DNA of 64,000 nucleotides from an uncultured Candidatus Saccharibacteria bacterium (GTDB taxonomy: Bacteria > Patescibacteriota > Minisyncoccia > Phycocordibacterales > UBA5272), in the NCBI GenBank assembly GCA_964544935.1, contig CAZJDZ010000002.1, positions 30,668 to 94,667 of the forward strand. The letters are read 5' to 3'. The stretch's first letter is position 1. Each line of letters begins with the position of its first letter. The notes beneath the pieces are model-generated. The model was not told the origin of the DNA. It searched no databases and saw only the letters and a list, made by a program, of their open reading frames with translations. Below, in pieces: positions 1 through 64,000 of the stretch. The position numbers and the translations under genes were made by a program.

Positions 1-82
1 AAAAGAATTATATGCGCACTGAGTGCGTCTACCAATTTCAAAAACTGAGCTAGATTTATAAAGTTGTTCAAAAATAAAATAT

Positions 83-164
83 GCCCGGGTGGCGAAATTG
101 GTAGACGCACTTGCCTTAGGAGCAAGCGAGGTAACTCATGAAGGTTCAAGTCCTTTCCCGGGCA
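83..164 (+). tRNA. tRNA-Leu, anticodon UAG
   Basis: GCCCGGG acceptor paired with CCCGGGC. Anticodon stem cttgc/gcaag with loop cTTAGga gives anticodon TAG. Long variable arm and T-arm GAAGG-TTCAAGT-CCTTT. Near-identical in layout to E. coli leuW-type tRNA. CCA is not encoded. Confidence 0.9.
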
Positions 165-179
165 CAACATAAAAAATGA

Positions 180-203
180 GACATCTTTTGATGTCCATTT
201 TTT
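180..203. terminator. Short hairpin (gacatc/gatgtc) with an A-run on one side and a T-run on the other; terminator-like element after tRNA-Leu
   Basis: 6-bp stem with tttt loop, followed by cattttttt. Weak. Confidence 0.35.
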
Positions 204-218
204 AGTTGCGCCCGGGAA

Positions 219-310
219 GCAAGTGACCTGCGTCACTTGCGTAAGGACTTGAATAGGGGTCGCGAAGTCTTATATTTTGTAATCAAAATAGACTTGGTGA
301 CCAAGTCCTT
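219..310 (+). repeat. tRNA-adjacent structured repeat, copy 1: 5' hairpin GCAAGTGAC-ctgc-GTCACTTGC, then AAGGACTTGAATAGGGGTCGCG, a variable hairpin, then GGTGACCAAGTCCTT
   Basis: The 65-nt core is identical to 1041-1105. An outer helix AAGGACTTG/CAAGTCCTT encloses GGTC...GACC and an inner hairpin aagtct/agactt. The outer stem matches the T-arm of tRNA-Leu (TTCAAGTCCTT). Confidence 0.6.
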
Positions 311-413
311 ATGATTTTAGTATATTTTCATAAAAACTTGTAATTGCTGAATGGAAGATTTGATATCCTTTCTATATAACGAGAGTTCAGAAAGTCACGA
401 AATTGGAGCACAA

Positions 414-458
414 AATAATAAACACCCATTTGTAATCAAAATGGGTGTTTATTATTTT
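414..458 (+). terminator. Strong intrinsic terminator (aataataaacaccca / tgggtgtttattatt followed by ttg)
   Basis: ~15-bp perfect stem with a T-rich tail. The loop ttgtaatcaaaat recurs inside the variable hairpin of repeat copy 1. Confidence 0.6.
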
Positions 459-471
459 GCGAGCATTATAA

Positions 472-561
472 GCAAGTGACCTGTGTCACTTGCGTAAGGA
501 CTTGAATACGGGTCGGAAAATCATCTGTGACGCAGGAGCTGATTTTGTGACCAAGTCCCTT
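472..561 (+). repeat. tRNA-adjacent structured repeat, copy 2; same architecture, different variable hairpin aaaatca/tgatttt
   Basis: Keeps the 5' hairpin GCAAGTGAC-ctgt-GTCACTTGC, GTAAGGACTTGAATACGGGTCGG and GTGACCAAGTCCCTT. The inner hairpin has a different sequence but the same fold. Confidence 0.6.
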
Positions 562-574
562 GTCGTAATAGAAA

Positions 575-607
575 AATGCCCCACCGAAGCGGGGCTTTTG
601 GGTGGGG
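575..607. terminator. GC-rich hairpin with two alternative pairings (gcccc/ggggc followed by tttt, or ccccacc/ggtgggg), lying between convergent transcripts
   Basis: Read directly from the sequence; it sits just before the stop of the minus-strand ORF ending at 618. Confidence 0.45.
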
Positions 608-617
608 TGTGGTTCGT

Positions 618-920
618 CTACTTGATCTTGGCTTCATTCAGAAGCGCTTTGGCTGTTTCGATGTGTCCAGCCTGAAGCAGTCCGAAAAGATGTTGGTTGC
701 CATCCTGGATGGAGACAACAAAGTGCTTCTCAAGGTCTCCTTCTGAAAAGGTGACCTGGTAGACACTTTTCGGAAGAAATAGTGACTTGAAGTTGCGAAT
801 TGAGCAACGAACAACCCTCCATCCCTTTTTTTCTGCTTCTTCAAGAAGCAGAGCATACTCCCTGTCAGGTTTTTCGCTTGATGGGACAAGCAGGCTGAGA
901 AGTGCGAGTTCCAAAAACAT
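618..920 (-). CDS. Hypothetical 100-aa protein, moderately GC-rich
   Basis: ATG is preceded by a strong SD (acggaggt) and by TTGACA-N17-ATATAT on the minus strand. No family recognised. Confidence 0.5.
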   Translation of the reverse strand: MFLELALLSLLVPSSEKPDREYALLLEEAEKKGWRVVRCSIRNFKSLFLPKSVYQVTFSEGDLEKHFVVSIQDGNQHLFGLLQAGHIETAKALLNEAKIK

Positions 921-1040
921 TGAGTACCTCCGTAGGTAATAGTTTGAAGACCAAAATTACACAAATATAATATATCATACTATGTACATTTGTCAAGCAA
1001 TTTTCGCCTGAATTTACTTCTCTTTTCTGCTCTTTCTATC

Positions 1041-1107
1041 GTAAGGACTTGAATAGGGGTCGCGAAGTCTTATATTTTGTAATCAAAATAGACTTGGTGA
1101 CCAAGTT
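1041..1107 (+). repeat. tRNA-adjacent structured repeat, copy 3; lacks the 5' hairpin and its 3' end diverges (CCAAGTTCTC)
   Basis: Positions 1041-1105 are identical to 241-305, so this is a direct repeat bracketing 306-1040. Confidence 0.6.
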
Positions 1108-1118
1108 CTCACATTATT

Positions 1119-1271
1119 TCATCTCATTGGATTTTCTCCTCTGATAATCCTAATGAGGAAAAATACAACCGCGATTATAAGAAGAATGTGGATAAACGAA
1201 CCTAGGATATGGAATCCGAGGAATCCTACAAGCCAGAGAATGATAAGCACTGTTGCAATTGTTGTAAGCAT
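1119..1271 (-). CDS. Small 50-aa hydrophobic membrane protein (MLTTIATVLIILWLVGFLGFHILGSFIHILLIIAVVFFLIRIIRGENPMR); resembles the lmo0937-type small membrane protein family
   Basis: Translated by hand from the minus strand; single ATG directly after an in-frame stop. The family resemblance is from memory. Confidence 0.45.
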   Translation of the reverse strand: MLTTIATVLIILWLVGFLGFHILGSFIHILLIIAVVFFLIRIIRGENPMR

Positions 1272-1451
1272 GGTGAATGTTGTGTAGAACTTCTCTTACA
1301 GTACGTGACTAGTTAGAATACATGAAAGAATGAGAAACAGCACATAGTGCGAGATGGGTTCTTGTTAGATTAATAAAACTAAAAGTTCCTCACATGTTCA
1401 GTGTACGCTTTTTACAGGAAATAGTAAGCAAAATTTTTATATACTATAGAA

Positions 1452-1488
1452 GAAAAATAAAAAAGCGGGGCGACCTTCGTCGCCCCGC
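1452..1488 (-). terminator. Minus-strand intrinsic terminator (gcggggcgac-cttc-gtcgccccgc followed by a T-run on the minus strand)
   Basis: 10-bp GC stem; the A-run at 1452-1464 on the plus strand is a U-tract on the minus strand. Downstream of the ORF ending at 1590. Confidence 0.55.
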
Positions 1489-1503
1489 ACCATACACCAT
1501 ACA

Positions 1504-1546
1504 AAAGAAAAAACCCCACATACTGTCATCACGACATGAGTGGGGT
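1504..1546 (-). terminator. Second minus-strand terminator hairpin (ccccac...gtgggg followed by a U-tract on the minus strand)
   Basis: Tandem with the hairpin at 1452-1488. Confidence 0.5.
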
Positions 1547-1589
1547 CTTGTGTGTTACCTGCATTGCACAGATAACGGTTGCAGTTTGG

Positions 1590-2651
1590 TCAGGCAGCGA
1601 GGGGTTCTCGCTTCGGTTCAAAGACCATGAGGTCGTAGCAGGCCTTGCTTGAGGCGCTGACGACACAGATGCGGCCAGTCGGGTTTCCCTGCGAGTGCTC
1701 GCGGAAAGCAACGGCAAGCGGCGTCTCCCAGGTCTTCCGCGCGGCGGCGACATCAGCACTGCTCTTGTAGAGCGGTACTTCCGTCGGAATCCCCCCGAGC
1801 TTGACCATGATGATGTCTTCTGCGCTCACTGCGAGCGTCATCGTGGAAGGCTTCAGGCCGGCTTGGTTCAGTTCCGACTTGTTGTCGGAGACTTCGGTCT
1901 CGCCACGGCGGACCTTCCTGTCTGTCAGGAAGAAGTAGCTCTTCGAGGCGCCTTCTGCATCAACGATGATGTAGTGTCGATCGCCGATGAGGCGAGGGAG
2001 TTCATCTTCCATGACCGGAAGGCCGCTGCGCTTTTCGCCGGTTGCCGTGTAGGCGACCTTGATCTGGCGGGCCAGCAGCTCTCTCGCGAAAGTTGCTCGC
2101 GCGGCCAGGCGTTCTTCACGTCGGGCATCAACCTCTGCGGTCCGCTGTGCCTGCCTTTCGAGGTGGGCTTGACGCTCGACTGCGAGACGCTCATCCACCA
2201 GGATCTGTTCGTTCTTGGTGAAATTGGGTTCGAGATCGAGGCCACGAGCGATTGCGATCTTCAGGTCGAGCAGTCGCTCGACCGAAGACCCTCCGACGAG
2301 TTTCGTCATGCCATTGACTGTGATCATGTGGGCCGTCTCGAAGTCTTGTGTCGGGAGCACCGACAGCACATACTTCGAGTTCAATCCGACGATGATCGGA
2401 CAGGGTTCGCTGTCGATTTCGATCAGGTCGGCAAACGGTCGGATACCGGAGGTCTGGAAAGTCCAGGCCTTGACGCCGTTCACCATGACCTTTGCCGGGC
2501 GGTAGCCGTCGTCGTCAGCACCGAAGAACTTGTCCGAACGGAACATCTGGAGTTCGATCTTGATGTCGTTGGGCGCCGTCCAAGAATGGACGATCTCGTG
2601 ACCCGCGTGGATCTTGAGTGCCGGCGAGACAGCGATGGTACGGGTGCTCAT
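1590..2651 (-). CDS. GC-rich hypothetical protein of ~353 aa starting MSTRTIAVSPAL; likely horizontally acquired
   Basis: The ORF track extends it to 2771 via a GTG that sits inside the promoter -10. GC content jumps exactly at the ATG at 2649-2651. A coiled-coil-like segment rich in Arg, Ala and Glu in the middle. No family recognised. Confidence 0.6.
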   Translation of the reverse strand: MSTRTIAVSPALKIHAGHEIVHSWTAPNDIKIELQMFRSDKFFGADDDGYRPAKVMVNGVKAWTFQTSGIRPFADLIEIDSEPCPIIVGLNSKYVLSVLPTQDFETAHMITVNGMTKLVGGSSVERLLDLKIAIARGLDLEPNFTKNEQILVDERLAVERQAHLERQAQRTAEVDARREERLAARATFARELLARQIKVAYTATGEKRSGLPVMEDELPRLIGDRHYIIVDAEGASKSYFFLTDRKVRRGETEVSDNKSELNQAGLKPSTMTLAVSAEDIIMVKLGGIPTEVPLYKSSADVAAARKTWETPLAVAFREHSQGNPTGRICVVSASSKACYDLMVFEPKREPLAA

Positions 2652-2762
2652 AGTGAATACCTTGCCTTTCTTGATGATCAATTCTTTGACCGGATTGTAG
2701 AGAACAACATATAGAAAGCTGGAGGCAACAAAGTTGCAAGCTACCTTACTTTCATGATTACT

Positions 2763-2790
2763 AGTATACACTAATTTATAAAATTGTCAA
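2763..2790 (-). promoter_or_regulatory. Minus-strand sigma70-like promoter TTGACA-N16-TATACT driving the GC-rich ORF 1590-2651; part of a duplicated ~45-nt promoter module
   Basis: The reverse complement reads atatacTTGACAattttataaattagtgTATACTagtaatcatgaaagt, near-identical to the module at 3995-4022. Confidence 0.5.
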
Positions 2791-2896
2791 GTATATTTTG
2801 GCTGGAAAAAGCAATTTTCTATATATATAAAATGGGTATTGAGCTTATTATATATTTCAAAATATAGAAAATAATCAATTTCGTCCCTGATGTATA

Positions 2897-2926
2897 TAAA
2901 AAAGAAAGAACCTCCGAGGAGGTTCT
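2897..2926 (-). terminator. Minus-strand terminator (gaacctcc/ggaggttc with a U-tract) after ORF 2962-3900
   Basis: Hairpin with an A-run at 2897-2907 on the plus strand. Confidence 0.5.
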
Positions 2927-2961
2927 TCACGCTACACATTGCATGCAGTGTTTGCCTTGGG

Positions 2962-3900
2962 TTAGGCAGCCACCATTTCGGTGGACTTCGACAGCTTGTC
3001 CAGCTTGGCGAGGATGTGGTCACGCAGCAGATTCGCATGCGTGAAGTACTCGTCGCCGAGTTCACGAGCAGCATCAGGGATGCCGGTCCCCAAGTCCTCG
3101 CTGTAGATCCAAAGGCCTGTGCGGACCCCATTCTTTGCGAGTGGGTGTTCCTCGGTCATGCTGATGACCGTGATGGTCATCTTCCCGTCGATGGGCTCTT
3201 GGACCACTACACATTGACTGCCTTGGTCGCCGGAGAAGCTGAAGCGACCGACAGTGTTCGAGGTGAACACCTTGATCGGCTTCAGGGTCTTCGTGTCATG
3301 GGTGGGCTTCACAGCCTGCCCATTGGAAGTTGCCAATTGAGGGCCGCCGTTGTGCTTGGAAGCGTTTCTGGCACGCTCTGCCTTGGCGAAGTCAATTTCA
3401 TGTGCGAGGTGTTCGCGCAGGAAGTTGAGCATCTGCTCTTGGATCTCGCCGCGCCAGCCGGAAAGCAGGTTGACCTGATCCGCCGGCTTGAACAGCCAGG
3501 ACAACGGAATGAAGACATCGCGGCACCCGAAGATGCCGAGGATGTCGGTCGCTTCCAGGTGGAGGGTCTCGACACGGTACGTGTCGTACACCAGCTGCCC
3601 GGTTTCGTCCATGTATCCGACGGCGTATTCGCCGTGGATGCCTGCGACCATGTTGCCGTAGAAGGAGCACATGTGCTCCAGCTCTGCCTGCGTGCGGATC
3701 GCCGCATCCTTGCGGGCTTGTTCGGCCAGCGCTCGGGAGCGCTCCGACTCTTGCATCAAGCGGGCAGCTTCACGGTCCTTGTTGGGGCGGTAGGAGGCGG
3801 GGATGGGGCCTTTCGGCTTCTTCGTGGCCACCGGTTCGGCGGTGCCACCCTTCTTGGCTGCCTTGGGTTGCTTTTTGGCTGGAATTTGCTTGCTCGACAT
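2962..3900 (-). CDS. GC-rich hypothetical protein of 312 aa with a Lys/Ala/Pro-rich N-terminal tail; likely horizontally acquired
   Basis: Start ATG preceded by AGGAG (gcaggagattcaaATG). Visibly GC-rich against AT-rich flanks. No family recognised. Confidence 0.6.
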   Translation of the reverse strand: MSSKQIPAKKQPKAAKKGGTAEPVATKKPKGPIPASYRPNKDREAARLMQESERSRALAEQARKDAAIRTQAELEHMCSFYGNMVAGIHGEYAVGYMDETGQLVYDTYRVETLHLEATDILGIFGCRDVFIPLSWLFKPADQVNLLSGWRGEIQEQMLNFLREHLAHEIDFAKAERARNASKHNGGPQLATSNGQAVKPTHDTKTLKPIKVFTSNTVGRFSFSGDQGSQCVVVQEPIDGKMTITVISMTEEHPLAKNGVRTGLWIYSEDLGTGIPDAARELGDEYFTHANLLRDHILAKLDKLSKSTEMVAA

Positions 3901-3994
3901 TTGAATCTCCTGCGCAATGTTTCAGCGCGTGGTGGATTGAAAGGTTCAACGAGAAAGAGTCTGGGGCTTGCCGCGGACAACTTTCATGTATTAT

Positions 3995-4022
3995 AGTATA
4001 CACTAATTTATCAAAATGTCAA
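3995..4022 (-). promoter_or_regulatory. Minus-strand promoter TTGACA-N16-TATACT for ORF 2962-3900; second copy of the promoter module
   Basis: The reverse complement reads atatacTTGACAttttgataaattagtgTATACTataatacatgaaagt. Confidence 0.5.
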
Positions 4023-4030
4023 GTATATAA

Positions 4031-4059
4031 TTGACAAAATACAATAGTATTATTATATT
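4031..4059 (+). promoter_or_regulatory. Plus-strand TTGACA-N17-TATATT promoter-like element, divergent from the module at 3995-4022
   Basis: Consensus hexamers; no obvious downstream plus-strand gene. It would give a short transcript antisense to the rbfA terminator. Confidence 0.3.
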
Positions 4060-4093
4060 ATTTATAATAATGCTTTGTAATATTAGTGGATTT

Positions 4094-4129
4094 GAGAAAG
4101 AAAATGCGCGACCCGAAGGGTCGCGCATT
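4094..4129 (-). terminator. Terminator of the infB-rbfA operon (aatgcgcgaccc-gaa-gggtcgcgcatt with a U-tract on the minus strand)
   Basis: 12-bp perfect GC-rich stem, 65 nt downstream of the rbfA stop. Confidence 0.6.
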
Positions 4130-4196
4130 CTATGTATTGGTATTGTATTTTTCTACTGTCTATCATCTACAGCGAAGCGATTTATATTCTGCTATT

Positions 4197-4601
4197 CTAG
4201 TTATCTTCCAGCTCGCTTTCTTTTTGTTCAGCAAGGCCAACGTATGCTTGATGTGCAGCCTTATCTTTTCGTAGTAGCTCGTCAACATGAAGACGATTCT
4301 TCTCTCCATAATCAATCTCTACTTCAAAAAATGGAATCACTTTTACAGGAAGCCTCTTCATAACGAAATGACGAAGCTCACTTCTCATACGCTTAGCAAA
4401 GTTAATTGCAGCATCCTCTTTGTTCTCTGGGAGTACAGTAATAAAAATAGTGCCATGCTTCATATCACGAGAAATATCTGTGCGAGTAACGGTGATCATA
4501 GAAGCGCCTGATGATTCACGCTGAAAAAAGTCCTGAGTAATACCGAGCACTTGCTGCTCTACCTGTAACTGGCGTTGTGATTTTGGTACATTTGCATCCA
4601 T
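4197..4601 (-). CDS. rbfA: Ribosome-binding factor A
   Basis: 134 aa. The ITVTRTDISRDMKHGTIFITV and VKVIPFFEVEIDYGE segments fit the RbfA pattern, and the classic position downstream of infB supports it. Confidence 0.75.
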   Translation of the reverse strand: MDANVPKSQRQLQVEQQVLGITQDFFQRESSGASMITVTRTDISRDMKHGTIFITVLPENKEDAAINFAKRMRSELRHFVMKRLPVKVIPFFEVEIDYGEKNRLHVDELLRKDKAAHQAYVGLAEQKESELEDN

Positions 4602-4677
4602 ATATTATTGGTTAGTGATAGGGTTAAGTGTGTTTTGTCTGCGTAGTCTGCTTTTAGTCTGCGAGGTCTGCGTCTTG

Positions 4678-6213
4678 TTAGATGCGAAGCTTCTCTACAG
4701 TAATTGCTTCAACCATATCAGAAGGAATCATTTCTACTTTACTTTCAATCATGAGACCACACTCGTTACCTTCCATAACTGATGATGTTTTGATCTTTTG
4801 TGACTGAAGTTCAACAATTCTTCCTTTGCCAAGCTCAACACCACGACGAACAATACGAACAAGTGCTCCGTTTTCGATACGGCCAGTTTCAACACGACCT
4901 CCGATAACATGCTTATCTTTTTGTGAACTGAAGTTTCGAAGCACCTTGAGTGTTCCAAGAATAGTTTCTTTTTCTTCAAAAGGAAGACGTTCTTCTACGA
5001 GCGTATCAAACCATTCTGAGAGTTTATAAATAATATCAAAAAGTTGTGGAGTGATGTTGAATCTGTCAGCTTGGTCACGAGCTTTTGCTTCCATCTTAAC
5101 TGCAAATCCGAGAATCACTGTCTTTTCATCAGATGACGCAAGCATGATATCTCCTTCTGAGATATTTCCTACGCCTTCTGCGATGATTTTGATCTTTGTA
5201 TCATCGGTCTCACGCTTTTTGAGTTCTGATTTTACAGCATCAAGAGTTCCAAGTGAATCAGCTTTTATGACAACAGGGATAACTACTTTTGCGTTACGAT
5301 AGATACGAGGATCAAGAACTGTCTTTACTGCGTTTTGTCTAGTCTCCTCTTGAAGTTTCTCCATAATCTTTTTATCAGATGAAGAAACGAAGATAGCCCC
5401 AGAGGTAGGTATCTCATCAAAGCCAGTTACTTTGATTGGTTGGCCTGCATGTGGGTTCTTAATTATTCGTCCTGCGAAGTCTTCGATGATACGAATAGGG
5501 GAGAGTGCTGTGCCAGCAACAATTGCACCACTAGCAGCAAGTGTCCCGTCTTTAAGAACAAGAGTTGCAGAGGTACCACGCTTTGGATCAACAAAACTTT
5601 CAAGGACGTAGCCTGTTGCTTCTGTTGCTAGATTTGCTTTAAGTTCATGCATATCTACAAGGAGAAGAAGTGTTTCAAGAAGAAAATCAACTCCTGTACC
5701 TGCCTTTGCAGAAATTTCAACACAAGGAATATCACCTCCGTATCCTTCGATGTAGATACCATTTTCCACAAGAGAGTTCTTTGTCTTCTGTATATCTGCG
5801 CCTGGCTTGTCTATTTTGTTGATTGCAACAACATACGGAAGCTTATGAGCATCAATTGTTTTCCATGCTTCAAGAGTTTGTGCTTTTACACCGTCTTCTG
5901 CAGAAACAATGAGAATAGCAATATCTGCAATCTCTACACCACGTTCACGCATACTTTGAAAAGCCGCGTGTCCTGGAGTATCAAGAAACGTGATAGGCTT
6001 TGTACTGCCATCCGGTTGCTTCTGGTTAACTTCGTAGGCTGAGATACGCTGTGTGATACCACCAGCTTCGCCGTCTACGACGTTTGATTTTCGAATATAA
6101 TCAAGAAGTGAGGATTTACCATGATCAACATGCCCGAGGACCGCGATGACAGGCTGACGAGAAACAGCTTCTTGTGAAGTGAGCTTTTTTGACATAATTG
6201 GAAGTAAGGGCAA
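4678..6213 (-). CDS. infB: Translation initiation factor IF-2, short form of 511 aa lacking the long N-terminal region
   Basis: GHVDHGKSSLLD G1 motif, DTPGH, NKIDK, C-terminal beta-barrel domains. Confidence 0.9.
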   Translation of the reverse strand: MPLLPIMSKKLTSQEAVSRQPVIAVLGHVDHGKSSLLDYIRKSNVVDGEAGGITQRISAYEVNQKQPDGSTKPITFLDTPGHAAFQSMRERGVEIADIAILIVSAEDGVKAQTLEAWKTIDAHKLPYVVAINKIDKPGADIQKTKNSLVENGIYIEGYGGDIPCVEISAKAGTGVDFLLETLLLLVDMHELKANLATEATGYVLESFVDPKRGTSATLVLKDGTLAASGAIVAGTALSPIRIIEDFAGRIIKNPHAGQPIKVTGFDEIPTSGAIFVSSSDKKIMEKLQEETRQNAVKTVLDPRIYRNAKVVIPVVIKADSLGTLDAVKSELKKRETDDTKIKIIAEGVGNISEGDIMLASSDEKTVILGFAVKMEAKARDQADRFNITPQLFDIIYKLSEWFDTLVEERLPFEEKETILGTLKVLRNFSSQKDKHVIGGRVETGRIENGALVRIVRRGVELGKGRIVELQSQKIKTSSVMEGNECGLMIESKVEMIPSDMVEAITVEKLRI

Positions 6214-6276
6214 TTATACCACATTTTTATAATATTTTCTAGTCTTTCTCTTGGAAGAGCTTGTTAATTTCTCGTG

Positions 6277-6762
6277 TTAGAGTTTCTTTTTTTCGTTTTT
6301 CTCTTTTGCTTCGTCAAGTACATACTGCTCTTCTTCAGTAAGTTCAAATTCTGATTCAAATGCTTTAATAGGTTTTGCGTAGAATGAAGTCCTATCGCGG
6401 TGATGAAGTGAAGAAAGAACAACGCCGTTACCTGTTTCGTCGATGAGTGCTACAGAGAAAGATTGATTACTTGCGCTTGACTCGAGTGCTTTGTAACGAA
6501 TAGAGTGTGCGTTTCGTACAGAGGTTTTGAGGCGATCATCAAGTGAGAGAAGATATTTAGAAATAAATTCATTTTTTTCTTCTACAGTTGCAACACTCGC
6601 GATGCAATTTGTAAGTGTGTCTTCAAGTGTCGCGCCATTTTTGCCTCGAGTAAGAATAGTGATTCTGTGATCAAGATAGAATACATAGATAATGAGGACC
6701 CCAAGAGAAACAGAAAGAGGAAGGGCAGGATTTGCAAAGATGAGTGTGAGAATGTGTTGCAT
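6277..6762 (-). CDS. Hypothetical protein with an N-terminal membrane anchor, 161 aa
   Basis: One N-terminal TM helix and a Glu/Lys-rich C-terminus. No family assigned. Confidence 0.5.
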   Translation of the reverse strand: MQHILTLIFANPALPLSVSLGVLIIYVFYLDHRITILTRGKNGATLEDTLTNCIASVATVEEKNEFISKYLLSLDDRLKTSVRNAHSIRYKALESSASNQSFSVALIDETGNGVVLSSLHHRDRTSFYAKPIKAFESEFELTEEEQYVLDEAKEKNEKKKL

Positions 6763-7052
6763 GGCAAGAATTATATTGAAACAAGTAACTACAATAAATC
6801 AAAAAAAAGAATAGTCCTGTGTATAGAGATTGTATCATGTGTATAAAGATGGGTGTGAATAGAGATATATGGCTTAAGTCGCTTTAGGTACAATGCAAGC
6901 CTCACGTTCTTTCTGGGGTATTTTATAGCAACGAGAAACGACATCAGGAACTGACATGGAAAGGAAGTCGCCGTTTTAAAAGTGCAAAGTTGTACGAATA
7001 TAAAATTGATATTGCTGCGCTATAAAAGTTGACAAAAATAAATTATAAGTTG

Positions 7053-7082
7053 ACAAAAGTTCTGTTGTTCATGTACACTGAA
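7053..7082 (+). promoter_or_regulatory. Candidate promoter (TTGACA-N18-TACACT) for the small peptide gene at 7205
   Basis: Tandem TTGACAAAA boxes at 7030 and 7053. Weak. Confidence 0.3.
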
Positions 7083-7204
7083 CCGCGAGTTACTCAAAGA
7101 AACTGCGTTTCTTTACATGAAGTAGAGAAGAACAGAAAGGAGAAAACTTCAGTTCTTTGTGTTCTCGTGGATAAAACTCCCAACGAAATAGAAAGAGATC
7201 TGAT

Positions 7205-7486
7205 ATGCCACCAATGAAACACATCTCGATGATGGCTGCTGCAGTTGCCATGCTGGCGGGTGCTGCCATCCCGGTCTCGGCCAAGTCGACACCGGACACC
7301 CTGAGTGCCCCGGATCTGCCGGCACCCATGCCTCAGCCGGTGATGGTCGCGCCACCGTCTTTCCAGGACTCCGCACCACCTCCTCCGAGCGGCCCACCCA
7401 AGGCTGCCGATGCGGTCGAGGTGATCATGCCGCCTCCGGCTTTCGTCACAACTGACACCAGCCAGGATGATCAAGTGACCCTCTGA
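7205..7486 (+). CDS. GC-rich small secreted Pro-rich protein, 93 aa, with a signal peptide
   Basis: N-terminal hydrophobic stretch MMAAAVAMLAGAAIPVSA followed by Pro-rich low complexity. Intrinsic terminator immediately after. Confidence 0.55.
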   Translation: MPPMKHISMMAAAVAMLAGAAIPVSAKSTPDTLSAPDLPAPMPQPVMVAPPSFQDSAPPPPSGPPKAADAVEVIMPPPAFVTTDTSQDDQVTL

Positions 7487-7501
7487 GGCAACTTGGTCCC
7501 C

Positions 7502-7529
7502 AGCCCCACCATCACGGTGGGGCTTTTTA
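7502..7529 (+). terminator. Intrinsic terminator (agccccacc-atca-cggtggggct followed by ttttt)
   Basis: 9-bp GC stem plus T-tract. Confidence 0.7.
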
Positions 7530-7573
7530 TGTTATATAATGCCGTCTGGTTTTATTGTTATCAGATAAAAAAC

Positions 7574-7596
7574 TTGACAAATACTTTATATATGAT
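7574..7596 (+). promoter_or_regulatory. Promoter-like cTTGACAaatactttatatatgat; spacing to the -10 is ambiguous
   Basis: Perfect TTGACA. TATGAT sits only 11 nt away, so an alternative -10 is possible. Confidence 0.35.
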
Positions 7597-7600
7597 AGGG

Positions 7601-7719
7601 TGTTTTTTGTCGCTCAAGAACTGAGCGATACGGGCGGAACCATCTTTGGTTCCGCATAGTTGTCAATGTAGCGACCGTTGGTCTCGCAACCACGTTAGCC
7701 ACTACCCAAGGAGAGAACG
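7601..7719 (+). promoter_or_regulatory. GC-rich 5' leader; its last ~60 nt are paralogous to the leader at 8576-8635 and include the RBS (ggtctcgcaaccacgttagccactacccaaggagaga)
   Basis: About 36 of 40 nt identical to the other leader just before the ATG. Contains the hairpin ggaaccatctttggttcc. Confidence 0.45.
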
Positions 7720-8166
7720 ATGATCAAGAAGATGATGATGTATCTCGCAGCCATGGTTGCTGCCTTCACCTTCGCCGTGCCCGCGGCGTTCGCAGCTCCC
7801 TCCAACACCAACGAGAGCTTCTCGTTCCGTGAGACGGTGCAGCCGCCTTCGGTCTGCTCGTGCAAGTGGAAGGGGTGCACCTTCGGCTGCAAGCCGAAGG
7901 CACTCGCTGATGACCTCAAGGCGCTGATGGCGCAGGAGGTTGCGGTTGCTTCCGAGCAACAACCGGACGGCCGAAGGAAGCCCACGCGCTGCTCGGGCCC
8001 GACGTGCATCCTGAAGGGCTCAGCTGCCGACCCCATGGTCACTTCCTTTGTCGACAGCTTCATGCCGGCCGATTCCCTGGATCCGGACGGCCGAAGGAAG
8101 CCCACGCGGTGCATCAGCAATCCGAAGTGCACCCGTGCCAGTTTGGAAGGCTCCACGTCGAGCTGA
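7720..8166 (+). CDS. GC-rich secreted Cys-rich small protein, 148 aa, with a signal peptide and two copies of the motif PDGRRKPTRC
   Basis: Signal peptide MIKKMMMYLAAMVAAFTFAVPAAFA. Eight Cys residues. 26-nt internal DNA repeats at 7963-7988 and 8083-8108. Confidence 0.6.
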   Translation: MIKKMMMYLAAMVAAFTFAVPAAFAAPSNTNESFSFRETVQPPSVCSCKWKGCTFGCKPKALADDLKALMAQEVAVASEQQPDGRRKPTRCSGPTCILKGSAADPMVTSFVDSFMPADSLDPDGRRKPTRCISNPKCTRASLEGSTSS

Positions 8167-8215
8167 TCCACGTGCACTGGATGATCAAGAAATCTTTTAC
8201 AGGATGACTTGATCT

Positions 8216-8252
8216 CCAACCCCACCCATCAGGGTGGGGTTTTTCTTTTTTT
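8216..8252 (+). terminator. Intrinsic terminator (aaccccaccc-atca-gggtggggtt followed by tttcttttttt)
   Basis: GC stem plus a long T-tract. Confidence 0.7.
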
Positions 8253-8406
8253 ATAGATACGTGTATGAGTAGATATTTGAATTATTTTTATAGTTTTTAC
8301 TATTATTGAATACAGTTATCAGCTAATGTTTGTCTTGAAAATTCATAAAAAGTGTATATATAATAATGTTTTTAGTTGATTATAATCATTTGTCAACGTA
8401 AGGTGC

Positions 8407-8434
8407 TTGACAAATATTTTGTATATGCTATACT
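8407..8434 (+). promoter_or_regulatory. Sigma70-like promoter TTGACA-N16-TATACT
   Basis: cttgacaaatattttgtatatgcTATACT. Confidence 0.5.
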
Positions 8435-8436
8435 AC

Positions 8437-8635
8437 ATCTTGTCGCTGGATAGTCGGTAGCGTAAGCCCGTAAGGGAATCGCCTCCAACATCCTTTGCCT
8501 GCTGGTCATTCAAGGCCTGCCGGCGTCGCCGCGACGTTGAGCGGCGGGGTCACCTGACCTTGCCGCGACAGTACCTTCCACAACGGCAACCGTCGGTCTC
8601 GCGACCACGCTAGCCACAACCCAAGGAGAGAGACC
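8437..8635 (+). promoter_or_regulatory. GC-rich ~200-nt 5' leader; its 3' end is paralogous to the leader at 7601-7719 (ggtctcgcgaccacgctagccacaacccaaggagagagacc)
   Basis: Conserved RBS-proximal block. Internal hairpin cgccgcgacgttgagcggcg. Confidence 0.4.
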
Positions 8636-8776
8636 ATGAACCGTCTGACCCATGCCCCGCCGACCAGTACCCATCTGAGTCATACCTCCGGCACCAAGAT
8701 CCTGGGCCTGTCCGCCTGCACCTCCGCCAAGCTGGCCGCCGCCGGCGCCCGAACGCCGGCCTCCGGCATCAGCTGA
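8636..8776 (+). CDS. GC-rich 46-aa peptide (MNRLTHAPPTSTHLSHTSGTKILGLSACTSAKLAAAGARTPASGIS); possibly lipobox-like (LSAC)
   Basis: ATG immediately after the conserved leader/RBS. Too short to appear in the ORF track. Speculative. Confidence 0.35.
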   Translation: MNRLTHAPPTSTHLSHTSGTKILGLSACTSAKLAAAGARTPASGIS

Positions 8777-9045
8777 CCGGTCGCGTTGGCCAAGCACATC
8801 GTCGCAGGCGGCTCATTGAAAGCGTTGTGAACTCTGTTCACTCCACTTGTCTTTGGCCGCCTGCGCGATGAACTCGCCGCACTGCGCGCGCTGCTTGCGT
8901 GCCACGGCCTCAGGTGGTCTGCCTCGAGACATCTGTAGGCGGTCCGCGGCGAGTGTCTCCGCCCCCCGAAGCCCATCTCGGCGGGGTAACCTCGGAGCTA
9001 GTTAACTTAGGACTAGCGTCATTCCGAAAGACCTGAAAGACTAAG

Positions 9046-9082
9046 TCTCCCCGAACCGCAAGGTTCGGGGGGTTTTTATTTT
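9046..9082 (+). terminator. Intrinsic terminator (ctccccgaacc-gcaa-ggttcgggggg followed by tttttattttt)
   Basis: 11-bp stem plus T-tract. Closes the GC-rich block at 8777-9045. Confidence 0.65.
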
Positions 9083-9083
9083 T

Positions 9084-10415
9084 ATGGTAGAGTTTATATA
9101 TATGTTTTCATTTTTTATACAACAAGGTTTACGTCTGCGCGGTCTGAATACGTCTGCGCGGTCTGTATCTAGTCGGGTGTATTTGGATAATGCTGGGGCG
9201 ACAGAGGTAGGAGAGCGCGCGAAGCGCGCTCTCCTAGAATCACTCGACGTATACGGCAACCCCTCAGGTATTCACAAAGAGGGGACAGAGGCAAGCGTGT
9301 TACTTGATAAAGCACGCGCACTCTGTGCAACAGTGATCAACGCACATGCATATGAGGTGTATTTCACTTCATCTGGTACAGAGTCATGTAATCTTGCAAT
9401 CCTCGGAACCTATGATGCATTTGCTACAAACTACAAACTACAAACTACAGGCTTAGCCGCACTCCCTCACATCATTGTTTCTTCTATTGAGCACCCTGCA
9501 GTTCTCGAACCTGTTCGAAGATTGGAGAAAGCGGGGAAGATTCGAGTGATCTATCTTCCAGTATATGAAGATGGAATAGTAAAGGTGAATGATCTTATAG
9601 AAGCACTTACTGACGAAACTATCTTGGTAAGTGTTATGTATGCTAATAATGAAATTGGGACACTGCAACCTATTAAAGAAATTGGTCGAGCGATAGAAAA
9701 CTGGAAACGTGAGAAAAACCTTCCACACACTGCATATCCATATTTTCATACTGATGCATGTCAGGCAGCAAATTACTGCAATCTAGATGTGCTCCGACTT
9801 AAGGCTCATATGATGACTGTTAATAGTAGTAAGGTATATGGTCCGAAAGGGTCTGCATTTCTGTACAAACGTGAAGGAGTAAAACTTTCTCCGCTATCAC
9901 ATGGTGGTGGGCAAGAGCGTACACTTCGTAGTGGGACAGAAAATGTTGCGAGTGCGTATGCATTTGGAGTTGCGCTTACTGAGGCTCAAAATATGAGAGA
10001 AGAAGAAAGTGCGCGCTTGCGCGCGCTTCGTGACGAGACAGTTGCGTCACTAAAAAGTTCAATCCCCTCAATTATTTTCTACGGAGCATTTGATGAGTAT
10101 TTTGAATTGCTACCAGCTACTAGTCAAAAGCTAAAGGCTGTCCAACGTCTCCCAAATAACATCAACTGTCGAGTACCGGGTATCTCAAGTGAGGAGATGA
10201 TTCTTCGTCTTGATGCACAAGGGTTCGCTGTCTCACATAAGTCAGCTTGTGCGTCTATGGAAACTGATGGCAGTTATGTGGTTACAGCACTTGGTGCAAC
10301 AGAAGATGAAGCCCGTGAAAATATTCGTATTAGTATGGGAAGGAGTACAACAAAAAAAGATATGGAAAAATTTGTGAAAGCAGTACAAGACATAGCTAGT
10401 AAATACAAAAAATAA
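9084..10415 (+). CDS. Cysteine desulfurase (class V aminotransferase, NifS/IscS family)
   Basis: YLDNAGAT and GNPSGIHKEG segments, a PLP-lysine region SSKVYGPKGSAFLY, an active-site Cys loop HKSACAS, and GGGQERTLRSGTENV. The true start may lie downstream of the first ATG. Confidence 0.8.
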   Translation: MVEFIYMFSFFIQQGLRLRGLNTSARSVSSRVYLDNAGATEVGERAKRALLESLDVYGNPSGIHKEGTEASVLLDKARALCATVINAHAYEVYFTSSGTESCNLAILGTYDAFATNYKLQTTGLAALPHIIVSSIEHPAVLEPVRRLEKAGKIRVIYLPVYEDGIVKVNDLIEALTDETILVSVMYANNEIGTLQPIKEIGRAIENWKREKNLPHTAYPYFHTDACQAANYCNLDVLRLKAHMMTVNSSKVYGPKGSAFLYKREGVKLSPLSHGGGQERTLRSGTENVASAYAFGVALTEAQNMREEESARLRALRDETVASLKSSIPSIIFYGAFDEYFELLPATSQKLKAVQRLPNNINCRVPGISSEEMILRLDAQGFAVSHKSACASMETDGSYVVTALGATEDEARENIRISMGRSTTKKDMEKFVKAVQDIASKYKK

Positions 10416-10505
10416 ACTGCATGTCACAGTTCTTGACATGTTTCTAAACATAAGTAGTATTAAGATATTCTTGTTTGTTAGTAGTTTCTTGAACTGGAGG
10501 CCAGT

Positions 10506-10994
10506 ATGGTCCTTGAAGACTATGAAGGATATTCGGTATCTCAATTTGCAAGAGTGCTTTGGCGCGCCCTCTTTGAATATTACGAAGCTTTAGAAACAAG
10601 AAGTCAGAAGTTCTTTTACCTAGAAGGTGTCGATCCACTTGATGGTAAGACCCCAGGGGAGTCGATACGAGTATTGTATCTTGGGCTTAAGACAGATGAA
10701 GCTCGCGATAACTTTGTTTACGCTATCAAGGAGCTCCTTGAGACAAGACTGCATATGTCAGTGAGTGAGCTTTTCCAAGATATTCTTTGTGTTACTTTTG
10801 ATCTGCGGCGCCATGAGTTACTTGTGCCACTTGCCAAGTGTTTCTGTAGGCGTCAAAGTGACACCGATACACAGAAACTTGTGATTCTAACAAAAATACT
10901 TTTGATTATCGGAGCTATGCGTGAGCATCCCTCTGCACAAAAAGCAGTAAGGATTCTAAAAAAAGCATCAAAGACTTTTGCTAAGCAGACATAA
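10506..10994 (+). CDS. Hypothetical protein, 162 aa
   Basis: Clean ORF with a TTGACA-N16-TAGTAT promoter upstream and a terminator downstream. Confidence 0.5.
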   Translation: MVLEDYEGYSVSQFARVLWRALFEYYEALETRSQKFFYLEGVDPLDGKTPGESIRVLYLGLKTDEARDNFVYAIKELLETRLHMSVSELFQDILCVTFDLRRHELLVPLAKCFCRRQSDTDTQKLVILTKILLIIGAMREHPSAQKAVRILKKASKTFAKQT

Positions 10995-11031
10995 TACATG
11001 TACTAGGCTAAAGAGCAGTACAAAGTAAGCA

Positions 11032-11066
11032 CCCTAACCTTTTGGTTGGGGTTCTCTTTTTTATAA
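11032..11066 (+). terminator. Intrinsic terminator (caccctaacc-tttt-ggttggggtt followed by ctctttttt)
   Basis: Stem plus T-tract. Confidence 0.55.
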
Positions 11067-11125
11067 GTCTACTAAAAGTAGATATGATATACTTTTTGTA
11101 TTATTGATAACTAAACTACTATAGT

Positions 11126-11686
11126 ATGTATATTGCAAAAGATTTTTCACATTTGCTTGGTCTTACTGGATTAAGTGATGCGCTCCTCAATAATCACTTC
11201 ACTCTGTATCAAGGGTATGTGACAAACACCAATAAGTTGATTGAGCTTCTAAAAGATAAAGAAGCAGGGACACCAGAATATGCAGAACTTCATCGTCGTT
11301 TTGGGTGGGAATGGAATGGCATGAGACTTCATGAGCTTTACTTTGAAAATATTTCTAAGAATCATGTTCCATTAAGTGAGCGTACGCTTAAGCAGAAGAT
11401 AGAAGGCACATGGGGATCGGTAGAAAACTGGGAAAAAGAATTCAGGGGTATGGCTGCTATGCGTGGTATTGGTTGGGTGGTACTTGCTCATGATAAAAAA
11501 GATGGAAAGCTCTTCAACATCTGGGTAGGGGAACATGATGAAGGGTACCTTGCAGGACTTACACCGCTTCTTGTTATGGATGTATTTGAACATGCGTTTA
11601 TGCTTGATTATGGTATTAAGCGTGCAGACTACATCAATACATTCATGTCATCAATTGATTGGCATGTGGTGGAGGAGCGAGTGTAA
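11126..11686 (+). CDS. Fe/Mn superoxide dismutase family protein
   Basis: C-terminal GWVVL...PLLVMDVFEHAFMLDYGIKRADYINTFMSSIDWHVVEERV matches the SOD signature (DVWEHAYY...NW..V). N-terminal NHFTLYQGYVTN resembles the His-His region. Confidence 0.75.
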   Translation: MYIAKDFSHLLGLTGLSDALLNNHFTLYQGYVTNTNKLIELLKDKEAGTPEYAELHRRFGWEWNGMRLHELYFENISKNHVPLSERTLKQKIEGTWGSVENWEKEFRGMAAMRGIGWVVLAHDKKDGKLFNIWVGEHDEGYLAGLTPLLVMDVFEHAFMLDYGIKRADYINTFMSSIDWHVVEERV

Positions 11687-11732
11687 CAGAACGCAGACTT
11701 TGCAGACTACTGCAGACGTAATACATAAGTTA

Positions 11733-11762
11733 AAAGCGGCGCCGTAGGTGCCGCTTTTATTT
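11733..11762 (+). terminator. Intrinsic terminator (aaaagcggcgcc-gtag-gtgccgctttt)
   Basis: GC stem plus T-tract. Confidence 0.65.
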
Positions 11763-12028
11763 GTCATTTTATATTGATTTGTCAAGTTGACTATCATGCC
11801 ATAATTTGAGAATGTAAAGATACCTACTCAGTAAAAGTAGGTATGGTTCTTATCCTGAAATGACTGCTTATCCACCACGACTGCTAGACGTTATTCTGCT
11901 ACACTGTATATGTATTTGAAAGATATAGTTCGTCCGTTTTGTAGTAATTATGTATTAGTAGTTTGTGTTTACTTTATTAGATTTTTTGAATCAGCTAATG
12001 CCTAAAGGCTACAACCTAATAGTTATCT

Positions 12029-14746
12029 ATGCCTCCATCATTTAATAATTTCACCACCAAAGCAAAAGAGGTAATTCGTCGTGCACATGAGCTTGCAATT
12101 GAGCGTGGGCAAAATCAAGTGAACCCACTTCATTTGATGGGCGCACTCCTAACACAAGAAGAATCTCTTGTGCACGCAATCCTTGAAAAACTAGAAATCG
12201 ATATCATTCACCTTACTGATAGTATTGTGGATGCAATTGAAGTTCCTGGATCATCTGCAACCATGAGTCAGTCATACCAGATGTATCTCACACCGGAACT
12301 TGCAACCACGCTTGAAACATCTCTTAAAGTTGCGCAGTCATTTAACGATGAGTTTGTTTCAACTGAACATCTTTTCCTTGCACTCCTTGAATCAACAGGA
12401 CAAGTTCGTGAGATACTCGCACGTTTTCGCATTGATAGAGATGCTGCGTACCATGTTCTTGAAGAACTCCGTACTCAAAATATTTCTGAAGCACAAGGCC
12501 CAAAGAAAAATAAAGCACTTCAGAAGTACACACGTAACTTCACTGACCTAGCTAGACAGGACAAGCTTGATCCTGTGATTGGTCGTGATACTGAGATCAT
12601 GCGTCTTATGCAGATTCTTTCTCGACGTACTAAGAACAATCCGATTCTCATCGGAGAAGCAGGAACAGGTAAAACTGCTGTTGTAGAAGGTCTAGCTATC
12701 CGTATGGCAAAAGGGGATGTGCCAGAGAGTTTGAAAGGAAAAGAACTTGTATCACTTGACCTTGGGACACTTATCGCAGGGACGAAGTTCCGTGGAGAGT
12801 TTGAAGAGCGTTTGAAAGCAATCATGAAAGAAATTGAACGATCAGAAGGGCAGTTTATTCTTTTTATTGATGAGATTCATACTATTGTAGGAGCGGGGGC
12901 AACAGAAGGGTCAGCGGATGCTGCCAACCTTCTCAAGCCAGCGCTTTCTCGTGGAGAACTTCGTGCAATCGGGGCAACGACTCTCAAAGAATACCAGAAG
13001 CATATTGAAAAAGATCCTGCTCTTGCTCGTCGTTTCCAACCTGTGTTTGTAGAAGAGCCTTCTGAAGTGGATGCTCTTGCAATCCTTCGTGGACTGAAGG
13101 AAAAGTATGAACTTTTCCATGGGGTACGTATTACTGATGATGCGCTTGTCTCAGCGGTAAATCTTTCTACTCGGTATATCACATCTCGTTTTCTTCCAGA
13201 TAAGGCAATAGATCTTATCGACGAAGCAGCGTCATCACTTCGTATTGCTCTTGAAAATAAACCTCCTGTGCTTGAGGATGCTCATCGCAGAATTATGCGT
13301 CTTGAAATTGAAAAAGAAGCCCTTAGTAAGGAGCTTATTGCAGATGAAGATAAGGAAGATGTGGTAACAACCAAGAAGCGCATCGCAACAATTGATGAAG
13401 AAATTGCAAACGTCAAAGAAAGAACTCGCGAACTCGAACTCAAGTGGAAGAATGAAAAAAAGACGGTTTCAGAAATTAGTGAGATTAAGAAATCTCTCGA
13501 ATCTCTTCGTCTTGAAGCAGAGAGTGCAGAACTCCGTGCAGATCTTACTCGTGTTGCTGAAATTAGATATGGTCAGATTCCCGAACTCACTCGTGAGCTT
13601 CATGATCGCCTCGAACGTCTCAAGAAACTTCAGAAGACTCGCAGAATTCTTAAAGAAGAAGTTACTGAAGAAGAGATTGCATCTGTAGTTGCGCGTTGGA
13701 CAGGCATTCCTGTAGTGAAGATGCTTGAAGAAGAGGAAGAAAAACTTTCTCGTATGGAAGAAGAGTTGGGTAAGCGTGTGATTAGCCAGCGTGATGCAAT
13801 TACAAAAATAAGTGGTGCTGTACGAAGAAGTCGTGCAGGTATCAATGATCCAGGGCGGCCAATCGGATCATTCATGTTCCTTGGTCCTACTGGAGTAGGA
13901 AAGACAGAGCTCACCAAGGCACTTGCTTCATTTATGTTTAACGATGAGAAAGCGTTGATCAAAGTAGATATGAGTGAATACATGGAGAAGCACTCAACTT
14001 CAAAACTTATCGGTTCACCTCCAGGGTACGTTGGGTATGACGAATCAGGGCAGCTTACAGAAGCGGTCCGTCATAGACCATACGCTGTGATTCTCTTTGA
14101 CGAAGTAGAGAAGGCTCACCCAGAGGTGTTTAATCTACTTCTGCAGGTACTTGATGAAGGACGTCTTACTGATAGTAAGGGTCGTGTTGTTAACTTCAAG
14201 AATACGATTATCATCATGACTTCGAATATTGGAAGTCAGTATATTCAGAAGATGGAACAAATTGGATTTTCTCAGATGACAGAAGGCGGTGAATATACTC
14301 AGGTCAAAGATCGTGTTATGGAGGCTGTGAAGGAGTTCTTTAAACCAGAATTTTTGAACCGTCTTGATGAGACAATTATCTTCGATGTTCTTTCTAAGGA
14401 TGAGATTAAACAAATTGTTGGACTACAAGTTGATGCGTTAGCAAAACGTCTTCTTGAAAAAGAAATCATCCTTGAAGTGACACCGGATGCAATTGCACAT
14501 ATCGGTGAGAAGTCTTACGACCCACACTATGGTGCGCGACCTATCAAGCGATTTATGCAGACCCATATCTTAAACAGAATCGCATCTCTTATGCTTTCTA
14601 AAAAGTTTATGAAAGGGAGTATCGCAGAAGTATCACTTGATAAGAAAGGGGAGATTGCTGTAGAGGCAAAGAAGCCTCGCAAGATCCCAAGTCCTATGAG
14701 TAGCGAGCTTCATCAAGCAAGTTCTGGAAAGGAAGCAAAGAAATAA
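12029..14746 (+). CDS. clpB: ClpB chaperone (Clp_N domain, two AAA+ modules and a coiled-coil middle domain)
   Basis: Two Walker A motifs (GEAGTGKT and GPTGVGKT), the long M-domain coiled coil and a Clp_N repeat. 905 aa. Confidence 0.9.
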
Positions 14747-14767
14747 TTAAGAAATAATAGTTTGTTA

Positions 14768-14810
14768 AAGCAAAAAGAGTGACGCCTACGGCGTCACTCT
14801 TTTTGCTTTA
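14768..14810. terminator. Bidirectional intrinsic terminator (aaagcaaaaagagtgacgcc-tac-ggcgtcactctttttgcttt)
   Basis: ~20-bp stem flanked by A and T runs. Confidence 0.7.
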
Positions 14811-14891
14811 ATCTTCATTTTTTGCTAGAATATTCTGTACTGTTCTTACAAAGGTTTTTTGTATAGCTTTGTATTAGCAAGAAAAATACAT

Positions 14892-14975
14892 GCGTCGGTG
14901 GTGGAGTGGTCAATCACAACAGACTGTAAATCTGTCGCCCTTCGGGCTTCGAAGGTTCAAATCCTTCCCGGCGCA
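14892..14975 (+). tRNA. tRNA-Tyr, anticodon GUA
   Basis: Acceptor gcgtcgg/ccggcgc. Anticodon loop ctGTAaa. Long variable arm typical of bacterial tRNA-Tyr. T-arm GAAGG-TTCAAAT-CCTTC. CCA is not encoded. Confidence 0.9.
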
Positions 14976-15020
14976 CTGAATGAAAAATACCTAAGTAACA
15001 ACTTGGGTATTTTTCATTCA
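14976..15020. terminator. Long AT-rich hairpin (ctgaatgaaaaatacc...gggtatttttcattcag) directly after tRNA-Tyr
   Basis: ~15-bp stem; a processing or termination element. Confidence 0.45.
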
Positions 15021-15034
15021 GCTCTGCCACAGAG

Positions 15035-15128
15035 GCAAGACAACTGCTTGTCTTGCGAAGGATTTGAATACGGGGTCGCGGAGCTTCTTCGACGAACGAA
15101 GTGAGGAGGAGCTCTGTGGCCAAATCCA
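15035..15128 (+). repeat. tRNA-adjacent structured repeat, copy 4, covariant: 5' hairpin GCAAGACA-actgct-TGTCTTGC, GAAGGATTTGAATACGGGGTCGCG, variable hairpin gagct...agctc, GTGGCCAAATCC
   Basis: Same architecture as copies 1-3 with compensatory changes. The outer stem now matches the tRNA-Tyr T-arm (TTCAAATCC). Confidence 0.55.
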
Positions 15129-15235
15129 ACACAGCATAGATTTATTACCAGTAGCATACATCTTTTGTGCCATTTTTGGATGTAAGAAGATATACTTATG
15201 TACCTGTTGTTATGCCGTAGTATCAGATACATTAT

Positions 15236-15268
15236 ACAAAAAGAAACCCGCCTAACTGCGACGGGTTC
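15236..15268 (-). terminator. Minus-strand terminator (aacccg...cgggtt with a U-tract) after ORF 15308-15862
   Basis: Hairpin plus an A-run on the plus strand at 15236-15244. Confidence 0.5.
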
Positions 15269-15307
15269 CGTGCGGTTGGCGGGTGTGTTCAGACTTGAAT
15301 GAACGGA

Positions 15308-15862
15308 TCAGACGGTGCGACGAATGGTGAACACGTCGTAGCGTTGAACTCCCAGATGGTGAACGCCTAGGGTGGTATAGTCAACCAACTTGGTTTCCTT
15401 CTGCCACTCGTAGCCTGATGGAAGAGTGTCGAGCGTCCCATCACTTGCACGTGGGTAGTTCACATCGTTCGAGTGTTCACTTTTGTCGTAATACTCCAGC
15501 AAGAGCGGACCACCAGTGGAAAGACCACCGTCACTAACGTGACCACCAGATTTGTAGTGGCCATGCGACCCCTTCCAAATCCTTATCTGGTACATCCCCC
15601 GCTTGTGGGGATCACCGTTGTGATAGGTGTCCTTCTGGTGAGGGCGGGTGATCATGATCTGGTCAAGCGGGAGCGTCTCCATGATGATGCGCCATCCGCT
15701 GGAGAGCTGGCCCTTGTTGGACTTCTGCCGAAGGGTTTCCAGCGTCCCAGTTCTCAAGACATCAGCGAGAAGCCCTGACTCGAGAACTTGCTGCGTTTGT
15801 TCTGACGAGATTTCCTTGAGCATGTCAAGGATCTTGGCTGCTTGGGCGAGGGTGGTTTTCAT
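15308..15862 (-). CDS. Hypothetical 184-aa protein, higher GC than the flanks; island gene next to tRNA-Tyr
   Basis: Clean ORF, SD ggagaaagtaaaggactggtATG. No family recognised. Confidence 0.55.
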   Translation of the reverse strand: MKTTLAQAAKILDMLKEISSEQTQQVLESGLLADVLRTGTLETLRQKSNKGQLSSGWRIIMETLPLDQIMITRPHQKDTYHNGDPHKRGMYQIRIWKGSHGHYKSGGHVSDGGLSTGGPLLLEYYDKSEHSNDVNYPRASDGTLDTLPSGYEWQKETKLVDYTTLGVHHLGVQRYDVFTIRRTV

Positions 15863-16035
15863 ACCAGTCCTTTACTTTCTCCGCTTAGCGGAATTATGAC
15901 GTCGCTTATGGATAGTTCCAGATCGCGGGCCAATTGGTTGCTGCTAGAGGACTTGCCTAACGGTTTCGTCATAGCAGGTAATAGCCATGTAAATCGCTAC
16001 TTTCTGCTATAACGAAACCCCTAACTCCTGGTACA

Positions 16036-16064
16036 TATATAGCACATTTATATTAATTTGTCAA
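16036..16064 (-). promoter_or_regulatory. Minus-strand promoter TTGACA-N17-TATATA followed by a ~190-nt structured 5' UTR
   Basis: Reverse complement aatatTGACAaattaatataaatgtgcTATATA. The UTR contains a ~15-bp hairpin ggtttcgttatagcag...ctgctatgacgaaacc. Confidence 0.5.
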
Positions 16065-16279
16065 TATTTTCTCCTGATTTGCTTGAACTTTTCTGCCTTT
16101 TCAATTGTTATTATCTTGTTGTATCAATAGAAGTGCTCTTATATGAGACGTTGAATAATATTTACAAGTTTGTTTCTAATTTTCGCTTGAAAAGTTGGAT
16201 ACCTAGTATCTCGATTCAATGTGATGCTAGCTCTCTAAAAAAATGCCGGAAACTACCCGTACTCAGGAGTTAGTTTTTT

Positions 16280-17554
16280 CTACTTCGAAAATGGCTTTGA
16301 GAATTTCTCCACTGTCTCACTGATTCGAAGGAGTTCGTTATATTTTGCAAGCCTCTCAGTGCGTGAAAGAGACCCTGTCTTAATTTGTCCAGCACCAGAA
16401 GCAACCGCTATATGTGCAATAGTCACATCTTCAGTCTCTCCTGATCTGTGAGAAATAATAGTGTTCATTCCGTGGCTATGAGCAAGCTCAATTGCGTCAA
16501 TAGTTTCTGAAAGTGTTCCTATTTGATTAACTTTGATCAGTACTGCATTTGCAGAGCGTTCTTCTATGCCACGTTTAATATAAATTGTATTAGTAACAAA
16601 AAGGTCATCTCCTACGAGCTGTACTACATCACCAAGATTTTCATTGAGTTTTTTCCAAGAATCCCAATCGTTCTCATCTAACCCATCTTCAATAGAAACT
16701 ATAGGGAAGTCACGCATGAGTTCGGTGAGATAGGTTATCATTTCTTTACTAGAGAGTTTTTTATTTTCACATGCAAGCGTGTAGATTCCGTTGTCATATA
16801 ATTCACTTGCTGCAATATCTAGTGCAAATGCTATATCTTTTCCAACAATAAGACCTGCCGCCTCTACGGCTTTTGTTAAAATGGTTAGTGCTTCACGATT
16901 ACTTGTTGCATTGATAAGAGGGAAACCTCCTTCATCACCTACACCACTTCCTCCACGAGCATTCATCATCTCACGAAGTTTATAAAAAACTCGAGTTGAA
17001 TATTCAAGAGCTTCCTCAAATGTTTCGCCACGAAGTGGTACAATCATCCATTCTTGAAAATCGGTCGAGTGAGGAGCATGTTTGCCACCATTTAAGACAT
17101 TGATAAGCGGAGTTGGGATAGAGGGTTCTTTTTGAAAGTTGAATTCTTCACGGAGATGCTTATGAAGGGGAATGTTTTTATGTATTGCATGAGCTTTTGC
17201 AAAGGCAAGTGAGAGTGCAAGAATTGCATTTGCTCCATAATTTGATTTATTTGGGGTTCCATCAAGTGAGATAAGATGTGCATCAAATTCTCGTTGAGAA
17301 GAAAATTCTTTTTCAAGAATAGTTGGGGTTATTTTAGTACGTATAGCAGTAAGTGCTTTTTGAACACCTTTTCCATCATAGGCAATATCTCCATCACGAA
17401 GCTCAAGTGCTTCTCGAGAGCCAGTTGATGCGCCAGATGGGACACTGGCTCTTCCTGTGCTACCATCTGCAAGCATTAGTTCTGCTTCAACAGTTGGATA
17501 TCCACGAGAATCAAGAATGGTACGAGCAAGTATTTGCGTTATTTTCATATGCAT
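16280..17554 (-). CDS. eno: Enolase
   Basis: 424 aa; full-length family match including the SHRSGETED motif. Confidence 0.92.
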   Translation of the reverse strand: MHMKITQILARTILDSRGYPTVEAELMLADGSTGRASVPSGASTGSREALELRDGDIAYDGKGVQKALTAIRTKITPTILEKEFSSQREFDAHLISLDGTPNKSNYGANAILALSLAFAKAHAIHKNIPLHKHLREEFNFQKEPSIPTPLINVLNGGKHAPHSTDFQEWMIVPLRGETFEEALEYSTRVFYKLREMMNARGGSGVGDEGGFPLINATSNREALTILTKAVEAAGLIVGKDIAFALDIAASELYDNGIYTLACENKKLSSKEMITYLTELMRDFPIVSIEDGLDENDWDSWKKLNENLGDVVQLVGDDLFVTNTIYIKRGIEERSANAVLIKVNQIGTLSETIDAIELAHSHGMNTIISHRSGETEDVTIAHIAVASGAGQIKTGSLSRTERLAKYNELLRISETVEKFSKPFSK

Positions 17555-17606
17555 AAGTATACATCATCTGTGGATGCTGGTAGATGTACATGATAAACTA
17601 TAACGA

Positions 17607-19259
17607 ATGACAAAAATATACATATACGATACACAAGCACCAGAAAAAGTTTTTTTTGATACAGCGCTTGCCTCGCTTAATCCTGTGTATGTAGAAAGTC
17701 CTATCTCTCAAGAAACTATTTCTCCTGACGCAGAGATTATCTCTGTTTTTGTTTCAAGTAAAGTAACAAGAGAGTTCATGGACATGATGCCTAATCTCAA
17801 GCTCATTGCTACACGGTCAACAGGATTTGATCATATTGATGTGGCTGCAGCAGAAGAAAAAGGGATCACTGTTGTTTTTGTGCCAAGTTATGGAGAACAT
17901 ACTGTGGCAGAATATGCTTTTGGCTTACTACTTGGTCTATCTCGAAGAATTCCAGAAGCAGTTGCTCTTATTAAAGAGACTTCATTTGTTGATCATAAAC
18001 TAGTTAGAGGATTTGATCTTTTTGGAAAAACGCTTGGTGTCGTTGGTGCAGGGAGAATCGGTAAAAAAATGATAACTATTGCAAAAGGTTTTGGAATGAA
18101 TGTTGTTGTGTATGATCCTTTTCAGGATCCTGTGGCTGCTCAGCAGTTAGGGTTTACATATGTATCAATTGAAGAACTGTGTATAACAGCAGATGCAATT
18201 ACGCTCCATATGCCGGCGACAGCAGAGAATTATCATCTTTTTAATCGTGAAGCATTTAGTAAGATGAAACAAGGTGTGTATATTATTAATACATCCCGTG
18301 GAGAGTTGATTGATACACAAGCACTCATTGAAGCACTCAAAGAAGGAAAAGTGGGTGGGGCAGGGCTTGATGTATGTGAAGGTGAAGAGCTTCTCAAGAA
18401 GAGTTCTTCAGTTGATATTTTTACACAAGAGAATAATGCTGATACGCTAAAGTATTCTGTTGAAATTTCTATGTTAAAAGAAATGCATAATGTGCTTCTT
18501 ACTCCACATATTGCTTATAATACAGTAGAAGCGCTTCTTAGAATTTGTGCAACTACTAGCGAGAATATCTATGGGTTTTTAGGAGGGAATGTTATAAACC
18601 CAGTAGGAAAAGTGAAAAAAGTTTTTGGTAAATTGATTCTTGTTCGTCATACAGAGTCAGAATGGAATGCAAAAGGAATTTGGACAGGAAGTCGAGATGC
18701 GCATCTAACAGATAAAGGATTTGAAGATGCAAGACTTCTCGGAGAATTGATTATAGATGTTCATATTGATCATGCATACGCTTCGCTTCAAGTAAGAACT
18801 ATGGAGACACTTTCTTCTATGCTTGGGACTATGCGACAGCCTACAGTTTCAATTACTCGTGATCAGGTTTTGAACGAACGAGATTATGGAGAATATACAG
18901 GAAAGAATAAACATGACATGAAAGAGCTTCTAGGTGAAGAGATGTTTGAAAAAGTGAGACGTGGATGGGATGTACCTATTCCTTCTGGTGAGACCTTAAA
19001 AATGGTTAATGAACGTGTCGTACCTTATTATCTTTCAAATATTCTTCCGCGTATTAAGAATGGTGAGAATGTGCTTGTTGTGTCTCATGGGAATGCGTTG
19101 CGTGCTCTTATTAAGTACATTGAATCTCTTTCTGATGAAGCGATTGAAAATACAGAGATGATGTTTGGGGGTGTTGTTATATATACAATAAATGAAGAAG
19201 GAAAATCTCTCGCTAAAGAAGAGAAAAAAACTGCTTCTGTATCATACGACCATGTTTAG
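17607..19259 (+). CDS. Fusion protein: D-isomer-specific 2-hydroxyacid dehydrogenase (NAD-binding) at the N-terminus and a histidine-phosphatase/phosphoglycerate-mutase domain at the C-terminus
   Basis: N-terminus has GVVGAGRIGKKM Rossmann motif and catalytic LTPHIAYNT. C-terminus has LVRHTESEWN (the RHGxxxWN motif of dPGM-family enzymes). Confidence 0.8.
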   Translation: MTKIYIYDTQAPEKVFFDTALASLNPVYVESPISQETISPDAEIISVFVSSKVTREFMDMMPNLKLIATRSTGFDHIDVAAAEEKGITVVFVPSYGEHTVAEYAFGLLLGLSRRIPEAVALIKETSFVDHKLVRGFDLFGKTLGVVGAGRIGKKMITIAKGFGMNVVVYDPFQDPVAAQQLGFTYVSIEELCITADAITLHMPATAENYHLFNREAFSKMKQGVYIINTSRGELIDTQALIEALKEGKVGGAGLDVCEGEELLKKSSSVDIFTQENNADTLKYSVEISMLKEMHNVLLTPHIAYNTVEALLRICATTSENIYGFLGGNVINPVGKVKKVFGKLILVRHTESEWNAKGIWTGSRDAHLTDKGFEDARLLGELIIDVHIDHAYASLQVRTMETLSSMLGTMRQPTVSITRDQVLNERDYGEYTGKNKHDMKELLGEEMFEKVRRGWDVPIPSGETLKMVNERVVPYYLSNILPRIKNGENVLVVSHGNALRALIKYIESLSDEAIENTEMMFGGVVIYTINEEGKSLAKEEKKTASVSYDHV

Positions 19260-20283
19260 TCTACATAACACAAAACCAAGAATTGTTGCAACACTTGGCC
19301 CAAGTAGCGAAGCACTAGAAGTGTTGACTGACATGGTGGTACACGGAATGAGCATCACACGGTTTAACTTTAGTCATGGAGATCACGAGGCACAAGCAAA
19401 AAGATTTGAGACACTTAAGCAAGTGACGAGTGCTACAGGGGCCACGGTACATACATTTGCAGACCTTTCCGGCCCTAAGGTCCGTATTGGGCAGCTTGAA
19501 GCAAGTTCTTATGAACTTCTTGAAGGAGATACTTTTGTTTTGACTACACGTACTTTAGTAGGAACACAAGGTATCGCATCGGTTCAGTTTGAAGAATTTA
19601 TTGTGGGAATGGTGCCCCAGATGCAAATACTTATTGATGATGGAAGAATTGAACTTGAGGTTACGGAAGTCCATGAGACTGATGTGGTTACTCGAATAGT
19701 GCGAGGTGGAACTCTTTTTCCTGAAAAAGGAGTAAATATTCCTCATGGACTTACTGCGCTTGGGAGTCTTACAGATAAAGACAGAGCAGATATGGTTTTT
19801 GCTATCAAAACTGGATATGATGCAGTTGCGCTTTCTTTTGTGCGCAAAAAAGAAGATATAGAAGAAGCAAGGTCACACATGATGGAGCATGGAGGAAAAA
19901 TTGTGCCCATTATTGCAAAGCTTGAAACAAGACAGGCGATGGCCAACCTAGAGAGTATTATAGAGGCTGCAGATGTTGTTATGGTTGCACGTGGTGACTT
20001 AGGGGTGGAAGTTGGCATTGCACATGTTCCAATGTATCAAAAAGAAATATGTGAAATTGCAAAGAAGTATAACAAGCCTGTAATCGTAGCAACACAAATG
20101 CTTGAATCAATGGTAGAGTCTCCTGTCCCAACACGAGCAGAAGTAAGCGATGTGGTTAATGCTGTTTTAGATGGGGCATCATATGTCATGCTCTCTGACG
20201 AAACAACAATTGGCAAACACCCGGTGGAGTGCGTGCAGACACTTGCTTCAATTCTCAAAGAGTATAAAGTTGATTCAATCTAG
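19252..20283 (+). CDS. pyk: Pyruvate kinase, short form of ~343 aa without the C-terminal regulatory domain
   Basis: IVATLGPSS, FSHG, MVARGDLGVE motifs. The start overlaps the upstream stop (ATGTTTAG). Confidence 0.85.
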   Translation: MFSLHNTKPRIVATLGPSSEALEVLTDMVVHGMSITRFNFSHGDHEAQAKRFETLKQVTSATGATVHTFADLSGPKVRIGQLEASSYELLEGDTFVLTTRTLVGTQGIASVQFEEFIVGMVPQMQILIDDGRIELEVTEVHETDVVTRIVRGGTLFPEKGVNIPHGLTALGSLTDKDRADMVFAIKTGYDAVALSFVRKKEDIEEARSHMMEHGGKIVPIIAKLETRQAMANLESIIEAADVVMVARGDLGVEVGIAHVPMYQKEICEIAKKYNKPVIVATQMLESMVESPVPTRAEVSDVVNAVLDGASYVMLSDETTIGKHPVECVQTLASILKEYKVDSI

Positions 20284-20356
20284 AATTAGTATTGTAAGGA
20301 ATAGATTCATACAAGAAGTTGTAGTTTTTTTAAGTGATATACTTTACTGTAATTAT

Positions 20357-20896
20357 ATGAAAAAAAGTTTACTCGTTGCAGGTGGATGTTTCTGGTGTGT
20401 TGAACATGATTTACGTGAAGCATCAGGGGTAACAAAAGTTATTTCAGGATATTCTGGTGGTGATAGCACTAATCCAACATACGAAGATCATACAGGTCAT
20501 CGAGAGGTTGTTCTTGTTGAATATGATGATACAAAAACAACGTATAAAAAATTACTACAGTTTTTTATTGATCACATTGATCCAACTGATACAGGCGGTC
20601 AGTTTGGTGATCGTGGAGAAAGTTATAAGACCGCAATGTACTATGAAAATGATGAAGAACAAATGATTGCAAGAGGAGTGCTTAAAGAATTACAGGAAAG
20701 TGGTGTCTATGCTAAACCTGTTACCGTTGATATTGTGCCAAGAAAAAAGTTTTATCAAGCAGAAGAGTATCATCAAAACTATGCAGATAAAAATCCATTA
20801 AGGTACAGTCTTTATAGACAAGGTTCAGGAAGAGAAGATTTTGTAAATACAACATGTGCAATTCGAGATGAAAAGAAGGTTATATGGAAGGAGTAG
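20357..20896 (+). CDS. msrA: Peptide methionine sulfoxide reductase MsrA
   Basis: GGCFWCVE active-site motif at the N-terminus. Start taken at the internal ATG at 20357. Confidence 0.85.
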   Translation: MKKSLLVAGGCFWCVEHDLREASGVTKVISGYSGGDSTNPTYEDHTGHREVVLVEYDDTKTTYKKLLQFFIDHIDPTDTGGQFGDRGESYKTAMYYENDEEQMIARGVLKELQESGVYAKPVTVDIVPRKKFYQAEEYHQNYADKNPLRYSLYRQGSGREDFVNTTCAIRDEKKVIWKE

Positions 20897-20955
20897 TCAG
20901 TTTATTTTTGACATTTTATTACATGTAGTGCAGTGTTTTCATTTTATAAAAATGC

Positions 20956-20982
20956 TTGACAAGCAAAAATCAAACGTATACT
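20956..20982 (+). promoter_or_regulatory. Promoter TTGACA-N15-TATACT
   Basis: gcttgacaagcaaaaatcaaacgTATACT. Confidence 0.4.
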
Positions 20983-21128
20983 ATTAGAACATACTATAGT
21001 GAAGACAAAGACTCGTATACCCGCCATTTGGACGCTAGGGATACGAAGAGTCAGTAGCGTAACCGGTCACTTGAGATAGTCATAATTGTTTGTTATGAGT
21101 ATCTCTCTCACATGATCCAAACGCCCTT

Positions 21129-21158
21129 CACGAGGGCGTTTCTTGTCTTACAACTATA
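21129..21158 (+). terminator. Hairpin aaacgccc-ttcacga-gggcgttt with a weak T-tail; possible end of a ~170-nt small transcript
   Basis: 8-bp stem followed by cttgtctt. Confidence 0.35.
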
Positions 21159-21328
21159 GGGTTTACAGGTTCTTTTTAAAAAAGTAGTTCTTTTATGGAA
21201 TAAGGCAATATTTCCTAGGAAAAATTTTGTCCCATACAGATGTCCTTTATCATAAGACCAAACCAGAAATGGTTGTGGTGTGTAAGTAGTATCTTTATTA
21301 TTAATCCTTTTAATCTAATTCTAAAGAT

Positions 21329-24300
21329 ATGAAAGCAAATCCATTTTTGATTACGCAAAATCAACAATCCCCCCATGTAAATTTGTATAGGACAAAAAGA
21401 AATAGAATATTGTCTTTTATACAAATATGTGTACTCTTCGTAGCCCCTCTCTTTACAGGAGGTGTGCAGTCTGTTTTTGCAGAAGGAGAGGCAACACCTG
21501 TTATTAGTTTTTCTCAAGTTTCTGATATAGCTATTCCAGCAACAGATACTTCTGGTGCAATTGTTAGTTATACTGCTCCAACTGCATCTGAATATGATGA
21601 AACTTCAGGAAACACAAACAATCTTCCTGTTGCTTGTATTCCAGATACTGGAACATTGTTTTCGATGGGCTCTACTTCTGTTACTTGTACAGCAACAAGT
21701 CAAATAGATAGTGGAATCACCTCATCAGTGTCTTTTACTGTTGCTGTTGCGGATATGAACGCTCCAGTAATTACCATCACCGGATCTTCATCAGAAACGC
21801 TTACTGTTGGTGACATATTTGTTGACCAAGGAGCAACAGCACTTGATGATGTTGACGGAGACGTTACTAGCTCTATTACAAGTTCAAGTACTGTGGATAC
21901 AGCAATGATTGGATCATATGCTGTTACATATGCTGTCTCTGATATAGCGGGTAATATGTCATCTCTTGTTCGAAGTGTTGAAGTTGTAGCTTCTTCTTCA
22001 GATAACCAAGCAACATCCACAGTTGATATTTTCTCTTCAGTTAATGGCATGGGAGATATTACTCCCAACGGAACAACAACTCTAAATCTTGGAGATTCAC
22101 AAACATACACAATAACACCTCAAGATGGTTATAAAATAGACAAGCTTGTTATTGATGGACAGGATACTAATGCTACAACAAGTTATACATTTGCCTCGAC
22201 TACAGAAAGTCACACTATAACAGCTTTCTTTTCACCGATAAGTCAAGGAGGTGGAGGAGGTTCCCAAGATGTTCCACCAGTAGGCCCAACTACTGCATCA
22301 AGCTCAACTCATGTAATAAATGCTACAAGTAGTGTTCATGATATTAGTGTTGAATGGGACATGGCGACAGGAACACTTCCAGTTAGTGGTTACTCGTATA
22401 TTTTTGACAGCAGTGCATCTAGTTCACCTGATGCAGTTATTGATACTGACGGTCTATTTGCTACAAGTACTCTCGCAGATGGGGAGTGGTACTTCCATGT
22501 TCAAGCAATTGATAGTAATGGAAATATAGGAATTGTTCTTAGTGTTGGTCCATATATCATTCAAACTGACTCAACTTCGACTGACACCACTTCTCCAACT
22601 ACACCTGTACCAACAGTTGTACAAACAGGATCAAGTACAGCCACACTCTCGTGGACTACATCTACTGATGATGTTGCTGTTGTCTCATACCTCTATGGAT
22701 TCTCTACATCATCTGACACACTTCCTACCACACTTGTCTCTGGCACAACAACATCAGTTGATGTGACTCTAGAAGACGGTATCTGGTATGCATCCGTACA
22801 AGCAGTTGATGCTGCAGGGAATGCTTCTCTTGTTGGAACAACAACAAGTTTGGTTGTGGATACGGGAAGACCAGTGATTACCCTAAACGGTACTTCAACA
22901 GTTACACTCTACCTCCATGATTCCTACACAGAACAAGGAGCAACTGCATTTGATGATATCTATGGAGACATAACTTCATCAATACAAATGCTTGGTAGTG
23001 TTGATACAGACACAGTAGGTGATTACACCATTACGTATGTTGTTACTGATGCTTCAGGAAACATTGCAAATCCTGTTGTGCGTACCATTCATGTGATTGC
23101 AGACACCACTTCTCCAACTACACCTGTACCAACAGTTGTACAAACAGGATCAAGTACAGCCACACTCTCGTGGACTACATCTACTGATGATGTTGCTGTT
23201 GTCTCATACCTCTATGGATTCTCTACATCATCTGACACACTTCCTACCACACTTGTCTCTGGCACAACAACATCAGTTGATGTGACTCTAGAAGACGGTA
23301 TCTGGTATGCATCCGTACAAGCAGTTGATGCTGCAGGGAATGCTTCTCTTGTTGGAACAACAACAAGTTTGGTTGTGGATACGGGAGCTCCAACTGCAGT
23401 AACAAACATCAGTGGATCAGTTCCTTTGTCTTTACCGACAGATACTCATGATATTACTGTTACATGGAGTCCTTCGTTCGATGGTATTTCGGGAATACAA
23501 GGGTACTCATTTGTTTTTGATACAAATAGTAGTACCACTCCTGACGGTATTATTGATGTAGCCACAACAAGTGCGGCAGTAACGCTACCGTATGGGACAT
23601 ATTACTTCCATGTAAGATCAGTTGATGTTTTGGGGAATGTTTCAGCAGTAGAGCATTATGGGCCATTTGTTTTATCAGAAACAAATATTACCATTACTGA
23701 TTCGACATATAACGGTACATATTATTCATTCTATTCACCTACTAGACAAGAAGGAATAGATCTTGGAATTACGGGAGATACACGTATTAGTAATTCTGTT
23801 ATCAGTAGTTCTACCGTTGCTAGTTCAGAGATAGCTTCAAGTACTGTTACTGATAGTGAAGTAGTAGACTCTGTCATTTCGGGAGCATCTATTGTAAGCA
23901 GTATTCTTCGGTTTCTTAATGGAGTTAACGCAGTAATACAGAATAATCTTGTTACATCCGGTACCTTTATTTTGCCAACAGGGAATGCTTACACTGTAAC
24001 AACCCCAGTTGCAGTTGATGAGATTGCTAATGATAAACCGCAAGCTGGGTTTAGTGTATCTGGGTATGATTATAGCTTGCACTTCAAAGATACTAGTTAT
24101 GATAGAGATGAAAACGAAGGAGTCTTTAACGATAGATGGACCATCTTTATAGATTTTGGAGATGGTACAACATTCTCAACGACTACGAGTACTTTGGGAC
24201 TGACAATCGATCACACATATGCACGATCTATTCAGTACAATGTACTCTACCGAGTTACAGATATACAAGGAGAGTCCTCGTCTGTAACACAGGCTATAAC

Positions 24301-24685
24301 GTTAGCATTTCCATCACCTCCATCGGTGTATACAATAGGAGGTGGAGGAGGATGGTTTTCTTCAGATGTTTGGTTTAAACCTGAGAACGCCACAACGTCT
24401 CCTATGGTTCTTGAAGAAAAAAATCTACCAGCTACTTCTACGCTACAGATCGTAACAAAAAGTAAGATGGGGAATGTGCGAAATAAAGTAACTTCTCTGC
24501 GAACAAAAGTTATGGCAGTATCTAATCCAACAAAACACTCATCTGATTTGTATGCAAATGCATCAACTCCAAAAGAGAATGGTACAGATACAGTAAGTGC
24601 TGTGGCTCCCGGAGTGACTACAAAAACATCTTCAAACTTTTTCCTAAAAGTTTTAGGAAAAGTAAAGAGTTTCTTGGGATTCTAA
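21329..24685 (+). CDS. Giant secreted/surface protein of 1118 aa, rich in Thr, Ser, Val and Asp, with repeated Ig/HYR-like modules; putative adhesin
   Basis: N-terminal signal/anchor. Repeated motifs (VTYxVSD/VTDxxGN, LSWTTSTDDVAV) and a perfect internal module duplication. Confidence 0.75.
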   Translation: MKANPFLITQNQQSPHVNLYRTKRNRILSFIQICVLFVAPLFTGGVQSVFAEGEATPVISFSQVSDIAIPATDTSGAIVSYTAPTASEYDETSGNTNNLPVACIPDTGTLFSMGSTSVTCTATSQIDSGITSSVSFTVAVADMNAPVITITGSSSETLTVGDIFVDQGATALDDVDGDVTSSITSSSTVDTAMIGSYAVTYAVSDIAGNMSSLVRSVEVVASSSDNQATSTVDIFSSVNGMGDITPNGTTTLNLGDSQTYTITPQDGYKIDKLVIDGQDTNATTSYTFASTTESHTITAFFSPISQGGGGGSQDVPPVGPTTASSSTHVINATSSVHDISVEWDMATGTLPVSGYSYIFDSSASSSPDAVIDTDGLFATSTLADGEWYFHVQAIDSNGNIGIVLSVGPYIIQTDSTSTDTTSPTTPVPTVVQTGSSTATLSWTTSTDDVAVVSYLYGFSTSSDTLPTTLVSGTTTSVDVTLEDGIWYASVQAVDAAGNASLVGTTTSLVVDTGRPVITLNGTSTVTLYLHDSYTEQGATAFDDIYGDITSSIQMLGSVDTDTVGDYTITYVVTDASGNIANPVVRTIHVIADTTSPTTPVPTVVQTGSSTATLSWTTSTDDVAVVSYLYGFSTSSDTLPTTLVSGTTTSVDVTLEDGIWYASVQAVDAAGNASLVGTTTSLVVDTGAPTAVTNISGSVPLSLPTDTHDITVTWSPSFDGISGIQGYSFVFDTNSSTTPDGIIDVATTSAAVTLPYGTYYFHVRSVDVLGNVSAVEHYGPFVLSETNITITDSTYNGTYYSFYSPTRQEGIDLGITGDTRISNSVISSSTVASSEIASSTVTDSEVVDSVISGASIVSSILRFLNGVNAVIQNNLVTSGTFILPTGNAYTVTTPVAVDEIANDKPQAGFSVSGYDYSLHFKDTSYDRDENEGVFNDRWTIFIDFGDGTTFSTTTSTLGLTIDHTYARSIQYNVLYRVTDIQGESSSVTQAITLAFPSPPSVYTIGGGGGWFSSDVWFKPENATTSPMVLEEKNLPATSTLQIVTKSKMGNVRNKVTSLRTKVMAVSNPTKHSSDLYANASTPKENGTDTVSAVAPGVTTKTSSNFFLKVLGKVKSFLGF
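22583..22867 (+). repeat. 285-nt perfect direct repeat, copy A, inside the surface-protein gene
   Basis: Identical to 23102-23386; offset 519 nt, i.e. 173 codons. Confidence 0.9.
23102..23386 (+). repeat. 285-nt perfect direct repeat, copy B
   Basis: Identical to 22583-22867. Confidence 0.9.
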
Positions 24686-24695
24686 AGAGCGTATA

Positions 24696-24741
24696 AAAAA
24701 ACAAAAAACACTTGAAATACCAAGTGTTTTTTGTTTTTTTA
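24696..24741. terminator. Bidirectional terminator (aaaaaacacttg-aaatac-caagtgtttttt) between convergent genes
   Basis: 12-bp stem flanked by A and T runs. Confidence 0.65.
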
Positions 24742-24748
24742 TACACAT

Positions 24749-25228
24749 TTATTTTTTATAGTAATGTAAGTGTTTAAATATTTTGAGAATAAGGATTGTA
24801 GAGAAAATTCCAATTAAACCTCCCGCCATAATATCTATAGAATAATGTGCATGTAAATATATTCGTGAATAACTTACTAGCACAAACCATCCTGTTGCGA
24901 GTGTATAAAGTGTTCTCTTCAGTATTTTATTTTTTATATGAAGGTGAACATAATGAATACTAAGTGACATGACCACTGCGGCCATAGTTGCATGTCCTGA
25001 AGGGAAGCGATAATCATGTTCAGTAACAAGCATATTTAATGGGCGAGGAACTTGTAAAAGGTATTTAAGTGTATAGGTAATACACATGGCAAGTACAGTT
25101 GTAAAAAATACTTTATAAAATTCTTTACTATCATGAAAAATGTAAAGTGCTATAGCGACACTGCACAACGCAATACACATAGGTATTGGCCCTGATATTT
25201 GCGAAATAAAAATTTGAAAAGTAAACAT
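24749..25228 (-). CDS. PAP2-family phosphatase (undecaprenyl-diphosphatase-like membrane protein)
   Basis: KYLLQVPRP, PSGH and SRIYLHAHYSIDIMAG, which are the three PAP2 signature motifs. Confidence 0.75.
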   Translation of the reverse strand: MFTFQIFISQISGPIPMCIALCSVAIALYIFHDSKEFYKVFFTTVLAMCITYTLKYLLQVPRPLNMLVTEHDYRFPSGHATMAAVVMSLSIHYVHLHIKNKILKRTLYTLATGWFVLVSYSRIYLHAHYSIDIMAGGLIGIFSTILILKIFKHLHYYKK

Positions 25229-25321
25229 GTTTATAAGCTGTAGAGTAGAAGCGCTTTTGTGTATGTGATTAGTATATACAATTATATTCTTTATTTACTA
25301 ATTGGTGATATACTTGTGTAC

Positions 25322-26026
25322 ATGAAGAAGAAAGTAATGCTCACTGTTATTGTGCTCGTTATTCTCGTTGGAGGGGTTATCGTTATTCGTCAGCACCCAC
25401 TTGAAGAAAAACTTAAAGTCTTCCAAATTATCAAAAAACCAACAACATCTACAGCTGTGTTTACTTGCGCAGATAAAAAAAACATCAAAACTGTTTTTTA
25501 TAAAGATAGTGTCGATCTCACTCTAAGTGATGCGCGGCACATGGTTTTGCCACAGGCTACTTCTGCCTCAGGAGCAAGATATGCCAACAAGGACGAGTCA
25601 TTTGTTTTTTGGAATAAAGGAAATACCGCTTTTATTGAAGAAGGTTCCTTAACTACATTCAAAGAATGTGTAACATCCGGTTTTCAAGCAGAAATGCCAT
25701 CACCTAGTATACAGGTTAGTGATGCAGCATCACTTAATTGTGTCAAAGTAGGAGGTCATGTTTCTTTTATGGAAAAAGAAGACGGCACTCAGTATTCATT
25801 GTGTTACTTTGAAGAGAATCGAGCATGTGAAGTTGGTGCACTTATGCGAGATGAATGTCCTGTTGGGGGTAGAAAAACAATAGGTTTTGATACGATTGAC
25901 CAGAAATATTGCGCATGGCTTGGTGGGGAGACATTGGCAACGGAAAACTCTGTATGTACATTTGTAGGTGGCTCTACTTGCACAACAAAGGAATTGTATA
26001 ATGGTACATGTGTGCCTAAAAAATAG
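25322..26026 (+). CDS. Secreted protein with an MliC-like lysozyme-inhibitor domain and a C-terminal Cys-rich DUF333-like domain
   Basis: TM or signal at the N-terminus. The ASGARYANKDESFVFWNKGNTAF segment resembles MliC. C-terminal Cys pattern CYFEENRACEVGALMRDECPVGG. Family resemblance is from memory. Confidence 0.55.
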   Translation: MKKKVMLTVIVLVILVGGVIVIRQHPLEEKLKVFQIIKKPTTSTAVFTCADKKNIKTVFYKDSVDLTLSDARHMVLPQATSASGARYANKDESFVFWNKGNTAFIEEGSLTTFKECVTSGFQAEMPSPSIQVSDAASLNCVKVGGHVSFMEKEDGTQYSLCYFEENRACEVGALMRDECPVGGRKTIGFDTIDQKYCAWLGGETLATENSVCTFVGGSTCTTKELYNGTCVPKK

Positions 26027-26182
26027 ATTTTGCTTATTTTTGTAATAAATGGAGCGCAATGTATGTATTAGAAGTAATACCTTTAAGATTTGCTGTGTAC
26101 TCTGTGCTGTATCAAATATAAGAAATAGATAAACAGTAGAGACAGTCCATGAAAATGATTTTATAAAAAATATTTACAAATT

Positions 26183-28036
26183 ATGAAAAAACGTATTTCT
26201 GATAGTGTTCAAAAAGTAGTTCCGCTTATTGCAAATCTGTACACAAAGGCATTAGATCATAAAAAAATTTCTACGGGAGTTATCCTCCTTCTTATCGGAG
26301 GTGCATATTACTTTTCTTTGAGCGCAACAGAAGCATCTGTTACATATCAGTATGTAACTGTAAAACGTGGCTCAATGAGCACAACTGTTTCAGCTACTGG
26401 TCAAGTTGCTCCAACAAGTCAAGTTGACCTAAAGCCAAAAGTAAACGCAAGCGTAACAGGTGTATATGTTAAGGCAGGAGATAGAGTAAAAACAGGGCAA
26501 CTACTTTTTAGACTTGATGCAACTGATGCATATAGGCAAGTTCGTGACGCTAAGACATCACTTCAGTCAGCAGAAATTACTCTTGAAAAACTTCGTAACC
26601 CAAAATCAATTGATATTATGTCTATTGAAGATTTGATTAAACAAGAAGAAGATTCTCAAATAACCAATAATCAAAAAGTAGAAACTGCGCGTAACACACT
26701 CTTAAGTACAGGTCTTCAAGCGCTTCCAGAAGTTGCATATACAACAGAAACAGCCCCAACTCTTACAGGGAACTATACTCTTGATATCGAAGGCAACATC
26801 AAAATTGTTGTATATCAAGGAGGGAACTCAGGATATAGTTTTAGTTATTCTGGTGTTGCAAACGGTGTTGGGGAAGTAAATGCAACCGTGGCACAACCTC
26901 TTGGAACAACTGGTTTATATATTAAATGGAATAGCAGTACCCCTCAAACTAATTGGATTATTAGTATTCCAAACAAGCAATCAACAAGTTATCTTTCAAA
27001 TTACAATGCTTGGCAAAATGCTGTTGCGAATAGAGATATTGCTAATGCTGCGTCTAGTAGAAACATTACAAGTCTTAAACAAAAACTTGCAGATCTCACA
27101 CCGGACGATAATGATCTTGATGTAAGAACTGCACTTCTTACAGTTACACAAAGACAAAATGCGCTAGCAGATGCACAGCAGTCACTTTCTGATTATACAA
27201 TTACAGCACCGTTTGATGGAGTTATGGCAACTGTTTCTGGAGACATTGGCGTCTCCGCAGTGATGGCATCATCAAATAGTAGTACTGCACTTGGTACTAT
27301 TGTTACTGATAAAAAAATAGCTCAAATTACTTTAAATGAAGCAGATGTTGTAAAAGTGCGCCTGGGTCAAAAAGCAAATGTTGTATTTGATGCAATCGAC
27401 GGACTTACTGTTGAAGGTACAGTAGTTGAAATTAATACATTAGGGACAGTAACCCAAGGGGTTGTAACTTATAAAGTAAAAGTTGCATTTAGTAGTGATG
27501 ATGTAAGAATATTGCCAAATATGAGTGTTTCTGTAGATATCATAACTGATAGCAAGGATGATGTTCTCTATCTTCCAAATCAAGCAATTAAGCATGATGC
27601 TGCCGGATATTATGTGGAAGAAGATACTACAACTCCTGTGCTTACTCCGTTACAAAAATTTAGGAATGCTTCGTCAACAGTTGATAAAGAGTTTGCTTCA
27701 TCTTCAAAACACCTCCTCCCTACTTCAGTGTCATCTTCAAGTTTTGTAAGAAATGGTATGGGTTCTTCAACTCGTAAAAGAGTACAAGGAAATGATATAT
27801 CGTCTTTACAGTCTCAAGTAATTATTCCATCGGGAACAGTGCTCACAAGAATACCGGTAACCATAGGAATGCAAAGTGATATAGTTACAGAAGTGGTTTC
27901 TGGATTACAAGAAGGTGAAAGAGTGCTTGGCAAGAAAACAATTACACAGACAACGGGAGGTGCAGCAGCTCCGTCGATTACGTCACTCTTTAGGCCGCAA
28001 GGACAGGGAACAGGAAGAGCCCTTCGTGCTCAATAA
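26183..28036 (+). CDS. HlyD/MacA-family periplasmic adaptor (membrane fusion protein)
   Basis: N-terminal TM helix, a barrel-sandwich/lipoyl segment (VKAGDRVKTGQLLFRLD) and long coiled coils. Sits upstream of the ABC ATPase and FtsX permease genes. Confidence 0.75.
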   Translation: MKKRISDSVQKVVPLIANLYTKALDHKKISTGVILLLIGGAYYFSLSATEASVTYQYVTVKRGSMSTTVSATGQVAPTSQVDLKPKVNASVTGVYVKAGDRVKTGQLLFRLDATDAYRQVRDAKTSLQSAEITLEKLRNPKSIDIMSIEDLIKQEEDSQITNNQKVETARNTLLSTGLQALPEVAYTTETAPTLTGNYTLDIEGNIKIVVYQGGNSGYSFSYSGVANGVGEVNATVAQPLGTTGLYIKWNSSTPQTNWIISIPNKQSTSYLSNYNAWQNAVANRDIANAASSRNITSLKQKLADLTPDDNDLDVRTALLTVTQRQNALADAQQSLSDYTITAPFDGVMATVSGDIGVSAVMASSNSSTALGTIVTDKKIAQITLNEADVVKVRLGQKANVVFDAIDGLTVEGTVVEINTLGTVTQGVVTYKVKVAFSSDDVRILPNMSVSVDIITDSKDDVLYLPNQAIKHDAAGYYVEEDTTTPVLTPLQKFRNASSTVDKEFASSSKHLLPTSVSSSSFVRNGMGSSTRKRVQGNDISSLQSQVIIPSGTVLTRIPVTIGMQSDIVTEVVSGLQEGERVLGKKTITQTTGGAAAPSITSLFRPQGQGTGRALRAQ

Positions 28037-28042
28037 GTTACT

Positions 28043-28738
28043 ATGATTGATTGTAAACATATTGTTAAAGATTATTCAGACGGAGAGACTGTTACACATG
28101 TCCTTAAAGGTGTTAGTTTCCATGTAAAAAAAGGAGAGTTTGTTGCGATCATGGGGCCATCGGGTTCAGGTAAGTCGACACTCATGAATATTATTGGACT
28201 TCTAGATACTCCCACTAAAGGTACATATATACTTGATAATAAAGATGTTTCACAATTGTCTGACGATGAGCAGGCAGCAATACGTGCTGAGAAAATTGGT
28301 TTTGTGTTTCAGTCATTTAATCTGCTTCCTCGTACAACAGTGCTTCGCAATGTTATGCTCCCACTCCTATATGCTCATCTACCAGTAGAAGAACGTGAGA
28401 TTCGTGCAAAGAAAGCACTTACTTCCGCAGGGTTTCCTGAGGATAGGTGGTACAACTTATCTAATCAGCTCTCAGGAGGGCAGATACAGCGAGTCGCCAT
28501 TGCGCGAGCACTTGTGAACGATCCAAGTATTATTCTTGCAGACGAACCAACTGGAAATTTAGATACCAAAACTGGCGAGATTGTACTTGCAACTTTTAAA
28601 AAATTAAACAAAGAAGAGGGACGTACAATTATTCTTATTACTCACGAAGGAGATGTTGCAAAGCATGCGGACAGAACTATTCATGTGCGCGATGGTGATA
28701 TTGTTGAGAGTCATCATGCGCAGCACGTGCGTAATTAA
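28043..28738 (+). CDS. ABC transporter ATP-binding protein (MacB/LolD-like)
   Basis: Walker [10 protein letters not shown], signature LSGGQ, Walker [12 protein letters not shown]. Confidence 0.9.
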
Positions 28739-29970
28739 TGTATAACACTATGACACTTAACGACCTTTTTGAAGAGACATTTACATCAATTAAAGCAAAT
28801 CAAGCTCGTACAGCACTTACTGTGCTTGGTATTGTGATTGGTATTGCATCTGTAATTGTTATGCTTGCAATTGGTAACGGTGCACAAAGTTCAATTGCTG
28901 CCAGTATCAATTCCTTAGGGTCAAATATTCTTACTATTACTGGCGGTGGAAGTAATCGACAAGGAGGAGTTAATGCTGGGCGTTCAAATCAGCAAACTCT
29001 TACATACGATGATGCAGAAGCGATTCGAGAAAAAATTTTTCTAGCCAAAGAAGTTTCTCCAGAACTTAACTCTCGTTCACAGGTTGTTGCAGAAGGCAAT
29101 AATACTAATACAACGGTTCTGGGAGCTGTTCCTTCATATGGAACTGCGCATGCAGTTGTAATGACTGAAGGAGATTTTATTACTGATGCACAGTATAGAA
29201 GTGCTGCTCGAGTTGCAGTCCTTGGCCCAACGACACGAGACGATCTATTTGGTGTCGGGGGAGATGCTGTTGGTAAAGAAATTCGTATCGCGGGTGCACG
29301 TTTTACTGTGATAGGAATCACCAAGTCAAAAGGAGGAAGTGGTTTTGGTAATCAAGATGATCGTGTATTTATACCACTCACTACGGCACAGCGCTATATT
29401 TCAGGAGGAGAATTTGTAAGCACTATTGCAGTGACTACTGAAAATCAAGAAGATTTAGCAGCTCTTCAAACAGAAATTACAGAGCTTCTTCTCGAACGAC
29501 ATAATAAGACATCTTTATCTGAAGCTGATTTTAGTATTTTTAATCAAGCGGATCTTGCAAGTACAGCACAGTCAATCACAAGTATATTCACTATTTTACT
29601 TTCATCAGTCGCTTCTATTTCACTTCTCGTTGGGGGAATTGGAATTATGAATATGATGCTTACTAACGTTCGTGAAAGAACTAGAGAAATAGGTCTTCGA
29701 AAAGCAATTGGAGCAAAGAAGAAAGATATCAGTAATCAATTTCTTATGGAATCAATTGCAGTTACGTTGCTTGGAGGGGTTATTGGAGTTATATTTGGTG
29801 TTGCGGTTGCATACGGAATTTCTTCTCTCGGAGTGCTACAGACCCAAGTATCTCTTAATCCTATTTTACTTGCATTCGGTGTGTCTGCTGCAATCGGTAT
29901 TATTTTTGGTTATTACCCAGCAAAGAAAGCTTCCGAACTTAATCCAATTGAAGCACTTAGATATGAATAA
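28738..29970 (+). CDS. ABC transporter permease, FtsX/MacB-type
   Basis: N-terminal TM helix, a large periplasmic domain and three C-terminal TM helices. Start overlaps the preceding stop (ATGTAA context). Confidence 0.85.
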   Translation: MYNTMTLNDLFEETFTSIKANQARTALTVLGIVIGIASVIVMLAIGNGAQSSIAASINSLGSNILTITGGGSNRQGGVNAGRSNQQTLTYDDAEAIREKIFLAKEVSPELNSRSQVVAEGNNTNTTVLGAVPSYGTAHAVVMTEGDFITDAQYRSAARVAVLGPTTRDDLFGVGGDAVGKEIRIAGARFTVIGITKSKGGSGFGNQDDRVFIPLTTAQRYISGGEFVSTIAVTTENQEDLAALQTEITELLLERHNKTSLSEADFSIFNQADLASTAQSITSIFTILLSSVASISLLVGGIGIMNMMLTNVRERTREIGLRKAIGAKKKDISNQFLMESIAVTLLGGVIGVIFGVAVAYGISSLGVLQTQVSLNPILLAFGVSAAIGIIFGYYPAKKASELNPIEALRYE

Positions 29971-30207
29971 TTCGTTATTCCTTGTGTTTTAGGCTCTCTG
30001 AGCGTATCGTTTATAGAGGGTGTTGCTCCCGCAACATTTTGGAGCGAAATCATGGTAGATCCTGTTCTGTACTTGACCGTGCTCTTCCAACCGATGCTTC
30101 GCATCATGGGGGCCTTCTACTTGCCATTTCTGTACCTGCCAGACATGCGCAGGATAAGCACTCACAAAGAGAAGGGGTGAAAATGTTTCTTTTGTTTACT
30201 GCGCAGT

Positions 30208-30248
30208 GCCGACATTTACGAAAGGAGTGTCGGCCTTGTTTTTTTGTA
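30208..30248 (+). terminator. Intrinsic terminator (gccgaca-tttacgaaaggag-tgtcggc followed by cttgttttttt), ~50 nt upstream of rnhB
   Basis: 7-bp GC stem plus a long T-tract. It closes a ~270-nt non-coding GC-richer stretch at 29971-30250. Confidence 0.6.
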
Positions 30249-30298
30249 AGGTATATGAGGAGTACCTTTAAGGCGCACATGGTAAACTTAGTATATTT

Positions 30299-30895
30299 AT
30301 GTATACAATCGGCATTGATGAAGTTGGTCGTGGCCCAATTGCTGGACCCCTTGTTGTTTGTGCGTGCGCTATACAAGTTGGAATTAATATTCTTAAACTT
30401 TTTCCTCATGAAGAACTTCGTGATAGCAAAAAACTAACTGAAAAGAAACGTCTGACAATCATGGAGCGGTTACCTGTATATGTAGAAGAAGGAATAGTAG
30501 TTTTTGGTATTGGGGAGGTGTCATCTGAGAGATTAGACCAAGTTGGTTTATCGTTCGCAATTAAAGAAGCTCTTGCAGAAGCTCTTGCAAAAGTTCATGC
30601 ACAAGAAGTGCCACAAGATTCTTTTATTTTTCTTGATGGATCACTTAAAGCTGATGGAAAGTATCAACAAGAGACAATTATCAAAGGAGATGAAAAAATT
30701 CCAGAGATTGCACTTGCTTCAATTATCGCAAAAACGCATAGAGATACGTATATGAAAAAAATAAGCGAGGTGTACCCTTTCTACGGTTTTGAAAAGCATG
30801 TTGGGTATGGTACCAAAGCACATTATCAAGCTATTAAAGAAAATGGACTTACACCACTCCATCGTAAAACTTTTTTAAAAGGTCTGGTTATATAA
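30299..30895 (+). CDS. rnhB: Ribonuclease HII
   Basis: IGIDEVGRGPIAGPLVV N-terminal motif and an RNase HII-like fold. Confidence 0.9.
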   Translation: MYTIGIDEVGRGPIAGPLVVCACAIQVGINILKLFPHEELRDSKKLTEKKRLTIMERLPVYVEEGIVVFGIGEVSSERLDQVGLSFAIKEALAEALAKVHAQEVPQDSFIFLDGSLKADGKYQQETIIKGDEKIPEIALASIIAKTHRDTYMKKISEVYPFYGFEKHVGYGTKAHYQAIKENGLTPLHRKTFLKGLVI

Positions 30896-30937
30896 ATATA
30901 TAGCTCTTTTTACTATCGGGAGTATACTGGGGTATAT

Positions 30938-31321
30938 ATGAGTAGTATTTTTTCAAAAATTATAGTAAATGAGATTCCAGGGTATAAAATTTATGAGGAT
31001 GAATATGTGTGCGCTATTTTAGATATTAATCCGATTCAAAAAGGACATGTTCTTGTTATTCCAAAACAAGAAGTTGATCAACTTTTTGAACTTGATGAAA
31101 AAATGTATGACAGGGTCATGCATCGAGTCCGGTACTTAGCTCAAGTTATTAAAGGAAAAACTGACTGTGCTCGTGTTTGTGTATTTGTGGAAGGGTATGG
31201 TGTACCGCATGCACATGTTCACCTTGTTCCCACTCGTACTGCTGAAGATTTTGATAAGAAATTTGTTTACAAAGCAACCACAGAGGAGTTAGAAGAAATG
31301 CAAGCACTTTTACGGTCATAG
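30938..31321 (+). CDS. HIT-family nucleotide hydrolase
   Basis: Histidine triad VPHAHVHLVP. Confidence 0.8.
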   Translation: MSSIFSKIIVNEIPGYKIYEDEYVCAILDINPIQKGHVLVIPKQEVDQLFELDEKMYDRVMHRVRYLAQVIKGKTDCARVCVFVEGYGVPHAHVHLVPTRTAEDFDKKFVYKATTEELEEMQALLRS

Positions 31322-31327
31322 TTTTTT

Positions 31328-31681
31328 ATGAAATATCTTGCTATACGCACAGTTGCAGTTCTCCTTGCTAGTTATATTACACGAGTAGGTGTTCCTATTG
31401 CTATTACGTCATTTCCGTTTGTTGTAAGCACACTCTGGCTTGGTCTTGTGACAGCAGTTGTTCTCGGGTTTATCAACCATACGATTAAGCCGCTATTTAT
31501 GTTAGTTTCCATTCCAATTAATCTAGTGACACTTGGACTGTTCTCTTTTGTTATTAACGGAGCAATGATTCTTTTGGCAGATACAATTGTGCCAGGGTTT
31601 AGTGTTCCATCACTTATTATGGCTATCTACTTTTCAATTGTGCTTGCTATCGTTAATGCTGTACTTCATGTGTTTGAATAA
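31328..31681 (+). CDS. Small four-TM membrane protein of the DUF360/YvlD type (holin-like family 4)
   Basis: Four hydrophobic helices. NLVTLGLFSFVINGAMILLADTIVPGF resembles the YvlD family. Confidence 0.55.
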   Translation: MKYLAIRTVAVLLASYITRVGVPIAITSFPFVVSTLWLGLVTAVVLGFINHTIKPLFMLVSIPINLVTLGLFSFVINGAMILLADTIVPGFSVPSLIMAIYFSIVLAIVNAVLHVFE

Positions 31682-31730
31682 CATTACAGTAGAGCACTCA
31701 CAATATCCTTCGGTTCCAAAGATACACAAA

Positions 31731-32246
31731 TTATTTATTTTTCGGTAGTGTACTTGTGCTTTCTTCAGAGTGTTCTTCTTGAATCTCTTCCACATCTTCC
31801 TGAATCTCATCAACATCTTTTTGAATCTCTTCCACATCCTCCTGAATCTCATCAACATCTTTTTGAATTTCTTCGATATCTTCCTGAATCTCTTCATGAG
31901 CTTCTTGAATTCCTTCTACATCTTCTGCGATCTCGCCAACATCTTCTGCGATCTCCTCTACATCTTCCGCAATCTCGTCAATTTCTTTTTCAACACTTGC
32001 GATAGCACGTGCTTGGTAGTTGACACTAAGTTGAATGAAGATTGAGAGATAAATTGCCTCAAGCGAGAGTACTGTTGTGAGTACAAGAAGCACCCTGTCG
32101 AAGTCAAAACCAAACAAAACAAGCGCGAAAGCACTAATAAATAAAATGGTATGGATGATGACGGAAGGTACTGAACCAACACCTCGAGTTACCGAAAGAG
32201 CCAGTGTTTCCAAGCGATTAAGAGGAATTGTAGACATAGTTTCCAC
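31731..32246 (-). CDS. Membrane-anchored acidic heptad-repeat protein (two N-terminal TM helices, then ~10 copies of EIxEDVE)
   Basis: Translation shows EIAEDVE, EIQEDVE and EIQKDVD heptads. The DNA has 21-nt periodicity. Confidence 0.6.
   Translation of the reverse strand: METMSTIPLNRLETLALSVTRGVGSVPSVIIHTILFISAFALVLFGFDFDRVLLVLTTVLSLEAIYLSIFIQLSVNYQARAIASVEKEIDEIAEDVEEIAEDVGEIAEDVEGIQEAHEEIQEDIEEIQKDVDEIQEDVEEIQKDVDEIQEDVEEIQEEHSEESTSTLPKNK
31770..31990. repeat. Tandem 21-nt repeats (about ten units) encoding the acidic heptads; they lie inside the CDS and are not an array
   Basis: Read from the sequence: ttcctgaatctcatcaacatc and variants. Confidence 0.7.
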
Positions 32247-32274
32247 TATATCATGAAAATGCTAGAATTAAATA

Positions 32275-33408
32275 ATGATAGTAACAATTGTAATGTTAAT
32301 TGCTCTTTTGTTTGTTATGGTTATTGTCTTTGGAATCCGTTCACTTTATTTACTTAGCTCTTCTCATAAACATTCTATGCAAGCAGATATGAAAACAAAA
32401 GCTCTCGATGTGTTTCTTTATTTAGGTATAGCTATTTCGCTTATTGTTTCAGTTACTAATTTTTTACAAGTTATTTTTGCTGCAGTTGATAGAAAGTTTG
32501 TTGATATTTTGCAAGCAACGGTATATGTAGACAGTACTGCTTCTGATGTGCGTTTTGCGATTGCATCACTTGTTGTTATGTTTCCAATTTATATGTTGCT
32601 TTCTTGGTATGTGTCACGTGATATTGTTAAATTTTTGTATAAGCAAGATATTTTTATTCGCAAGGTAATGATTTATTGTACTTTGTTTATAACAGTGCTT
32701 ACTTTAATTGGAACACTTGTTTCAGTTATCTATAACTACTTAGGAGGAGATCTTTCTGTTAGTTTTGGATTAAAAGCAGTAAGTGTATTTGTGGTGGCAC
32801 TTGCACTCTTTGCGTACTACTACTATTCACTTCGTCGTGACTATTCAAAAACAACTTTAGTACCTATTGTTATTGCAGTATTTGTATCATTATTGATTAC
32901 TGCACTAGTAATATGGAGTGTCTCAATTATTGGGGGGCCAAGCACAATGCGTGCTATGAAAATAGATAATGTACGTCTGTCAGATATTTCCGGTATTCAG
33001 AGCCAGATTGTTAATCGAGTACAAATGACTGATAAGTTACCAGTATCATTAAGTGAACTTACAAATATGATCCAAGAGTATCAGGCTCCAGTTGACCCAA
33101 TTACTAAAGAATTGTATGTGTATAGAGTCATTCAACAGCCAGTTATCAAAGCTAATTACGGTACTAATAAGAAAGAAATGACAACAGAAGCTATCTTTGA
33201 ATTGTGTGCAACATTTGACACAGTGCGAAATGTCGATGCTCGAGGGCAGAGTATTCCTATGATTGATAAAGGAGGAGTATTATCAGAAAGCTTCTATTCT
33301 GCAAATAATTATTATAACAGTGGAGATATATCTCCATTTTGGAACCATGGAGTAGGCGAGACATGTTTCAAGAGAATTATTTCTCCTGATATGTATTACG
33401 GAAGATAA
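32275..33408 (+). CDS. Polytopic membrane protein with a C-terminal soluble domain; function unknown
   Basis: About six TM helices then ~170 aa of soluble sequence. Tightly coupled to the downstream NADAR gene (gap 14 nt). Confidence 0.55.
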   Translation: MIVTIVMLIALLFVMVIVFGIRSLYLLSSSHKHSMQADMKTKALDVFLYLGIAISLIVSVTNFLQVIFAAVDRKFVDILQATVYVDSTASDVRFAIASLVVMFPIYMLLSWYVSRDIVKFLYKQDIFIRKVMIYCTLFITVLTLIGTLVSVIYNYLGGDLSVSFGLKAVSVFVVALALFAYYYYSLRRDYSKTTLVPIVIAVFVSLLITALVIWSVSIIGGPSTMRAMKIDNVRLSDISGIQSQIVNRVQMTDKLPVSLSELTNMIQEYQAPVDPITKELYVYRVIQQPVIKANYGTNKKEMTTEAIFELCATFDTVRNVDARGQSIPMIDKGGVLSESFYSANNYYNSGDISPFWNHGVGETCFKRIISPDMYYGR

Positions 33409-33422
33409 CTTCCTTAAATGAG

Positions 33423-33902
33423 ATGTTACATGAAAAAATAGATCTCAAAAAGATTGCTCTTTTCTATACTGGAGAGTGGCACTGCTTCGATCCATTTTCA
33501 GCATATAATGTGGAATATAATGGGAGGGTATGGATGACTGTTGAGCATGCATATCAAGCGGCAAGATTTGTTGATACATCTATTGTTGATAAAATCTACA
33601 ACGCATCTTCACCGTATATGGCAAAAGAAATCGCTCGGAAAGAAAAAATCAATAAACAAGTAATTGTTTCTGATTGGGAAACTCAAAAGCTTGAGGTAAT
33701 GAGAGAGCTTATTCGTTTAAAAATAGAACAGCACCCAGATGTACGCAAGAAGCTTTTGGAAAGTGGGGATCTTCTTATTGTTGAAGATTCTCCAACGGAC
33801 TCATATTGGGGGAGAGGTGAAGATTGGAATGGACAGAATAATCTTGGGAAACTTTGGATGGAGAAACGAGAAGAACTACGTAAAGAGATACTTCTAAAAT
33901 AA
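33423..33902 (+). CDS. NADAR (YbiA/DUF1768) domain protein
   Basis: VEHAYQAARF and LIVEDSPTDSYWGRGEDWNGQNNLGKLWM match the NADAR conserved blocks. Confidence 0.65.
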   Translation: MLHEKIDLKKIALFYTGEWHCFDPFSAYNVEYNGRVWMTVEHAYQAARFVDTSIVDKIYNASSPYMAKEIARKEKINKQVIVSDWETQKLEVMRELIRLKIEQHPDVRKKLLESGDLLIVEDSPTDSYWGRGEDWNGQNNLGKLWMEKREELRKEILLK

Positions 33903-33916
33903 GAATAGTTCTTGTC

Positions 33917-33955
33917 AAAAACCAAATTACCAAAAGTTATTTGGTTTTTGTTTTG
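33917..33955 (+). terminator. Intrinsic terminator (aaaaaccaaat...atttggttttt followed by gttttg)
   Basis: 11-bp stem plus T-tract. Confidence 0.55.
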
Positions 33956-33986
33956 AGAGGGTTTGATAATTTGGTAGTATAGAGAT

Positions 33987-36839
33987 ATGAAGTTATACGA
34001 CCATAAAACTAATGATGCAAAATGGCAAAAGAAATGGGAGGAAGCAAAACTCTATGAGACCCCAAAGCTTCCTACTCACAAAAAAGCGTACATTCTCGAT
34101 ATGTTCCCATACCCGTCTGGTGAAGGGCTCCATGTTGGTCATCCTAAAGGTTACATTGCAACAGATATCTATTCACGTTTTAAGCGTATGAATGGCTACG
34201 ATGTACTTCACCCGATGGGGTGGGATGCATTTGGTCTTCCTGCGGAACAATTTGCGATTAAGAACAAGATTCACCCTCGCATAGCGGTAGAGAAGAATGT
34301 TACCAACTTCAAGCAGCAGCTTTCACATCTTGGTCTTGATTATGATTGGTCACGAGAAATTAACACAACCGATCCTGAGTTCTATAAATGGACACAATGG
34401 ATTTTTACGAAGCTTTATGAGAAAGGTTTAGCATATGAAAGTCATGAGCCTATCAACTGGTGTCCATCGTGTAAGACAGGTCTTGCTAATGAAGACTTGG
34501 ACGGGGACAAATGTGAACGTTGCGACAGCATTGTAGAAAAGAAACCACTTCGTCAGTGGGTGCTTAAGATTACAGACTATGCAGACAGAATGCTTGCCGA
34601 TCTCGACACATTGCAGTGGCCAGAAGGTGTGAAGACTGCACAGAAGAACTGGATTGGAAGAAGTGAGGGGGCAGAATTTGATTTTGAACTTGCTGATATG
34701 AATGGAAAGACTGTACGAGTTTTTACAACACGGCTAGACACACTCTTTGGTGCCACCTTTGTTGCAATTTCAGCTGAGCTTGCTTCAACATGGTTTGATG
34801 AAGGAAAGATAGTTGGGTCTGACATCAAGGACTTCATTATAAAGACACTTGAAGATAAGAAAAAAGAAAATGACTACTCAGTTGTTCCTGAGAAAGAGGG
34901 TGTCTTCACGGGAGTGTACGCTGTCAACCCAGCTACTCAAGAAAAGATTCCAGTATGGATTGCTAACTATGTTTTAGGTACTGTAGGGACCGGGGCAATT
35001 ATGGCAGTACCTGCACACGATGACCGCGATTATGATTTTGCAAAGAAGTACGGGATTGAAATTAAACAAGTCATCACCCCAAAAAGATATGATGTAAAGA
35101 ACCCTTTTGTCGAAGGTTGGCCAGTAGTTGAAAGAAAAATGGTTCAGGTTCTTCTTCGAAACCAGAAAGATGATACCTATTTATTTTTGAAGTGGAAAAA
35201 TCAACCATGGGTAACTTTTGTGGGAGGAGGGATAGACGAAGGTGAAGATGTTCATGGTGCTGCATTACGCGAATTACTGGAAGAAGCGGGTATTTCTAAT
35301 GTAACATTTGTTAAAAAACTTTCAGTTGTAAGAAGTGAATATAGTGCAAACCATAAACAGCAAAACAGGGTTTCTTATTGCGAAGCACTTGTTTTTGATA
35401 CAAATGATAGCACTATTTTTGATAAGGTATCAGGGGATGAACAGGCACAGTATGAAGTTTTCTGGGGGAAGATTACTGCCTTGCCAAAAGAATTTGTTTG
35501 TAGTGAGTGGGATGTGTGGCAATCAGAAGTACTTAATAATTTTCCAAAAGGTCTTCTTGAAGGAGGTGTCATCATTAATTCTGATGGTTACACAGGTCTT
35601 GCAAATGAAGAAGCGAAGAAAAAAATCACCGATGACTTTGGTGGTAAAAAAGTTGTAACCTACAAGATACAGGACTGGGTCTTTGCACGCCAGCGCTATT
35701 GGGGTGAGCCGTTTCCAGTTGTCCGTGATAAGGATGGAAAGGTCTACATGGTGGATGAAAGCGAACTCCCTGTACTTCTTCCGGAAGTTGAGAGTTATGA
35801 GCCAACAGGGACCGGTGAGTCGCCACTTGCAGCAATAACTGACTGGGTGAATGTAAGAGGGGGGATCACTGACAAAGGGACATTCAGACAATCAGACAGT
35901 GGAACCATGTTCACAAGAGAAACAAATACTATGCCACAGTGGGCTGGTTCATCATGGTACTATCTCAGATTCCTTGATCCACATAATAGCCAAGCACTTG
36001 TTGATCCAGCAATTGAAAAAGCATGGGCGCCAGTTGATGTATATGTAGGTGGAGATCATGCAACAAGACACCTCATTTACGCACGATTCTGGCATAAGTT
36101 TCTATATGATATTGGAGTGGTGAGTACTATTGAGCCATTTTCTAGACTTGAGTTCCTTGGATTTATCCTTGCAGAAGATGGTCGTAAGATGAGTAAGCGT
36201 TGGGGGAATATTATCAATCCAGATGATGTAGTTGCTGAATATGGTGCAGATACGCTCCGAGTCTACGAGATGTTCATGGCACCGTTTGAACAAACAGCTG
36301 CATGGAGTACTTCAAGTATCAAGGGTGCAGACAAGTTTCTTGACCGTGTCTACGCTTTGAGAGCTAAATATACAGAGACAAGTACAGTAGAAAATATTCT
36401 TCATAAAACTATCAAAAAAGTTACAGAAGATATAGAGAACTTTAAGTTCAATACCGCAGTTTCAGCAATGATGATACTTGTGAATGAGATGGAAGCGGGG
36501 TCTTTTACTAAAGATGATTACGAAAAACTACTCCAGATTCTTGCACCATTTGCTCCCCATCTCACAGAAGAATGTTTCTCTGAACTCGGAAGTATTTCAT
36601 CAGTTCACTCATCTTCTTGGCCAGAATTTGATGAAAGTAAGCTTGTAGAAACAACAGTTACAATAGCTATTCAGATAGCAGGAAAGATGCGCGGAACTAT
36701 AGAAATCCCAAAAAATGCAGAAGATCCTGTCGTTTTAGATATGGTCAAAAAACATGAGAGTTATCAAAAATACGTTGTAAATACAGAGCCTAAAAAGATA
36801 ATCATTGTCAAAAATAAGATAATCAATATCGTAATTTGA
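33987..36839 (+). CDS. leuS: Leucyl-tRNA synthetase carrying an embedded Nudix hydrolase domain downstream of the CP1 editing domain
   Basis: HVGHP (HIGH) motif, KMSKR, a zinc knuckle CPSCK...CERC and the editing domain (TTRLDT ... AVPAHDDRDYDFA). Between the editing domain and YKIQDWVFARQRYWGEP there is a ~140-aa insert containing a perfect Nudix box GGIDEGEDVHGAALRELLEEAGI. Confidence 0.92.
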   Translation: MKLYDHKTNDAKWQKKWEEAKLYETPKLPTHKKAYILDMFPYPSGEGLHVGHPKGYIATDIYSRFKRMNGYDVLHPMGWDAFGLPAEQFAIKNKIHPRIAVEKNVTNFKQQLSHLGLDYDWSREINTTDPEFYKWTQWIFTKLYEKGLAYESHEPINWCPSCKTGLANEDLDGDKCERCDSIVEKKPLRQWVLKITDYADRMLADLDTLQWPEGVKTAQKNWIGRSEGAEFDFELADMNGKTVRVFTTRLDTLFGATFVAISAELASTWFDEGKIVGSDIKDFIIKTLEDKKKENDYSVVPEKEGVFTGVYAVNPATQEKIPVWIANYVLGTVGTGAIMAVPAHDDRDYDFAKKYGIEIKQVITPKRYDVKNPFVEGWPVVERKMVQVLLRNQKDDTYLFLKWKNQPWVTFVGGGIDEGEDVHGAALRELLEEAGISNVTFVKKLSVVRSEYSANHKQQNRVSYCEALVFDTNDSTIFDKVSGDEQAQYEVFWGKITALPKEFVCSEWDVWQSEVLNNFPKGLLEGGVIINSDGYTGLANEEAKKKITDDFGGKKVVTYKIQDWVFARQRYWGEPFPVVRDKDGKVYMVDESELPVLLPEVESYEPTGTGESPLAAITDWVNVRGGITDKGTFRQSDSGTMFTRETNTMPQWAGSSWYYLRFLDPHNSQALVDPAIEKAWAPVDVYVGGDHATRHLIYARFWHKFLYDIGVVSTIEPFSRLEFLGFILAEDGRKMSKRWGNIINPDDVVAEYGADTLRVYEMFMAPFEQTAAWSTSSIKGADKFLDRVYALRAKYTETSTVENILHKTIKKVTEDIENFKFNTAVSAMMILVNEMEAGSFTKDDYEKLLQILAPFAPHLTEECFSELGSISSVHSSSWPEFDESKLVETTVTIAIQIAGKMRGTIEIPKNAEDPVVLDMVKKHESYQKYVVNTEPKKIIIVKNKIINIVI

Positions 36840-36888
36840 CGTTTTTGGCAAGTTCTGGTAGAATATAAAGAAAATTAACAACAACAAC

Positions 36889-37917
36889 ATGTCAGGTATC
36901 ACATTTAAACCAAAAGCAGTTTCAAAAAAGCTTCTCACAGCTTTGAACCCAAGAACCCGAGAAATCGTGGTTAATCGTTATGGTCTTGAAAAAGAGACTC
37001 GTATGACCCTTGAAGCAATCGGTAAGACGTACGATATCACTCGTGAACGTGTTCGTCAGATAGAAAATTTTGCCCTTGCTTCTATTAAGAAGTCAAAAGA
37101 ATATAAAGAGCACATTTTTGTATTTGAAGAGCTAAAGAAAATTGTTGCTGAACTCGGTTCTGTTGTTTCCGAGGATCACCTCATGCGTCATATCTCTAAA
37201 GATCCAGTGATTCAAAATCATATTAACCTATACCTTGCTTTAGGAGAAGATTTTAAAAAGCATAAGGAAGATGATCATTTCCATGCACACTTCACAACTG
37301 ATGATAAGACAGCAAATCATGTTCGTGATGCCCTCCATAAGTTGTATGCTTCTATCAATGAAGAAGACCTTGTAAGCGAAGAAGAAATTTTCAACCGTTT
37401 TATGGGTCATCTTACAGAGCTTATCGGTGAATACAAAGAAAATAAAGATATTATCTACCGTTACCTTGCACTTTCAAAAGTTATTGGTAAGAATCAGCTT
37501 AGTGAATGGGGAAGAACTTCATCTCCACACGTAAAGGCTCGTGGTATTAAGGATTATGCATACCTTATTATGCGTCGCGCTAATCGTCCAATGCACTTCA
37601 AAGAAGTGGCTATGGAAATCAATAAGACATTTGGCAAGAAAGCTCATGTAGCAACATGTCATAATGAACTTATTAAGGATTCTCGTTTCGTTCTTGTTGG
37701 TCGTGGTATGTATGGTCTTAAGGACTGGGGTCACACAGGAGGGGTTGTGCGTGATGTAATTTCTGAGGTTCTCAAGGAAGCAAGTCAGCCACTCTCAAAA
37801 GAAGAAATAATCAAGCGTGTACTTGCAAAGAGAATCGTTAAACCAAACACAGTTCTCGTTAACCTTCAAAATACAAAACATTTTCGTAAGGTTGCCGGAG
37901 AATATACGCTTGCGTAA
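36889..37917 (+). CDS. DNA-binding protein with an N-terminal sigma-70 region-4-like HTH and a C-terminal HARE-HTH (RNAP delta-like) domain
   Basis: N-terminal LEAIGKTYDITRERVRQIENFAL resembles sigma region 4.2. C-terminal RPMHFKEVAMEINKTFG...RFVLVGRGMYGLKDWG resembles HARE-HTH. The HARE-HTH call is from memory. Confidence 0.5.
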   Translation: MSGITFKPKAVSKKLLTALNPRTREIVVNRYGLEKETRMTLEAIGKTYDITRERVRQIENFALASIKKSKEYKEHIFVFEELKKIVAELGSVVSEDHLMRHISKDPVIQNHINLYLALGEDFKKHKEDDHFHAHFTTDDKTANHVRDALHKLYASINEEDLVSEEEIFNRFMGHLTELIGEYKENKDIIYRYLALSKVIGKNQLSEWGRTSSPHVKARGIKDYAYLIMRRANRPMHFKEVAMEINKTFGKKAHVATCHNELIKDSRFVLVGRGMYGLKDWGHTGGVVRDVISEVLKEASQPLSKEEIIKRVLAKRIVKPNTVLVNLQNTKHFRKVAGEYTLA

Positions 37918-37940
37918 AAAGACTTTTAAGAATATAGGAC

Positions 37941-37980
37941 AGAAGAAAAGATACCTCAAGAGGTATCTTTTCTTCTTCTT
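37941..37980. terminator. Bidirectional terminator (gaaaagatacctc-aag-aggtatcttttc)
   Basis: 13-bp stem plus T-tract. Confidence 0.6.
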
Positions 37981-38029
37981 GTACATCTTTAAGTCTTCTT
38001 AGAAGTATCTCTTGTGGTATACTTTTCTC

Positions 38030-39598
38030 ATGCAATTTCTTATCGACATAGGACTTTCCATTGTCTACTTCTGTGTATTTTTACTCTTTTGTGCATGGAC
38101 ATATCGTTTTTGGATGATGTATGTTAATCAAAAAGCATTAAATTCTATAGATTGGATCATGCTTGAAATTAAGCTTCCTCGAGAAATTAACAAATCTCCA
38201 CTTGCAACAGAGGTTGCTTTAGCTTCTTTTATTCTTAACTCTGGAGTGAGCACTAAATACGACAGAGTATTTAAAGGTAATCTCCCCGTTTTTTCTTCAC
38301 TGGAAATTGCATCCATTGAAGGGGTAATACATTTTTATATTCGTATCCAGAAACGTTTTAAAGATCTTATAGAGAGTAATTTTTATGCACAATATCCTGA
38401 AATAGAAATAGTGGAAGCTGATGACTATACTAAGCTTATTAGGTATCATCATTTATCTAAAGATGTTTCTATGTGGGGAAATCTTTTTAGAACATCAAAG
38501 TCATGGAATCCGACCAATCCTAAAACAGGTACCGCATTTCCAAAAGAAGGGAAAGCAAATGTTCCTCTAAATGAAGGAATGGAAGCATATTCTATGAAAG
38601 CAGATTTTTACCCTATAAAAACGTATGTTGATTTTGGGCTAGATAAGGATCCTAAGGAAGAGTTTAAGATTGATCCACTTAATCAACTTATTGAGACACT
38701 TGGAAGTATAGGCAGGGGTGAACATATGTGGTATCAGATTATTATTCAAGATGAAAGTGTTTATAGTGGTAAAAAAATGGATAAGTTCTACATAAATGAA
38801 AGAACACATGATCATCTGTCACTTAAAGATATGGCGGATGCTCGTAAAAAGCAGATTCGTACTGCTGGACATGTTTTGCACGGCGATCAAGTGTTTGATG
38901 AGTATGGATATATAAAAACAAGAAAAGTTGAAGACGGTGAAGATGAAAATGGTAAACCAAAGTTTAAAGAAATTCCTTTGACATACAATTTAATAAAAGA
39001 CCCAGCAAAAGATTCAGGTGTAAAAGTTGTTGGTAAAAAAGAAATGGATCTTACTCCAGAAGAAAAAGATGAAATTGAAATTATTAACAAAAAACTTTCT
39101 AAAGCACTTATGGTATGCGTTGTGCGTCTTATCTATATTGCAAAAAAAGAAAATTTTAAAGGTGGACAAATTGCAAATACGTTAGCATTTCCGAGAACTT
39201 TTAAAGGTGTTAACTCATTTGGAATGAATACTTCAGATCCGTACGATTATCCTTGGGAAAAATTTGGAGGTAAGCGCGTAGCGTGGCGCACAGAAGAAAT
39301 GTTTGAAGAATATGTAGAACGAGAAGGTTTTTACCCTCACATTAAACAAAGGGATGGTCTTGATAAATGGGAAGATAGAATATTTTGGTCATCAAGCATG
39401 AAGCAGCGTAAGTTGTTCCGAATGATATTTGAGGCAATATTTTATCCTTTTGACCATCCTCATGCTGATAATGCATTTACCCTTAATTTAGAAGAACTTG
39501 CAACTCTTTGGCATCTTCCTGGAGCAACTGCGGCAACTCCTACACTTCCACGTATTGATAGTAATAAAGGTATGCCACCAACTAATCTTCCTATTTAA
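38030..39598 (+). CDS. Hypothetical membrane-anchored protein of ~522 aa
   Basis: Two N-terminal TM helices. The ORF track uses a TTG at 38012; the first ATG is at 38030. No family recognised. Confidence 0.5.
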   Translation: MQFLIDIGLSIVYFCVFLLFCAWTYRFWMMYVNQKALNSIDWIMLEIKLPREINKSPLATEVALASFILNSGVSTKYDRVFKGNLPVFSSLEIASIEGVIHFYIRIQKRFKDLIESNFYAQYPEIEIVEADDYTKLIRYHHLSKDVSMWGNLFRTSKSWNPTNPKTGTAFPKEGKANVPLNEGMEAYSMKADFYPIKTYVDFGLDKDPKEEFKIDPLNQLIETLGSIGRGEHMWYQIIIQDESVYSGKKMDKFYINERTHDHLSLKDMADARKKQIRTAGHVLHGDQVFDEYGYIKTRKVEDGEDENGKPKFKEIPLTYNLIKDPAKDSGVKVVGKKEMDLTPEEKDEIEIINKKLSKALMVCVVRLIYIAKKENFKGGQIANTLAFPRTFKGVNSFGMNTSDPYDYPWEKFGGKRVAWRTEEMFEEYVEREGFYPHIKQRDGLDKWEDRIFWSSSMKQRKLFRMIFEAIFYPFDHPHADNAFTLNLEELATLWHLPGATAATPTLPRIDSNKGMPPTNLPI

Positions 39599-39612
39599 CC
39601 TCAAGTAATTAT

Positions 39613-40518
39613 ATGCATGAAAAAAGAAATTACAGCCTAGCCTCAGTACTTACAGTATGTACACTTCTTGGGTGTTTGTATCTTTCATCCCAAATGTTTT
39701 CTACTTCAAAGATATTCCCAGTTAACAAAAATTTTACAATTAATGAAAGTGAATCTCTAAAAAGTGTTAGTGAAAGACTTCAGACCGAAGGGTATATTAC
39801 ATCTGCTCTTCTTTTTAGAGTAGGGGTTTCTTTTTTAGGTAAAGATAGAGCATTACAGACTGGTGGATATGTATCCGATAAACCACTTACGTTATTTGGT
39901 GTTATTGATTTGTTTGTAAGTGGTCACCCAACTTCACCGCTTCTTTCTGTGACAATTCCTGAAGGTTCTACTTCTTTTGAAGTTGCATCAATACTAGCAA
40001 AGGCTATTCCAACTATTTCTATCGAAGGATTTATTAAGCGAATCACAACAAACAAATTAGAGGGTAAACTTTTCCCATCCACCTACTTCTTGCTACCTTC
40101 TTATAAGGAAGACGACATTATTAAACTCATGCTAACAGCTTTTGCAAAAAAAGTTGCTCCACAAATTACAGAAGATACAATAGATTTGCCCCTTAAAAAT
40201 GAAAATGATGTTCTTGTCCTTGCTTCAATTCTTGAAGGAGAAGCAAAAACTCAAGAGGATATGAAAATTATTGCAGGAATTTTACTTGCCCGTTTACAAA
40301 AAGGGATGCCATTACAAGTAGATGTTGCAAAAGAGACTTACAAACAAAAAGGGTTACCGCTTGTGCCAATCAACAATCCAGGGATTATAGCAATTGATGC
40401 AGTTCTCCACCCAGTAACTACAGAATATTTTTTTTATATAACAGGTAACGACGGCAAAATGTATTATGCAAAGACATTTGAGGAACATAAGAGGAACATA
40501 CAGAAATACTTGAGATAA
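39613..40518 (+). CDS. MltG/YceG-like endolytic transglycosylase
   Basis: N-terminal TM helix. LASILEGEAKTQEDMKIIAGILLARLQKGMPLQVD resembles the YceG catalytic region, and the C-terminus ends ...YFFYITGNDGKMYYAKTFEEHKRNI. Confidence 0.55.
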   Translation: MHEKRNYSLASVLTVCTLLGCLYLSSQMFSTSKIFPVNKNFTINESESLKSVSERLQTEGYITSALLFRVGVSFLGKDRALQTGGYVSDKPLTLFGVIDLFVSGHPTSPLLSVTIPEGSTSFEVASILAKAIPTISIEGFIKRITTNKLEGKLFPSTYFLLPSYKEDDIIKLMLTAFAKKVAPQITEDTIDLPLKNENDVLVLASILEGEAKTQEDMKIIAGILLARLQKGMPLQVDVAKETYKQKGLPLVPINNPGIIAIDAVLHPVTTEYFFYITGNDGKMYYAKTFEEHKRNIQKYLR

Positions 40519-40607
40519 AAAAGTTAGAGTTTAGACGATAGAAATTAGAAAAAAATTAAATCAAATGTTAAAATCTAAAGTCTAGACCTACTGTTGTTAC
40601 GTTATCT

Positions 40608-41201
40608 TTGCTGTCTACCCTCTATTACTTAATTTCTATTTCTGCCCCAATGAAACTTCACAACCTCGCATTTATCGATACTGAAACAACTGGAACAGAT
40701 CCTAATACGCATGAGATTATTGAACTTGCGGTGATTATTGCACGCCAAGTCCCTCGTGAAGGCAAGGGGCCAAAACTTGAGATCATTGAAGAATGCGAAT
40801 GGAAAATAAAACCACAGCATATAGAGCGTGCAGAAGAACAGGCGCTCCGTGTTAATGGATATAACGAAGTTGATTGGATGTTTGCTGTTGACAGAAAGAA
40901 GGCGATGGAAGAATTTGCAAAGAAAACACAGAGTTGTTCTTTTGTGTCGCATAACCTTGTGTTTGATTACGGGTTTGTTATGAAAGCATTTGAAGAGACT
41001 GGAATTGATAATCGTATGCACTATGCAAAGATAGATACTATCTCACTCGCCTTCGGTAGACTTTACGATGCTCCGCAAGCTGACAAGTTTTCACTCAGAT
41101 TTTTATGTGAACTTCTTAAAGTAGAAAATACAAAAGCCCATACTGCTCTTGCGGATACTCGTGCACTTGTTCAGGTATATAAGAAATTGATGAATGCGTA
41201 A
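40608..41201 (+). CDS. DEDDh 3'-5' exonuclease (DnaQ/epsilon-like)
   Basis: Exo I FIDTETTG, Exo II HNLVFDYGF, Exo III AHTALADTRAL. Confidence 0.75.
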   Translation: MLSTLYYLISISAPMKLHNLAFIDTETTGTDPNTHEIIELAVIIARQVPREGKGPKLEIIEECEWKIKPQHIERAEEQALRVNGYNEVDWMFAVDRKKAMEEFAKKTQSCSFVSHNLVFDYGFVMKAFEETGIDNRMHYAKIDTISLAFGRLYDAPQADKFSLRFLCELLKVENTKAHTALADTRALVQVYKKLMNA

Positions 41202-41274
41202 AAAGCTATAGACTATAAAATGAAAAACCACCTCAACAAGGTGCGGGGTGGCTTCCTTTATGAGATGGTGATTG

Positions 41275-41646
41275 TTATTTATTTTTTCCAGTGTCGTGCA
41301 TTGCACAGCAAATCATGTTGACGACATGAATAGGTGCGTTTGCTTTTAGAAATTCATGTGTGACAGGAATCAAAAGGGTCTTTTTTTCAGAAAGAGATAT
41401 TTCAGAATGACTACCCTCCTCCCAGTAAGGTCTCCAGTACTCGGCCTGGAGCGTGTTGTGTTTAATATCTTTACTGAGTATGTCATGAGGATCCATCGTA
41501 TCCTCAATTTTTATGACAAGGTATTTCCCAGTAATTTGGAGAATATATGCCGTTGTATGAAAAACTCCAACAAGGTTATCATCTTGCTGTGAAGATTCCA
41601 AAAGCATGTAGAGGCTATAAGGCTTATCTGTTTTTACATTTGACAT
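41275..41646 (-). CDS. Hypothetical protein, 123 aa
   Basis: Clean ORF divergent from uvrA. No family recognised. Confidence 0.45.
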   Translation of the reverse strand: MSNVKTDKPYSLYMLLESSQQDDNLVGVFHTTAYILQITGKYLVIKIEDTMDPHDILSKDIKHNTLQAEYWRPYWEEGSHSEISLSEKKTLLIPVTHEFLKANAPIHVVNMICCAMHDTGKNK

Positions 41647-41801
41647 GTTATATACCTCAGTGATTGAGTTGCTGATGTAAAGTGCTATTTTGCTAAACGA
41701 ACTCTACTATATTTGAACTAAGTTGTCAATTATGGTATAATGCCTTAATTAACAACAGTCCATATATTCCTTTTTGAATTGCGACTACTAGCTATAACTT
41801 T

Positions 41802-44414
41802 ATGAAAAAACCTGAGCATATCGAGAAAATCATTGTGAAAGGTGCACGTACACATAATCTCAAAAACATCACCGTTGAGATGCCTCGTCACAAGATGATC
41901 GTGTTCACTGGGCTCTCAGGATCAGGTAAGTCTTCGCTCGCATTTGATACTATCTTCGCAGAAGGGCAGCGTCGTTATGTTGAGTCACTCTCAGCGTATG
42001 CTCGTCAGTTTTTGACACAGCTACAGAAACCTGATGTAGATGAGATTGTTGGCCTTTCTCCTGCTATCTCTATTGACCAGAAGTCTGCTGGCCGTAACCC
42101 TCGTTCAACGGTTGCAACAATTACCGAGATCTATGACTACCTCCGTGTACTGTATGCGCGTGTAGGTAAACCATACTGTGTAGAGTGTGGTGCTAAGATT
42201 CAGAAGCTGACCAATGAAGAGATCATGCATTTTATCTTGGACAAAGTTCAGGGAGTTGATTACAAGAAAATAAAAACCGAGATGATGGGTGTTGAATTTT
42301 CTCATGCTGAAGTACATATTCTTTCACCACTTGTTCGTGGAAGAAAAGGAGAGTATTACCAGATGCTCTATGACATGCTTGGGAAAGGATATACAGAAGC
42401 TGTGATTGATGGTGAGCGTAAAAGTCTTCGTGAGCAAATAGTGCTTTCTAAGAACAAGAAGCATGAAATTTCAGTTGTAGTTGACTCAATAGCACTTGAT
42501 GAGCTTCGTCTCAAAGCATCACAAAAAGACGCGATGACACGCCTTTCTGAGGCTATTGAACGGGCGCTTCATGAGTCAAACGGTCTTTTAGAGGTTGAAA
42601 TTCTTGGTGAAAAAACAATCATGAGTAACAAGTTCTCTTGTGCATCGTGTGGATTTTCATTCCCAGAAATTGAACCTCGTTTATTCTCATTTAACTCTCC
42701 ATACGGGGCATGCCCTACTTGTAACGGTCTTGGCACAAAGTATTTTGGAGGATTAGATGAATGTGATGATTGTCATGGCAAACGTTTACGTCCTGAAGCA
42801 CTTCACGTATACCTTGATGATGTTCATAAAATAAATATTGTAGATATTGTTGCGCTTTCTATTACGGAAGCTGAAAAATATTTTACTGATATCCCGCTTT
42901 CCAAAAAAGAACAAGAAATTGCTTCTGTGGTAATCAAAGAGATTCAGTCTCGTCTTTCATTTATGTTAAATGTGGGGCTTAATTATCTTGCACTGAATCG
43001 TAAAGCAGATACACTCTCAGGAGGTGAAGCGCAGCGTATTAGACTCGCTAGTCAACTGGGAAGTCAGCTTGTGGGTGCGCTCTATGTACTAGATGAACCG
43101 ACAATTGGTCTTCATCAAAAAGATAATGATAGACTTATCAAGACACTTACACATCTTCGAGATATTGGAAATACAATTATCATCGTAGAACATGATGAGG
43201 ATACTATTTTTGCTTCTGATTATATTGTTGATATTGGACCAAAGGCTGGTATTCATGGAGGGGAAGTAGTTGTATCTGGGTATCTCGACGAACTGCTTAC
43301 TGCTCCAAAGAATAAATCAGGGAGTGTAACACTAGCGTACCTTCGTGGGGAAAAAGAAATTCCAGTACCTGCACGTCGCCAGACTGACAAAGGCACACTT
43401 CGAGTAACTGGTGGAAATATTTTCAATATTCAGAATTTAAGTGCAAATGTTCCGCTTGGAAGATTAAATGTAATCACGGGAGTTTCAGGATCTGGGAAGA
43501 GTTCTTTTATGTATGAGATTCTCTACAAGAACCTTCTTGCTCGTCTTGAACGGCGTCATAGAACAGTAAAGGTTTTTAACTGTGAGACGTTTTCTGGAAC
43601 AGAATATGTATCTCGTGTGGTGATGATTGATCAGTCAGCTATTGGTCGTACCCCACGATCAAACCCAGCAACATATACAGGAGCTTGGACACATATACGT
43701 GATCTTTTTGCGGAGAGTGAAGAAGCGCGTATTAGAGGATGGAAGGCATCACGTTTTTCTTTTAATGTAAAAGGTGGACGTTGTGAAGCATGCCAAGGTA
43801 ATGGTGAGATAGCAGTTGAAATGCACTTCCTCCCAACAGTGTATGTTGAGTGTGATGTTTGTCTTGGTAAGAGATTTATGAAAGAAACGCTTGAAGTAAA
43901 ATGGAAAGGAAAAAACATTTATGACATACTTCGCATGACAGTTGAGGAGGCACTCACGTTCTTTTATGAAATCCCTGCTATCTATGATCGTGTGAAGACT
44001 TTGAATGACGTAGGACTTTCATACCTTGAACTTGGACAGTCAGCAACAACCCTTTCAGGGGGAGAAGCACAGCGTGTAAAGATTTCTTCTGAGCTCTATC
44101 GTCCGCATGTTGAGAAGACTATTTATCTTCTTGATGAGCCATCAATCGGGCTTCACTATGAAGATATTGCTAAATTGATTGAGATATTAAATAAGCTCGT
44201 TGATAAAGGTAACACAGTTGTACTCATCGAGCACAATTTAGACATCGTGAAGTGTGCAGATCATATTATTGATATCGGACCAGAAGGTGGTATCGGTGGA
44301 GGCAAGGTTGTTGCGACAGGGACACCAGAGCAAGTAGCAGGGAATACAAATAGTTACACCGGTCAGTATCTTAAGAAGATTCTGAAGAGAAGTAAGGATA
44401 GAAATAAAGAATAA
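41802..44414 (+). CDS. uvrA: Excinuclease ABC subunit A
   Basis: Two ABC modules (GLSGSGKSSLAF and GVSGSGKSSF), zinc fingers, two LSGGEAQR signatures. 870 aa. Confidence 0.95.
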   Translation: MKKPEHIEKIIVKGARTHNLKNITVEMPRHKMIVFTGLSGSGKSSLAFDTIFAEGQRRYVESLSAYARQFLTQLQKPDVDEIVGLSPAISIDQKSAGRNPRSTVATITEIYDYLRVLYARVGKPYCVECGAKIQKLTNEEIMHFILDKVQGVDYKKIKTEMMGVEFSHAEVHILSPLVRGRKGEYYQMLYDMLGKGYTEAVIDGERKSLREQIVLSKNKKHEISVVVDSIALDELRLKASQKDAMTRLSEAIERALHESNGLLEVEILGEKTIMSNKFSCASCGFSFPEIEPRLFSFNSPYGACPTCNGLGTKYFGGLDECDDCHGKRLRPEALHVYLDDVHKINIVDIVALSITEAEKYFTDIPLSKKEQEIASVVIKEIQSRLSFMLNVGLNYLALNRKADTLSGGEAQRIRLASQLGSQLVGALYVLDEPTIGLHQKDNDRLIKTLTHLRDIGNTIIIVEHDEDTIFASDYIVDIGPKAGIHGGEVVVSGYLDELLTAPKNKSGSVTLAYLRGEKEIPVPARRQTDKGTLRVTGGNIFNIQNLSANVPLGRLNVITGVSGSGKSSFMYEILYKNLLARLERRHRTVKVFNCETFSGTEYVSRVVMIDQSAIGRTPRSNPATYTGAWTHIRDLFAESEEARIRGWKASRFSFNVKGGRCEACQGNGEIAVEMHFLPTVYVECDVCLGKRFMKETLEVKWKGKNIYDILRMTVEEALTFFYEIPAIYDRVKTLNDVGLSYLELGQSATTLSGGEAQRVKISSELYRPHVEKTIYLLDEPSIGLHYEDIAKLIEILNKLVDKGNTVVLIEHNLDIVKCADHIIDIGPEGGIGGGKVVATGTPEQVAGNTNSYTGQYLKKILKRSKDRNKE

Positions 44415-44430
44415 GTATTGATGGTTATTA

Positions 44431-44471
44431 AATACATAAGCGCGGCCTACGGCCGCGCTTATGTATTTTTA
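44431..44471 (+). terminator. Intrinsic terminator (aatacataagcgcggcc-tac-ggccgcgcttatgtatt followed by ttt)
   Basis: 17-bp stem plus T-tract. Confidence 0.75.
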
Positions 44472-44486
44472 AAACCTTATATATTA

Positions 44487-44526
44487 AAAATAAAAAAAGA
44501 AAAAGCGGCCCTTGTGGGGTCGCTCT
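44487..44526 (-). terminator. Minus-strand terminator (gcggccc-ttgt-ggggtcgc with a long U-tract on the minus strand)
   Basis: The A-run at 44485-44505 on the plus strand is the U-tract on the minus strand. Confidence 0.55.
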
Positions 44527-44553
44527 TTGCACTACCAAGTAATTTCCTTGGCT

Positions 44554-44766
44554 TTACCTTTTTGCTTTTGGGTAGATTGGACGGTCTGTCCCGCCACCGT
44601 TAGTATGTCGCCCATCACCAGAAAGCGCCATCTGCGTCACCTTGATGACATGTGCGCGAGTATGACAAGCGTACACATGGTTCTGAAGCAGTTTGGGTTC
44701 AGAGATGGAACATGTCCCAAGTTTGCTACAGCCGATACAGCTGGTGTCGTTTACTTTTTCGGTCAT
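44554..44766 (-). CDS. Small hypothetical Cys-containing protein, 70 aa, GC-richer than the flanks
   Basis: SD ggaggtgg followed by ATG; overlaps the stop of the upstream small ORF. CIGCSKLGTC motif. Confidence 0.4.
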   Translation of the reverse strand: MTEKVNDTSCIGCSKLGTCSISEPKLLQNHVYACHTRAHVIKVTQMALSGDGRHTNGGGTDRPIYPKAKR

Positions 44767-44954
44767 GAGCCACCTCCTTCTTGAGGAGGGGTGTCTTGGA
44801 TATTGCGAAGATGGTCCAGAATCTCTTCTGGGAAATAGCAGTCAGCACCACCAACACCATAGTATTCAGCTTCACGAGCTGCACGGTTTTGACTATCGAT
44901 CGCAGGATTCCCCGCGCTACTTCCGGGCATTCCGGATCTTTTTTCTTGTGCCAT
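44763..44954 (-). CDS. Small hypothetical protein, 63 aa (MAQEKRSGMPGSS...)
   Basis: ATG preceded by ggag. The ORF track extends it upstream without RBS support. Confidence 0.4.
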   Translation of the reverse strand: MAQEKRSGMPGSSAGNPAIDSQNRAAREAEYYGVGGADCYFPEEILDHLRNIQDTPPQEGGGS

Positions 44955-45113
44955 AGGAATTCTCCATTCTTTTATATTTAATGAACTTCTGATTCTCGTG
45001 TGTCTATCTTTATACCAAGTTAATGGTTCATAGACTTTACGAGAGGCGTAGATGCCTTTTCTTACGATATCTTCCGTTTGAATAAGGCAAGAATATATAG
45101 TACAATACATCCA

Positions 45114-46331
45114 ATGAAAAAGCAAGACCTGACAGAACTTAAGCTTCCGGATGCTCCGGGAGTGTATTTTTTCCGTGATGAAGAGGGAAATATTTTATAT
45201 ATAGGGAAAGCAACTTTTTTGAAGGATAGAGTACGAAGTTACTTCAATCCAGATCTTATGAAGAGTAGAGGGTTGCGACTTGTAACCATGGTTACCCTTG
45301 CCAAGACCGTAACCTATCAAGAAACAGGGAGTGTGCTTGAAGCGCTTCTTCTTGAAAGTAAACTAATCAAGGAGCATGATCCTGTCTATAATGTCAAAGA
45401 AAAAGATGACAAAAGTTTCACTTGTGTTGTTATTACCAAGGAACAATTTCCTCGAGTTCTTGCTATGCGTATTCGTGACTATGAGAAGAAATTTACCAAG
45501 AAAGATGTGTCTGTTGTGTACGGCCCATTTGCTTCACTCTCACAGTTACGCGAAGCCATGAAGATTATCAGAAAGCTTTTTCCATATAGAGATACCTGTG
45601 AGTTAGGAAGCACTAAGCCATGCTTCAATGCTCAGATCAAGCTATGTCCTTCAGTTTGTATAGGACAAATATCTGAAATTGATTACAAGAAAAATATAGC
45701 AAATATCAAGAAACTATTTGAAGGTAAAAAGACAGAAATTGTAGCTTCACTTCAAAAGGACATGAATGATTATGCTAAAAGACATTTATTTGAGAAGGCT
45801 GCTTCAGTGCGCAACACACTGTATGCTTTAGATCACATAAAAGATATAAGTCTTATCAAGGAAGACGAAGTTTTGTCTTTTAAGAATAATAGCTTCCGTA
45901 TCGAAGCGTATGACGCTGCCCATATATCAGGGACATCTCGAGTGGGGGTGATGGTTGTCCTTGAAGGGCATCAGATTGAAAAAAATGAATACCGAAAGTT
46001 CAAGCTAGAAGAAAAAATAAATGACGACTATGAAGGACTTCGTCAAATTCTAACTCGTCGTTTTGGACACAAGGAGTGGCGCTTCCCGGACCTTGTGGTT
46101 ATTGACGGAGGGCTTGCGCACAAGCAAGTTGCAGAAAAAGTTCTGGCATCTCTTGGGCTTCTCATTCCATGTGTGTCAGTTGTAAAAGATGAGCGCCATA
46201 AACCAAAAGACATTCTTGGGGATAAAGTACATGTGGATTACCATAAAAAGGATATACTTTTAGCTAATGCCGAAGCACATCGATTTGCAATAGGGTATCA
46301 CAAAACCTTACGAAATAAGCTTCTCTTTTAG
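45114..46331 (+). CDS. uvrC: UvrC-like excinuclease (GIY-YIG plus RNase-H-like endonuclease domain), short, apparently without the C-terminal HhH2
   Basis: GVYFFRDEEGNILYIGKA GIY-YIG motif. C-terminal region AAHISGTSRVGVMVVLEG...VIDGGLAHKQ. ATG at 45114 is preferred over the TTG at 45078. Confidence 0.8.
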   Translation: MKKQDLTELKLPDAPGVYFFRDEEGNILYIGKATFLKDRVRSYFNPDLMKSRGLRLVTMVTLAKTVTYQETGSVLEALLLESKLIKEHDPVYNVKEKDDKSFTCVVITKEQFPRVLAMRIRDYEKKFTKKDVSVVYGPFASLSQLREAMKIIRKLFPYRDTCELGSTKPCFNAQIKLCPSVCIGQISEIDYKKNIANIKKLFEGKKTEIVASLQKDMNDYAKRHLFEKAASVRNTLYALDHIKDISLIKEDEVLSFKNNSFRIEAYDAAHISGTSRVGVMVVLEGHQIEKNEYRKFKLEEKINDDYEGLRQILTRRFGHKEWRFPDLVVIDGGLAHKQVAEKVLASLGLLIPCVSVVKDERHKPKDILGDKVHVDYHKKDILLANAEAHRFAIGYHKTLRNKLLF

Positions 46332-46462
46332 CACTGACAAATGAGTGTCAATGCTTACTATTGACATGGAAGTGAAAGACAAAAATAATGGCTTTTACAC
46401 TCTAGCGTGTACACTTTAGATATTAGTAAATGATGTAAAAATAAAATATTTTTAAGCGTGGT

Positions 46463-49429
46463 ATGGCTATTTTGCAAATAATTAAGAAAAGAAATGGAGA
46501 GATGGTTCCTTTTGATGGAGAGAAGATTGAGAAGGCAATCAAAAAAGCTTTCATCAGCATTACTCGCGAAGAGAAGGCAGAAGTTGCTAAACATATTTCT
46601 GAGCTCGTAGCTAAAGAGCTTGAGCTCGAAGCAATGACTCGCGACGGGTATGTTCCAACAGTTGAGCATACACAGGATCTTGTAGAAAAGCACATCATGG
46701 GGGCTGGTTTTTTTGACGTCGCAAAAGCTTACATCATTTATCGCTACGAACGTACAAAAGAACGTGAAGAAGAAAAACTTGAGACACTTGAAAAAGTAGA
46801 AGAAGGAGGGCTCTACATTACGAAGAAGAACGGCAAGAAAGAAAAGTTTAATCTTGAGAAAGTTAGAAAGTCAGTTTCGTATGTGATTACAGGGTATGAA
46901 AAAGAAGTTAATCTTGACCAGATTGTTAATCAGGTAAAGCTTGAGGTATACGAAGGGATGAGTACTTCCGAAATTCGTAAGGCGGTCATCATGACTGTAC
47001 GTTCAATGATTGAGCAGGATCCTATCTATTCATATGTTGCGTCTCGTATGATTCTCGCACAGATTAATGAGGATCTTCTCGGAGAAAAAATAGACTATAG
47101 TACTATTGATGTTCAGTACCAAGCTACATTCATTGATAGTATTACAAAAGGAGTTGAAAGAGGGCTTCTTGATGCTCGTATGAAAGACTTCGATTTAACT
47201 CGTCTCTCAAAGGCTATCGTTAAGTCTCGCGACGAGTTATTTATGTATCTCGGCTCTCAGACACTCTATGAGCGTTACCTCGTACGTGATGTAGAAGGTG
47301 ACGGAAAGATCATCGAAAACATCCAAGGCTTCTGGATGCGTATCGCTATGGGTATCGCACTTGGGGAAAAAGAACTCGATCGCACTACACGCGCAATCGA
47401 ATTTTATGAAGCGATGTCCACACTCCGTTTCGTTCCATCATCACCAACACTCTTCCATGCAGGAACAAAGCACCCACAGCTCTCATCATGTTACCTCAAC
47501 ACTGTAGGTGACTCTCTTGAGTCTATTTTTAAGGTCTATGCAGATAATGCACAGCTCTCTAAGTGGGCAGGAGGTATCGGAACTAACTGGACCTCTGTTC
47601 GTGCATCAGGTGCACTTGTGAAGAAGTCAGGTATCAAGTCAAATGGGCTTGTTCCTTTTCTTAAGATTGCAAACGATGTAACTGTTGCTATTAACCGTTC
47701 AGGACGCCGCCGAGGTGCAACATGTGTATATATAGAGAACTGGCACTACGATGTTGACGAATTCTTGGAGCTTCGTAAGAACACTGGAGATGATCGTCGC
47801 CGAACACACGACATGGATACTGCGCTCTGGATTTCTGACCTCTTCATGAAGCGCGCTCAGAATGATGAAGATTGGACACTTTTCTCACCAGATGAAGTTC
47901 CAGAACTTTCTGAAACATACGGAGATGTATTTGAGAAGCACTATGAGAACTACGAAAAGCTCGCCAAGGAAGGTAAGGTAAAAGTGTTCAAGCAGATTAA
48001 GGCTCGCGAACTTTGGCGTAAGATGATCACTATGCTTTACGAAACAGGTCACCCTTGGATTACATTTAAGGATCCTTCAAACATTCGTTCACCACAGGAT
48101 CATGCTGGAGTTGTTCATAACTCAAACCTCTGTACTGAAATTACACTCAACAACTCACTCGATGAGACTGCTGTATGTAACCTAGGATCACTCAACTATC
48201 AGCGTCTTATGCGTAATGGTAAGTTCGATGTAGATCTCGTAGCTGCTACTACTCGTACAGCTATCCGTATGCTCGATAACGTAATCGACGTCAACTACTA
48301 CCCAACTATCGAAGCAAAGAACAGTAATATGAAGCATCGCCCGATTGGACTCGGTCTCATGGGCTTCCACGATGCTCTCTATATGATGAATATCAACTTT
48401 GATTCTGATGAAGCGGTACAGTTCGCTGATGAATCTATGGAGCTCATCTCATACCACGCTATTCTTTCATCATCTGAGCTTGCTCGTGAGCGTGGGGCAT
48501 ACTCAAGTTATAAGGGAAGTAAATGGGATAGAAATATTTTCCCAGTAGATACTATTGCTCTCCTTGAGAAGAGCCGTGGAGTTGAGATCCCTGTTAGTAA
48601 AACAGGCAAGCTCGACTGGACACCAGTACGCGCATCAGTGAAGCAGTTCGGTATGCGTAACTCAAACACTATGGCGATGGCACCAACTGCAACTATCTCT
48701 AACATCGCAGGATCTGTCCCATGTATCGAACCTATCTATAAGAACATCTACGTGAAGTCAAACATGAACGGTGAGTTCATTATTGTGAACCCATACCTCG
48801 TAGATGATCTCAAGGCACTTAACCTTTGGGACTTCGAGATGATCGGACTTCTCAAGTACAACGATGGTTCAGTAAAAGATATCCCATCTATTCCGGCACA
48901 CCTTAAGGATAAGTACAAGGAAGTGTTCCAGATTGATCCATCATGGCTTATCAAGTCAGCTGCGTCTCGTGGCAAGTGGGTTGACCAGTCACAGTCACTT
49001 AACATTTACTTCGCAGGCACATCAGGGCGCGAGCTTGCTAACATCTATGAGTACGCATGGTCACTTGGTCTTAAGACAACATACTATCTACGATCACTCG
49101 GTGCATCTCAGGTAGAGAAGAGTACAGTTAATGCGTCTGAGTTCGGTTCTACACACAAGCGTGATGCTGGAGCTGATTCAACAACAGCAAGTGCAATGGG
49201 GACTCAGATCAGTTCTCCTGTTGCAAGTGCTCTCTCTTCAGCAGTTGCGCAGACTGCAGTAGTAGCTACTCCAGAAGTAGTGGTACCTATCGCTTCAGTT
49301 GTATCTCCTATCCCGTCAATGGTTAAAAATATAACTCCTACAGAACAGCCGGTAATGGCAGAACAAGCCCCGAAAATGAAGTACAAAATCACTGTTATGC
49401 CAGAAGCAACATGTGATGGATGTCAGTAG
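46463..49429 (+). CDS. nrdA: Class I ribonucleotide reductase alpha subunit with an N-terminal ATP cone and an Ala/Ser/Val-rich C-terminal extension ending CDGCQ
   Basis: ATP-cone at the N-terminus, catalytic Cys/Asn/Glu region (NLCTEI), C-terminal Cys pair. Confidence 0.92.
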   Translation: MAILQIIKKRNGEMVPFDGEKIEKAIKKAFISITREEKAEVAKHISELVAKELELEAMTRDGYVPTVEHTQDLVEKHIMGAGFFDVAKAYIIYRYERTKEREEEKLETLEKVEEGGLYITKKNGKKEKFNLEKVRKSVSYVITGYEKEVNLDQIVNQVKLEVYEGMSTSEIRKAVIMTVRSMIEQDPIYSYVASRMILAQINEDLLGEKIDYSTIDVQYQATFIDSITKGVERGLLDARMKDFDLTRLSKAIVKSRDELFMYLGSQTLYERYLVRDVEGDGKIIENIQGFWMRIAMGIALGEKELDRTTRAIEFYEAMSTLRFVPSSPTLFHAGTKHPQLSSCYLNTVGDSLESIFKVYADNAQLSKWAGGIGTNWTSVRASGALVKKSGIKSNGLVPFLKIANDVTVAINRSGRRRGATCVYIENWHYDVDEFLELRKNTGDDRRRTHDMDTALWISDLFMKRAQNDEDWTLFSPDEVPELSETYGDVFEKHYENYEKLAKEGKVKVFKQIKARELWRKMITMLYETGHPWITFKDPSNIRSPQDHAGVVHNSNLCTEITLNNSLDETAVCNLGSLNYQRLMRNGKFDVDLVAATTRTAIRMLDNVIDVNYYPTIEAKNSNMKHRPIGLGLMGFHDALYMMNINFDSDEAVQFADESMELISYHAILSSSELARERGAYSSYKGSKWDRNIFPVDTIALLEKSRGVEIPVSKTGKLDWTPVRASVKQFGMRNSNTMAMAPTATISNIAGSVPCIEPIYKNIYVKSNMNGEFIIVNPYLVDDLKALNLWDFEMIGLLKYNDGSVKDIPSIPAHLKDKYKEVFQIDPSWLIKSAASRGKWVDQSQSLNIYFAGTSGRELANIYEYAWSLGLKTTYYLRSLGASQVEKSTVNASEFGSTHKRDAGADSTTASAMGTQISSPVASALSSAVAQTAVVATPEVVVPIASVVSPIPSMVKNITPTEQPVMAEQAPKMKYKITVMPEATCDGCQ

Positions 49430-49580
49430 GAAGCAGGGAAGATCGTCACCAAAAAAGAGTTACCAGTACAGTGAATCATCTACCTTGCACAGAGGATTGC
49501 CTCAAGGTACAATAAATTTACTTTACGTTTTAGAAAGAATGTAGTATCACTCAACAATTATTAGTAATCACATCATCTGT

Positions 49581-50651
49581 ATGACACAACCAGAAATAAC
49601 ACCAACCACACAGAAACCAATTATCGATCGCACAGCGGGGCGTGTTGATATCAATAAACGCAAGATCATCAACGGTGCTGACGCTGATGTGGTACAGCTC
49701 TGGCCTATCAAGCACAAGTTTGCATGGGATGCATATAATGTCGGTAACGCTAACCACTGGCTACCTACGGAGATCAGTATGCAGTCAGATATCGAACAGT
49801 GGAGGGCGCAGAATGTTCTCACAGATGATGAGCGTCACGCGTTCCGTATGGTGCTTGGTTTCTTCACAACAGCGGACTCAATCGCCGCTAACAACCTCGT
49901 ACTTGCTTTCTACAAGCACATCACATCTCCTGAAGCGAGACTCTACCTCCTTCGTCAGGCGTACGAAGAAGCTATTCATACACAGGCGTATCAGTACATT
50001 GTAGAATCTCTCGGGCTCGATGGAACAGAGATCTTCAACATGTACCGCGAAGTGGATGCTATCTACAACAAGGAAGAATTCATTCTTTCTTTTAACACAG
50101 GTATCTTTGATCCTAACTTTAAGACAGGTACGCTTGAGAATGATCAGAAGTTCCTTGAGAACATGTGTGTCTTCTCTCTTATTCTTGAAGGAGTATTCTT
50201 CTACTCATCGTTTGCGGTGATGTTTGGTTTCCAGCGTCAGAACAAGCTCGTAGGATCTGCAGAACAGATTCAGTACATCATGCGTGATGAGAGTACTCAT
50301 ATGAACTTCGGTATCGACATGATCAACACCATCAAGCAGGAGCAACCAGAACTCTGGACGCCAGCATTCGTAGAGCGTATCACTAACCTTATGCGTAAGG
50401 CAGTACAGCTCGAGTATGAGTATGCTGTAGGAGTATTCCCTAAGGGTATCTTTGGGTTAAATGCAGATGGATTCAAGCAGTACATCGAGCATATCGCAGA
50501 TCGTAGACTTGCCCGTGTAGGTATCGAGGCGATCTATGGATCCACAAACCCATTCCCGTGGATGTCAGAGGCGGTTGATCTTAACAAGGAGAAGAATTTC
50601 TTCGAGACACGAGTAACAGAATATAAGACTGGAGGAACCCTATCTTGGTAA
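49581..50651 (+). CDS. nrdB: Class I ribonucleotide reductase beta subunit
   Basis: Di-iron ligands (EEAIHTQAY and EGVFFYSSFAV...DESTHMNF) and the tyrosyl-radical region. Confidence 0.92.
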   Translation: MTQPEITPTTQKPIIDRTAGRVDINKRKIINGADADVVQLWPIKHKFAWDAYNVGNANHWLPTEISMQSDIEQWRAQNVLTDDERHAFRMVLGFFTTADSIAANNLVLAFYKHITSPEARLYLLRQAYEEAIHTQAYQYIVESLGLDGTEIFNMYREVDAIYNKEEFILSFNTGIFDPNFKTGTLENDQKFLENMCVFSLILEGVFFYSSFAVMFGFQRQNKLVGSAEQIQYIMRDESTHMNFGIDMINTIKQEQPELWTPAFVERITNLMRKAVQLEYEYAVGVFPKGIFGLNADGFKQYIEHIADRRLARVGIEAIYGSTNPFPWMSEAVDLNKEKNFFETRVTEYKTGGTLSW

Positions 50652-50777
50652 TTATTTCACAATAAATTACTTCATCTACTTCGTTACGGAGCCTCGTTTG
50701 CTCCTCAACGTAGGAGTACTACGTCTCCTTCGCAAACACTCCATGTCTCGCATCTAAAGCAATTTCTTGCAAAATAA

Positions 50778-51740
50778 ATGACTGAAACAAATAGTCCAGC
50801 AAAATACTTGTATGATTCATTAAGTAATTTTTCTGATCTACAGCGTCTTATAGATGACGGAGAGAGTGAGGGGCAATATCTAGAATGCAAGACCAATGGC
50901 GGTTCTCAAGTTCCCGCAGGAACAAAAGCCCAGTTTTCAAAAGCTGTATCAGCTTTTTCAAATTCTGGTGGTGGGGTGATTGTTTGGGGTGTATCAACAA
51001 TAAATCAGACTCATACAGGACTTGATATATTAACTCAAATTGAACCTATTGGAAATATTAAAAATTTTCAAAAGCAACTAAATTTGAGCCTTCATTCACT
51101 GATGGAACCACAAATTCGAGGTTATGAGTCTAAAATAATTTTAGAAAATAAAAATGACACCAGAGGAGTGCTTATTTCATATGTTCCACCTGTTGACGGT
51201 GATCCTGTAAGGGTGCTTGCTGATGGAAAATTTTGGATAAGAAGCGGTAGCGTTAGTAGTCCGATGTCATACGAAATGATAAAAAGAATGTTTGCTGGAG
51301 CCAATGGTCCTGATATTGAAGTTCACTTTGATGAAAGGTTGATAGAAATAAATAAAACTGATAATAGTTGGACTATTCCTATTATTCTCAGTAATAAGTC
51401 AAGCGCTGTAGCGAAAGATGTCGAAATTTCAGTTACAATTATTAATGATGATGCTTGCTCGCATATATCCGGACAAAATTTCCAGGATCAATCAGCATTA
51501 AATCCTGGTAAAAAAATCTTAATGGGTGCCAGTCAAAAATCAATTTATAAAGGGAAGGATATTATGGTTGGGAAATTAAACATAAAGATGAAAATAAAAG
51601 AAGTAAGATTAACAAGAAAATTATCTTTAGGGATTAATATCTTTTGTTCTGAAATGCGAGCAAAATCATACTCAGTTACTATTTTATTAACCCAAAAAGG
51701 ATTTGTTCTCAAAGATATGAAAGCTGGGTACCTTTACTAA
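50778..51740 (+). CDS. AlbA_2 (Schlafen-like divergent ATP-binding) domain protein
   Basis: [14 protein letters not shown]...[17 protein letters not shown] matches the AlbA_2 N-terminal signature (E..EfK ... AFaNt.GG.iliGV). Confidence 0.6.
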
Positions 51741-51753
51741 CAGAAATATAACT

Positions 51754-52092
51754 ATGGACACAACAAAATTAATTATTGAGGATATTGTGGTCGGGGAAGG
51801 AGATGTGGCAAAGGCAGGGAACATGGTGACAGTACACTACATAGGGACACTCACTAATGGAACAATGTTTGATGCATCTCGTAACCATGGAGACAAAGGA
51901 TTCAGTTTCACTCTTGGTGCAGGGCAGGTGATCAAGGGATGGGACTTAGGAGTTGCCGGCATGAAGGTTGGAGGAAAGCGTAAGCTCACTATTCCATCTG
52001 ACCTCGCATACGGTGATCAAGCAGTTGGTGGAGTTATTCCCGCTAATTCAACACTCATCTTTGAAGTAGAACTTCTCAGTGTAGGTAAGTAA
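51754..52092 (+). CDS. FKBP-type peptidyl-prolyl cis-trans isomerase
   Basis: [16 protein letters not shown]...GQVIKGWD...[15 protein letters not shown]. Confidence 0.85.
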
Positions 52093-52108
52093 AAATAAAT
52101 CGTACATC

Positions 52109-52158
52109 AAAAATAGCTTCTTATGGACAATCGTTCATGAGAAGCTATTTTGTTATTT
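52109..52158 (+). terminator. Intrinsic terminator (aaaatagcttct...agaagctatttt followed by gttatttg)
   Basis: 12-bp stem plus T-rich tail. Confidence 0.7.
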
Positions 52159-52164
52159 GTAACT

Positions 52165-52460
52165 ACAGAAAAAGAAAAACCGAGGTTAGGTGAGCGCGTT
52201 GGCTTCCATTCCCTCGATTCAATTTTCGGGTACCTATTGCCAATACTCGCGACCACGAACGCTAAGGAAACTAAGGTTACCCTGAGCAAGGCCAGCCATT
52301 CGACTCCTTTCATTTAACCCGTCGTATCCTGCGGGACAGAGGCGAGGCTCCTATAGAGGATGGAGAAAGGGATTTAGATAGTTAACAAAGACTCCATCGT
52401 ATAAGATTTGGGCGTTGCGTGGTTAGGAGGTTGAAGGCTCCTAAATCCAGTGTAGCATTT
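52165..52460. ncRNA. Candidate structured non-coding RNA, ~300 nt, GC-rich; identity unresolved, with weak RNase P-like motifs such as GAGCAAGGCCA and GGCTCCTATAGAGG
   Basis: A GC-rich island inside a 470-nt intergenic gap bounded by a terminator and the next gene. Only a spurious-looking ORF present. No confident match to RNase P, tmRNA or SRP by eye. Confidence 0.3.
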
Positions 52461-52564
52461 TTGTATACCAAGGTAAGATTGACAGAGTAACGAGTATGTT
52501 CTTTTTTCTCTTTGCTAACAGCTAAGGACTACTAGCTAATCACTACGTTTGCTATACTATTTGT

Positions 52565-53509
52565 ATGTTAAAAGTCTCACATAGTCTCCCAGATATTGCT
52601 GTACTTCGTGGTGGCAATAAAGACTTCAAGCAGTCACTCATCGAAGGAGGTGAAGTGCTTGCTTCTCTTGTGAAGATTGGCTATGAACCGGTTGATGTAC
52701 TTATTGACCGTGACCTCACATGGACGTCGAAAGGTCTCCCAACTGACGCGCATGCTATCTATTCAAGAGCTCATACTGTAGTCGATACTACAGGAATGAG
52801 AGGGGAAGCGTATCAAGTGCTTGCTAAGAAGATGCAGATACCACTTATTTTTTCACATGGAGATGATGTGTCACTTAATCGTGAGGATCTCTACAGGGTG
52901 TTGCGACAGCAGAATATTAAAGTGCCAGACACGGTTGTGGTGCGAGCAAGTGCTCCACTTAATGATCAGATATTTCGTAACCTCTGGACCAAGTTCCATA
53001 CACCACTTCTTGTGCGACCTATTCATGCAGAACATGAAGCTCCTTCTAAGCTTGTAAAGATGTATCACGATCTCGAGAAGACTATTCGTGAATACCATGA
53101 GAAGGGGATAGACACCCATGTGCTCACCTATAGAAAGTATCACACTACTTCAATTGCAGTATTGCCACATTTTAGAAATGAAGAAGTATACACTCCTCTA
53201 TGGGTAGATACATTTCCATACGAAGGACAACTTCCGAACCGTGAGTCACGTATGAGCCCTCATCTTCAGTCTCCTGACTTTAGAAAAGAAAACATGAAAG
53301 CTGTTGCTACGAGGGTATACAAAGCGCTTGGTCTAGACAAGCCAGTATGTATCGATTTTATCAATCATAACAATGAGTATGTGGTGGTCAACGTAGACCT
53401 CACACCATCACTCAGAAAGGACAGTCGCTTCATGCAGTCTCTTGCAACAACTGGAGTGGATGCTGGGCATTATGTTCACGAATGTATCTTGCATGACATC
53501 GAAAGATAG
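52565..53509 (+). CDS. D-alanine--D-alanine ligase-like ATP-grasp protein
   Basis: N-terminal IAVLRGGNKDFKQSL...GYEPVDV and C-terminal VCIDFINHNNEYVVVNVDLTPSL resemble Ddl. Confidence 0.5.
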   Translation: MLKVSHSLPDIAVLRGGNKDFKQSLIEGGEVLASLVKIGYEPVDVLIDRDLTWTSKGLPTDAHAIYSRAHTVVDTTGMRGEAYQVLAKKMQIPLIFSHGDDVSLNREDLYRVLRQQNIKVPDTVVVRASAPLNDQIFRNLWTKFHTPLLVRPIHAEHEAPSKLVKMYHDLEKTIREYHEKGIDTHVLTYRKYHTTSIAVLPHFRNEEVYTPLWVDTFPYEGQLPNRESRMSPHLQSPDFRKENMKAVATRVYKALGLDKPVCIDFINHNNEYVVVNVDLTPSLRKDSRFMQSLATTGVDAGHYVHECILHDIER

Positions 53510-53594
53510 ACAAATCCTCGGGCTTATACTTGGTCTTCCAGTTGTTTTTGTTGTCCTGTATTTTTTATTAAAATAAAATGTTTTTACAAAATAT

Positions 53595-53622
53595 TGACTT
53601 ATATTGATTTTTATGGTATAAA
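53595..53622 (+). promoter_or_regulatory. Promoter TTGACT-N16-TATAAA upstream of the GC-rich KH-domain gene
   Basis: ttgacttatattgatttttatggTATAAA. An SD aggaggtg lies before the ATG at 53703. Confidence 0.45.
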
Positions 53623-53702
53623 GAAAAATGGTAGCAAACAGTACGTTTGCTGTTCATTGTAAGTGGGTAGCCATACCCATAAGCCTCTAGGAGGTGCATA
53701 AA

Positions 53703-54776
53703 ATGGTACGAGTTCATCATGGCCGCAAGGTTGCCTATTTGAAGGCTGTCGAATCCTATCCGTGGGTTCGTATCGCGGTTTGTCGTGAAGATGGAACCAT
53801 CTTCCGTTATGCTGATTCATTTGAGTACTTCGACCAAGCAATTGCTTGGCTAGCCAATGATCACTGGAGGATTAGGGTTGCTTATCAATATGACGGGGGC
53901 GTGGATGATGAGCCTGAGCTTAATCCGGTCTACGCCGATGATCAAGTCATTGTCAACCGATCTGTAGCGGAGGGTGAGCTTTCTGTCGCAGACGAAGTTG
54001 ACTGGATTCTCCTCAATCGTGGAGATATCGTCTACAATGTGCTCGATGAGCAATTGTGGGTGGTTGACTTTGGGTACGATCGTGAACTAGAGTCCAGTGC
54101 CTATGCTCCTCGTCCGAAGATGATCCCGTCTTATCGTCGAGCACATGCCTATCAGTGGGAAGTGCCGAAAGAGCCTGATACTTTTTATAACAAGTTCGTA
54201 ACTTCAGTAAAGCGTAAGTACCCTGACAGAGAAATCGCCTCAAGGGTTGCCCCACCTTATGGTTTGGTTAGTTACCTGACATTCCCTGCACGCAGAACTT
54301 TTGTTTCTGTCGAGATCAAAAAAGATGAAGATCTCGGAAGGAACAGAATTACAAAGATTGTCGGGAAGAAGGAAATCCTGTGCCATACAGGTCTTGAGGG
54401 TCAACTTGATCTCGGAAGGAAAAACTCGGAGACCGTTAAGGGAGCTTTCGAGTCTACCCTACACGATTCTTGGGAAGCTCTTTTCCAGAAGGGGTGGGAC
54501 GTAGTCGCTATCTCTCGACGTGAGTTCTATGAGCACACGTTTGCGGGACATTGCTATCAAACTGGTAGCTACTTTGGTGCAGTCAGTGTTCCGAAAGGAT
54601 ACGCCATTGCATGGGAGAATCGAAACGACGATATGCTTCTCATTCGGCTTGGATCCAACGACACAATTCGTTGCCCACCTGAGTTCAAGGGCAAAGTCAT
54701 CGGCACAAGAGGTGGCAACATCAAAGGTATTGCTAAGAGGTTTGGTCGTGAGCACTGGCAAGTGAAGCTTGTGTAA
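53703..54776 (+). CDS. GC-rich hypothetical protein with a C-terminal KH (GXXG) RNA-binding motif; likely horizontally acquired
   Basis: KGKVIGTRGGNIKGIAKRFG near the C-terminus. The start at 53703 has a perfect SD. The body is visibly GC-rich. Confidence 0.6.
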   Translation: MVRVHHGRKVAYLKAVESYPWVRIAVCREDGTIFRYADSFEYFDQAIAWLANDHWRIRVAYQYDGGVDDEPELNPVYADDQVIVNRSVAEGELSVADEVDWILLNRGDIVYNVLDEQLWVVDFGYDRELESSAYAPRPKMIPSYRRAHAYQWEVPKEPDTFYNKFVTSVKRKYPDREIASRVAPPYGLVSYLTFPARRTFVSVEIKKDEDLGRNRITKIVGKKEILCHTGLEGQLDLGRKNSETVKGAFESTLHDSWEALFQKGWDVVAISRREFYEHTFAGHCYQTGSYFGAVSVPKGYAIAWENRNDDMLLIRLGSNDTIRCPPEFKGKVIGTRGGNIKGIAKRFGREHWQVKLV

Positions 54777-54796
54777 ATCACCAACTATCTGTTTTG

Positions 54797-54826
54797 AAAG
54801 GAGGCTCCAGCCTCCTTTTTCATTTT
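54797..54826 (+). terminator. Intrinsic terminator (aaaggaggct-cca-gcctccttt followed by ttcatttt)
   Basis: 10-bp stem plus T-tract. Confidence 0.65.
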
Positions 54827-54867
54827 AACAGTTTATTATTTTAGTTCAGATAGTGAGTTAGATACAA

Positions 54868-54934
54868 GCTAAGAAAATTTTTTAAGACCAAGACGTACAA
54901 CTAGTACGGCGCGGGAATAAAAAATTTTCTTAGC
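54868..54934. repeat. Perfect 16-bp AT-rich inverted repeat (gctaagaaaatttttt / aaaaaattttcttagc) around a 35-nt loop that itself contains the palindrome cgtacaactagtacg
   Basis: Read directly from the sequence. Intergenic. Confidence 0.6.
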
Positions 54935-54959
54935 GAAGTAGATGGCTCACCTATATGGA

Positions 54960-55004
54960 CTAAAAGAGAAAACCGCCCCTCTGGTAAGTATGGCGGTTTT
55001 CTCT
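54960..55004 (-). terminator. Minus-strand terminator (gagaaaaccgcc...ggcggttttctc) for the YegP-like gene
   Basis: 12-bp stem; U-tract on the minus strand. Confidence 0.55.
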
Positions 55005-55057
55005 TTGTTCTTACTATGAAAATAAGAGACGTCTTTGTTTGATGCGTACGGTTGCTT

Positions 55058-55366
55058 CTAAGCTTCTGGCTGAACAACTTTTTTGGTAGCTGTCTTCGCT
55101 TTCACCTTAGACGCTCCCGTCTTGTTAGCAACTTTTTTACTAGGTTGCTTCCCAGTTGTTTTTGAAGCCGCATCTGCTTTTTTATCGGCATCGACAATCA
55201 TGGCTTTAGTTACCCACTCAGCTAGTTTCTTTGCTGCGCCCATAGCTCCTGCTTTTTTGGCGTATCCTTCTGATGCGCACACAGGTTCTCCGTTCTTAGC
55301 AAGAAGTCTGAATCGGTACTGACCTTTCTTATCTTGATAGACTTCAAGGATTGTCGTCTTTGACAT
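55058..55366 (-). CDS. YegP/DUF1508-like small protein with a Lys/Ala-rich basic C-terminal tail
   Basis: TILEVYQDKKGQYRFRLLAKNGEPVCASEGYAKKAGAMGAAKKL matches the YegP repeat. Start taken at the internal MSKTT. Confidence 0.6.
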   Translation of the reverse strand: MSKTTILEVYQDKKGQYRFRLLAKNGEPVCASEGYAKKAGAMGAAKKLAEWVTKAMIVDADKKADAASKTTGKQPSKKVANKTGASKVKAKTATKKVVQPEA

Positions 55367-55514
55367 TCTTTTTTCTATTAATAGCTGATAATGAAACAAC
55401 TGCCTACATATAAGTGTAACAACACTCCGTGTTATACTCAAGGGGTAAAGTGAAAGTTATTCACACATTTCTATTTTGTTTTATTTTGAGAGAAACAATT
55501 TCTGAACGAATCAT

Positions 55515-56330
55515 ATGAAAGAATCATACGAGGACAGGCATACAAAAGACAATCTTCTTTTTATTAAGGAGGTACTTGCATACTATAAGAAGTATGGAAG
55601 ACACGATCTACTTTGGAGAAAAAATATCACAGCGTATAAGATACTAGTGAGTGAAGTTATGCTTCAACAGACTCAAGTCTCTCGCGTGATTCCAAAGTTC
55701 ACAGCTTGGATGAAACAGTATCCAACACTTAAGAAGTTACGTGAAGCCAGTCTTAAGGATGTGCTCATTCTCTGGCAAGGACTTGGGTATCAGAGGCGCG
55801 CCAAGGCGCTACTTACTATTGCACAAGAAGTAGATGCAGTTCCAAAATCATTTGAACAACTTGTTAAACTTTCTGGAGTTGGAACATATACAGCTTCGGC
55901 TGTCTGTGCATTTGGATATAACCAATTTTCACACCCAATGCTTGAGACAAATATTCGTACAGTACTCATTGAATATTTTCATCAAGGCGAAGAAGGAATT
56001 CATGATGGAATGCTATATGATGATCTTAACCGTTTAGAGAAATATAATCTTGTGCAAAAAATAGGAGCAAGAGAATGGTACTATGCAGTGATGGATTTTG
56101 GAGCTAATTTAAAAGCACAAAAAATTTCTCACAATACTAAGAGTGCTCACTACGCTAAGCAGTCGTCATATAAAGGATCACTACGAGAGTTACGAGCAAA
56201 GACACTCTTTGCGATCACTCACCAAGAGAAACTTCCAAATGATGAAAGACTAAACACAGTACTTATGCAGCTTGTGCAAGAAAAATTTATTACACAAAAA
56301 GGAAGTACTTACATTCTTCAAAAAAAGTAA
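55515..56330 (+). CDS. HhH-GPD superfamily DNA glycosylase (endonuclease III-like)
   Basis: LVSEVMLQQTQVSRV and an LPGVG-like hairpin (LSGVGTYTASAV). No obvious Cys4 FeS cluster. Confidence 0.7.
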   Translation: MKESYEDRHTKDNLLFIKEVLAYYKKYGRHDLLWRKNITAYKILVSEVMLQQTQVSRVIPKFTAWMKQYPTLKKLREASLKDVLILWQGLGYQRRAKALLTIAQEVDAVPKSFEQLVKLSGVGTYTASAVCAFGYNQFSHPMLETNIRTVLIEYFHQGEEGIHDGMLYDDLNRLEKYNLVQKIGAREWYYAVMDFGANLKAQKISHNTKSAHYAKQSSYKGSLRELRAKTLFAITHQEKLPNDERLNTVLMQLVQEKFITQKGSTYILQKK

Positions 56331-57020
56331 TTATGCAATTCCACATTCAGTAAGCAAAGTTTCAACTTGCTTAGTTGTTAGTTTATGTGCAGTTTTTTGT
56401 TTGAGACCATGAAGCACAAAAGACATGATACGTACTCGCTTGAGTGAAACAACGGTGAGGTTAAGTGCATTTAACATACGACGAATCTCATGCTTCTTAC
56501 CTTCAGTAAGAATAATACGAAGAGAGTACCCTTCGTTATAAATAGAAACAGCTTTCACAGGAGAGTATTGAGCTTCCTGAGTTCTAATTCCTTTTTTAAG
56601 AAGTGTAACAACACGAGGGGTAGCTTTTTCTCTAATAACAACCTCATATTCTTTTTCTCGTGCGAATTTTGGATTAAGGAGAGCATCAACAACACGGTAG
56701 TCATTACTGTACAGAAGCAACCCTTCACTCTCTTTGTCGAGTCTTCCAAGTGGTTCGCACTGAGGTAGTGCAGCAATCCTTCCTGTGACTTCGCCTCGAG
56801 GTTTATGATAGAGGGCGTAGACCATATCTTTTGCAATAGTTTTTACGGATACTTTATCATTCTTTAGAACTTTACTTCCAAGTGTTGCTATCTTGCCATT
56901 GATAGACACATGTCCTGCTGAAATACTTTCATCTATCGAGCGACGTGATCCAATACCTTCATCACGAAGAAAAACATTGAGTCTTTTTGGTTCTTGATTT
57001 GTAGCTTTAATTTCTTTCAT
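56331..57020 (-). CDS. Pseudouridine synthase, RsuA/RluB family, with an S4 domain
   Basis: S4 domain at the N-terminus, catalytic GRLDKESEGLLL. Confidence 0.85.
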   Translation of the reverse strand: MKEIKATNQEPKRLNVFLRDEGIGSRRSIDESISAGHVSINGKIATLGSKVLKNDKVSVKTIAKDMVYALYHKPRGEVTGRIAALPQCEPLGRLDKESEGLLLYSNDYRVVDALLNPKFAREKEYEVVIREKATPRVVTLLKKGIRTQEAQYSPVKAVSIYNEGYSLRIILTEGKKHEIRRMLNALNLTVVSLKRVRIMSFVLHGLKQKTAHKLTTKQVETLLTECGIA

Positions 57021-57040
57021 AATATATAGTGTGTGAATAG

Positions 57041-58216
57041 TTATCTAGTATCTTTCATTGGTAAGACATAGGAGATACTCCAGAGTATAGCGCATCCTAA
57101 GATAATAAACATAAGCTGAGGACGATCACCAATAAATGGTGCAATAATAATTCCAATTGTACCCACAAGAAGTGTCGCTAGTCCACGCATATTAATGAAT
57201 AGTGCGGTCAGAGAAGGGTCTTCTTTGTCAACTTTTTTAAAGTAGTAACTAAATGCCATTGTTTCTACAAATGAAGCTCCGATTCGAGAAATAAGAAAAA
57301 GTATTGTCCAAACTCTAATATCACTTGTTGTAATGACAACACAAAGAAATACGGTCACTGTAAGAGTGAGGAGACCAATAACCAGCATTTCTTTTTCACC
57401 AAATTTTGTATCAGCAAGAAGCCCAAGTTCGTACGGCAAAATAACAAGAGGGAGGAGCGCAATAGGAAGAATAATGGTCAAGTAACTTGTAAGAGAAACC
57501 CCGAGTGTTGTGAGGTAGATTGGAGAATAAATAATCATGACTGCATAAAATGCTTCAAGGACAAGTTCCGCAATAATAACAGCACGTAAGTTTTTATTTT
57601 TAAAAGCTTTAACTCCAGCAGTAATGACATCTACCTCGTGGTAGGCAGGTTCTTTCACGTGATGCAAGTATTTATAAAGAAAGAAAAGATATGGAACGAG
57701 AATGAGTGCAGAGATTGTATAAAGTGCGGAGAAGGACCCATGAGAAAGCGCAAGAATCTTGCCACCAATAAGCGGAGAGACAATAATGCCTAAATTAAGA
57801 ATTGCTAGAAAAAATCCTCGTATACTTCCTGTATTTGCGTGAGCACTAAAGCTTTCAATAAAAACGTTCAGACAAATAAAGAGTAATGTCTGTAACATAA
57901 AATGAATTATAAAAAAAATAGGAAGGAAGTAGGGGTTGTTTGTGTTACCAAAAAGAATAACGACAATTATTTCTGCAAGTGCAATCCCAAAAGTGAAATT
58001 ATACGTATGGAATTGTTTAATTGAACGAGCTACACGCAAAGAAGCAAGGAGCCCAAGTACACTACCTATAACATAAATAGCGCTTACGATTGAAGAATTA
58101 AAATATTTATGCAGGTATGAAGAGGTGGCATACAAAGGAATTGCATAATGAAGAGCATACAAAAAAGTCATCGCATATGTTGCGAGAAGGAGTTTATTTC
58201 GAAGAATTGTATGCAT
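57041..58216 (-). CDS. MFS transporter
   Basis: About 12 TM helices, 391 aa. Confidence 0.7.
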   Translation of the reverse strand: MHTILRNKLLLATYAMTFLYALHYAIPLYATSSYLHKYFNSSIVSAIYVIGSVLGLLASLRVARSIKQFHTYNFTFGIALAEIIVVILFGNTNNPYFLPIFFIIHFMLQTLLFICLNVFIESFSAHANTGSIRGFFLAILNLGIIVSPLIGGKILALSHGSFSALYTISALILVPYLFFLYKYLHHVKEPAYHEVDVITAGVKAFKNKNLRAVIIAELVLEAFYAVMIIYSPIYLTTLGVSLTSYLTIILPIALLPLVILPYELGLLADTKFGEKEMLVIGLLTLTVTVFLCVVITTSDIRVWTILFLISRIGASFVETMAFSYYFKKVDKEDPSLTALFINMRGLATLLVGTIGIIIAPFIGDRPQLMFIILGCAILWSISYVLPMKDTR

Positions 58217-58280
58217 AACTATTATGTAGTATAGCAGCTGTGTAGTTGTTTATGTAGAGCTTCCTGTTAATAGGTGTATC

Positions 58281-58312
58281 TAAAAAGACCCTGTACTACA
58301 GGGTCTTTTGTT
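58281..58312. terminator. Bidirectional terminator (aaaagaccctgt-act-acagggtctttt)
   Basis: Stem flanked by A and T runs. Confidence 0.65.
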
Positions 58313-58326
58313 AAGCTTCGTATCTC

Positions 58327-60207
58327 TTAGACACTAATAATTACAGGGATAATTACTGGACGTTTTGCTGTTTTTTGAAGCAAGAATTTGGTTGTTGCTT
58401 CTGCAATATCTTGTTTCATTTGATCAAGGTTAGTATACCCTCCACGAGCAAGTGAATCATCAATTACTTTCTTTGTAAGAAGACGTGTCTGGTAAAGGAG
58501 TTCTTGGGATTCTTTGAGATATACGAATCCACGAGAGATGAGATCAGGGGATTTTTTGAGTGTATGTGTGTGACTATCAATAACACCAATTACTACAAAC
58601 ATTCCATCTTCTGCAAGTGTCTGACGATCACGCATCACAACATCTTGAATTTTTCCAACGGAAGTTCCATCAACTACAATCATTTCACTAGGAGCTTTTT
58701 CTTTAAGCGCAATAATAGCCTTTCCTTCATTACGAATCTCAATAATCATCCCATTATCTGGAATAAGAATGTTATCTTCAGATGTTCCAAGTTTTCGTTC
58801 AAGGTCTGCATGAACACGAAGCATATAGTGGTATCCGTGAACAGGAATGAAAAATGTCGGATGAATCTTTCGGTGTATCCAAATAAGTTCCTCAGCGTTG
58901 GCGTGGCCTGAAGAGTGAACATCAGATGTTTTGTAGTGGATAAGATGAGCACCTTGACGTGAAAGTTTGTCTTTTAAGTTTTGAACAGCGCGTTCATTTC
59001 CAGGAACTACCGAAGAAGACATAAGAATCGTATCGCGCGGTGTAAGGCGGATAAATTTGTGAGTCTTGTTTGCAATTCTTCCAAGTGCAGCAAACTCTTC
59101 ACCTTGTTGACCAGTTGCTAAGATAATAAGTTTATTTTCTGGGTAGCGAACCATTTCCTCAAGAGGGATGAGTGTCTCTGGTTTAATTTTGAGCATGTTG
59201 GCAAGCTTTGCGATTTCAACGTTTGTCTTCATACTTCTTCCTTCTACAACAACTTTTTTACCATAACGCTCAGCAGTTTCAAGCATAAAAAGCATGCGCT
59301 CTACTTGTGAAGCAAAGGTACTAATGATCAGTCTCCCTGCTGTCTCACGAATAATAGTCTCAATGTTGCGGTATACAACACTATCAGAAATAGAAAATCC
59401 TGGATTCTCACAGTTTGTAGAGTCTGCCATAAGAAGAAGAGTTTTCCGGTCTTCAAACACTTTATAGCGATCTATCTCATCGTCAGTTGGAATACCATCA
59501 TTGTGTTCAAGGCGAAGATCTCCAGTGTGAACGATGTCCCCATACGGAGTTTCAATCATGATTCCCATAGAGTCTGGAATGGCATGAGTTACACCAAAGA
59601 AACGGACCTTGAGGTCACCAAGAGTTACTGCATCTCCTTTTTCAACAATATTAATGGTAAGTGGAGCAAGGTGAGGAAATTCTTCTTGTCGTTTCTTAAT
59701 CATGAGAGATGTAAAGAGGCGGGCGTAGATCTGAGGATTATCAATACGTGGCATGATATAAGGGATAGAACCAATATGGTCAAGATGCCCATGGGTAACG
59801 AGCACGCCCTTTATCTTATGCTTATGCTCTTCAAGATAGCGTGTGTTAGGGAGGATAAAATCAATCCCAGGAGTATTTGTTTCTGTAAATTGAACGCCAC
59901 AGTCAATGATTACAATAGTGTCCTTATATTCAACCATACTCATATTTCTCCCTATCTCTTCAACACCGCCAAGATGAATAACACGAATATCACCGTCCTT
60001 GAGAGGAGGAATGTGATCAGTTTCTCGTTTGCCTGTTACTGTTGTGTCAAATTTTGGACCAACCATTGAACGAGGAGGTCTATTGTTTCTTCCGCGGTTA
60101 CCGGTTCGGTTATTTTGCGGTTTGTATGTTTGAGGTACAGGTGAAGAAACTTCTCCTTGTGTAGGAGTTTCTGCGAGTAGTTCATTTGTTGATGTTGTAG
60201 GGTTCAT
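58327..60207 (-). CDS. rnj: Ribonuclease J (metallo-beta-lactamase / beta-CASP)
   Basis: HGHLDHIG motif, beta-CASP region and C-terminal domain. 626 aa. Confidence 0.9.
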   Translation of the reverse strand: MNPTTSTNELLAETPTQGEVSSPVPQTYKPQNNRTGNRGRNNRPPRSMVGPKFDTTVTGKRETDHIPPLKDGDIRVIHLGGVEEIGRNMSMVEYKDTIVIIDCGVQFTETNTPGIDFILPNTRYLEEHKHKIKGVLVTHGHLDHIGSIPYIMPRIDNPQIYARLFTSLMIKKRQEEFPHLAPLTINIVEKGDAVTLGDLKVRFFGVTHAIPDSMGIMIETPYGDIVHTGDLRLEHNDGIPTDDEIDRYKVFEDRKTLLLMADSTNCENPGFSISDSVVYRNIETIIRETAGRLIISTFASQVERMLFMLETAERYGKKVVVEGRSMKTNVEIAKLANMLKIKPETLIPLEEMVRYPENKLIILATGQQGEEFAALGRIANKTHKFIRLTPRDTILMSSSVVPGNERAVQNLKDKLSRQGAHLIHYKTSDVHSSGHANAEELIWIHRKIHPTFFIPVHGYHYMLRVHADLERKLGTSEDNILIPDNGMIIEIRNEGKAIIALKEKAPSEMIVVDGTSVGKIQDVVMRDRQTLAEDGMFVVIGVIDSHTHTLKKSPDLISRGFVYLKESQELLYQTRLLTKKVIDDSLARGGYTNLDQMKQDIAEATTKFLLQKTAKRPVIIPVIISV

Positions 60208-60227
60208 ATTTTTTAATTAATTTTTAT

Positions 60228-61940
60228 TTAGTGGATAATATTTTGGACAGTCTCTAATATCGGCTTATAGTATGCTTTTGGCCAAATAGTATTTGTATAC
60301 CTATACCAGCTTTCTATTAATGCAAAACGAGAAGCATTGTCATAACTATAATCTGGAAGAGGGGAAATATTTTTATCATTAGTTATGTAAATAAGTGATG
60401 GAGCAAAAAGAAATATACCCGGAGTTTCTTCGGTGAATTCTTCTTTAACAGCATTGTATGCAGTAGCACGTTGACTTTCATCTCGTGCGGAGCGCAGTAT
60501 CTCAAGATTACTGTCTAGTTCTTTGCTTACATAGTTTGAAATATTAAGTCCAGGGTATGTTCTTTGGGATGAATGCCAAAATGCATAAAGATCAGAAGGG
60601 GATTCAGTAATTGCTCCAAAAAGAAGTGCTTGAAAATCTCTATCTTTAATAATGCTCTGGTTAAGATCAGAGACTTCATAAATAGAAACATTAGTACGAA
60701 CGCCAATTGCATCCCAATCATTTTTTATCATTTCAGCAACTTTTTTCATCTCGTCGGTATTTGCTGTTGCAAGAGTTATTTCCAGTGTTGTTGAAGCCTT
60801 GATTAGCTTACTCTTAGAAAGTAGCTCTTTTGCTTTCTCTGGGTTAAATTCTGAAGCTTCGGCTGTATTATCAAAAGGGTAAGGAGCATTAATAACTTTA
60901 CCATATTGATAGAGAACTTGATCAACAATTTCTTGCTTATTAATTGCAAACTGAAGTGCTTGCCGTACATTCTTATCTGAAAGTGGGGAAAGTTTGTTTG
61001 GGTTAAAAAATACAGCAAATGTTCTCGGAAGAAGTGATGTTTTTATTGTTGATGTTGCAACACCAAGAGAAACTACTTTATCTGGAGAAATCCCATGTAT
61101 CCTATTAATATTTTTGTTTTCAAAAGCTTTGAGAAGATATTTTTCATTCTGATAGGTGAGAATTGTGAGAGTTTCAACGTATGGCCTACCAAGAGTATAG
61201 TGCTTATGTGCTTTTAGGGTAAAAATAGTAGGAATCCCTGACTCTGTTTGTATGTCTTGTATTATATAAGGACCACTACCAACCGCATGAATATTAAAAT
61301 CACTAAGACTTATCTGATCTTCGTTAAGATTTTTCCAGATATGCTTTGGCAAAATTCCAAGTGATAGCGTATTCATGAAAAGAGGAAAAGGTTTTTTAAG
61401 TGTAAAAGTAATTTGTGTATCACTATTTTTTTCGATAGTTACCCCTTCCCATTCAATACGATGAGGACTCTTGATAAGTGGATTTTGAACAACGTTTATT
61501 GTATAAATAATATCATCTGCTGTAACAGCTTCACCGTCATGGAACTGTGCTTTTTCTTTAAGGGTAGCAACATACTGAAGTCCGTCTTCAGACTCAGTAA
61601 TATTTTCTGCTATATCAAGAATAATTGCACCAGTTTCATCTCGTTTTGTAAGTCCAGCAAATACAAGAGATGTTAAGTCTTTGTCTTGTTCGCTAGATGC
61701 AAGTACTGGGTTAATAAACCGCGGAGTACCTACTATCCCTTCTCTAATTTCTCCTCCGTATGTTGGTACAGTGATAAGAAATCGCTTGTTAAAAAAAACA
61801 AATGCAGCAAAGAATAAAATGATAGAAGTAATTATCAGCAAAAAAAGCACTAAAACTTTTTCTGGAGAAAGTGATGTATATACTCGGTTTAATTCTTTTC
61901 TAAACGTATTAATTTTAGTTGTGTAATGTGATTTGTCCAT
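60228..61940 (-). CDS. ABC transporter substrate-binding protein, family 5 (peptide/nickel type), membrane-anchored
   Basis: N-terminal TM anchor and a large SBP_bac_5-like domain. 570 aa. Confidence 0.7.
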   Translation of the reverse strand: MDKSHYTTKINTFRKELNRVYTSLSPEKVLVLFLLIITSIILFFAAFVFFNKRFLITVPTYGGEIREGIVGTPRFINPVLASSEQDKDLTSLVFAGLTKRDETGAIILDIAENITESEDGLQYVATLKEKAQFHDGEAVTADDIIYTINVVQNPLIKSPHRIEWEGVTIEKNSDTQITFTLKKPFPLFMNTLSLGILPKHIWKNLNEDQISLSDFNIHAVGSGPYIIQDIQTESGIPTIFTLKAHKHYTLGRPYVETLTILTYQNEKYLLKAFENKNINRIHGISPDKVVSLGVATSTIKTSLLPRTFAVFFNPNKLSPLSDKNVRQALQFAINKQEIVDQVLYQYGKVINAPYPFDNTAEASEFNPEKAKELLSKSKLIKASTTLEITLATANTDEMKKVAEMIKNDWDAIGVRTNVSIYEVSDLNQSIIKDRDFQALLFGAITESPSDLYAFWHSSQRTYPGLNISNYVSKELDSNLEILRSARDESQRATAYNAVKEEFTEETPGIFLFAPSLIYITNDKNISPLPDYSYDNASRFALIESWYRYTNTIWPKAYYKPILETVQNIIH

Positions 61941-61971
61941 AAGTGAGATTCACAAAGGACTATCTACGTAG

Positions 61972-62196
61972 TTAACGAATAACGATAGGGTAAAGAAGAG
62001 AAAGTACAAACAATACCGCAATAGTAATTGTTAGGCGGTGAAGTGACTTTTCTGCACCTCGTTTTTCGAGTGCGGCACCTGATCCTCCGTCAGCACCAAA
62101 AGCACCTGATGCGTCAGTATTAGCTCTTTGTATAAGAACAAGAGCTACAAGAAGAATCGCTAATAGTACGTGCACAATAGATAGCAATTGAAACAT
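61972..62196 (-). CDS. secG: Preprotein translocase subunit SecG
   Basis: 74 aa, two TM helices with a Gly-rich loop (SGAFGADGGSGA). Confidence 0.75.
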   Translation of the reverse strand: MFQLLSIVHVLLAILLVALVLIQRANTDASGAFGADGGSGAALEKRGAEKSLHRLTITIAVLFVLSLLYPIVIR

Positions 62197-62368
62197 GTGT
62201 ATATTCTAGCATAAAAAACTTCTTCTGCAAAATGTATAAAGCAAACAGTTATAGGGTTATGTAGGTTTGATTATTTGTATAAAATTCAAATTTTATGACT
62301 TGCACAAGAAATATCGATAAAAAGTGACTTATATACAAGTTCTTCTAGGTCACTAGCTTTTAGTGCTT

Positions 62369-64000
62369 TTAGTTTTCTAAAAGTTTTATTTCATCAGTAA
62401 TGATTGTTTTTTCACCATTTCTTGTTGAAACTTTACCTCGTACAACAAGCGGGGTGTCTAAAGTACACAAATTTTTATAGCGTTTATATGATTCAGGGAA
62501 TACTGCAACCTCAATAAAACCAACATAATCACGAAGAGTGAGGAGTGCCATCTTATCTCCCTTTTTTGTAGTTGTAATACGTATTTTTTCAATAATTACC
62601 GCAATAGAAACTTCCTTCCCATCAAGAATTACTGTGTGTACTTTTTCGATGTCCATATTCCTCGACTGAATTTTTTCTTTCCACGGATCAAGCGGGAATC
62701 CAGAGACGAATAAACCTAGAAGATCCTTCTCCCAAGATAGTCTTTGTTTTTGAGTTGCTTTATCAACTTTTTTCATAACAAAAGATGAATCTTGCGGTAT
62801 ATCAAAAAGACTTGTTTGAAGAAGGTTATCTTTAACCACATGTTTATGAAATTCTAGAATACTCTCTACATTTGCTAGAATTTCATTTCTTTCTGCAAAT
62901 GCATCCAATGCTCCACACATAGTGAGTGCCTCAAGTGATTTTTTGTTTAAATTTTTATGGGTAATACGTCTTATAAAGTTTTCAAAAGACACAAAAGGAC
63001 CGCGGTTCTTTCTTTCAGTAATAATTGCATCTGAAATATCAACACCAAGATTCTTTACTGTGTAGAGACCAAATCTAATTTCTTCTTTTCCGTTTTCGTC
63101 TAAAACAATACTAAAACCTCCTTCACTTTTATTGATATCAGGAGGAAGGATAACAATACCCATACGCTTACATTCAGAAACAATTTCTGAAATTTTTTCC
63201 ACATCACCACTTTCATTTGAAAGAATAGCCGTCATATAAGTAACAGGGAAGTTTGCTTTCATATAAGCAGTTTGGTAAGCAACTCTTCCATAACTTGCAG
63301 CATGAGCCTTGTTGAATCCGTAGGCAGCAAAAGGTTCAATAAGAGACCATAACTCCTGACCTTTTTTAACCGACAAACCATGCTCCAAAAACCCAGCCAA
63401 AAGCTTTTCTTTTTGTGCTTGCATTTCTGCTGGAATTTTTTTCCCCATTGCTTTACGAAGTTTGTCTGCTTCGAGCCAAGAATAGCCAGCAAGATGGATA
63501 GCAATAAGCATCACGTCGTCCTGATATACAATCACTCCAAAGGACTGATCAAGAATTGGCTCAAGACGTGGGTCAAGATATGAAACAAGAGACGGTTTAT
63601 GCTTTCTTTGGATATATTCTGGAATCATTTCAAGTGGGCCTGGACGATATAGCGCAACCATGGCATTGATATCAAAAATAGTTGTTGGCTTAAGTTCTTT
63701 TAAAAATCTAGTCATTCCAGAACCGTTCAATTGAAAGAGTCCCATGGTTTCTCCACGAGCAAGCATCGCAAAAGTTTTTTCATCTTCAAGTGAAATGTCT
63801 TCAATATCAACAGTAACCCCGTACCGTTCTTGTGTGAGAGCAATAGCATCTCCTAAAATTGTTAAGTTTCTAATTCCCAAGAAATCAAACTTTAAAAGTC
63901 CAGCATCTTCAATGGTATACATATCATACTGAGTGATTACTTTGCCGCCCTTAGGGTCCTTTTGTATAGGAGTAAACTCCCATAAAGGTAAAGGAGAGAT
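62369..64000 (-). CDS. dnaE: DNA polymerase III alpha subunit, C-terminal part; the gene continues beyond the window end
   Basis: Fingers/thumb region and OB-fold C-terminus (RGKVSTRNGEKTIIT). The reading frame stays open past 63922 towards 64000. Confidence 0.85.
   Translation of the reverse strand: MSPLPLWEFTPIQKDPKGGKVITQYDMYTIEDAGLLKFDFLGIRNLTILGDAIALTQERYGVTVDIEDISLEDEKTFAMLARGETMGLFQLNGSGMTRFLKELKPTTIFDINAMVALYRPGPLEMIPEYIQRKHKPSLVSYLDPRLEPILDQSFGVIVYQDDVMLIAIHLAGYSWLEADKLRKAMGKKIPAEMQAQKEKLLAGFLEHGLSVKKGQELWSLIEPFAAYGFNKAHAASYGRVAYQTAYMKANFPVTYMTAILSNESGDVEKISEIVSECKRMGIVILPPDINKSEGGFSIVLDENGKEEIRFGLYTVKNLGVDISDAIITERKNRGPFVSFENFIRRITHKNLNKKSLEALTMCGALDAFAERNEILANVESILEFHKHVVKDNLLQTSLFDIPQDSSFVMKKVDKATQKQRLSWEKDLLGLFVSGFPLDPWKEKIQSRNMDIEKVHTVILDGKEVSIAVIIEKIRITTTKKGDKMALLTLRDYVGFIEVAVFPESYKRYKNLCTLDTPLVVRGKVSTRNGEKTIITDEIKLLEN

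Follow-up and report, generated by a model that had tools for sequence, protein, structure and literature searches.

An apparently undescribed family of folded DNA modules just downstream of tRNA genes in Patescibacteria

Introduction

The minimal genomes of Patescibacteria still keep many copies of a small folded module behind their tRNA genes. What are these modules, and how did they come to carry sequence of the tRNA beside them? The question arises from a locus of an uncultured Candidatus Saccharibacteria bacterium (contig CAZJDZ010000002.1), of which a stretch of 64,000 nucleotides, called the window here, was analyzed together with related loci. Full-text literature searches gave no description of the repeat family, and the modules apparently constitute an undescribed family of ~95-base folded DNA modules located just after the tRNA genes of Patescibacteria (CPR).

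Results

Four copies in the window

The initial annotation claimed four copies of one structured repeat. All four were present on the + strand (219-310, 472-561, 1040-1109 and 15035-15127), and the conserved block of the repeat had 4 matches in the window, compared with 0.08 expected by chance. The features are listed below.

83..165, + strand: tRNA-Leu(TAG) (ARAGORN, Rfam RF00005)
147-165: last 19 nt of tRNA-Leu(TAG), CAAGTCCTTTCCCGGGCAC, copied and mirrored by the downstream units
169..207, unstranded: bidirectional terminator palindrome of unit 1, A-tract and T-tract on its flanks, terminator-like on both strands
208..218, + strand: GCGCCCGGGAA, complement of the tRNA-Leu acceptor 3' strand TTCCCGGGC (direct reading)
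219..240, + strand: copy 1 hp1, a hairpin of 9 bp with loop CTGC (fold, covariation)
241..310, + strand: copy 1 P2 module (fold, covariation)
243-250, + strand: copy 1 P2a 5' strand, AAGGACTT
251-257, + strand: copy 1 asymmetric loop, GAATAGG
258-263 and 297-302, + strand: copy 1 P2b, GGTCGC pairing with GTGACC
265-295, + strand: copy 1 variable hairpin P2c
303-310, + strand: copy 1 P2a 3' strand, AAGTCCTT
405..458, + strand: GGAGCAC, then the terminator palindrome of older unit 2
472..561, + strand: copy 2, with hp1 at 472-493 and the P2 module at 494-561
1040..1109, + strand: copy 3, P2 module alone, without hp1
14892..14976, + strand: tRNA-Tyr(GTA) (ARAGORN, Rfam)
14977..15020, unstranded: terminator-type palindrome 3' of tRNA-Tyr (sequence reading; like the architecture at other tRNAs)
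15035..15127, + strand: copy 4, with hp1 GCAAGACAA/TTGTCTTGC

The palindrome at 169..207 is the apex of a long hairpin in the single-strand DNA fold, and GCGCCCGGGAA prolongs that palindrome into tRNA-Leu. The P2a 3' strand of copy 1, together with C302, is a 9-nt copy of the tRNA-Leu tail from C56 onward. At copy 4 the outer helix GAAGGATTTG is complementary to CAAATCCTTC of tRNA-Tyr at 10/10 positions, and the direct copy downstream is 7 nt only. The GGAGCAC that precedes the palindrome of unit 2 is a remnant of the displaced tRNA-Leu 3' end; a homologue of 405..458 lies directly 3' of tRNA-Leu(TAG) in three other loci (L071, L073, L150). Copies 1 and 3 had been described as identical direct repeats of 65 nt. 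The repeat is real, but its extent is 70 nt at 99% identity (240-309 vs 1040-1109). Copy 3 adjoins the 3' end of a DUF5670 gene and is missing from the related strains L155 and L161, whose homology to the window stops exactly at window position 1039.

A covarying fold on the tRNA-sense strand

The architecture that the copies were said to share was confirmed, as the expected fold was the minimum-energy fold in every window copy (z-scores −4.4 to −8.9). A covariance model built from relatives found 80 copies (70 distinct) at 44 Patescibacteria/CPR loci. Covariation was strong: in the 70 distinct copies 94.2% of pair cells were paired, compared with 75.4% in shuffles and 32–48% with slid partners, and double-sided (compensatory) changes were found in 22 of the 30 pairs. 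The 5' hairpin (hp1) had likewise been claimed to covary, and all 9 of its 9 pairs did, with 96.8% of cells paired in the 70 copies; its loop was CTGC in 50 of them. Within the helix GGTCGC/GTGACC the G·T pair was near-invariant (68/70 copies), and the + strand of the window copies folded 6–11 kcal/mol better than the − strand. These observations point to the tRNA-sense strand as the one that folds.

We also folded the whole unit as single-stranded DNA. The tRNA tail paired with its split complement, at −57 to −59 kcal/mol and z-scores of about −12 to −13. The acceptor-type helix, formed by the segment upstream of hp1 and the downstream repeat, showed only 48% pairing in 24 copies. At L043, L064, L045, L020-His and L151 the two acceptor strands were intact, discriminator included, and form a tRNA-like three-way junction.

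Distribution of the family

The initial annotation asked whether the elements always lie 3' of tRNA genes. Most do: among 89 nhmmer matches, 56 were on the same strand and at most 100 nt downstream of a tRNA gene, and 18 stood in tandem behind another copy. There were also 9 orphans, most of them at locus ends or behind a tRNA that ARAGORN had missed. At least 14 tRNA species had a module behind them, as did about half of the tRNA genes in the sampled loci, and the core sequence was nearly constant between distant CPR classes.

The module family is specific to Patescibacteria. Rfam (15) gave no family at the gathering threshold over the window copies, and at E up to 10 one chance match to sau-5971 on copy 1 (18 bits, threshold 90). 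The tRNA models (RF00005, ARAGORN) left the window copies uncalled even at E up to 10 and called the two true tRNAs only. A core-pattern search of IMG/VR returned 11 matches, all by chance inside unrelated sequence, and distant-mode blastn against phage and plasmid collections returned no match; that is, no free, circular, phage-borne or plasmid-borne copy was found in these collections. Measured against the grounds on which the initial annotation would have given up its proposal, we found further copies, we found covariation, and we found no plain integrase-borne att scar. It had overlooked the second complementary segment (208-218), the terminator within the unit, the specificity for Patescibacteria and the range of at least 14 tRNA species.

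The outer helix copies the tail of the neighboring tRNA

In the outer helix, the 3' strand repeats the adjacent tRNA directly, starting at T-loop C56. The length of this direct repeat varies between copies from 7 to 25 nt, and it reaches 19–25 nt in 13 of the 43 tRNA-adjacent copies. The tail of this tRNA is also present as its reverse complement, made up of the 5' strand and the segment before hp1. When compared with C56–N65 of its own tRNA, the 5' strand was complementary at a mean of 8.1/10 positions, and at 9/10 or more in 18 of 30 copies. Against non-cognate tRNA species the mean was 5.7/10, and 9/10 or more was reached in 3%. The claim that the outer helix tracks the neighboring tRNA is therefore correct, and the match is cognate-specific.

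The initial annotation had further suggested a T-arm split by an insert of ~60 nt. This did not hold, because the 5' strand is the complement of the T-loop and the 3' half of the T-stem, and differs from the tRNA's own T-stem 5' strand; a split T-arm or a tRNA intron is thus ruled out. A link to group I introns was likewise set aside, as the report in question (PMC13011429) deals with introns of the anticodon loop. In relatives, the pairing of the segment 5' to hp1 extends to the discriminator and to trailer bases. The acceptor complement was therefore not copied from the 5' end or leader of the tRNA. Of 95 tRNAs, 23 were followed by 8 nt or more exactly complementary to the tRNA 3' end, compared with 1.2% in mismatched controls.

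One explanation for such mirrored tails is template switching at palindromes (quasi-palindrome extension or tandem inversion duplication), without dedicated mobility machinery. The terminator and the module hairpins would each grow outward by copying the opposite flank, and the products would spread between genomes by DNA uptake and homologous recombination, with the conserved tRNA and the tail repeat as arms. The acceptor complement is indeed continuous with the terminator palindrome, in perfect arms of ~30 bp that include non-tRNA trailer bases, behind at least 9 tRNA species. Inverted tails also occur without hp1 or module (tRNA-His in L057, tRNA-Val in L138) or without hp1 alone (unit 2 of L150), 11 of 91 tRNAs are preceded by an inverted copy of the D-arm or anticodon-arm region, and a segment is inverted between sister strains. 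The succession of tail, terminator palindrome, inverted tail, module hairpin and direct tail is that of a tandem inversion duplication, a likeness of architecture only. Template switching leaves unexplained why one conserved hp1 and one core are found in the same two positions behind 14 or more tRNA species across distant CPR classes, and why the stems covary under selection while the loops are invariant. We therefore consider it an unlikely account, and the insertion at L011 described below also counts against it.

Unit anatomy, arrays and strain differences

A complete unit is ~150–170 bp long, non-coding and too short to encode anything. Reading outward from the tRNA body, the order is tRNA 3' end, bidirectional terminator palindrome, inverted tail, core and direct tail. 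The inverted tail runs from T54 to the discriminator plus 1–3 nt, and is usually interrupted by hp1 (CTGC loop) at the boundary of acceptor and T-stem. The conserved core consists of the asymmetric loop GAATA(N)GG, the invariant helix GGTCGC/GTGACC with its G·T, and a variable hairpin, and the second, direct copy of the tRNA tail begins at C56.

Units accumulate and turn over. An array at L150 held up to 5 units, truncated and mosaic tandem copies occurred, and unit types differed at one and the same tRNA. At L011 an L086-type unit was inserted between tRNA-Asp and a unit of the L078/L012 type, with a 23-nt repeat. The left complement there is degenerate and the direct repeat perfect; the repeat was thus not copied from the left flank as it now stands. 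In the sister strain L155, whose flanks are 97.8% identical to the window, a different terminator and an unrelated hp1 stand on the same P2 module (98.5% identity between its single module and that of copy 2), and the tRNA segment is inverted relative to the window. Foreign-looking genes (54–58% GC), different from one sister strain to the other, adjoin the window copies. Among the genes between modules, some are conserved neighbors resident at the site, not mobile cargo. A 100-aa ORF, considered as a mobile cassette, was rejected on this ground: its homologues hold the same place beside tRNA-Leu in L155 and L161, and it is therefore a resident neighbor rather than demonstrable cargo.

Search for a recombinase

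The statement that no integrase is visible was upheld in the window and cargo ORFs tested and among the best 25 of 74 neighbor Pfam families. No recombinase or Phage_integrase family occurred among these 25 most recurrent families (105 neighboring ORFs, 44 loci), which were housekeeping only, e.g. IF-2, RbfA, GatA amidase and pseudouridine synthase. A recombinase present only once could have escaped this list. Cargo and island ORFs tested against Pfam and PHROGs gave a trypsin-like peptidase, YecM, NUDIX or nothing, and no recombinase. A loose scan of all window ORFs for tyrosine-recombinase motifs flagged only a 393-aa ORF, without family support.

These results bear on the reading of the copies as att-like duplications. 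Integration of the T-loop class classically leaves a repeat that extends from the T-loop to the 3' end of the tRNA. Such repeats stand at the ends of the copies, and so far the reading was right; an integrase-borne att scar was not found. The copies might be decayed attR scars of kilobase-scale islands or prophages that integrated at the tRNA T-loop by their own tyrosine integrase and later lost their interior, and the foreign-looking genes at the window copies, different in the sister strains, would fit such an origin. We judge it very unlikely. The units are uniform (~150–170 bp) with a conserved covarying fold, one module serves many tRNA species, no integrase appeared among the best 25 of 74 neighbor Pfam families (44 loci) or in the tested cargo ORFs, and IMG/VR and the phage and plasmid collections held no copies.

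A possible transcribed RNA

The strong covariation, the invariant G·U, the conserved YUGC tetraloop and the better folding of the sense strand are equally what one might expect of an RNA. The modules could be a functional tRNA-like RNA, expressed by terminator read-through or from an unrecognized promoter, and acting as decoy, regulator or processing signal of the cognate tRNA. In its fold, an acceptor-like helix would stack on P2a and hp1 would stand where a tRNA has its variable arm; RNase P, RNase Z, the CCA-adding enzyme and perhaps a synthetase might act on this RNA. The five loci with both acceptor strands and discriminator in a three-way junction (L043, L064, L045, L020-His, L151) favor this explanation, as does the near constancy of the core between distant CPR classes. 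It has to contend with a long, strong bidirectional terminator with a T-tract between tRNA and element, which leaves a gap of ~12 nt; no promoter was found there, and the only promoter matches were inside one module subtype. The acceptor helix is decayed in most copies, and a housekeeping RNA gene would not be expected to show truncated or mosaic tandem copies, or varied unit types at one tRNA. Neither an Rfam family nor the tRNA model matches the element, and on read-through the complement would compete with the tRNA's own folding. A functional RNA, which was among the initial proposals, is less likely, and we regard it as doubtful.

The likeness to tRNA-like structures (tmRNA domain, viral TLS, mascRNA) lies in an acceptor-type helix with discriminator on a T-stem-type helix, a side hairpin and a three-way junction. 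Unlike those structures, the units have an arm of 50–60 nt in place of the T-loop, lack a D arm and an anticodon arm, are uncalled by the tRNA covariance model and sit behind a terminator.

Discussion

Comparison with known systems

Williams (2002) reportedly set out a sublocation scheme for integration in tRNA/tmRNA genes. The modules share with T-loop islands a direct repeat from the T-loop to the gene 3' end, an intact gene, and tandem arrays with older repeats outward; repeats of 19–25 nt from C56 in 13/43 copies, and the unit inserted at L011 relative to L078 and L086, are of this class. They differ from such islands in that we found no integrase, and in being 150–170 bp long and non-coding, with a covarying hairpin arm beside the repeat and an inverted tRNA tail, and in forming one family across at least 14 tRNA species. 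Among islands or prophages at the T-loop sublocation of tRNA/tmRNA genes are the tandem islands at ssrA in Dehalococcoides (PMC3146451).

Integron attC sites resemble the modules in fold. In both, the fold is conserved while stems vary, two short helices flank an asymmetric unpaired stretch, the terminal hairpin is variable, one strand folds well, and arrays sometimes bracket single genes. The modules thus show an imperfect hairpin of variable sequence with asymmetric unpaired bases and strand asymmetry. They lack the R''/R' boxes (RYYYAAC/GTTRRRY) of attC, as their base helix is AAGGAYTTG ... CAARTCCTT and varies with the tRNA. We found no IntI or attI, the arrays start at a tRNA gene, and some genes between sites are resident. 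Further unlike attC, the outer helix varies and agrees with the tRNA beside it, and loop and inner helix are conserved in sequence.

An IMEX such as CTX-phi, which uses host XerCD on a folded single-stranded attP, offers a parallel to the single-strand duplex image of the target, broken by a bulge, that we propose for the units; it likewise lacks its own recombinase and forms tandem arrays at one conserved site. In contrast, the target here is the tRNA 3' end and not dif, the units are geneless, and a single-strand mechanism is only our interpretation. Inspection of the units by eye revealed no recognizable Xer-type binding arms.

Lastly, REP/BIME and PATE/MITE elements, moved by RAYT or IS200/IS605 TnpA, are small non-coding mosaic hairpin repeats after terminators whose enzyme acts in trans, and sequence 5' of their conserved hairpin pairs with a 3' site, as do guide and cleavage site in IS608. 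Here the complementarity is ~8–20 nt long and matches the local tRNA, the direct repeats are long, the units stand strictly after tRNA genes, and no HUH enzyme was identified for them. An IS200/IS605 PATE or REP-RAYT element was rejected on the long tRNA-matching repeats, a fixed target tetranucleotide not being seen. A MITE was rejected as well, since the inverted segments are the local tRNA tail and differ between tRNAs, and the repeat is 7 to 25 nt long and not fixed.

Proposed small insertion units targeting tRNA 3' ends

We tentatively propose that the units are small, non-autonomous insertion or recombination units that target tRNA 3' ends, a reading with a probability of roughly 0.45 whose mechanism we infer. 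The tRNA-sense strand would fold, and the inverted tail would pair with a direct tail. Within a single strand, this fold may reproduce the tRNA 3' end as a duplex image beside a conserved hairpin, putatively recognized by a protein, and the folded site would be the substrate for recombination with, or insertion into, the matching tRNA gene at its T-loop (~C56). An incoming unit would bring a replacement 3' end and terminator, and the tRNA would therefore stay intact; the old 3' end would be pushed downstream to become the direct repeat. Repeated events would yield arrays, and recombination between modules would prune, duplicate or invert segments. The catalyst would act in trans and may be a conserved host enzyme. 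Alternatively, RecA-type recombination after DNA uptake might suffice, with the conserved tRNA and the 19–25-nt repeat as homology arms.

The proposal that the repeats are tiny mobile elements was thus partly right, as units of ~150–170 bp without integrase form arrays and show insertion polymorphism between related genomes. Several lines of evidence favor insertion units: a covarying family of 80 copies whose pairing no shuffle or slid register approaches; the position after tRNA genes, with a cognate-specific outer helix and a direct tail repeat; the acceptor complement with discriminator and trailer bases, and the single-strand fold of the whole unit; the insertion polymorphism at L011, the L150 array and the turnover in L155; and the strong terminator, with no promoter found between tRNA and element. 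Other observations fit the insertion units poorly. No recombinase appeared among the best 25 of 74 neighbor Pfam families or in the tested cargo ORFs, and no free form in IMG/VR or the phage and plasmid collections. With at least 14 tRNA species served, a matching replacement 3' end is required for every one of them, and a simple site-specific mechanism leaves the origin of new specificities unexplained. The acceptor-type helix is 48% paired (24 copies), only about one tRNA in four is followed by the exact complement (8 nt or more), some "cargo" is resident (the 100-aa ORF in L155 and L161), and a conserved pair of G·U type and a conserved tetraloop would be just as usual in an RNA.

A stronger form of this proposal, which strikes us as rather improbable, would be an insertion element matched to its target. 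Such a non-coding module would carry ~20 nt complementary to the tRNA 3' end, which would set its site of integration; it would form a folded single-strand image of the target and be recombined by a conserved host enzyme. If true, it would amount to an integron-like or IMEX-like system of Patescibacteria at tRNA genes, one that accretes units and occasionally captures genes.

If the modules are insertion elements, they would represent a route of DNA turnover at tRNA genes without an element-borne enzyme, in which the folded site copies its target; this would bear on site choice by integrons, IMEX and hairpin-recognizing recombinases, and on the entry of foreign genes. If they are RNA, they would form a new class of structured RNA linked to tRNAs, strongly covarying and known from more than 80 examples. 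In either case, the family offers a marker of the variable regions near tRNA genes in CPR assemblies, where it probably also causes contig breaks.

Repeat copies in the window and their distribution

The window is low in GC (~38–40%, with patches at 54–67%) and carries housekeeping genes for IF-2, RbfA, ClpB, SOD and enolase. Two tRNA genes were identified in it, and the four copies of the structured repeat lie as follows:

83–165, tRNA-Leu(TAG) (ARAGORN, Rfam)
208–218, GCGCCCGGGAA, complement to the acceptor 3′ strand
219–310, + strand, copy 1
472–561, + strand, copy 2
1040–1109, + strand, copy 3
14892–14976, tRNA-Tyr(GTA) (ARAGORN, Rfam)
15035–15127, + strand, copy 4

The conserved block of the repeat matched four times in the window, versus 0.08 matches by chance. 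Over 70 nt, copy 3 is 99% identical to copy 1 (240–309 vs 1040–1109). No Rfam family matched the copies, even with E up to 10, and our search of the full-text literature found no account of the family. A 184-aa ORF (54% GC, 15308–15862, − strand; no family match), with its own GC-rich terminator at 15243–15269, is convergent on copy 4. Three Logan contigs containing this ORF stop just past the copy 4 repeat, so the repeat appears to break assemblies.

When one genome per species was scanned for the pattern, true members appeared only in Patescibacteria/CPR assemblies, labeled Saccharibacteria, Nomurabacteria, Paceibacterota or Parcubacteria; the remaining matches lay inside unrelated, mostly high-GC sequence and were discarded as chance. 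A stricter pattern yielded 21 metagenome loci. IMG/VR, a phage collection and a plasmid collection contained zero family members.

Members are placed strictly behind tRNA genes. The tRNA adjacency noted in the initial annotation held among 89 nhmmer hits: 56 followed a tRNA gene on the same strand at a distance of no more than 100 nt (typically 50–65 nt from the tRNA end to the 5′ hairpin, hp1), 18 stood in tandem behind another copy, 6 were within 1.5 kb, and 9 were orphans, several at locus ends. None lay beside a tRNA in the opposite orientation. A copy followed 56 of 107 tRNA genes, at loci picked for having a copy. The tRNAs concerned were Leu (four anticodons), Asp, Met, Ser, Arg, Cys, Thr, Tyr, Lys, Val and His.

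Orphans L045 and L139, from the same region, stand behind a tRNA missed by ARAGORN, and orphan L028 appears to have lost its upstream tRNA. At L045 (1–330), which has no ARAGORN tRNA call, the tRNA 3′ end GCGGGTTCAATTCCCGCCACCTCCAC occupies 296–321 and precedes a complete unit. Introns have been reported in Patescibacteria tRNAs (PMC13011429), and the upstream 290 nt of L045 may be an intron of that type. At L028 (2100–2320) the unit is of the Tyr type and includes a complete displaced tRNA-Tyr tail, TAATCCAGCCCGGCGCAC; GCGCAC is the sole tRNA remnant upstream. This unit adjoins genes found at 31–37 kb in the window, and so appears to have moved or to have lost its tRNA.

Fold and covariation

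The element comprises hp1, a 9-bp hairpin with a CTGC loop (CTGC in 50 of 70 distinct copies, CTTC in 8), and a long hairpin, P2. From its base outward, P2 consists of an outer helix (P2a), a 7–8-nt loop confined to the 5′ side (GAATA(N)GG), an inner helix (P2b, GGTCGC/GTGACC) and a variable apical hairpin (P2c). The fold originally proposed for the window copies was borne out, with z-scores of −4.4 to −8.9, except that copy 3 lacks hp1; the + strand was more stable than the − strand by 6–11 kcal/mol.

This strand-asymmetric fold is widespread. With 24 copies we built a covariance model, which in a search of relatives matched 80 copies, 70 of them distinct, across 44 loci, and the helix covariation first seen in the window extended to this larger set. 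In the 70-copy alignment, which was fitted to the model and is thus biased toward structure, 94.2% of pair cells were paired, versus 75.4% when shuffled and 32–48% with partners slid; double-sided changes occurred in 22 of 30 pairs, and all nine hp1 pairs covaried. Aligning 24 copies independently with MAFFT gave the same picture. P2b was nearly invariant, and its G·T(U) pair was kept in 68 of 70 copies.

A tRNA-like RNA would account for the G·U pair and the hp1 tetraloop. We consider this explanation unlikely, however, since a terminator is present, no promoter was found between terminator and element, and the copies are decayed and mosaic.

Direct and inverted copies of the tRNA tail

The cognate tRNA tail is present in both direct and inverted copies. 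The P2a 3′ strand copies the tRNA directly, starting at T-loop position C56. In 13 of 43 tRNA-adjacent copies the identity ran for 19–25 nt, taking in the acceptor 3′ strand and the discriminator and in some cases extending further; in the remainder it ended after 3–17 nt. The P2a 5′ strand is the complement of this direct copy, and the possibility that it was the tRNA's own T-stem strand was ruled out. Of 10 positions in this strand, an average of 8.1 matched the cognate tRNA, versus 5.7 for other tRNA species, confirming the earlier proposal that the outer helix follows the neighboring tRNA.

A second complement, to the acceptor 3′ strand, often lies upstream of hp1. It covers the discriminator and first trailer bases, whereas the tRNA 5′ leader differs, and hence it was not copied from the tRNA 5′ end. 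Exact complements 8 nt or longer followed 23 of 95 tRNAs, versus 1.2% in mismatched controls. Together with the terminator palindrome it forms a single long perfect palindrome extending into the tRNA. When folded as single-stranded DNA with the tRNA tail (−57 to −59 kcal/mol, z about −12 to −13), the tail pairs with the split complement, and the terminator hairpin and hp1 form branches.

The layout is thus direct tail, terminator palindrome, inverted tail spanning T54 to the end and usually interrupted by hp1, conserved hairpin, and direct tail from C56. Variants occupy the same slots: an unbroken inverted tail without hp1 (L150 unit 2), additional hairpins after TTGAA (L150, L138, L020), a second core type (L031, L086, L150), and an inverted tail without any module (tRNA-His at L057, tRNA-Val at L138). 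Template switching could have generated this direct–inverted–direct layout, with spread via recombination, and it accounts for the perfect palindromes and the inverted tails lacking a module. It leaves unexplained why the conserved module sits in fixed slots after 14 or more tRNA species, and we regard it as improbable.

Other inverted tRNA fragments occur upstream of tRNA genes. At 22–38, upstream of tRNA-Leu, AGTGCGTCTACCAATTT is the reverse complement of tRNA-Leu 95–111 (D-arm region); the sister strain L155 (11711–11770) carries a direct 5′ fragment as well, GCTCGGGTGGCGAAATTGG. Inverted D-arm or anticodon-arm copies of 10–19 nt lie 40–70 nt upstream of 11 of 91 tRNAs in CPR loci.

Turnover of units between strains

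Units form arrays and are replaced and inserted between strains. Arrays reach five units (L150), and at their joints truncated units meet at or near the hp1 loop. At the tRNA-Asp site, one unit type is found in L078 and L012 and another in L086 and L101; in L011 the second type is inserted between tRNA-Asp and the first, with a 23-nt repeat, CAAATCCCATCGACCGCGCAAAA. The segment 405–458 (GGAGCAC plus terminator) is the displaced start of an older unit, copy 2, and its homologue lies directly after tRNA-Leu(TAG) in L071, L073 and L150.

L155 is 97.8% identical to the window over 8.4 kb. It lacks copies 1 and 3, and in its one unit the P2 module is 98.5% identical to that of copy 2 but the terminator and hp1 are unrelated; its adjoining island holds different, unrelated high-GC genes. 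A third relative, L161, has one unit oriented as in the window. Breakpoints between strains lie where hp1 borders on P2a (window 240, 1040). The segment with tRNA-Leu, unit(s) and a 100-aa ORF is inverted in L155 (11700–12600) relative to window 1–1110 and L161 4880–5720, within 97.8% identical flanks. Because this ORF, between copies 2 and 3, is in place in all three strains, it is a resident neighbor and not demonstrable cargo. Genes between modules at other loci were mutually unrelated: a trypsin-like peptidase, YecM and a putative methyltransferase ORF.

Interpretation and comparison with known systems

We infer, as the leading reading, that the units are non-autonomous insertion or recombination units acting at the DNA level (probability roughly 0.45). 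The folded sense strand would present a duplex image of the tRNA gene 3′ end beside a conserved recognition hairpin. By integrating near C56, a unit would supply a replacement tail and terminator and displace the old tail, in a reaction catalyzed perhaps by a host enzyme or achieved by homologous recombination via the tRNA and tail repeat. The 25 Pfam families that recurred most often in 105 neighboring ORFs, a list that could have missed a single occurrence, included no integrase or transposase, and neither did the cargo and island ORFs tested.

The units match T-loop-class tRNA integration sites in repeat geometry; they resemble integron attC and the folded attP of CTX-phi in fold logic, and REP/BIME and PATE elements in their small mosaic hairpin character. 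However, they lack the attC core boxes and the fixed ends and fixed target of REP/BIME and PATE-type elements, and neither IntI nor the element-borne integrase of T-loop-class sites was seen in the families and ORFs covered; because a defining feature was missing in each comparison, we placed the family under none. Classical att scars from integrase-borne islands would fit the tail repeat and nothing else, and are very unlikely. The closest kinds were rated as small trans-mobilized hairpin elements or tRNA-targeting insertions. That the family is a new, target-matched insertion system seems doubtful.

High-GC islands and other repeats in the window

The region 1590–3996 is a hypervariable island beside tRNA-Leu, with two 55–58% GC ORFs in a ~39% GC genome:

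1590–3996 island, − strand, ORF of 393 aa
1590–3996 island, ORF of 312 aa (− strand) or 368 aa (+ strand)

Pfam and PHROG gave zero matches for the 393-, 312- and 368-aa ORFs. The same 49-nt promoter-like block (TTGACA ... TATACT) precedes each island ORF (2748–2796, 3980–4028). At the same site in L155, between rbfA and a DUF5670 gene, are two unrelated 57% GC ORFs of 306 and 453 aa. In a 56–67% GC patch at 7000–9000, ORFs on both strands overlap and two small proteins are predicted to be secreted (7205–7486, 7720–8166); the patch also has internal repeats (7671–7716/8586–8631, 7963–7992/8083–8112). A 1118-aa ORF (21329–24685) contains a perfect 285-nt direct repeat (22583–22867, 23102–23386), and the ORF at 31731–32246 (− strand) has a 21-nt periodic repeat of at least 11 units at 31732–32025.

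Follow-up and report, generated by a model that had tools for sequence, protein, structure and literature searches.

The window analysed here, a stretch of 64,000 nucleotides from an uncultured Candidatus Saccharibacteria bacterium with a GC content of 40.3%, raises the question why two GC-rich genes (A and B in the following) stand between rbfA and a tRNA-Leu gene in AT-rich surroundings. The original prediction saw in them a foreign island acquired beside the tRNA from a high-GC donor, for example an actinobacterial host, and placed under native promoters. From the comparison with related genomes we consider a different answer probable, namely that the interval between infB-rbfA and tRNA-Leu is a long-standing variable gene slot of a Patescibacteria clade, in which the compositional bias has been kept and no recent import took place. 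A and B would then be fast-changing long-term residents of the slot after rbfA rather than fresh high-GC imports.

Results and Discussion

Organisation of the locus

Most of the anatomy that had been proposed for the region was recovered (Table 1). ARAGORN called the tRNA-Leu gene at one end, the hairpin of the rbfA-side terminator was found at the other, and measurement confirmed the two GC-rich ORFs in an AT-rich background as well as the moderate GC content of the small ORF next to the tRNA. The three expected repeat copies are all present, and the small lmo0937-like membrane protein belongs to DUF5670, an lmo0937-type family. The modular layout was borne out too, as A and B each have their own minus-strand terminator and a promoter upstream. 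The island is not unique, however, as four further GC-rich modules lie in the same window (7205-7486, 7720-8166, ~8500-9040 and 15308-15862). Every slot module consists of a near-consensus sigma-70 promoter, a leader of 90-200 nt, a strong Shine-Dalgarno sequence, the ORF and a terminator, and the promoter regions of A and B form a 49-nt repeat with 88% identity (3980-4028 and 2748-2796). The infB gene is 82-90% identical to that of about 15 Patescibacteria MAG species, and judged from its sequence the organism is an ultra-small Patescibacteria/CPR bacterium.

Table 1: Features of the slot and its borders (positions in the window).
Feature	Position	Strand	Remarks
tRNA-Leu (anticodon TAG)	83-165	+	ARAGORN; Rfam tRNA 58 bits; border of variable region
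tRNA-linked structured repeat, copy 1	217-309	+	repeat families D1, D2, D9
tRNA-linked structured repeat, copy 2	470-558	+	
tRNA-linked repeat, copy 3	1017/1040-1109	+	3' part only; 1040-1109 99% identical to 240-309
100-aa ORF	618-920	-	GC 0.46, GC3 0.49; promoter 996-969, terminator 595-578
Membrane protein, 50 aa	1119-1271	-	Pfam DUF5670, E 1.3e-13; GC3 0.37, ordinary AT-rich
Gene A intrinsic terminator	1465-1488	-	10-bp stem, 9 GC pairs, then T run
Gene A, 353 aa	1590-2651	-	GC 0.60, GC3 0.73; C-terminus ...PLAA; uncharacterised CPR family
Gene A leader and promoter	2652-2790	-	leader ~105 nt; TTGACA-16-TATACT (2790-2763)
Gene B intrinsic terminator	2905-2928	-	
Gene B, 312 aa	2962-3900	-	GC 0.60, GC3 0.77; C-terminus ...MVAA
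Gene B leader and promoter	3901-4022	-	leader ~88 nt, ~50% GC already; TTGACA-16-TATACT (4022-3995)
GC-rich palindromic hairpin	4103-4129	.	infB-rbfA terminator, downstream of rbfA; second slot border
rbfA	4197-4601	-	Pfam RBFA; core gene anchoring synteny
infB	4678-6213	-	core gene anchoring synteny

Base composition and codon usage

The GC3 of A and B is 0.73-0.77, compared to 0.19-0.36 in core genes (GC1/2/3 of 0.62/0.43/0.73 for A and 0.60/0.42/0.77 for B). Their amino-acid composition is about that of the core, and it is the synonymous choice that is inverted, with GCC rising from 0.05 to 0.41, CTG from 0.03 to 0.42, GTC from 0.07 to 0.63 and AAG from 0.42 to 0.93. The G/C-ending codons that A and B use are the rarest ones in host core genes, and GAA/GAG and CAA/CAG are used near 50:50, unlike in actinobacteria. 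The GC-rich ORFs make up a discrete class and not an expression gradient, and enolase and other housekeeping genes are not shifted. Only the ORFs are enriched, not the promoters or the spacers (12-27% GC in the latter), and the GC of the adjacent rbfA and DUF5670 genes is not raised. A switch exactly at the start codon, which had been claimed for both genes, holds for A, where GC steps from 0.38 to 0.60 across adjacent 40-nt bins and the 105-nt leader stays at ~38%, but not for B, where the rise starts ~80 nt upstream of the start codon inside the leader.

The encoded proteins

Neither protein has a match in Pfam, PHROG, PADLOC, NCBIfam or PDB sequences, so the view that they lack a recognisable family stands for curated families; neither is an orphan, however. 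Family A comprises at least 83 cluster representatives and is CPR-wide, and gene A, which belongs to it as the family is defined here, can be aligned over its full length with 39 of them. Members are ~320-360 aa long and combine an N-terminal beta domain, a long charged helix and a C-terminal beta domain with GLNSGT, a position that has diverged in the protein of the window; they share the motif G-x-PV-x(2)-[DE]-E-W-x(2)-L and the invariant residues K131, E148, R195, G205, G210, P212, E217 and L221. The AF2 model of A, built from a 40-sequence alignment, is confident (pLDDT 88) and contains a beta-rich N-domain (19-119), a charged Arg/Glu/Ala helix of 49 residues (146-194), where a coiled-coil had been foreseen, and small beta domains (198-255 and 279-344). 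A fold search with the model gave no match, and the best hit among the viral structures of BFVD had a TM of 0.08. For B the translation verified the expected Lys-rich N-terminus, a disordered Lys/Ala/Pro-rich stretch (1-40) that is followed by a long helix (41-78); with a pLDDT of 47.6, however, the AF2 model of B is unreliable. B has four relatives, which are 47-83% identical, all GC-rich and all in the same context, and in addition a half-length one (N-terminal half, L018); among 185,579 species genomes no relative of B was found.

Apart from two weak single matches, PADLOC detected nothing in A, B, 40 members of family A and 10 positional analogues, and neither Pfam nor PADLOC identified A or B as anti-phage defence or toxin-antitoxin proteins. 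A phage origin found no support in PHROGs, in IMG/VR scans or among viral structures. The slot ORFs were shown to encode clade-restricted, uncharacterised, cytoplasmic proteins. As each of the two genes has a promoter and a terminator of its own, and as A is found elsewhere without B, the two may not act together.

Synteny and probable turnover of the slot

The order infB-rbfA-B-A-tRNA-Leu with the same GC-rich genes is found in related Patescibacteria assemblies, so that homologues share both the bias and the context, an observation which the original prediction itself had named as speaking against import. GC-rich ORFs with AT-rich spacers and the same synteny are present in L001-L007, and GC-rich blocks follow directly 3' of rbfA in L009, L011, L013, L015, L016, L018 and L019, with A-like content in L016 and B-like content in L018. 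L034 and L036 show the order rbfA-X-A, sister species carry other, unrelated GC-rich families in the same slot, and in L034 an IS element with a transposase lies within it. The same tRNA-Leu marks the end of the locus in L001, L003 and L034, its relative orientation being reversed. The content of the slot differs among relatives, in line with the expectation of an accessory region, and wherever a contig gave the context, it was that of a CPR chromosome carrying core genes.

Between the window and L001 the flanks, promoter and terminator are 85-95% identical at the nucleotide level (terminator of A ~90%, its leader and promoter 85-88%) although the ORF of A reaches only ~55%, and identity breaks exactly at the ORF boundaries. 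The A protein of the window is 45% identical to those of both L001 and L034, and these two share 58% with each other, while rbfA identity to the window is 99% in L001 and 95.5% in L034. Such a divergence between near-identical genomes, ending at the ORF boundaries, argues for allele replacement, and since the gene A tree is incongruent with core genes as well, gene A is, judged from these sequences, exchanged between lineages. We infer that homologous recombination via the conserved flanks drives the turnover of the slot, the ORF of A having been exchanged in its entirety. In L034, promoter snippets beside unrelated ORFs show 90-98% conservation, the promoter region of B 90%.

Persistence of the bias

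The GC3 excess is kept across orthologues with saturated synonymous sites, and all A alleles hold a GC3 of 0.60-0.76 despite a dS of 1.3; dS of B is 0.21 and lies below that of infB and rbfA (0.35-0.74). The proteins themselves change fast, with a dN/dS of ~0.36-0.39 versus <0.01 in the flanking genes. Polarised changes in B amount to 21 GC-to-AT versus 14 AT-to-GC at all positions and 9 versus 4 at synonymous third positions, which differs from the ~10:1 of free decay (p=9e-7 and p=0.025, respectively), in a test for which few sites (13 of them synonymous) were available and the outgroups were saturated. No amelioration of A and B toward the host composition was measurable in this small sample. 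The codon usage also stays with family A where the family occurs in a different genomic context or CPR lineage: at each of the eight loci inspected the A gene exceeds all others in GC, and in L030, L033, L034, L036 and L038, whose genomes have a background GC of 36-50%, it tops the GC of its neighbourhood. The genomic context is known for only a handful of the 83 members (those placed on contigs), and some of them could sit on unsampled mobile elements. The maximal GARP/FYMINK ratio in the family is 1.73, no member having an amino-acid composition of the high-GC type. The odd codon usage thus seems to be under active maintenance, with selection on synonymous sites or on mRNA composition as the most probable cause and GC-biased gene conversion as a possible contributor.

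Alternative explanations

That A and B result from an artefact, either an assembly chimera or GC-rich non-coding DNA with accidental long ORFs, is hardly conceivable to us. Long ORFs are indeed open on both strands (plus-strand 1695-2714 and 2890-3996), but the pattern GC3 > GC1 > GC2 is seen on the minus strand only, the antisense frames of homologues contain 0-10 stops, the proteins are conserved with the dN/dS given above and A yields a confident model. A chimera is excluded across the AT/GC junctions by an independent assembly, which is 100% identical to window 1388-4261 including all four junctions, and by a second strain with the same layout, for which four separate runs gave identical assemblies. 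The recent acquisition from a high-GC donor beside tRNA-Leu and under native promoters has on its side the atypical composition adjoining a tRNA gene and the missing curated family match of A and B; we regard it as very improbable. It is contradicted by the same-bias orthologues at the same place in relatives, by core-like amino acids and the near-equal use of GAA/GAG and CAA/CAG, by the missing signal of decay and by the failure to find an integrase or att repeats derived from the tRNA. Homologues were detected only in CPR-type contexts, and none from a high-GC organism or virus appeared in 5.8 billion indexed clusters, in 1.84 billion representatives that were searched exhaustively, in the 185,579 species genomes or in IMG/VR. 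The suggested actinobacterial host fares no better, as no tie between A or B and a host was found and the codon usage is not actinobacterial-like.

Cassettes might also be imported repeatedly from an unsampled GC-rich mobile pool that circulates among CPR by plasmids, phages or natural transformation, the composition being the pool's own GC richness, partly ameliorated in each recipient. We consider this unlikely, even if such a repeated import would also give the unrelated families in the same slot across sister species and the IS transposase in L034. It would further agree with the conflict between the A tree and core genes, with the 618-920 cassette that lies between 99% identical direct repeats and is missing in relatives, with one promoter style common to all modules as if from a single source, and with the GC of family A, which follows the host background only loosely (0.46-0.61 versus 0.36-0.50). 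Against it, no member occurs on viral contigs in IMG/VR, all contig contexts are chromosomal, the window region is without integrase or att-type duplication of the tRNA 3' end, and promoter and terminator keep flank-like identity where the ORF was replaced. Moreover, as composition switches at ORF boundaries and the spacers are that AT-rich, the pool itself would need an ORF-restricted GC enrichment, so the problem is moved and not solved. GC-biased gene conversion at a recombination hotspot, where G/C-biased repair raises GC3 without any codon benefit, is in our opinion improbable as the main cause. Recombination and allele replacement are directly evidenced at the locus, the excess concerns non-optimal G/C-ending codons as has been reported for bacterial genes that recombine (Lassalle et al. 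2015, PMC4450053), and conserved flanks, offering few mismatches for biased repair, could possibly sharpen the boundaries. However, the effects in that study concern the mean GC3, by which classes of recombining genes differ from those that do not recombine, and the shift of ~+45 GC3 points seen here is far beyond the reported size. The boundaries coincide with the ORF, with the step lying within ~40 nt of the A start codon behind a leader of ~38% GC, and rbfA and DUF5670 next to it are not elevated. Alleles with 55% nucleotide identity that are swapped whole leave no heteroduplex to repair, and the trait travels with protein family A to unrelated genomic contexts.

Comparison with known systems

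The slot resembles hypervariable islands such as O-antigen or capsule loci and 'metagenomic islands' in its fixed site between rbfA and tRNA-Leu, in content that varies among close relatives with an IS element in one of them, and in whole-ORF replacement with breakpoints in conserved flanks and a gene tree incongruent with the core. Those islands are usually AT-richer than or like their host, and an atypical composition is taken in them as a sign of recent import. The slot genes, in contrast, are much GC-richer, inside the ORFs only, and orthologues in different species have the same bias, which outlasts saturated synonymous divergence; genes for surface polysaccharides, pilins or defence cannot be recognised in the slot. 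With tRNA-linked integrative islands it shares the tRNA adjacency, the atypical composition and direct repeats close by. It differs from them in that the slot genes are syntenic in relatives, only the 618-920 cassette showing the sporadic presence expected of a tRNA-linked island from a high-GC donor. In Pfam, none of the ORFs analysed between 170 and 4130 (A, B, the 100-aa ORF and the DUF5670 gene) matched an integrase, and the repeats differ from the tRNA 3' end and form a structured element of their own. An integron-like cassette array was rejected, as no integrase was found and the modules carry their own consensus promoter and terminator. The target of a diversity-generating retroelement found no support either: within 1-17000 no template/variable repeat pair with A or B was detected, and the divergence of A extends over the whole ORF.

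In Streptomyces, bldA/TTA control gates translation by one rare codon. Here, too, accessory genes are written in host-rare codons and their translation could depend on particular tRNAs, but whole ORFs are recoded instead of a single codon. A second trait common to unrelated GC-rich ORFs is a C-terminal alanine, which is present in 15 of the 24 GC-rich ORFs compared to four of 182 ordinary ones (p=1.8e-13); A and B have a non-polar tail ending in Ala-Ala, as in an ssrA-like degron. ClpXP recognises such C-terminal ...LAA ends of ssrA-type or alanine-tail degrons, and we propose speculatively that the alanine is a candidate degron, with the difference that ssrA degrons are added during ribosome rescue and the ends of A and B are genetically encoded on full-length proteins. 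More speculatively, the combination of strong promoters, long leaders, non-optimal codons and an ssrA-like Ala end might lead to tightly limited protein amounts and quick removal. A role in conflict or recognition with phage, host or kin could also be imagined, for which the fast protein evolution and the allele swapping would be suited. A might be a non-enzymatic binding or scaffold protein and B, in view of its Lys-rich tail, a putative nucleic-acid-binding protein.

The repeats and the small cassette

The repeats flank only the 618-920 cassette, which is absent from L001 and L034 and whose 100-aa product has SH2_1 as its only, sub-threshold Pfam match. A fourth copy was found at 15033-15085 adjoining tRNA-Tyr, and the structured repeat is also present 3' of tRNA-Leu in L001, L003 and L034. 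It has no match to an Rfam family; the consensus folds into a hairpin followed by a long-range stem that encloses inner hairpins, and eight of its 27 pairs show compensatory double changes. tRNA genes adjoin two of the GC-rich modules, an adjacency that may be coincidental.

Results

The two GC-rich ORFs between tRNA-Leu and infB-rbfA, here called A and B, were confirmed together with the surrounding features listed in the table, and in a window with 40.3% GC their GC3 lies far above that of the thirty-odd core genes (0.19-0.36). Also present as originally predicted are a moderately GC-rich small ORF, a small membrane protein, three repeat copies and a separate minus-strand terminator for each GC-rich ORF, and each of the two has its own promoter as well. 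Both promoter regions belong to a 49-nt repeat (88% identical), and the GC content of the spacers around A and B goes down to 12-27%. An exact switch in GC content at the start codon had been proposed for both ORFs, which holds for A but not for B, where the rise already starts ~80 nt upstream within the leader. Modules of the same GC-rich format were found at four further places in the window.

Features of the rbfA-tRNA-Leu region and further GC-rich modules
Feature	Position	Strand	Properties
tRNA-Leu(TAG)	83-165		
Structured repeat, three copies	217-309, 470-558, 1040-1109		
100-aa ORF	618-920		GC 0.46; own promoter and terminator
Membrane protein	1119-1271		DUF5670
Intrinsic terminator of A	1488-1465		
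A	1590-2651	minus	353 aa; GC 0.60; GC1/GC2/GC3 0.62/0.43/0.73
Promoter of A	2790-2763		TTGACA-16-TATACT
Intrinsic terminator of B	2928-2905		
B	2962-3900	minus	312 aa; GC 0.60; GC1/GC2/GC3 0.60/0.42/0.77
Promoter of B	4022-3995		TTGACA-16-TATACT
Hairpin after rbfA	4103-4129		
Further GC-rich modules	7205-7486, 7720-8166, ~8500-9040, 15308-15862		

The amino acid composition of A and B deviates little from that of the core proteins, with Ala at 10.5% (core 7.3%), Arg at 6.5% (core 4.4%) and the remainder similar, and their synonymous choice is inverted towards the rarest codons of the host, with G and C frequencies at third positions of 0.31 and 0.45 compared to 0.15 and 0.13 in core genes. GAA/GAG and CAA/CAG are each used near 50:50, which we take to be unlike actinobacterial usage. 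Translational selection due to high expression was rejected as the cause of the bias, as enolase and other housekeeping genes are unshifted; the GC-rich ORFs are a class of their own, separate from any gradient of expression. The ribonucleotide reductase genes nrdA and nrdB (46463-50651) differ from this class and deviate less strongly, with intermediate GC3 values of 0.40 and 0.50, their two-fold codons being shifted and their four-fold sites core-like.

An assembly chimera across the GC transitions, for which a check had been named in the original prediction, is contradicted by the independent assembly L040, which is 100% identical over 1388-4261 and thereby covers all four AT/GC junctions, and by a second strain, whose identical assembly from four sequencing runs shows the same layout. 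The pattern GC3 > GC1 > GC2 is found on the minus strand only, and dN/dS is below 1 for both genes. Overlapping antisense genes were rejected, since the antisense frames are not conserved as open frames (0-10 stops in aligned homologue frames), and the long antisense ORFs opposite A and B are by-products of the codon usage.

The infB gene shares 82-90% identity with about 15 species-level MAGs of Patescibacteria (CPR), labelled variously as Saccharibacteria, Paceibacterota or Gracilibacteria. B has four relatives with 47-83% identity, all of them GC-rich (GC3 0.65-0.76) with AT-rich spacers on either side and in the order infB-rbfA-B-A wherever the contig extends far enough. A appeared to be an orphan in a word-indexed protein search, as words from its coiled-coil swamped the result, and an exhaustive search was required to find its family of 83 cluster representatives, which are 25-47% identical, nearly all 320-360 aa long and share a common architecture and motifs. 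In seven reference genomes of the clade (L009, L011, L013, L015, L016, L018 and L019) GC-rich blocks immediately follow rbfA, and the ORFs at this position are B-like in L018, A-like in L016 and of several other families besides. A remote homology of these other families to A or B, or among the families sharing the slot, was rejected by profile comparison. Pattern-based locus scans, which are of limited sensitivity, were negative for B in reference genomes and for both proteins in JGI metagenomes, and similar scans of IMG/VR, also limited in sensitivity, found no relatives on viral contigs. In the relatives L034 and L036, rbfA is followed by an opposite-strand GC-rich gene and then by the A homologue; in L034 an IS-type transposase of the rve family with ordinary AT-rich composition (8862-9797) lies between the two.

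Distant members of family A occur in other CPR lineages and contexts, namely DsbB-A-peptidase C39 (L030, L033) and RNase J-A (L038), and here too they are the GC-richest gene of their neighbourhood. Their GC3 is 0.41 in L030 (neighbours 0.20-0.41, most below 0.38), 0.54 in L033 (neighbours 0.25-0.40) and 0.75 in L038 (neighbours mostly 0.45-0.56, with one unannotated ORF at 0.74). No member of family A has the amino acid composition of a high-GC proteome. As homologues with the same bias occupy the same context in relatives, which the original prediction had itself named as evidence against it, the proposed fresh acquisition of A and B from a high-GC donor has to be rejected.

Comparison with the near-identical strain L001 revealed very different rates along the locus. 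The 3' end of infB (dS 0.35, dN 0, dN/dS about 0) and rbfA (dS 0.74, dN 0.004, dN/dS 0.006) are almost unchanged at the protein level, compared to a dN/dS of 0.36 for B (dS 0.21, dN 0.074) and 0.39 for A (dS 1.3, saturated; dN 0.51). Sliding-window identity is 85-95% across infB, rbfA, both promoters, B and the terminators and drops to ~55% exactly over the A ORF (2636-1552). While rbfA of the window is closer to L001 (99%) than to L034 (95.5%), the A proteins of L001 and L034 share 58% identity and the window allele only 45% with each of them, which indicates that A was exchanged as a whole by way of the conserved sequences on either side.

Three outgroups were used to assign a direction to the differences in B; polymorphism among L001-L004 could contribute nothing, as these contigs are identical. 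We counted 21 GC-to-AT and 14 AT-to-GC changes over all positions, and for synonymous third positions the numbers are 9 and 4; neither pair differs from 1:1. Free decay to the core equilibrium would give about 10:1, from which the counts deviate with p=9e-7 and p=0.025, respectively, on few sites and with distant outgroups. As parsimony is expected to be biased towards GC-to-AT, this result is conservative.

All GC-rich modules share a CTTGACA -35 and a TATAxT -10 element, a leader of 90-200 nt and a strong Shine-Dalgarno sequence, a format absent from nearby core genes, and in L034 short promoter segments beside unrelated or diverged ORFs are conserved to 90-98%. Many of the encoded proteins, including ones without detectable mutual homology, carry Lys-rich disordered N-terminal tails. 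Among the GC-rich ORFs from the window and L001-L020 with a minimum length of 130 aa, 15 of 24 end with alanine compared to 4 of 182 ordinary ORFs of the same loci (p=1.8e-13); these ends (...LAA, ...VAA, ...QAA, ...KSA and similar) are spread over at least seven or eight families that are unrelated to one another. In family A a C-terminal alanine is found in 23 of 82 representatives.

Searches of Pfam, PHROGs, PADLOC, NCBIfam and PDB sequences with A and B, as single sequences and as profiles, with 40 family A members and with ten positional analogues gave no match to a curated family, a defence model, a family of phage proteins or a solved structure, two weak single PADLOC hits aside; as originally predicted, neither A nor B has a curated family. 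For A a confident AlphaFold model was obtained (pLDDT 88), in which an N-domain rich in beta structure (residues 19-119) is followed by a short helix (124-137), the Arg/Glu/Ala helix of 49 residues (146-194) and two small beta domains (198-255 and 279-344); the model of B is too poor for structure searches (pLDDT 47.6). Family A is a sizeable uncharacterised CPR family, and its structural model, although confident, matches no known fold. The sole contextual hint to its function comes from a conserved neighbourhood in L030 (9163-10308) and L033 (3766-4320), where the distant members are preceded by DsbB and followed by a Peptidase_C39_2 protein, the latter being fused to a PemK/MazF-type toxin domain in L030.

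Discussion

A deviating base composition beside a tRNA gene is commonly taken as a sign of recent horizontal transfer. This reading fails here, as the GC-rich codons are confined to the ORFs and common to orthologues and unrelated neighbours in the slot between infB-rbfA and tRNA-Leu, and as one protein family carries them across CPR lineages with no apparent decay. The best-supported account is that the slot is a long-standing variable site of this CPR clade, whose occupants are independently transcribed, fast-evolving and clade-restricted, with G/C-ending codons that would be maintained and not passively inherited, and whose turnover would proceed by recombination via the conserved flanks. 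A GC-rich mobile gene pool as source of the slot genes would fit this turnover as well, but the ORF-restricted GC enrichment would then still be needed inside the pool.

Of the forces that could keep the bias, we prefer selection acting on synonymous sites or mRNA composition, since the switch coincides with the ORFs, the trait follows the protein family across contexts and dS of B is lower than that of its neighbours. GC-biased gene conversion (PMC4450053) would also push GC3 in the observed direction, yet both the size and the sharpness of the bias disagree with it.

Hypervariable slots between core genes are already known. Unusual are the persistent GC3 excess of ~45 points limited to ORFs, its presence in unrelated genes of one slot as well as in one family across CPR, and the signatures shared by their promoters and C-termini. 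In the literature searched we found GC-rich gene classes in CPR described nowhere, and the 'hypervariation' of PMC6851277 is an unrelated phenomenon of repeat regions.

The combination of strong promoters and long leaders with rare codons and C-terminal alanines suggests that the proteins are short-lived and tightly limited in amount, and they may have a role in conflict or recognition. It is conceivable, though we consider it unlikely, that the CPR clade actively selects a 'codon dialect' of G/C-ending codons in hypervariable accessory ORFs, which together with consensus promoters, long leaders and putative encoded alanine C-degrons would constitute a translationally gated, rapidly cleared programme for proteins interacting with host, phage or kin; composition would then mark a regulatory class and not foreign origin. 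If the synonymous sites of a defined gene class are held far off mutational equilibrium, composition-based detection of islands and horizontal transfer in CPR would be misleading, and the largely unknown biology of these bacteria would include a level of control that has so far escaped notice, be it in translation, mRNA stability or biased repair. The common C-terminal alanine signature is directly testable.

Further elements of the window

The structured repeat of ~90 nt found after tRNA-Leu has another copy after tRNA-Tyr (15033-15125) and also follows tRNA-Leu in L001 (about 4357-4407) and L034 (about 11450-11550). Its fold combines a long-range stem with a 9-bp hairpin in which three pairs covary, and 8 of 27 predicted pairs show compensatory double changes. 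The element may represent a small RNA, a site of recombination or a miniature mobile element. Rfam searches with the repeat and the leaders gave no family, just sub-threshold hairpin noise. Direct repeats of 70 nt (240-309 and 1040-1109, 99% identical) surround a segment of ~730 nt with a perfect 21-bp hairpin (411-459), a further repeat copy and the 100-aa ORF; this segment is missing from L001 and L034, in which the tRNA-Leu block is inverted relative to the window.

Between the DUF4446 and cysteine desulfurase genes (7025-9075) the plus strand carries three of the additional GC-rich modules. They include a 93-aa Pro-rich and a 148-aa Cys-rich protein, each with a signal-peptide-like N-terminus, and the block at ~8500-9040 with 66% GC, a possible pseudogene in which the conserved leader is not followed by an intact long ORF. 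Promoters (7573-7614 and 8406-8447) and leaders (7671-7716 and 8586-8631) are repeated within this region, and the promoter at 8407-8451 is 98% conserved in L034, there beside a different GC-rich block. The 148-aa protein, predicted to be secreted, contains an internal 30-nt repeat (7963-7992 and 8083-8112, 97% identical) that encodes a repeated PDGRRKPTRC motif. At 15308-16040 a 184-aa GC-rich ORF (GC3 0.65) without family match adjoins tRNA-Tyr and its repeat copy, and the ~180-nt leader upstream of it contains a long imperfect hairpin. Finally, the leucyl-tRNA synthetase (33987-36839) carries a NUDIX domain insert at residues 386-499 (Pfam E 5e-12), and a relative encoded in L030 from 16527 combines matches to class I tRNA synthetase, NUDIX and methyltransferase.

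Follow-up and report, generated by a model that had tools for sequence, protein, structure and literature searches.

A variable locus of GC-rich single-gene units, two of them encoding predicted small secreted proteins, in a Candidatus Saccharibacteria genome

Phytoplasmas, which are host-dependent bacteria with reduced genomes, carry genes for small Sec-dependent secreted effectors (SAP11, SAP54, TENGU) in potential mobile units (PMUs). Small genes also travel in integron cassettes, which are usually promoterless, end in attC sites and lie next to an intI integrase. Genomic islets of atypical composition that contain orphan genes and were acquired horizontally have been reported for Patescibacteria (PMC12455944). 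We analyzed a stretch of 64,000 nt (the window) from an uncultured Candidatus Saccharibacteria bacterium (GCA_964544935.1 CAZJDZ010000002.1:30668-94667) and focused on a locus where three GC-rich units lie between two native housekeeping genes, encoding a DUF4446 protein on the left and a cysteine desulfurase on the right (Table 1).

This locus resembles the islets in its atypical composition, its ORFans, its recurrent hot spot and its presence or absence in relatives. Unlike them, it harbors no integrase, mobility genes or flanking direct repeats, each of its genes forms its own promoter-to-terminator unit, and no donor was detected. The genes around it encode DUF4446, IF-2, RbfA, Aminotran_5, SOD and ClpB; neither an integrase nor a transposase was found among the neighbors in the syntenic 20 kb examined, and no att-type direct repeats flank the DUF4446-cysteine desulfurase locus. 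With the phytoplasma effectors the locus shares small signal-peptide proteins without homologs in variable regions of a minimal, dependent genome, but the proteins resemble each other in neither sequence nor fold, PMU-type genes are absent, the relationship to a host is here only presumed, and nothing there corresponds to the GC-rich codon usage. Like integron arrays, it consists of tandem single-gene cassettes, mostly of unknown function and variable in content; unlike them, each unit has a strong promoter and a terminator, there is no integrase in the 20 kb examined, and a repeat and terminator scan for palindromes recurring 3' of genes in the window, which bears on attC sites, returned intrinsic terminators only.

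Table 1. Positions of the features of the locus and of further cassettes in the window
Feature	Coordinates	Strand	Remarks
c353	1590-2651	-	353-aa orphan; GC3 0.73; promoter 2763-2790 (-); terminator 1510-1545
312-aa orphan	2962-3900	-	GC3 0.77; SD CAGGAGA; promoter 3995-4022 (-)
Left boundary, native DUF4446 gene	6277-6762	-	
Unit 1 predicted promoter	7050-7079	+	TTGACA-18-TACACT; 10/12
Gene 1	7205-7486	+	93-aa precursor
Unit 1 predicted intrinsic terminator	7502-7524	+	9-bp stem, 7 GC pairs, T-run
Unit 2 predicted promoter	7574-7601	+	TTGACA-16-TAGGGT with TG extension; sequence reading
Gene 2 5' UTR (predicted)	7606-7719	+	two hairpins, then shared RBS block 7671-7716
Gene 2	7720-8166	+	148-aa precursor
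Unit 2 predicted intrinsic terminator	8218-8241	+	
Unit 3 predicted promoter	8407-8434	+	TTGACA-16-TATACT; 11/12; TG-extended
Unit 3 predicted transcript	8441-9078	+	~640 nt; 61-69% GC
Doubtful 46-aa ORF in unit 3	8636-8776	+	
Unit 3 predicted intrinsic terminator	9047-9072	+	
Right boundary, native extended -10 promoter and cysteine desulfurase start	9085-9104	+	TGgTAGAGT (9085-9093); ATG at 9102
184-aa orphan	15308-15862	-	GC3 0.65; beside tRNA-Tyr; absent from strain L002

An earlier note on this DNA had described three GC-rich ORFs, each a separate transcription unit of foreign composition, and this description held. All three ORFs are present, and GC-rich islands at 7176-7551, 7666-8210 and 8420-9336 reach 58 to 60% GC compared to 40.3% for the window. 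The units themselves have a GC content of 60 to 69% in a 40% GC genome. A predicted sigma70-type promoter and a predicted GC-hairpin terminator delimit each unit; the promoter of unit 2 was recognized by sequence reading, and an additional TTGACA is found at 7029 in the promoter region of unit 1. At the right boundary, sequence reading predicts a (near-)leaderless cysteine desulfurase mRNA, and the TGnTAGAGT element upstream of this gene is kept in the relatives L006-L010.

The possibility, raised in the earlier note, that the GC-rich DNA stems from contamination or from a chimeric assembly is supported solely by its composition, which departs sharply from that of the remaining window. However, four independent SRA runs (L001, L003-L005) assemble to the same sequence with 100% identity, a 173-kb contig of a second, 98%-identical strain is arranged in the same way, and AT-rich promoters and GC-rich bodies alternate every few hundred bp. 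The probability of a chimera is practically nil and, as far as assemblies can show, this reading is already refuted.

Genes 1 and 2 show codon-position GC typical of real genes (GC1/2/3 of gene 2, 0.51/0.56/0.81). We take them to be coding because GC3 reaches up to 0.81 and because the three differences between gene 1 and its counterpart in strain L002 are all synonymous. For export, we used a rule-based Sec test, which looks for a basic n-region, a hydrophobic h-region of 7 to 15 residues and small residues at positions -3 and -1. Hydropathy peaks at 2.2 to 2.25 at residues 10 to 22 in both proteins, followed by VSA before K in gene 1 and AFA before A in gene 2. The gene 1 signal peptide, MPPMKHISMMAAAVAMLAGAAIPVSA (next residue, K), combines K5 with the core AAAVAMLAGAAI (KD 2.25); that of gene 2, MIKKMMMYLAAMVAAFTFAVPAAFA (next residue, A), combines K3 and K4 with the core AAMVAAFTFAV (KD 2.20). 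The products of both genes are thus predicted, from hydropathy and from their classical Sec signal peptides, to be Sec-type exported small proteins, as had been proposed.

The predicted mature product of gene 1 is a Pro-rich (17 Pro), acidic (net charge, -6) protein of 67 aa, in line with the Pro-rich secreted protein of 93 aa described before. Gene 2 would yield a mature protein of 123 aa that contains 8 Cys and in which PDGRRKPTRC-x-C is repeated internally; our count of eight Cys and two PDGRRKPTRC copies agrees with the earlier one, and the underlying DNA repeat (7963-7992 and 8083-8112) is 97% identical. While both genes are conserved between the two strains compared, gene 2 differs from its L002 counterpart by two synonymous and five nonsynonymous changes, a ratio as compatible with relaxed selection as with diversifying selection.

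Neither gene has homologs beyond its own species. A word-indexed search of 5.8 billion proteins retrieved for gene 2 only itself, and a full HMMER search against 1.84 billion representatives added two matches that we consider spurious, a WD40 protein with an 'SPDGRR' repeat and another repeat protein. Scans of all cassette products against Pfam, PHROG, NCBIfam and PADLOC gave nothing significant (matches to Ornatin, HNH_2 and SH2, at E values of ~0.04, were dismissed), tblastn and blastn searches of INPHARED and PLSDB and scans of IMG/VR gave no match for the cassettes, and a literature search gave no description of such a cassette class. The AlphaFold2 model of gene 2 has a pLDDT of 41 and is unusable for fold inference. 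The toxin, bacteriocin or signaling role suggested earlier therefore finds no backing in Pfam, PHROG, NCBIfam or PADLOC, and the modification, transport and immunity genes of a bacteriocin-type cluster are absent among the neighbors.

The site itself is conserved, and its content is not. In the relative L012, the DUF4446 and cysteine desulfurase genes are just 107 bp apart, which corresponds to an empty site, and the contents differ among L006-L010, L016 and L019, a presence/absence polymorphism at a conserved position. Several relatives carry small proteins with Sec signals at this locus (123 aa in L006, 141 aa in L007, 128 aa in L008 and 158 aa in L016) that are not homologous to those described here; no homolog of gene 1 or gene 2 was found among them. 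As for the relatives asked about in the earlier note, the second strain carries the cluster at this locus, other relatives hold different contents and L012 none. The L007 and L016 proteins align weakly with each other and have a common C-terminal GGSSCI motif, and the tail of the L010 protein is similarly Gly/Ser-rich.

Units 2 and 3 have paralogous promoters (7573-7614 and 8406-8447, 76% identical) and share a leader block (7671-7716 and 8586-8631). The block is about 90% identical, as reported earlier (89 to 91%), but measures 43 to 46 nt rather than ~60 nt. This repeat is far above chance, with two matches in the window compared to none in 100 shuffles. As had been noted, both leaders begin with TTGTCGCT (7607-7614 and 8440-8447) and contain hairpins (z of -2.7 and -1.8); those of gene 2 are two 9-bp hairpins located right after the predicted transcription start site. 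The SD sequence of gene 2, AAGGAGAGA, lies inside the block. These features could be read as a cis-regulatory RNA, riboswitch-like or the target of an sRNA, that coregulates the peptide genes posttranscriptionally, and an ACAACCYAAGGAGA-like RBS context is indeed found again in L009 and L006. As in the 5' leader families of Rfam (riboswitches, ribosomal-protein leaders), neighboring genes have a common leader segment and hairpins in their 5' UTRs. Unlike in these families, the copies number just two and lie side by side in a single species, the conserved part is essentially the SD with its flanks, and the stretches between start site and block (56 nt and 138 nt), structured as they are, are mutually unrelated. 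Moreover, gene 1 lacks the block, and searches of Rfam, with the gathering threshold as well as with an E-value threshold, gave nothing but tRNAs and terminator-like noise, with no leader family. The leader pattern occurs in the window at 7680-7716 and 8595-8631 only; a scan of metagenome contigs recovered it in the sister strain only, and one of viral contigs gave no match. We consider a cis-regulatory RNA improbable. Because the leader is present only at two adjacent units, it seems to reflect a local duplication that took in promoter and RBS, not a regulon, and the proposal of a family under shared posttranscriptional control gives way to the local duplication that the earlier note had itself named as contrary evidence.

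Between strains, no part of the locus diverges faster than unit 3, which shows ~40 differences including indels. Its promoter, CTTGACAA...TG(C/T)TATACT, is present at the same locus in L006, L007 and L009, and its predicted transcript is highly structured (z of -6.15). In the hairpin at 8797-8870, the strain substitutions are not compensatory. The 46-aa ORF has a polar N terminus (MNRLTHAPPTSTHLSHTSGTK) and a maximum 11-residue hydropathy of 1.05, compared to 2.2 to 2.25 for genes 1 and 2, and does not qualify as a Sec substrate. As a lipobox, we accepted [LVI][ASTVI][GAS]C directly after a basic n-region and a hydrophobic h-region. The LSAC at residues 25 to 28, previously taken as lipobox-like, is not a lipoprotein signal because the hydrophobic core is missing upstream of it.

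Since the 46-aa ORF has no signal peptide and no true lipobox, and since strain variation continues beyond its stop codon, it appears doubtful and poorly supported as a gene. A pattern of conserved leader and hypervariable core would nevertheless be expected if unit 3 encoded a RiPP or another bacteriocin-like peptide, and residues 1 to 22 are identical between the two strains while 10 of the last 24 differ, with length, frame and a strong SD retained. However, the variable patch runs ~36 nt past the stop codon with six further differences, modification, transport and immunity genes were not found nearby, the positional counterparts in L006, L007 and L009 contain unrelated short ORFs, and the peptide lacks a signal peptide. 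A RiPP is therefore very improbable, and if unit 3 has a functional product at all, it is probably something other than the 46-aa ORF. Other candidates were rejected as well. Similarity of unit 3 to gene 2 by blastn and tblastx is limited to the promoter, the RBS block and the terminator tail, which does not fit a decayed paralog; the motif RYRIRQxCW of the L006/L009 micro-ORF is missing from the window; and of two minus-strand ORFs in unit 3, one of 98 aa is broken by indels in L002 and one of 95 aa has no gene called at its place in that strain.

GC-rich orphan genes of the same kind occur elsewhere in the window (Table 1). Cassette GC3 ranges from 0.65 to 0.83, compared to 0.19 to 0.40 for core genes, and the G+C content at 4-fold sites is 0.60 to 0.80 in the other cassettes and 0.18 to 0.29 in core genes. 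Five of the seven near-consensus promoters in the 64 kb lie directly upstream of GC-rich cassettes, the promoters of c353 and of the 312-aa orphan being 88% identical over 49 nt. An AGGAG-type SD precedes most cassettes but only 1 of 36 native ORFs (random ATGs, 11.8%); native genes are SD-less and often leaderless. A single-sequence search with c353 matched only itself, whereas a two-sequence profile search defined a family of 14 members, all adjoining rbfA and all in this Patescibacteria clade, with a raised GC3 in every member examined (0.41 to 0.73). Foldseek comparison of the c353 AlphaFold2 model (pLDDT 67) with the PDB gave no match below an E value of 0.18. In the 98%-identical strain, the rbfA-side island holds other GC-rich genes but retains the same terminator and 3' flank, and two of the islands outside the gene 1/gene 2 locus abut tRNA-Leu and tRNA-Tyr. 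Such strain variability was seen for these other islands only; at the gene 1/gene 2 locus, variability is between species.

The composition of the cassettes, their SD-bearing leaders in a genome whose own genes have none, and the patchy distribution at the locus could all result from a recent horizontal transfer from a high-GC partner, e.g., the bacterial host of the presumed epibiont, with capture downstream of resident AT-rich promoters. For Patescibacteria, horizontal transfer as well as genomic islands have been described (PMC12455944). Against this stands the failure to find homologs in any other organism, be it among the 5.8 billion proteins, the 1.84 billion representatives (gene 2), INPHARED, IMG/VR or PLSDB. 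The c353 family, moreover, is confined to the clade and always located beside rbfA, and its compositional offset persists across genomes whose cysteine desulfurases are ~70 to 77% identical, which is unlike a one-off recent import. Finally, the GC content of gene 1 and c353 jumps at the start codon, from 0.36 to 0.39 in the leader (0.36 in gene 1) to 0.60 to 0.64 in the coding sequence, which would not be expected had a random fragment been captured. We therefore regard recent transfer from a high-GC partner as rather unlikely, albeit a serious alternative.

On balance, and with moderate confidence, we favor the view that the locus is an accessory hot spot with three monocistronic cassettes, two of which export lineage-specific small proteins, and that it belongs to a clade-wide class of GC-rich accessory genes. 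In this Patescibacteria (CPR) genome, the hot spot would be an insertion between the native genes for DUF4446 and for cysteine desulfurase. In units 1 and 2, a sigma70 promoter would drive a transcript whose 5' UTR, in unit 2 with 5'-proximal hairpins and a strong Shine-Dalgarno sequence, precedes a Sec signal peptide, so that the 67-aa Pro-rich acidic protein and the 123-aa 8-Cys protein would be exported as lineage-specific products. We infer for both a role at the cell surface or in the extracellular space, where they would meet a host or the environment. Unit 3 may correspond by position to a rapidly evolving GC-rich transcript with a conserved promoter that related genomes have at this locus, and it would have its promoter and RBS in common with unit 2 via local duplication. 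All three units would belong to a clade-wide accessory class with its own composition (GC3 of 0.4 to 0.8) and its own expression architecture, consisting of a -35/-10 promoter, a long and mostly SD-bearing leader and a hairpin terminator. Exchange or replacement of such genes would take place at a few hot spots and, as mobility genes do not accompany the cassettes, most likely by uptake of DNA and its recombination.

A bolder proposal, which we put forward as an unlikely one, is that the accessory genes of this clade form a separate, long-lived pool with GC-rich codons, full -35/-10 promoters, long and mostly SD-bearing leaders and GC-hairpin terminators, set against an AT-rich, SD-less and often leaderless core, and that the proteins encoded at 7205-8166 are host-interaction factors from this pool. 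Such a dual architecture could be kept up by an unsampled GC-rich replicon or reservoir common to the clade, by biased gene conversion at recombination hot spots or by selection for codons and expression signals that suit a GC-rich host cell.

For the three genes flagged at the outset, the result is modest: two predicted orphan secreted proteins and one dubious ORF, with the toxin, the bacteriocin and the shared riboregulator unsupported. Patescibacteria presumably spend their lives attached to other microbes, and to our knowledge almost nothing is known about the molecules that they display or release. Lineage-specific small proteins that are predicted to be secreted, and that recur behind strong promoters at one hot spot, provide concrete candidates for host-interaction factors. 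If the systematic contrast between accessory and core genes of this clade in codon usage and in the architecture of translation initiation is true in complete genomes, it would raise the question of the origin of the accessory genes and of what keeps them from taking on the low GC content of the surrounding genome, and it would offer a simple marker for the accessory or interaction gene set.

The three ORFs lie exactly where the earlier note had placed them, each between a promoter and a terminator. The window has a GC content of 40.3% and contains six islands at 55 to 60% GC, all in its first 16 kb, three of which are the units studied here. Contigs from four independent SRA runs were 100% identical to the region, and the arrangement recurs in a second strain, 98% identical, on a contig of 173 kb. 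The region is thus not an assembly artefact, and the suspicion that the GC-rich DNA is a chimera can practically be dismissed.

Coordinates of the features discussed (window coordinates unless a sister-strain or relative's locus, L, is named)
Feature	Position	Detail
Gene 1; gene 2; 46-aa ORF	7205-7486; 7720-8166; 8636-8776	93 aa; 148 aa; 46 aa
Promoter, unit 1	7050-7079	TTGACA-18-TACACT (promoter scan)
Promoter, unit 2	7574-7601	TTGACA-16-TAGGGT, TG-extended (read from sequence)
Promoter, unit 3	8407-8434	TTGACA-16-TATACT (promoter scan)
GC-stem/T-run terminators	7502-7524, 8218-8241, 9047-9072	
Further units of the same kind	1590-2651(-), 2962-3900(-), 15308-15862(-); 618-920(-)	last one weaker
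rbfA-side island	1574-4195; L002 3750-6465	
Terminator and 3' flank of rbfA-side island	1465-1574	
c353 family loci examined	1590-2651(-); L007 4599-5615; L012, L014, L016, L018, L019	
Native-ORF initiation examples	9085-9104, 38030, 25322, 52565, 58216(-)	
Cysteine desulfurase gene start	9085-9093; ATG 9102	TGgTAGAGT, also in L006-L010
357-aa ORF	53703-54776(+)	strong SD (TAGGAGGT), GC3 0.47
Class I ribonucleotide reductase genes	46463-50651(+)	GC3 0.40-0.50
Dense-difference patches against L002	5401-5600, 8201-8400, 8601-9000, 11401-11600	including inside infB and sodA
Inverted segment	1-1042; L002 2280-3141	relative to adjoining 1158-1574
Hot-spot secreted proteins of relatives	L007 9383-9808; L016 450-926(-); L010 4721-4979	
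Micro-ORF	L006 4167-4226; L009 5241-5282	
Structured repeat copies	205-312, 458-562, 1017-1109, 15028-15120; L002 17655-17755	
Tandem repeats	4630-4680, 9130-9167; L007 7948-7996; L008 3160-3250; L010 3880-4010	

Genes 1 and 2 both encode predicted Sec signal peptides of the textbook type, with a basic N terminus, an 11-residue hydrophobic core (KD ~2.2), and predicted cleavage between VSA and K or between AFA and A. The mature gene 1 protein would have 67 residues, 17 of them prolines, and a net charge of -6. That of gene 2 would have 123 residues with eight cysteines, arranged in a CSCKWKGCTFGC cluster and two PDGRRKPTRC-x4/5-C repeats, the latter encoded by a 30-nt DNA repeat (97% identical). 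The codon-position GC of gene 2 (0.51/0.56/0.81) supports its being coding; that of the Pro-rich gene 1 (0.67/0.56/0.67) is less informative. Gene 1 differs from its sister-strain copy at three sites, all of them synonymous, and gene 2 shows two synonymous and five nonsynonymous differences. We found no relatives of either protein: a search of 5.8 billion proteins returned only gene 2's own cluster, a full HMMER search of 1.84 billion representatives added only two spurious repeat proteins, and none of the profile libraries gave a significant match for either gene. The AlphaFold model of gene 2 was uninformative (pLDDT 41).

The earlier note had described a paralogous leader of about 60 nt in units 2 and 3 and taken it as a sign of shared post-transcriptional control. 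The similarity is real and non-random (two matches, versus none in 100 shuffles), but it extends over 43 to 46 nt, at 89 to 91% identity. The two units have in common this RBS-proximal block, a 42-nt stretch of 76% identity that covers the promoter and the first bases transcribed, and the terminator tail. No relationship exists between the leader segments that lie in between (56 and 138 nt), or between the bodies. The RBS-proximal block had no further copy in the window, occurred among the fetched loci only in same-species ones, was recovered from metagenome contigs only in the sister strain and from viral contigs not at all, and matched no Rfam family. The note had itself regarded similarity confined to this locus as trivial local duplication; by that standard, and judging from sequence, the leader appears to be a local duplication of expression signals, and a leader-based regulon is improbable. 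The gene 2 leader carries two 9-bp hairpins right behind the predicted TSS, which might plausibly make the 5' end of the mRNA more stable.

As for unit 3, we rejected the reading of LSAC in the 46-aa ORF as a lipobox, because the N terminus has no hydrophobic stretch. This unit is the part of the locus most diverged between the strains, with about 40 differences, including indels, compared with three in gene 1 and seven in gene 2. The ORF's first 22 codons are invariant and 10 codons vary among its last 24, as might be expected of a RiPP-like product; we consider this very improbable, since the variable patch runs on beyond the stop codon. For the same reason, recombination seems a better account of the patch than diversification directed at the ORF. 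Unit 3's predicted transcript (about 640 nt) is strongly structured (z -6.15), and the strain comparison revealed no compensatory substitutions in its longest hairpin. The promoter (CTTGACAA...TGCTATACT) is kept at the same locus in three related genomes (L006, L007, and L009), where its counterpart drives GC-rich units of 430 to 700 nt without long ORFs. Taking all this together, we regard unit 3 as a predicted transcript that evolves fast, and doubt the 46-aa product. In L006 and L009, a micro-ORF of 13 to 19 aa, M(V/T)RYRIRQ(L/M)CWRS, lies upstream of the cysteine desulfurase gene within a GC-rich unit that runs from promoter to terminator. Its Arg codons show three synonymous changes, and a hairpin with compensatory changes follows it. 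The micro-ORF may encode a small protein or a leader peptide; its motif is absent from the window.

Further GC-rich units of the same kind (cassettes) occur in the window, each of them preceded by a promoter close to consensus and closed by a hairpin terminator. Their GC3 is 0.65 to 0.77, and that of our three ORFs 0.67 to 0.83, compared with 0.19 to 0.40 in 36 native ORFs, a set defined across the whole window by a length of at least 150 aa and a GC3 below 0.42. G+C at four-fold sites is 0.60 to 0.80 in cassettes versus 0.18 to 0.29 in core genes. Sigma70 consensus sites at 11/12 number seven in the 64 kb, five of them directly upstream of GC-rich cassettes. Cassette leaders measure 40 to 195 nt and mostly carry an AGGAG-type SD, as do the island genes of relatives. 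An SD-like motif precedes only one of the 36 native ORFs, versus 11.8% of random ATGs, and a -10 hexamer lies 4 to 13 nt upstream of the ATG in 8/36, versus 4.7%, suggesting mostly SD-less or leaderless initiation of native genes. The 357-aa ORF, which has no Pfam match, and the ribonucleotide reductase genes may be older members of the foreign-looking class.

Import from a high-GC partner, as previously proposed, agrees with the codon usage and with expression signals that look foreign, but protein, phage, plasmid, and viral searches yielded no donor. The one traceable family, c353 (that of the 353-aa orphan), comprises 14 members of about 335 aa with the motif EMFRSxKYxGxRDGxNGFRPAKV; it has no Pfam match, and its AlphaFold model (pLDDT 67) no PDB fold match. 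All six loci examined in related genomes lie on AT-rich Patescibacteria contigs, five of them in an rbfA-adjacent island (the exception being L014), and GC3 is 0.41 to 0.73 versus a local background of 0.2 to 0.35. In gene 1 and c353, moreover, the GC jump falls at the start codon. These results favour an accessory gene class that has persisted within the clade over one recent import event, and we regard simple recent HGT as unlikely, albeit the weightiest alternative. The cassette composition may stem from an unsampled reservoir, from biased gene conversion at hot spots, or from selection on mRNA.

Gene content varies at several sites. At the rbfA-side island, the window has a pair of GC-rich orphan genes of 353 and 312 aa, and the sister strain (L002) two different GC-rich genes of 453 and 306 aa; the terminator is common to both, as is the 3' flank, to within 16 nt of the stop codon. 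The tRNA-Tyr cassette is missing from this 98%-identical strain. Between the DUF4446 and cysteine desulfurase genes, L012 has an empty site of 107 bp, and other relatives carry unrelated small signal-peptide proteins. The relatives are labelled 'Candidatus Saccharibacteria' or 'Paceibacterota', which makes the organism a Patescibacterium. No integrase or transposase was found alongside the variable islands in the syntenic 20 kb. Strain differences are patchy (11 to 22 per 200 nt, versus 0 to 4 elsewhere), which suggests frequent homologous recombination with diverged alleles.

The hot-spot proteins of L007 and L016 have a common C-terminal Gly/Ser-rich GGSSCI motif, and that of L010 a similar GGGSGSITS tail; neither gene 1 nor gene 2 belongs to this secreted family. 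The sister strain has the segment that contains tRNA-Leu, the structured repeats, and the 100-aa cassette in inverted orientation relative to the adjoining DNA. The strongly structured repeat (about 90 to 105 nt), found behind tRNA-Leu and tRNA-Tyr, forms a 9-bp hairpin and a long hairpin with conserved base and variable tip (fold z -6.8, -3.7, and -4.3); Rfam has no match for it, the 100-aa cassette lies between two of its copies, and it may represent an att-like or tRNA-derived element. Short tandem repeats directly upstream of the infB start differ in unit from genome to genome (GTCTGCG-like, TAAAGGC x7, TAGACTG-like), and a 19-nt repeat occurs twice in the part of the cysteine desulfurase gene that encodes the N terminus.

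Overall, we lean slightly towards a joint explanation. Units 1 and 2 would be strongly promoted monocistronic genes whose products undergo Sec export and act outside the cell, probably on host or environment given the lifestyle of the phylum; unit 3 would be a co-located transcript of uncertain function, and the locus a recombination hot spot whose content may turn over by DNA uptake and recombination. It works like a genomic islet coding for orphan secreted proteins, its resemblance to small Sec-dependent effectors from other minimal bacteria that depend on a host being purely conceptual, and it matched neither a lipoprotein, a bacteriocin/RiPP cluster, an integron, nor an Rfam leader of any family. 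Taken alone, the three genes are ordinary orphans. The unusual point is one that we did not find described in the literature, a systematic dual architecture of composition, promoter type, and SD usage that distinguishes accessory from core genes across the clade.
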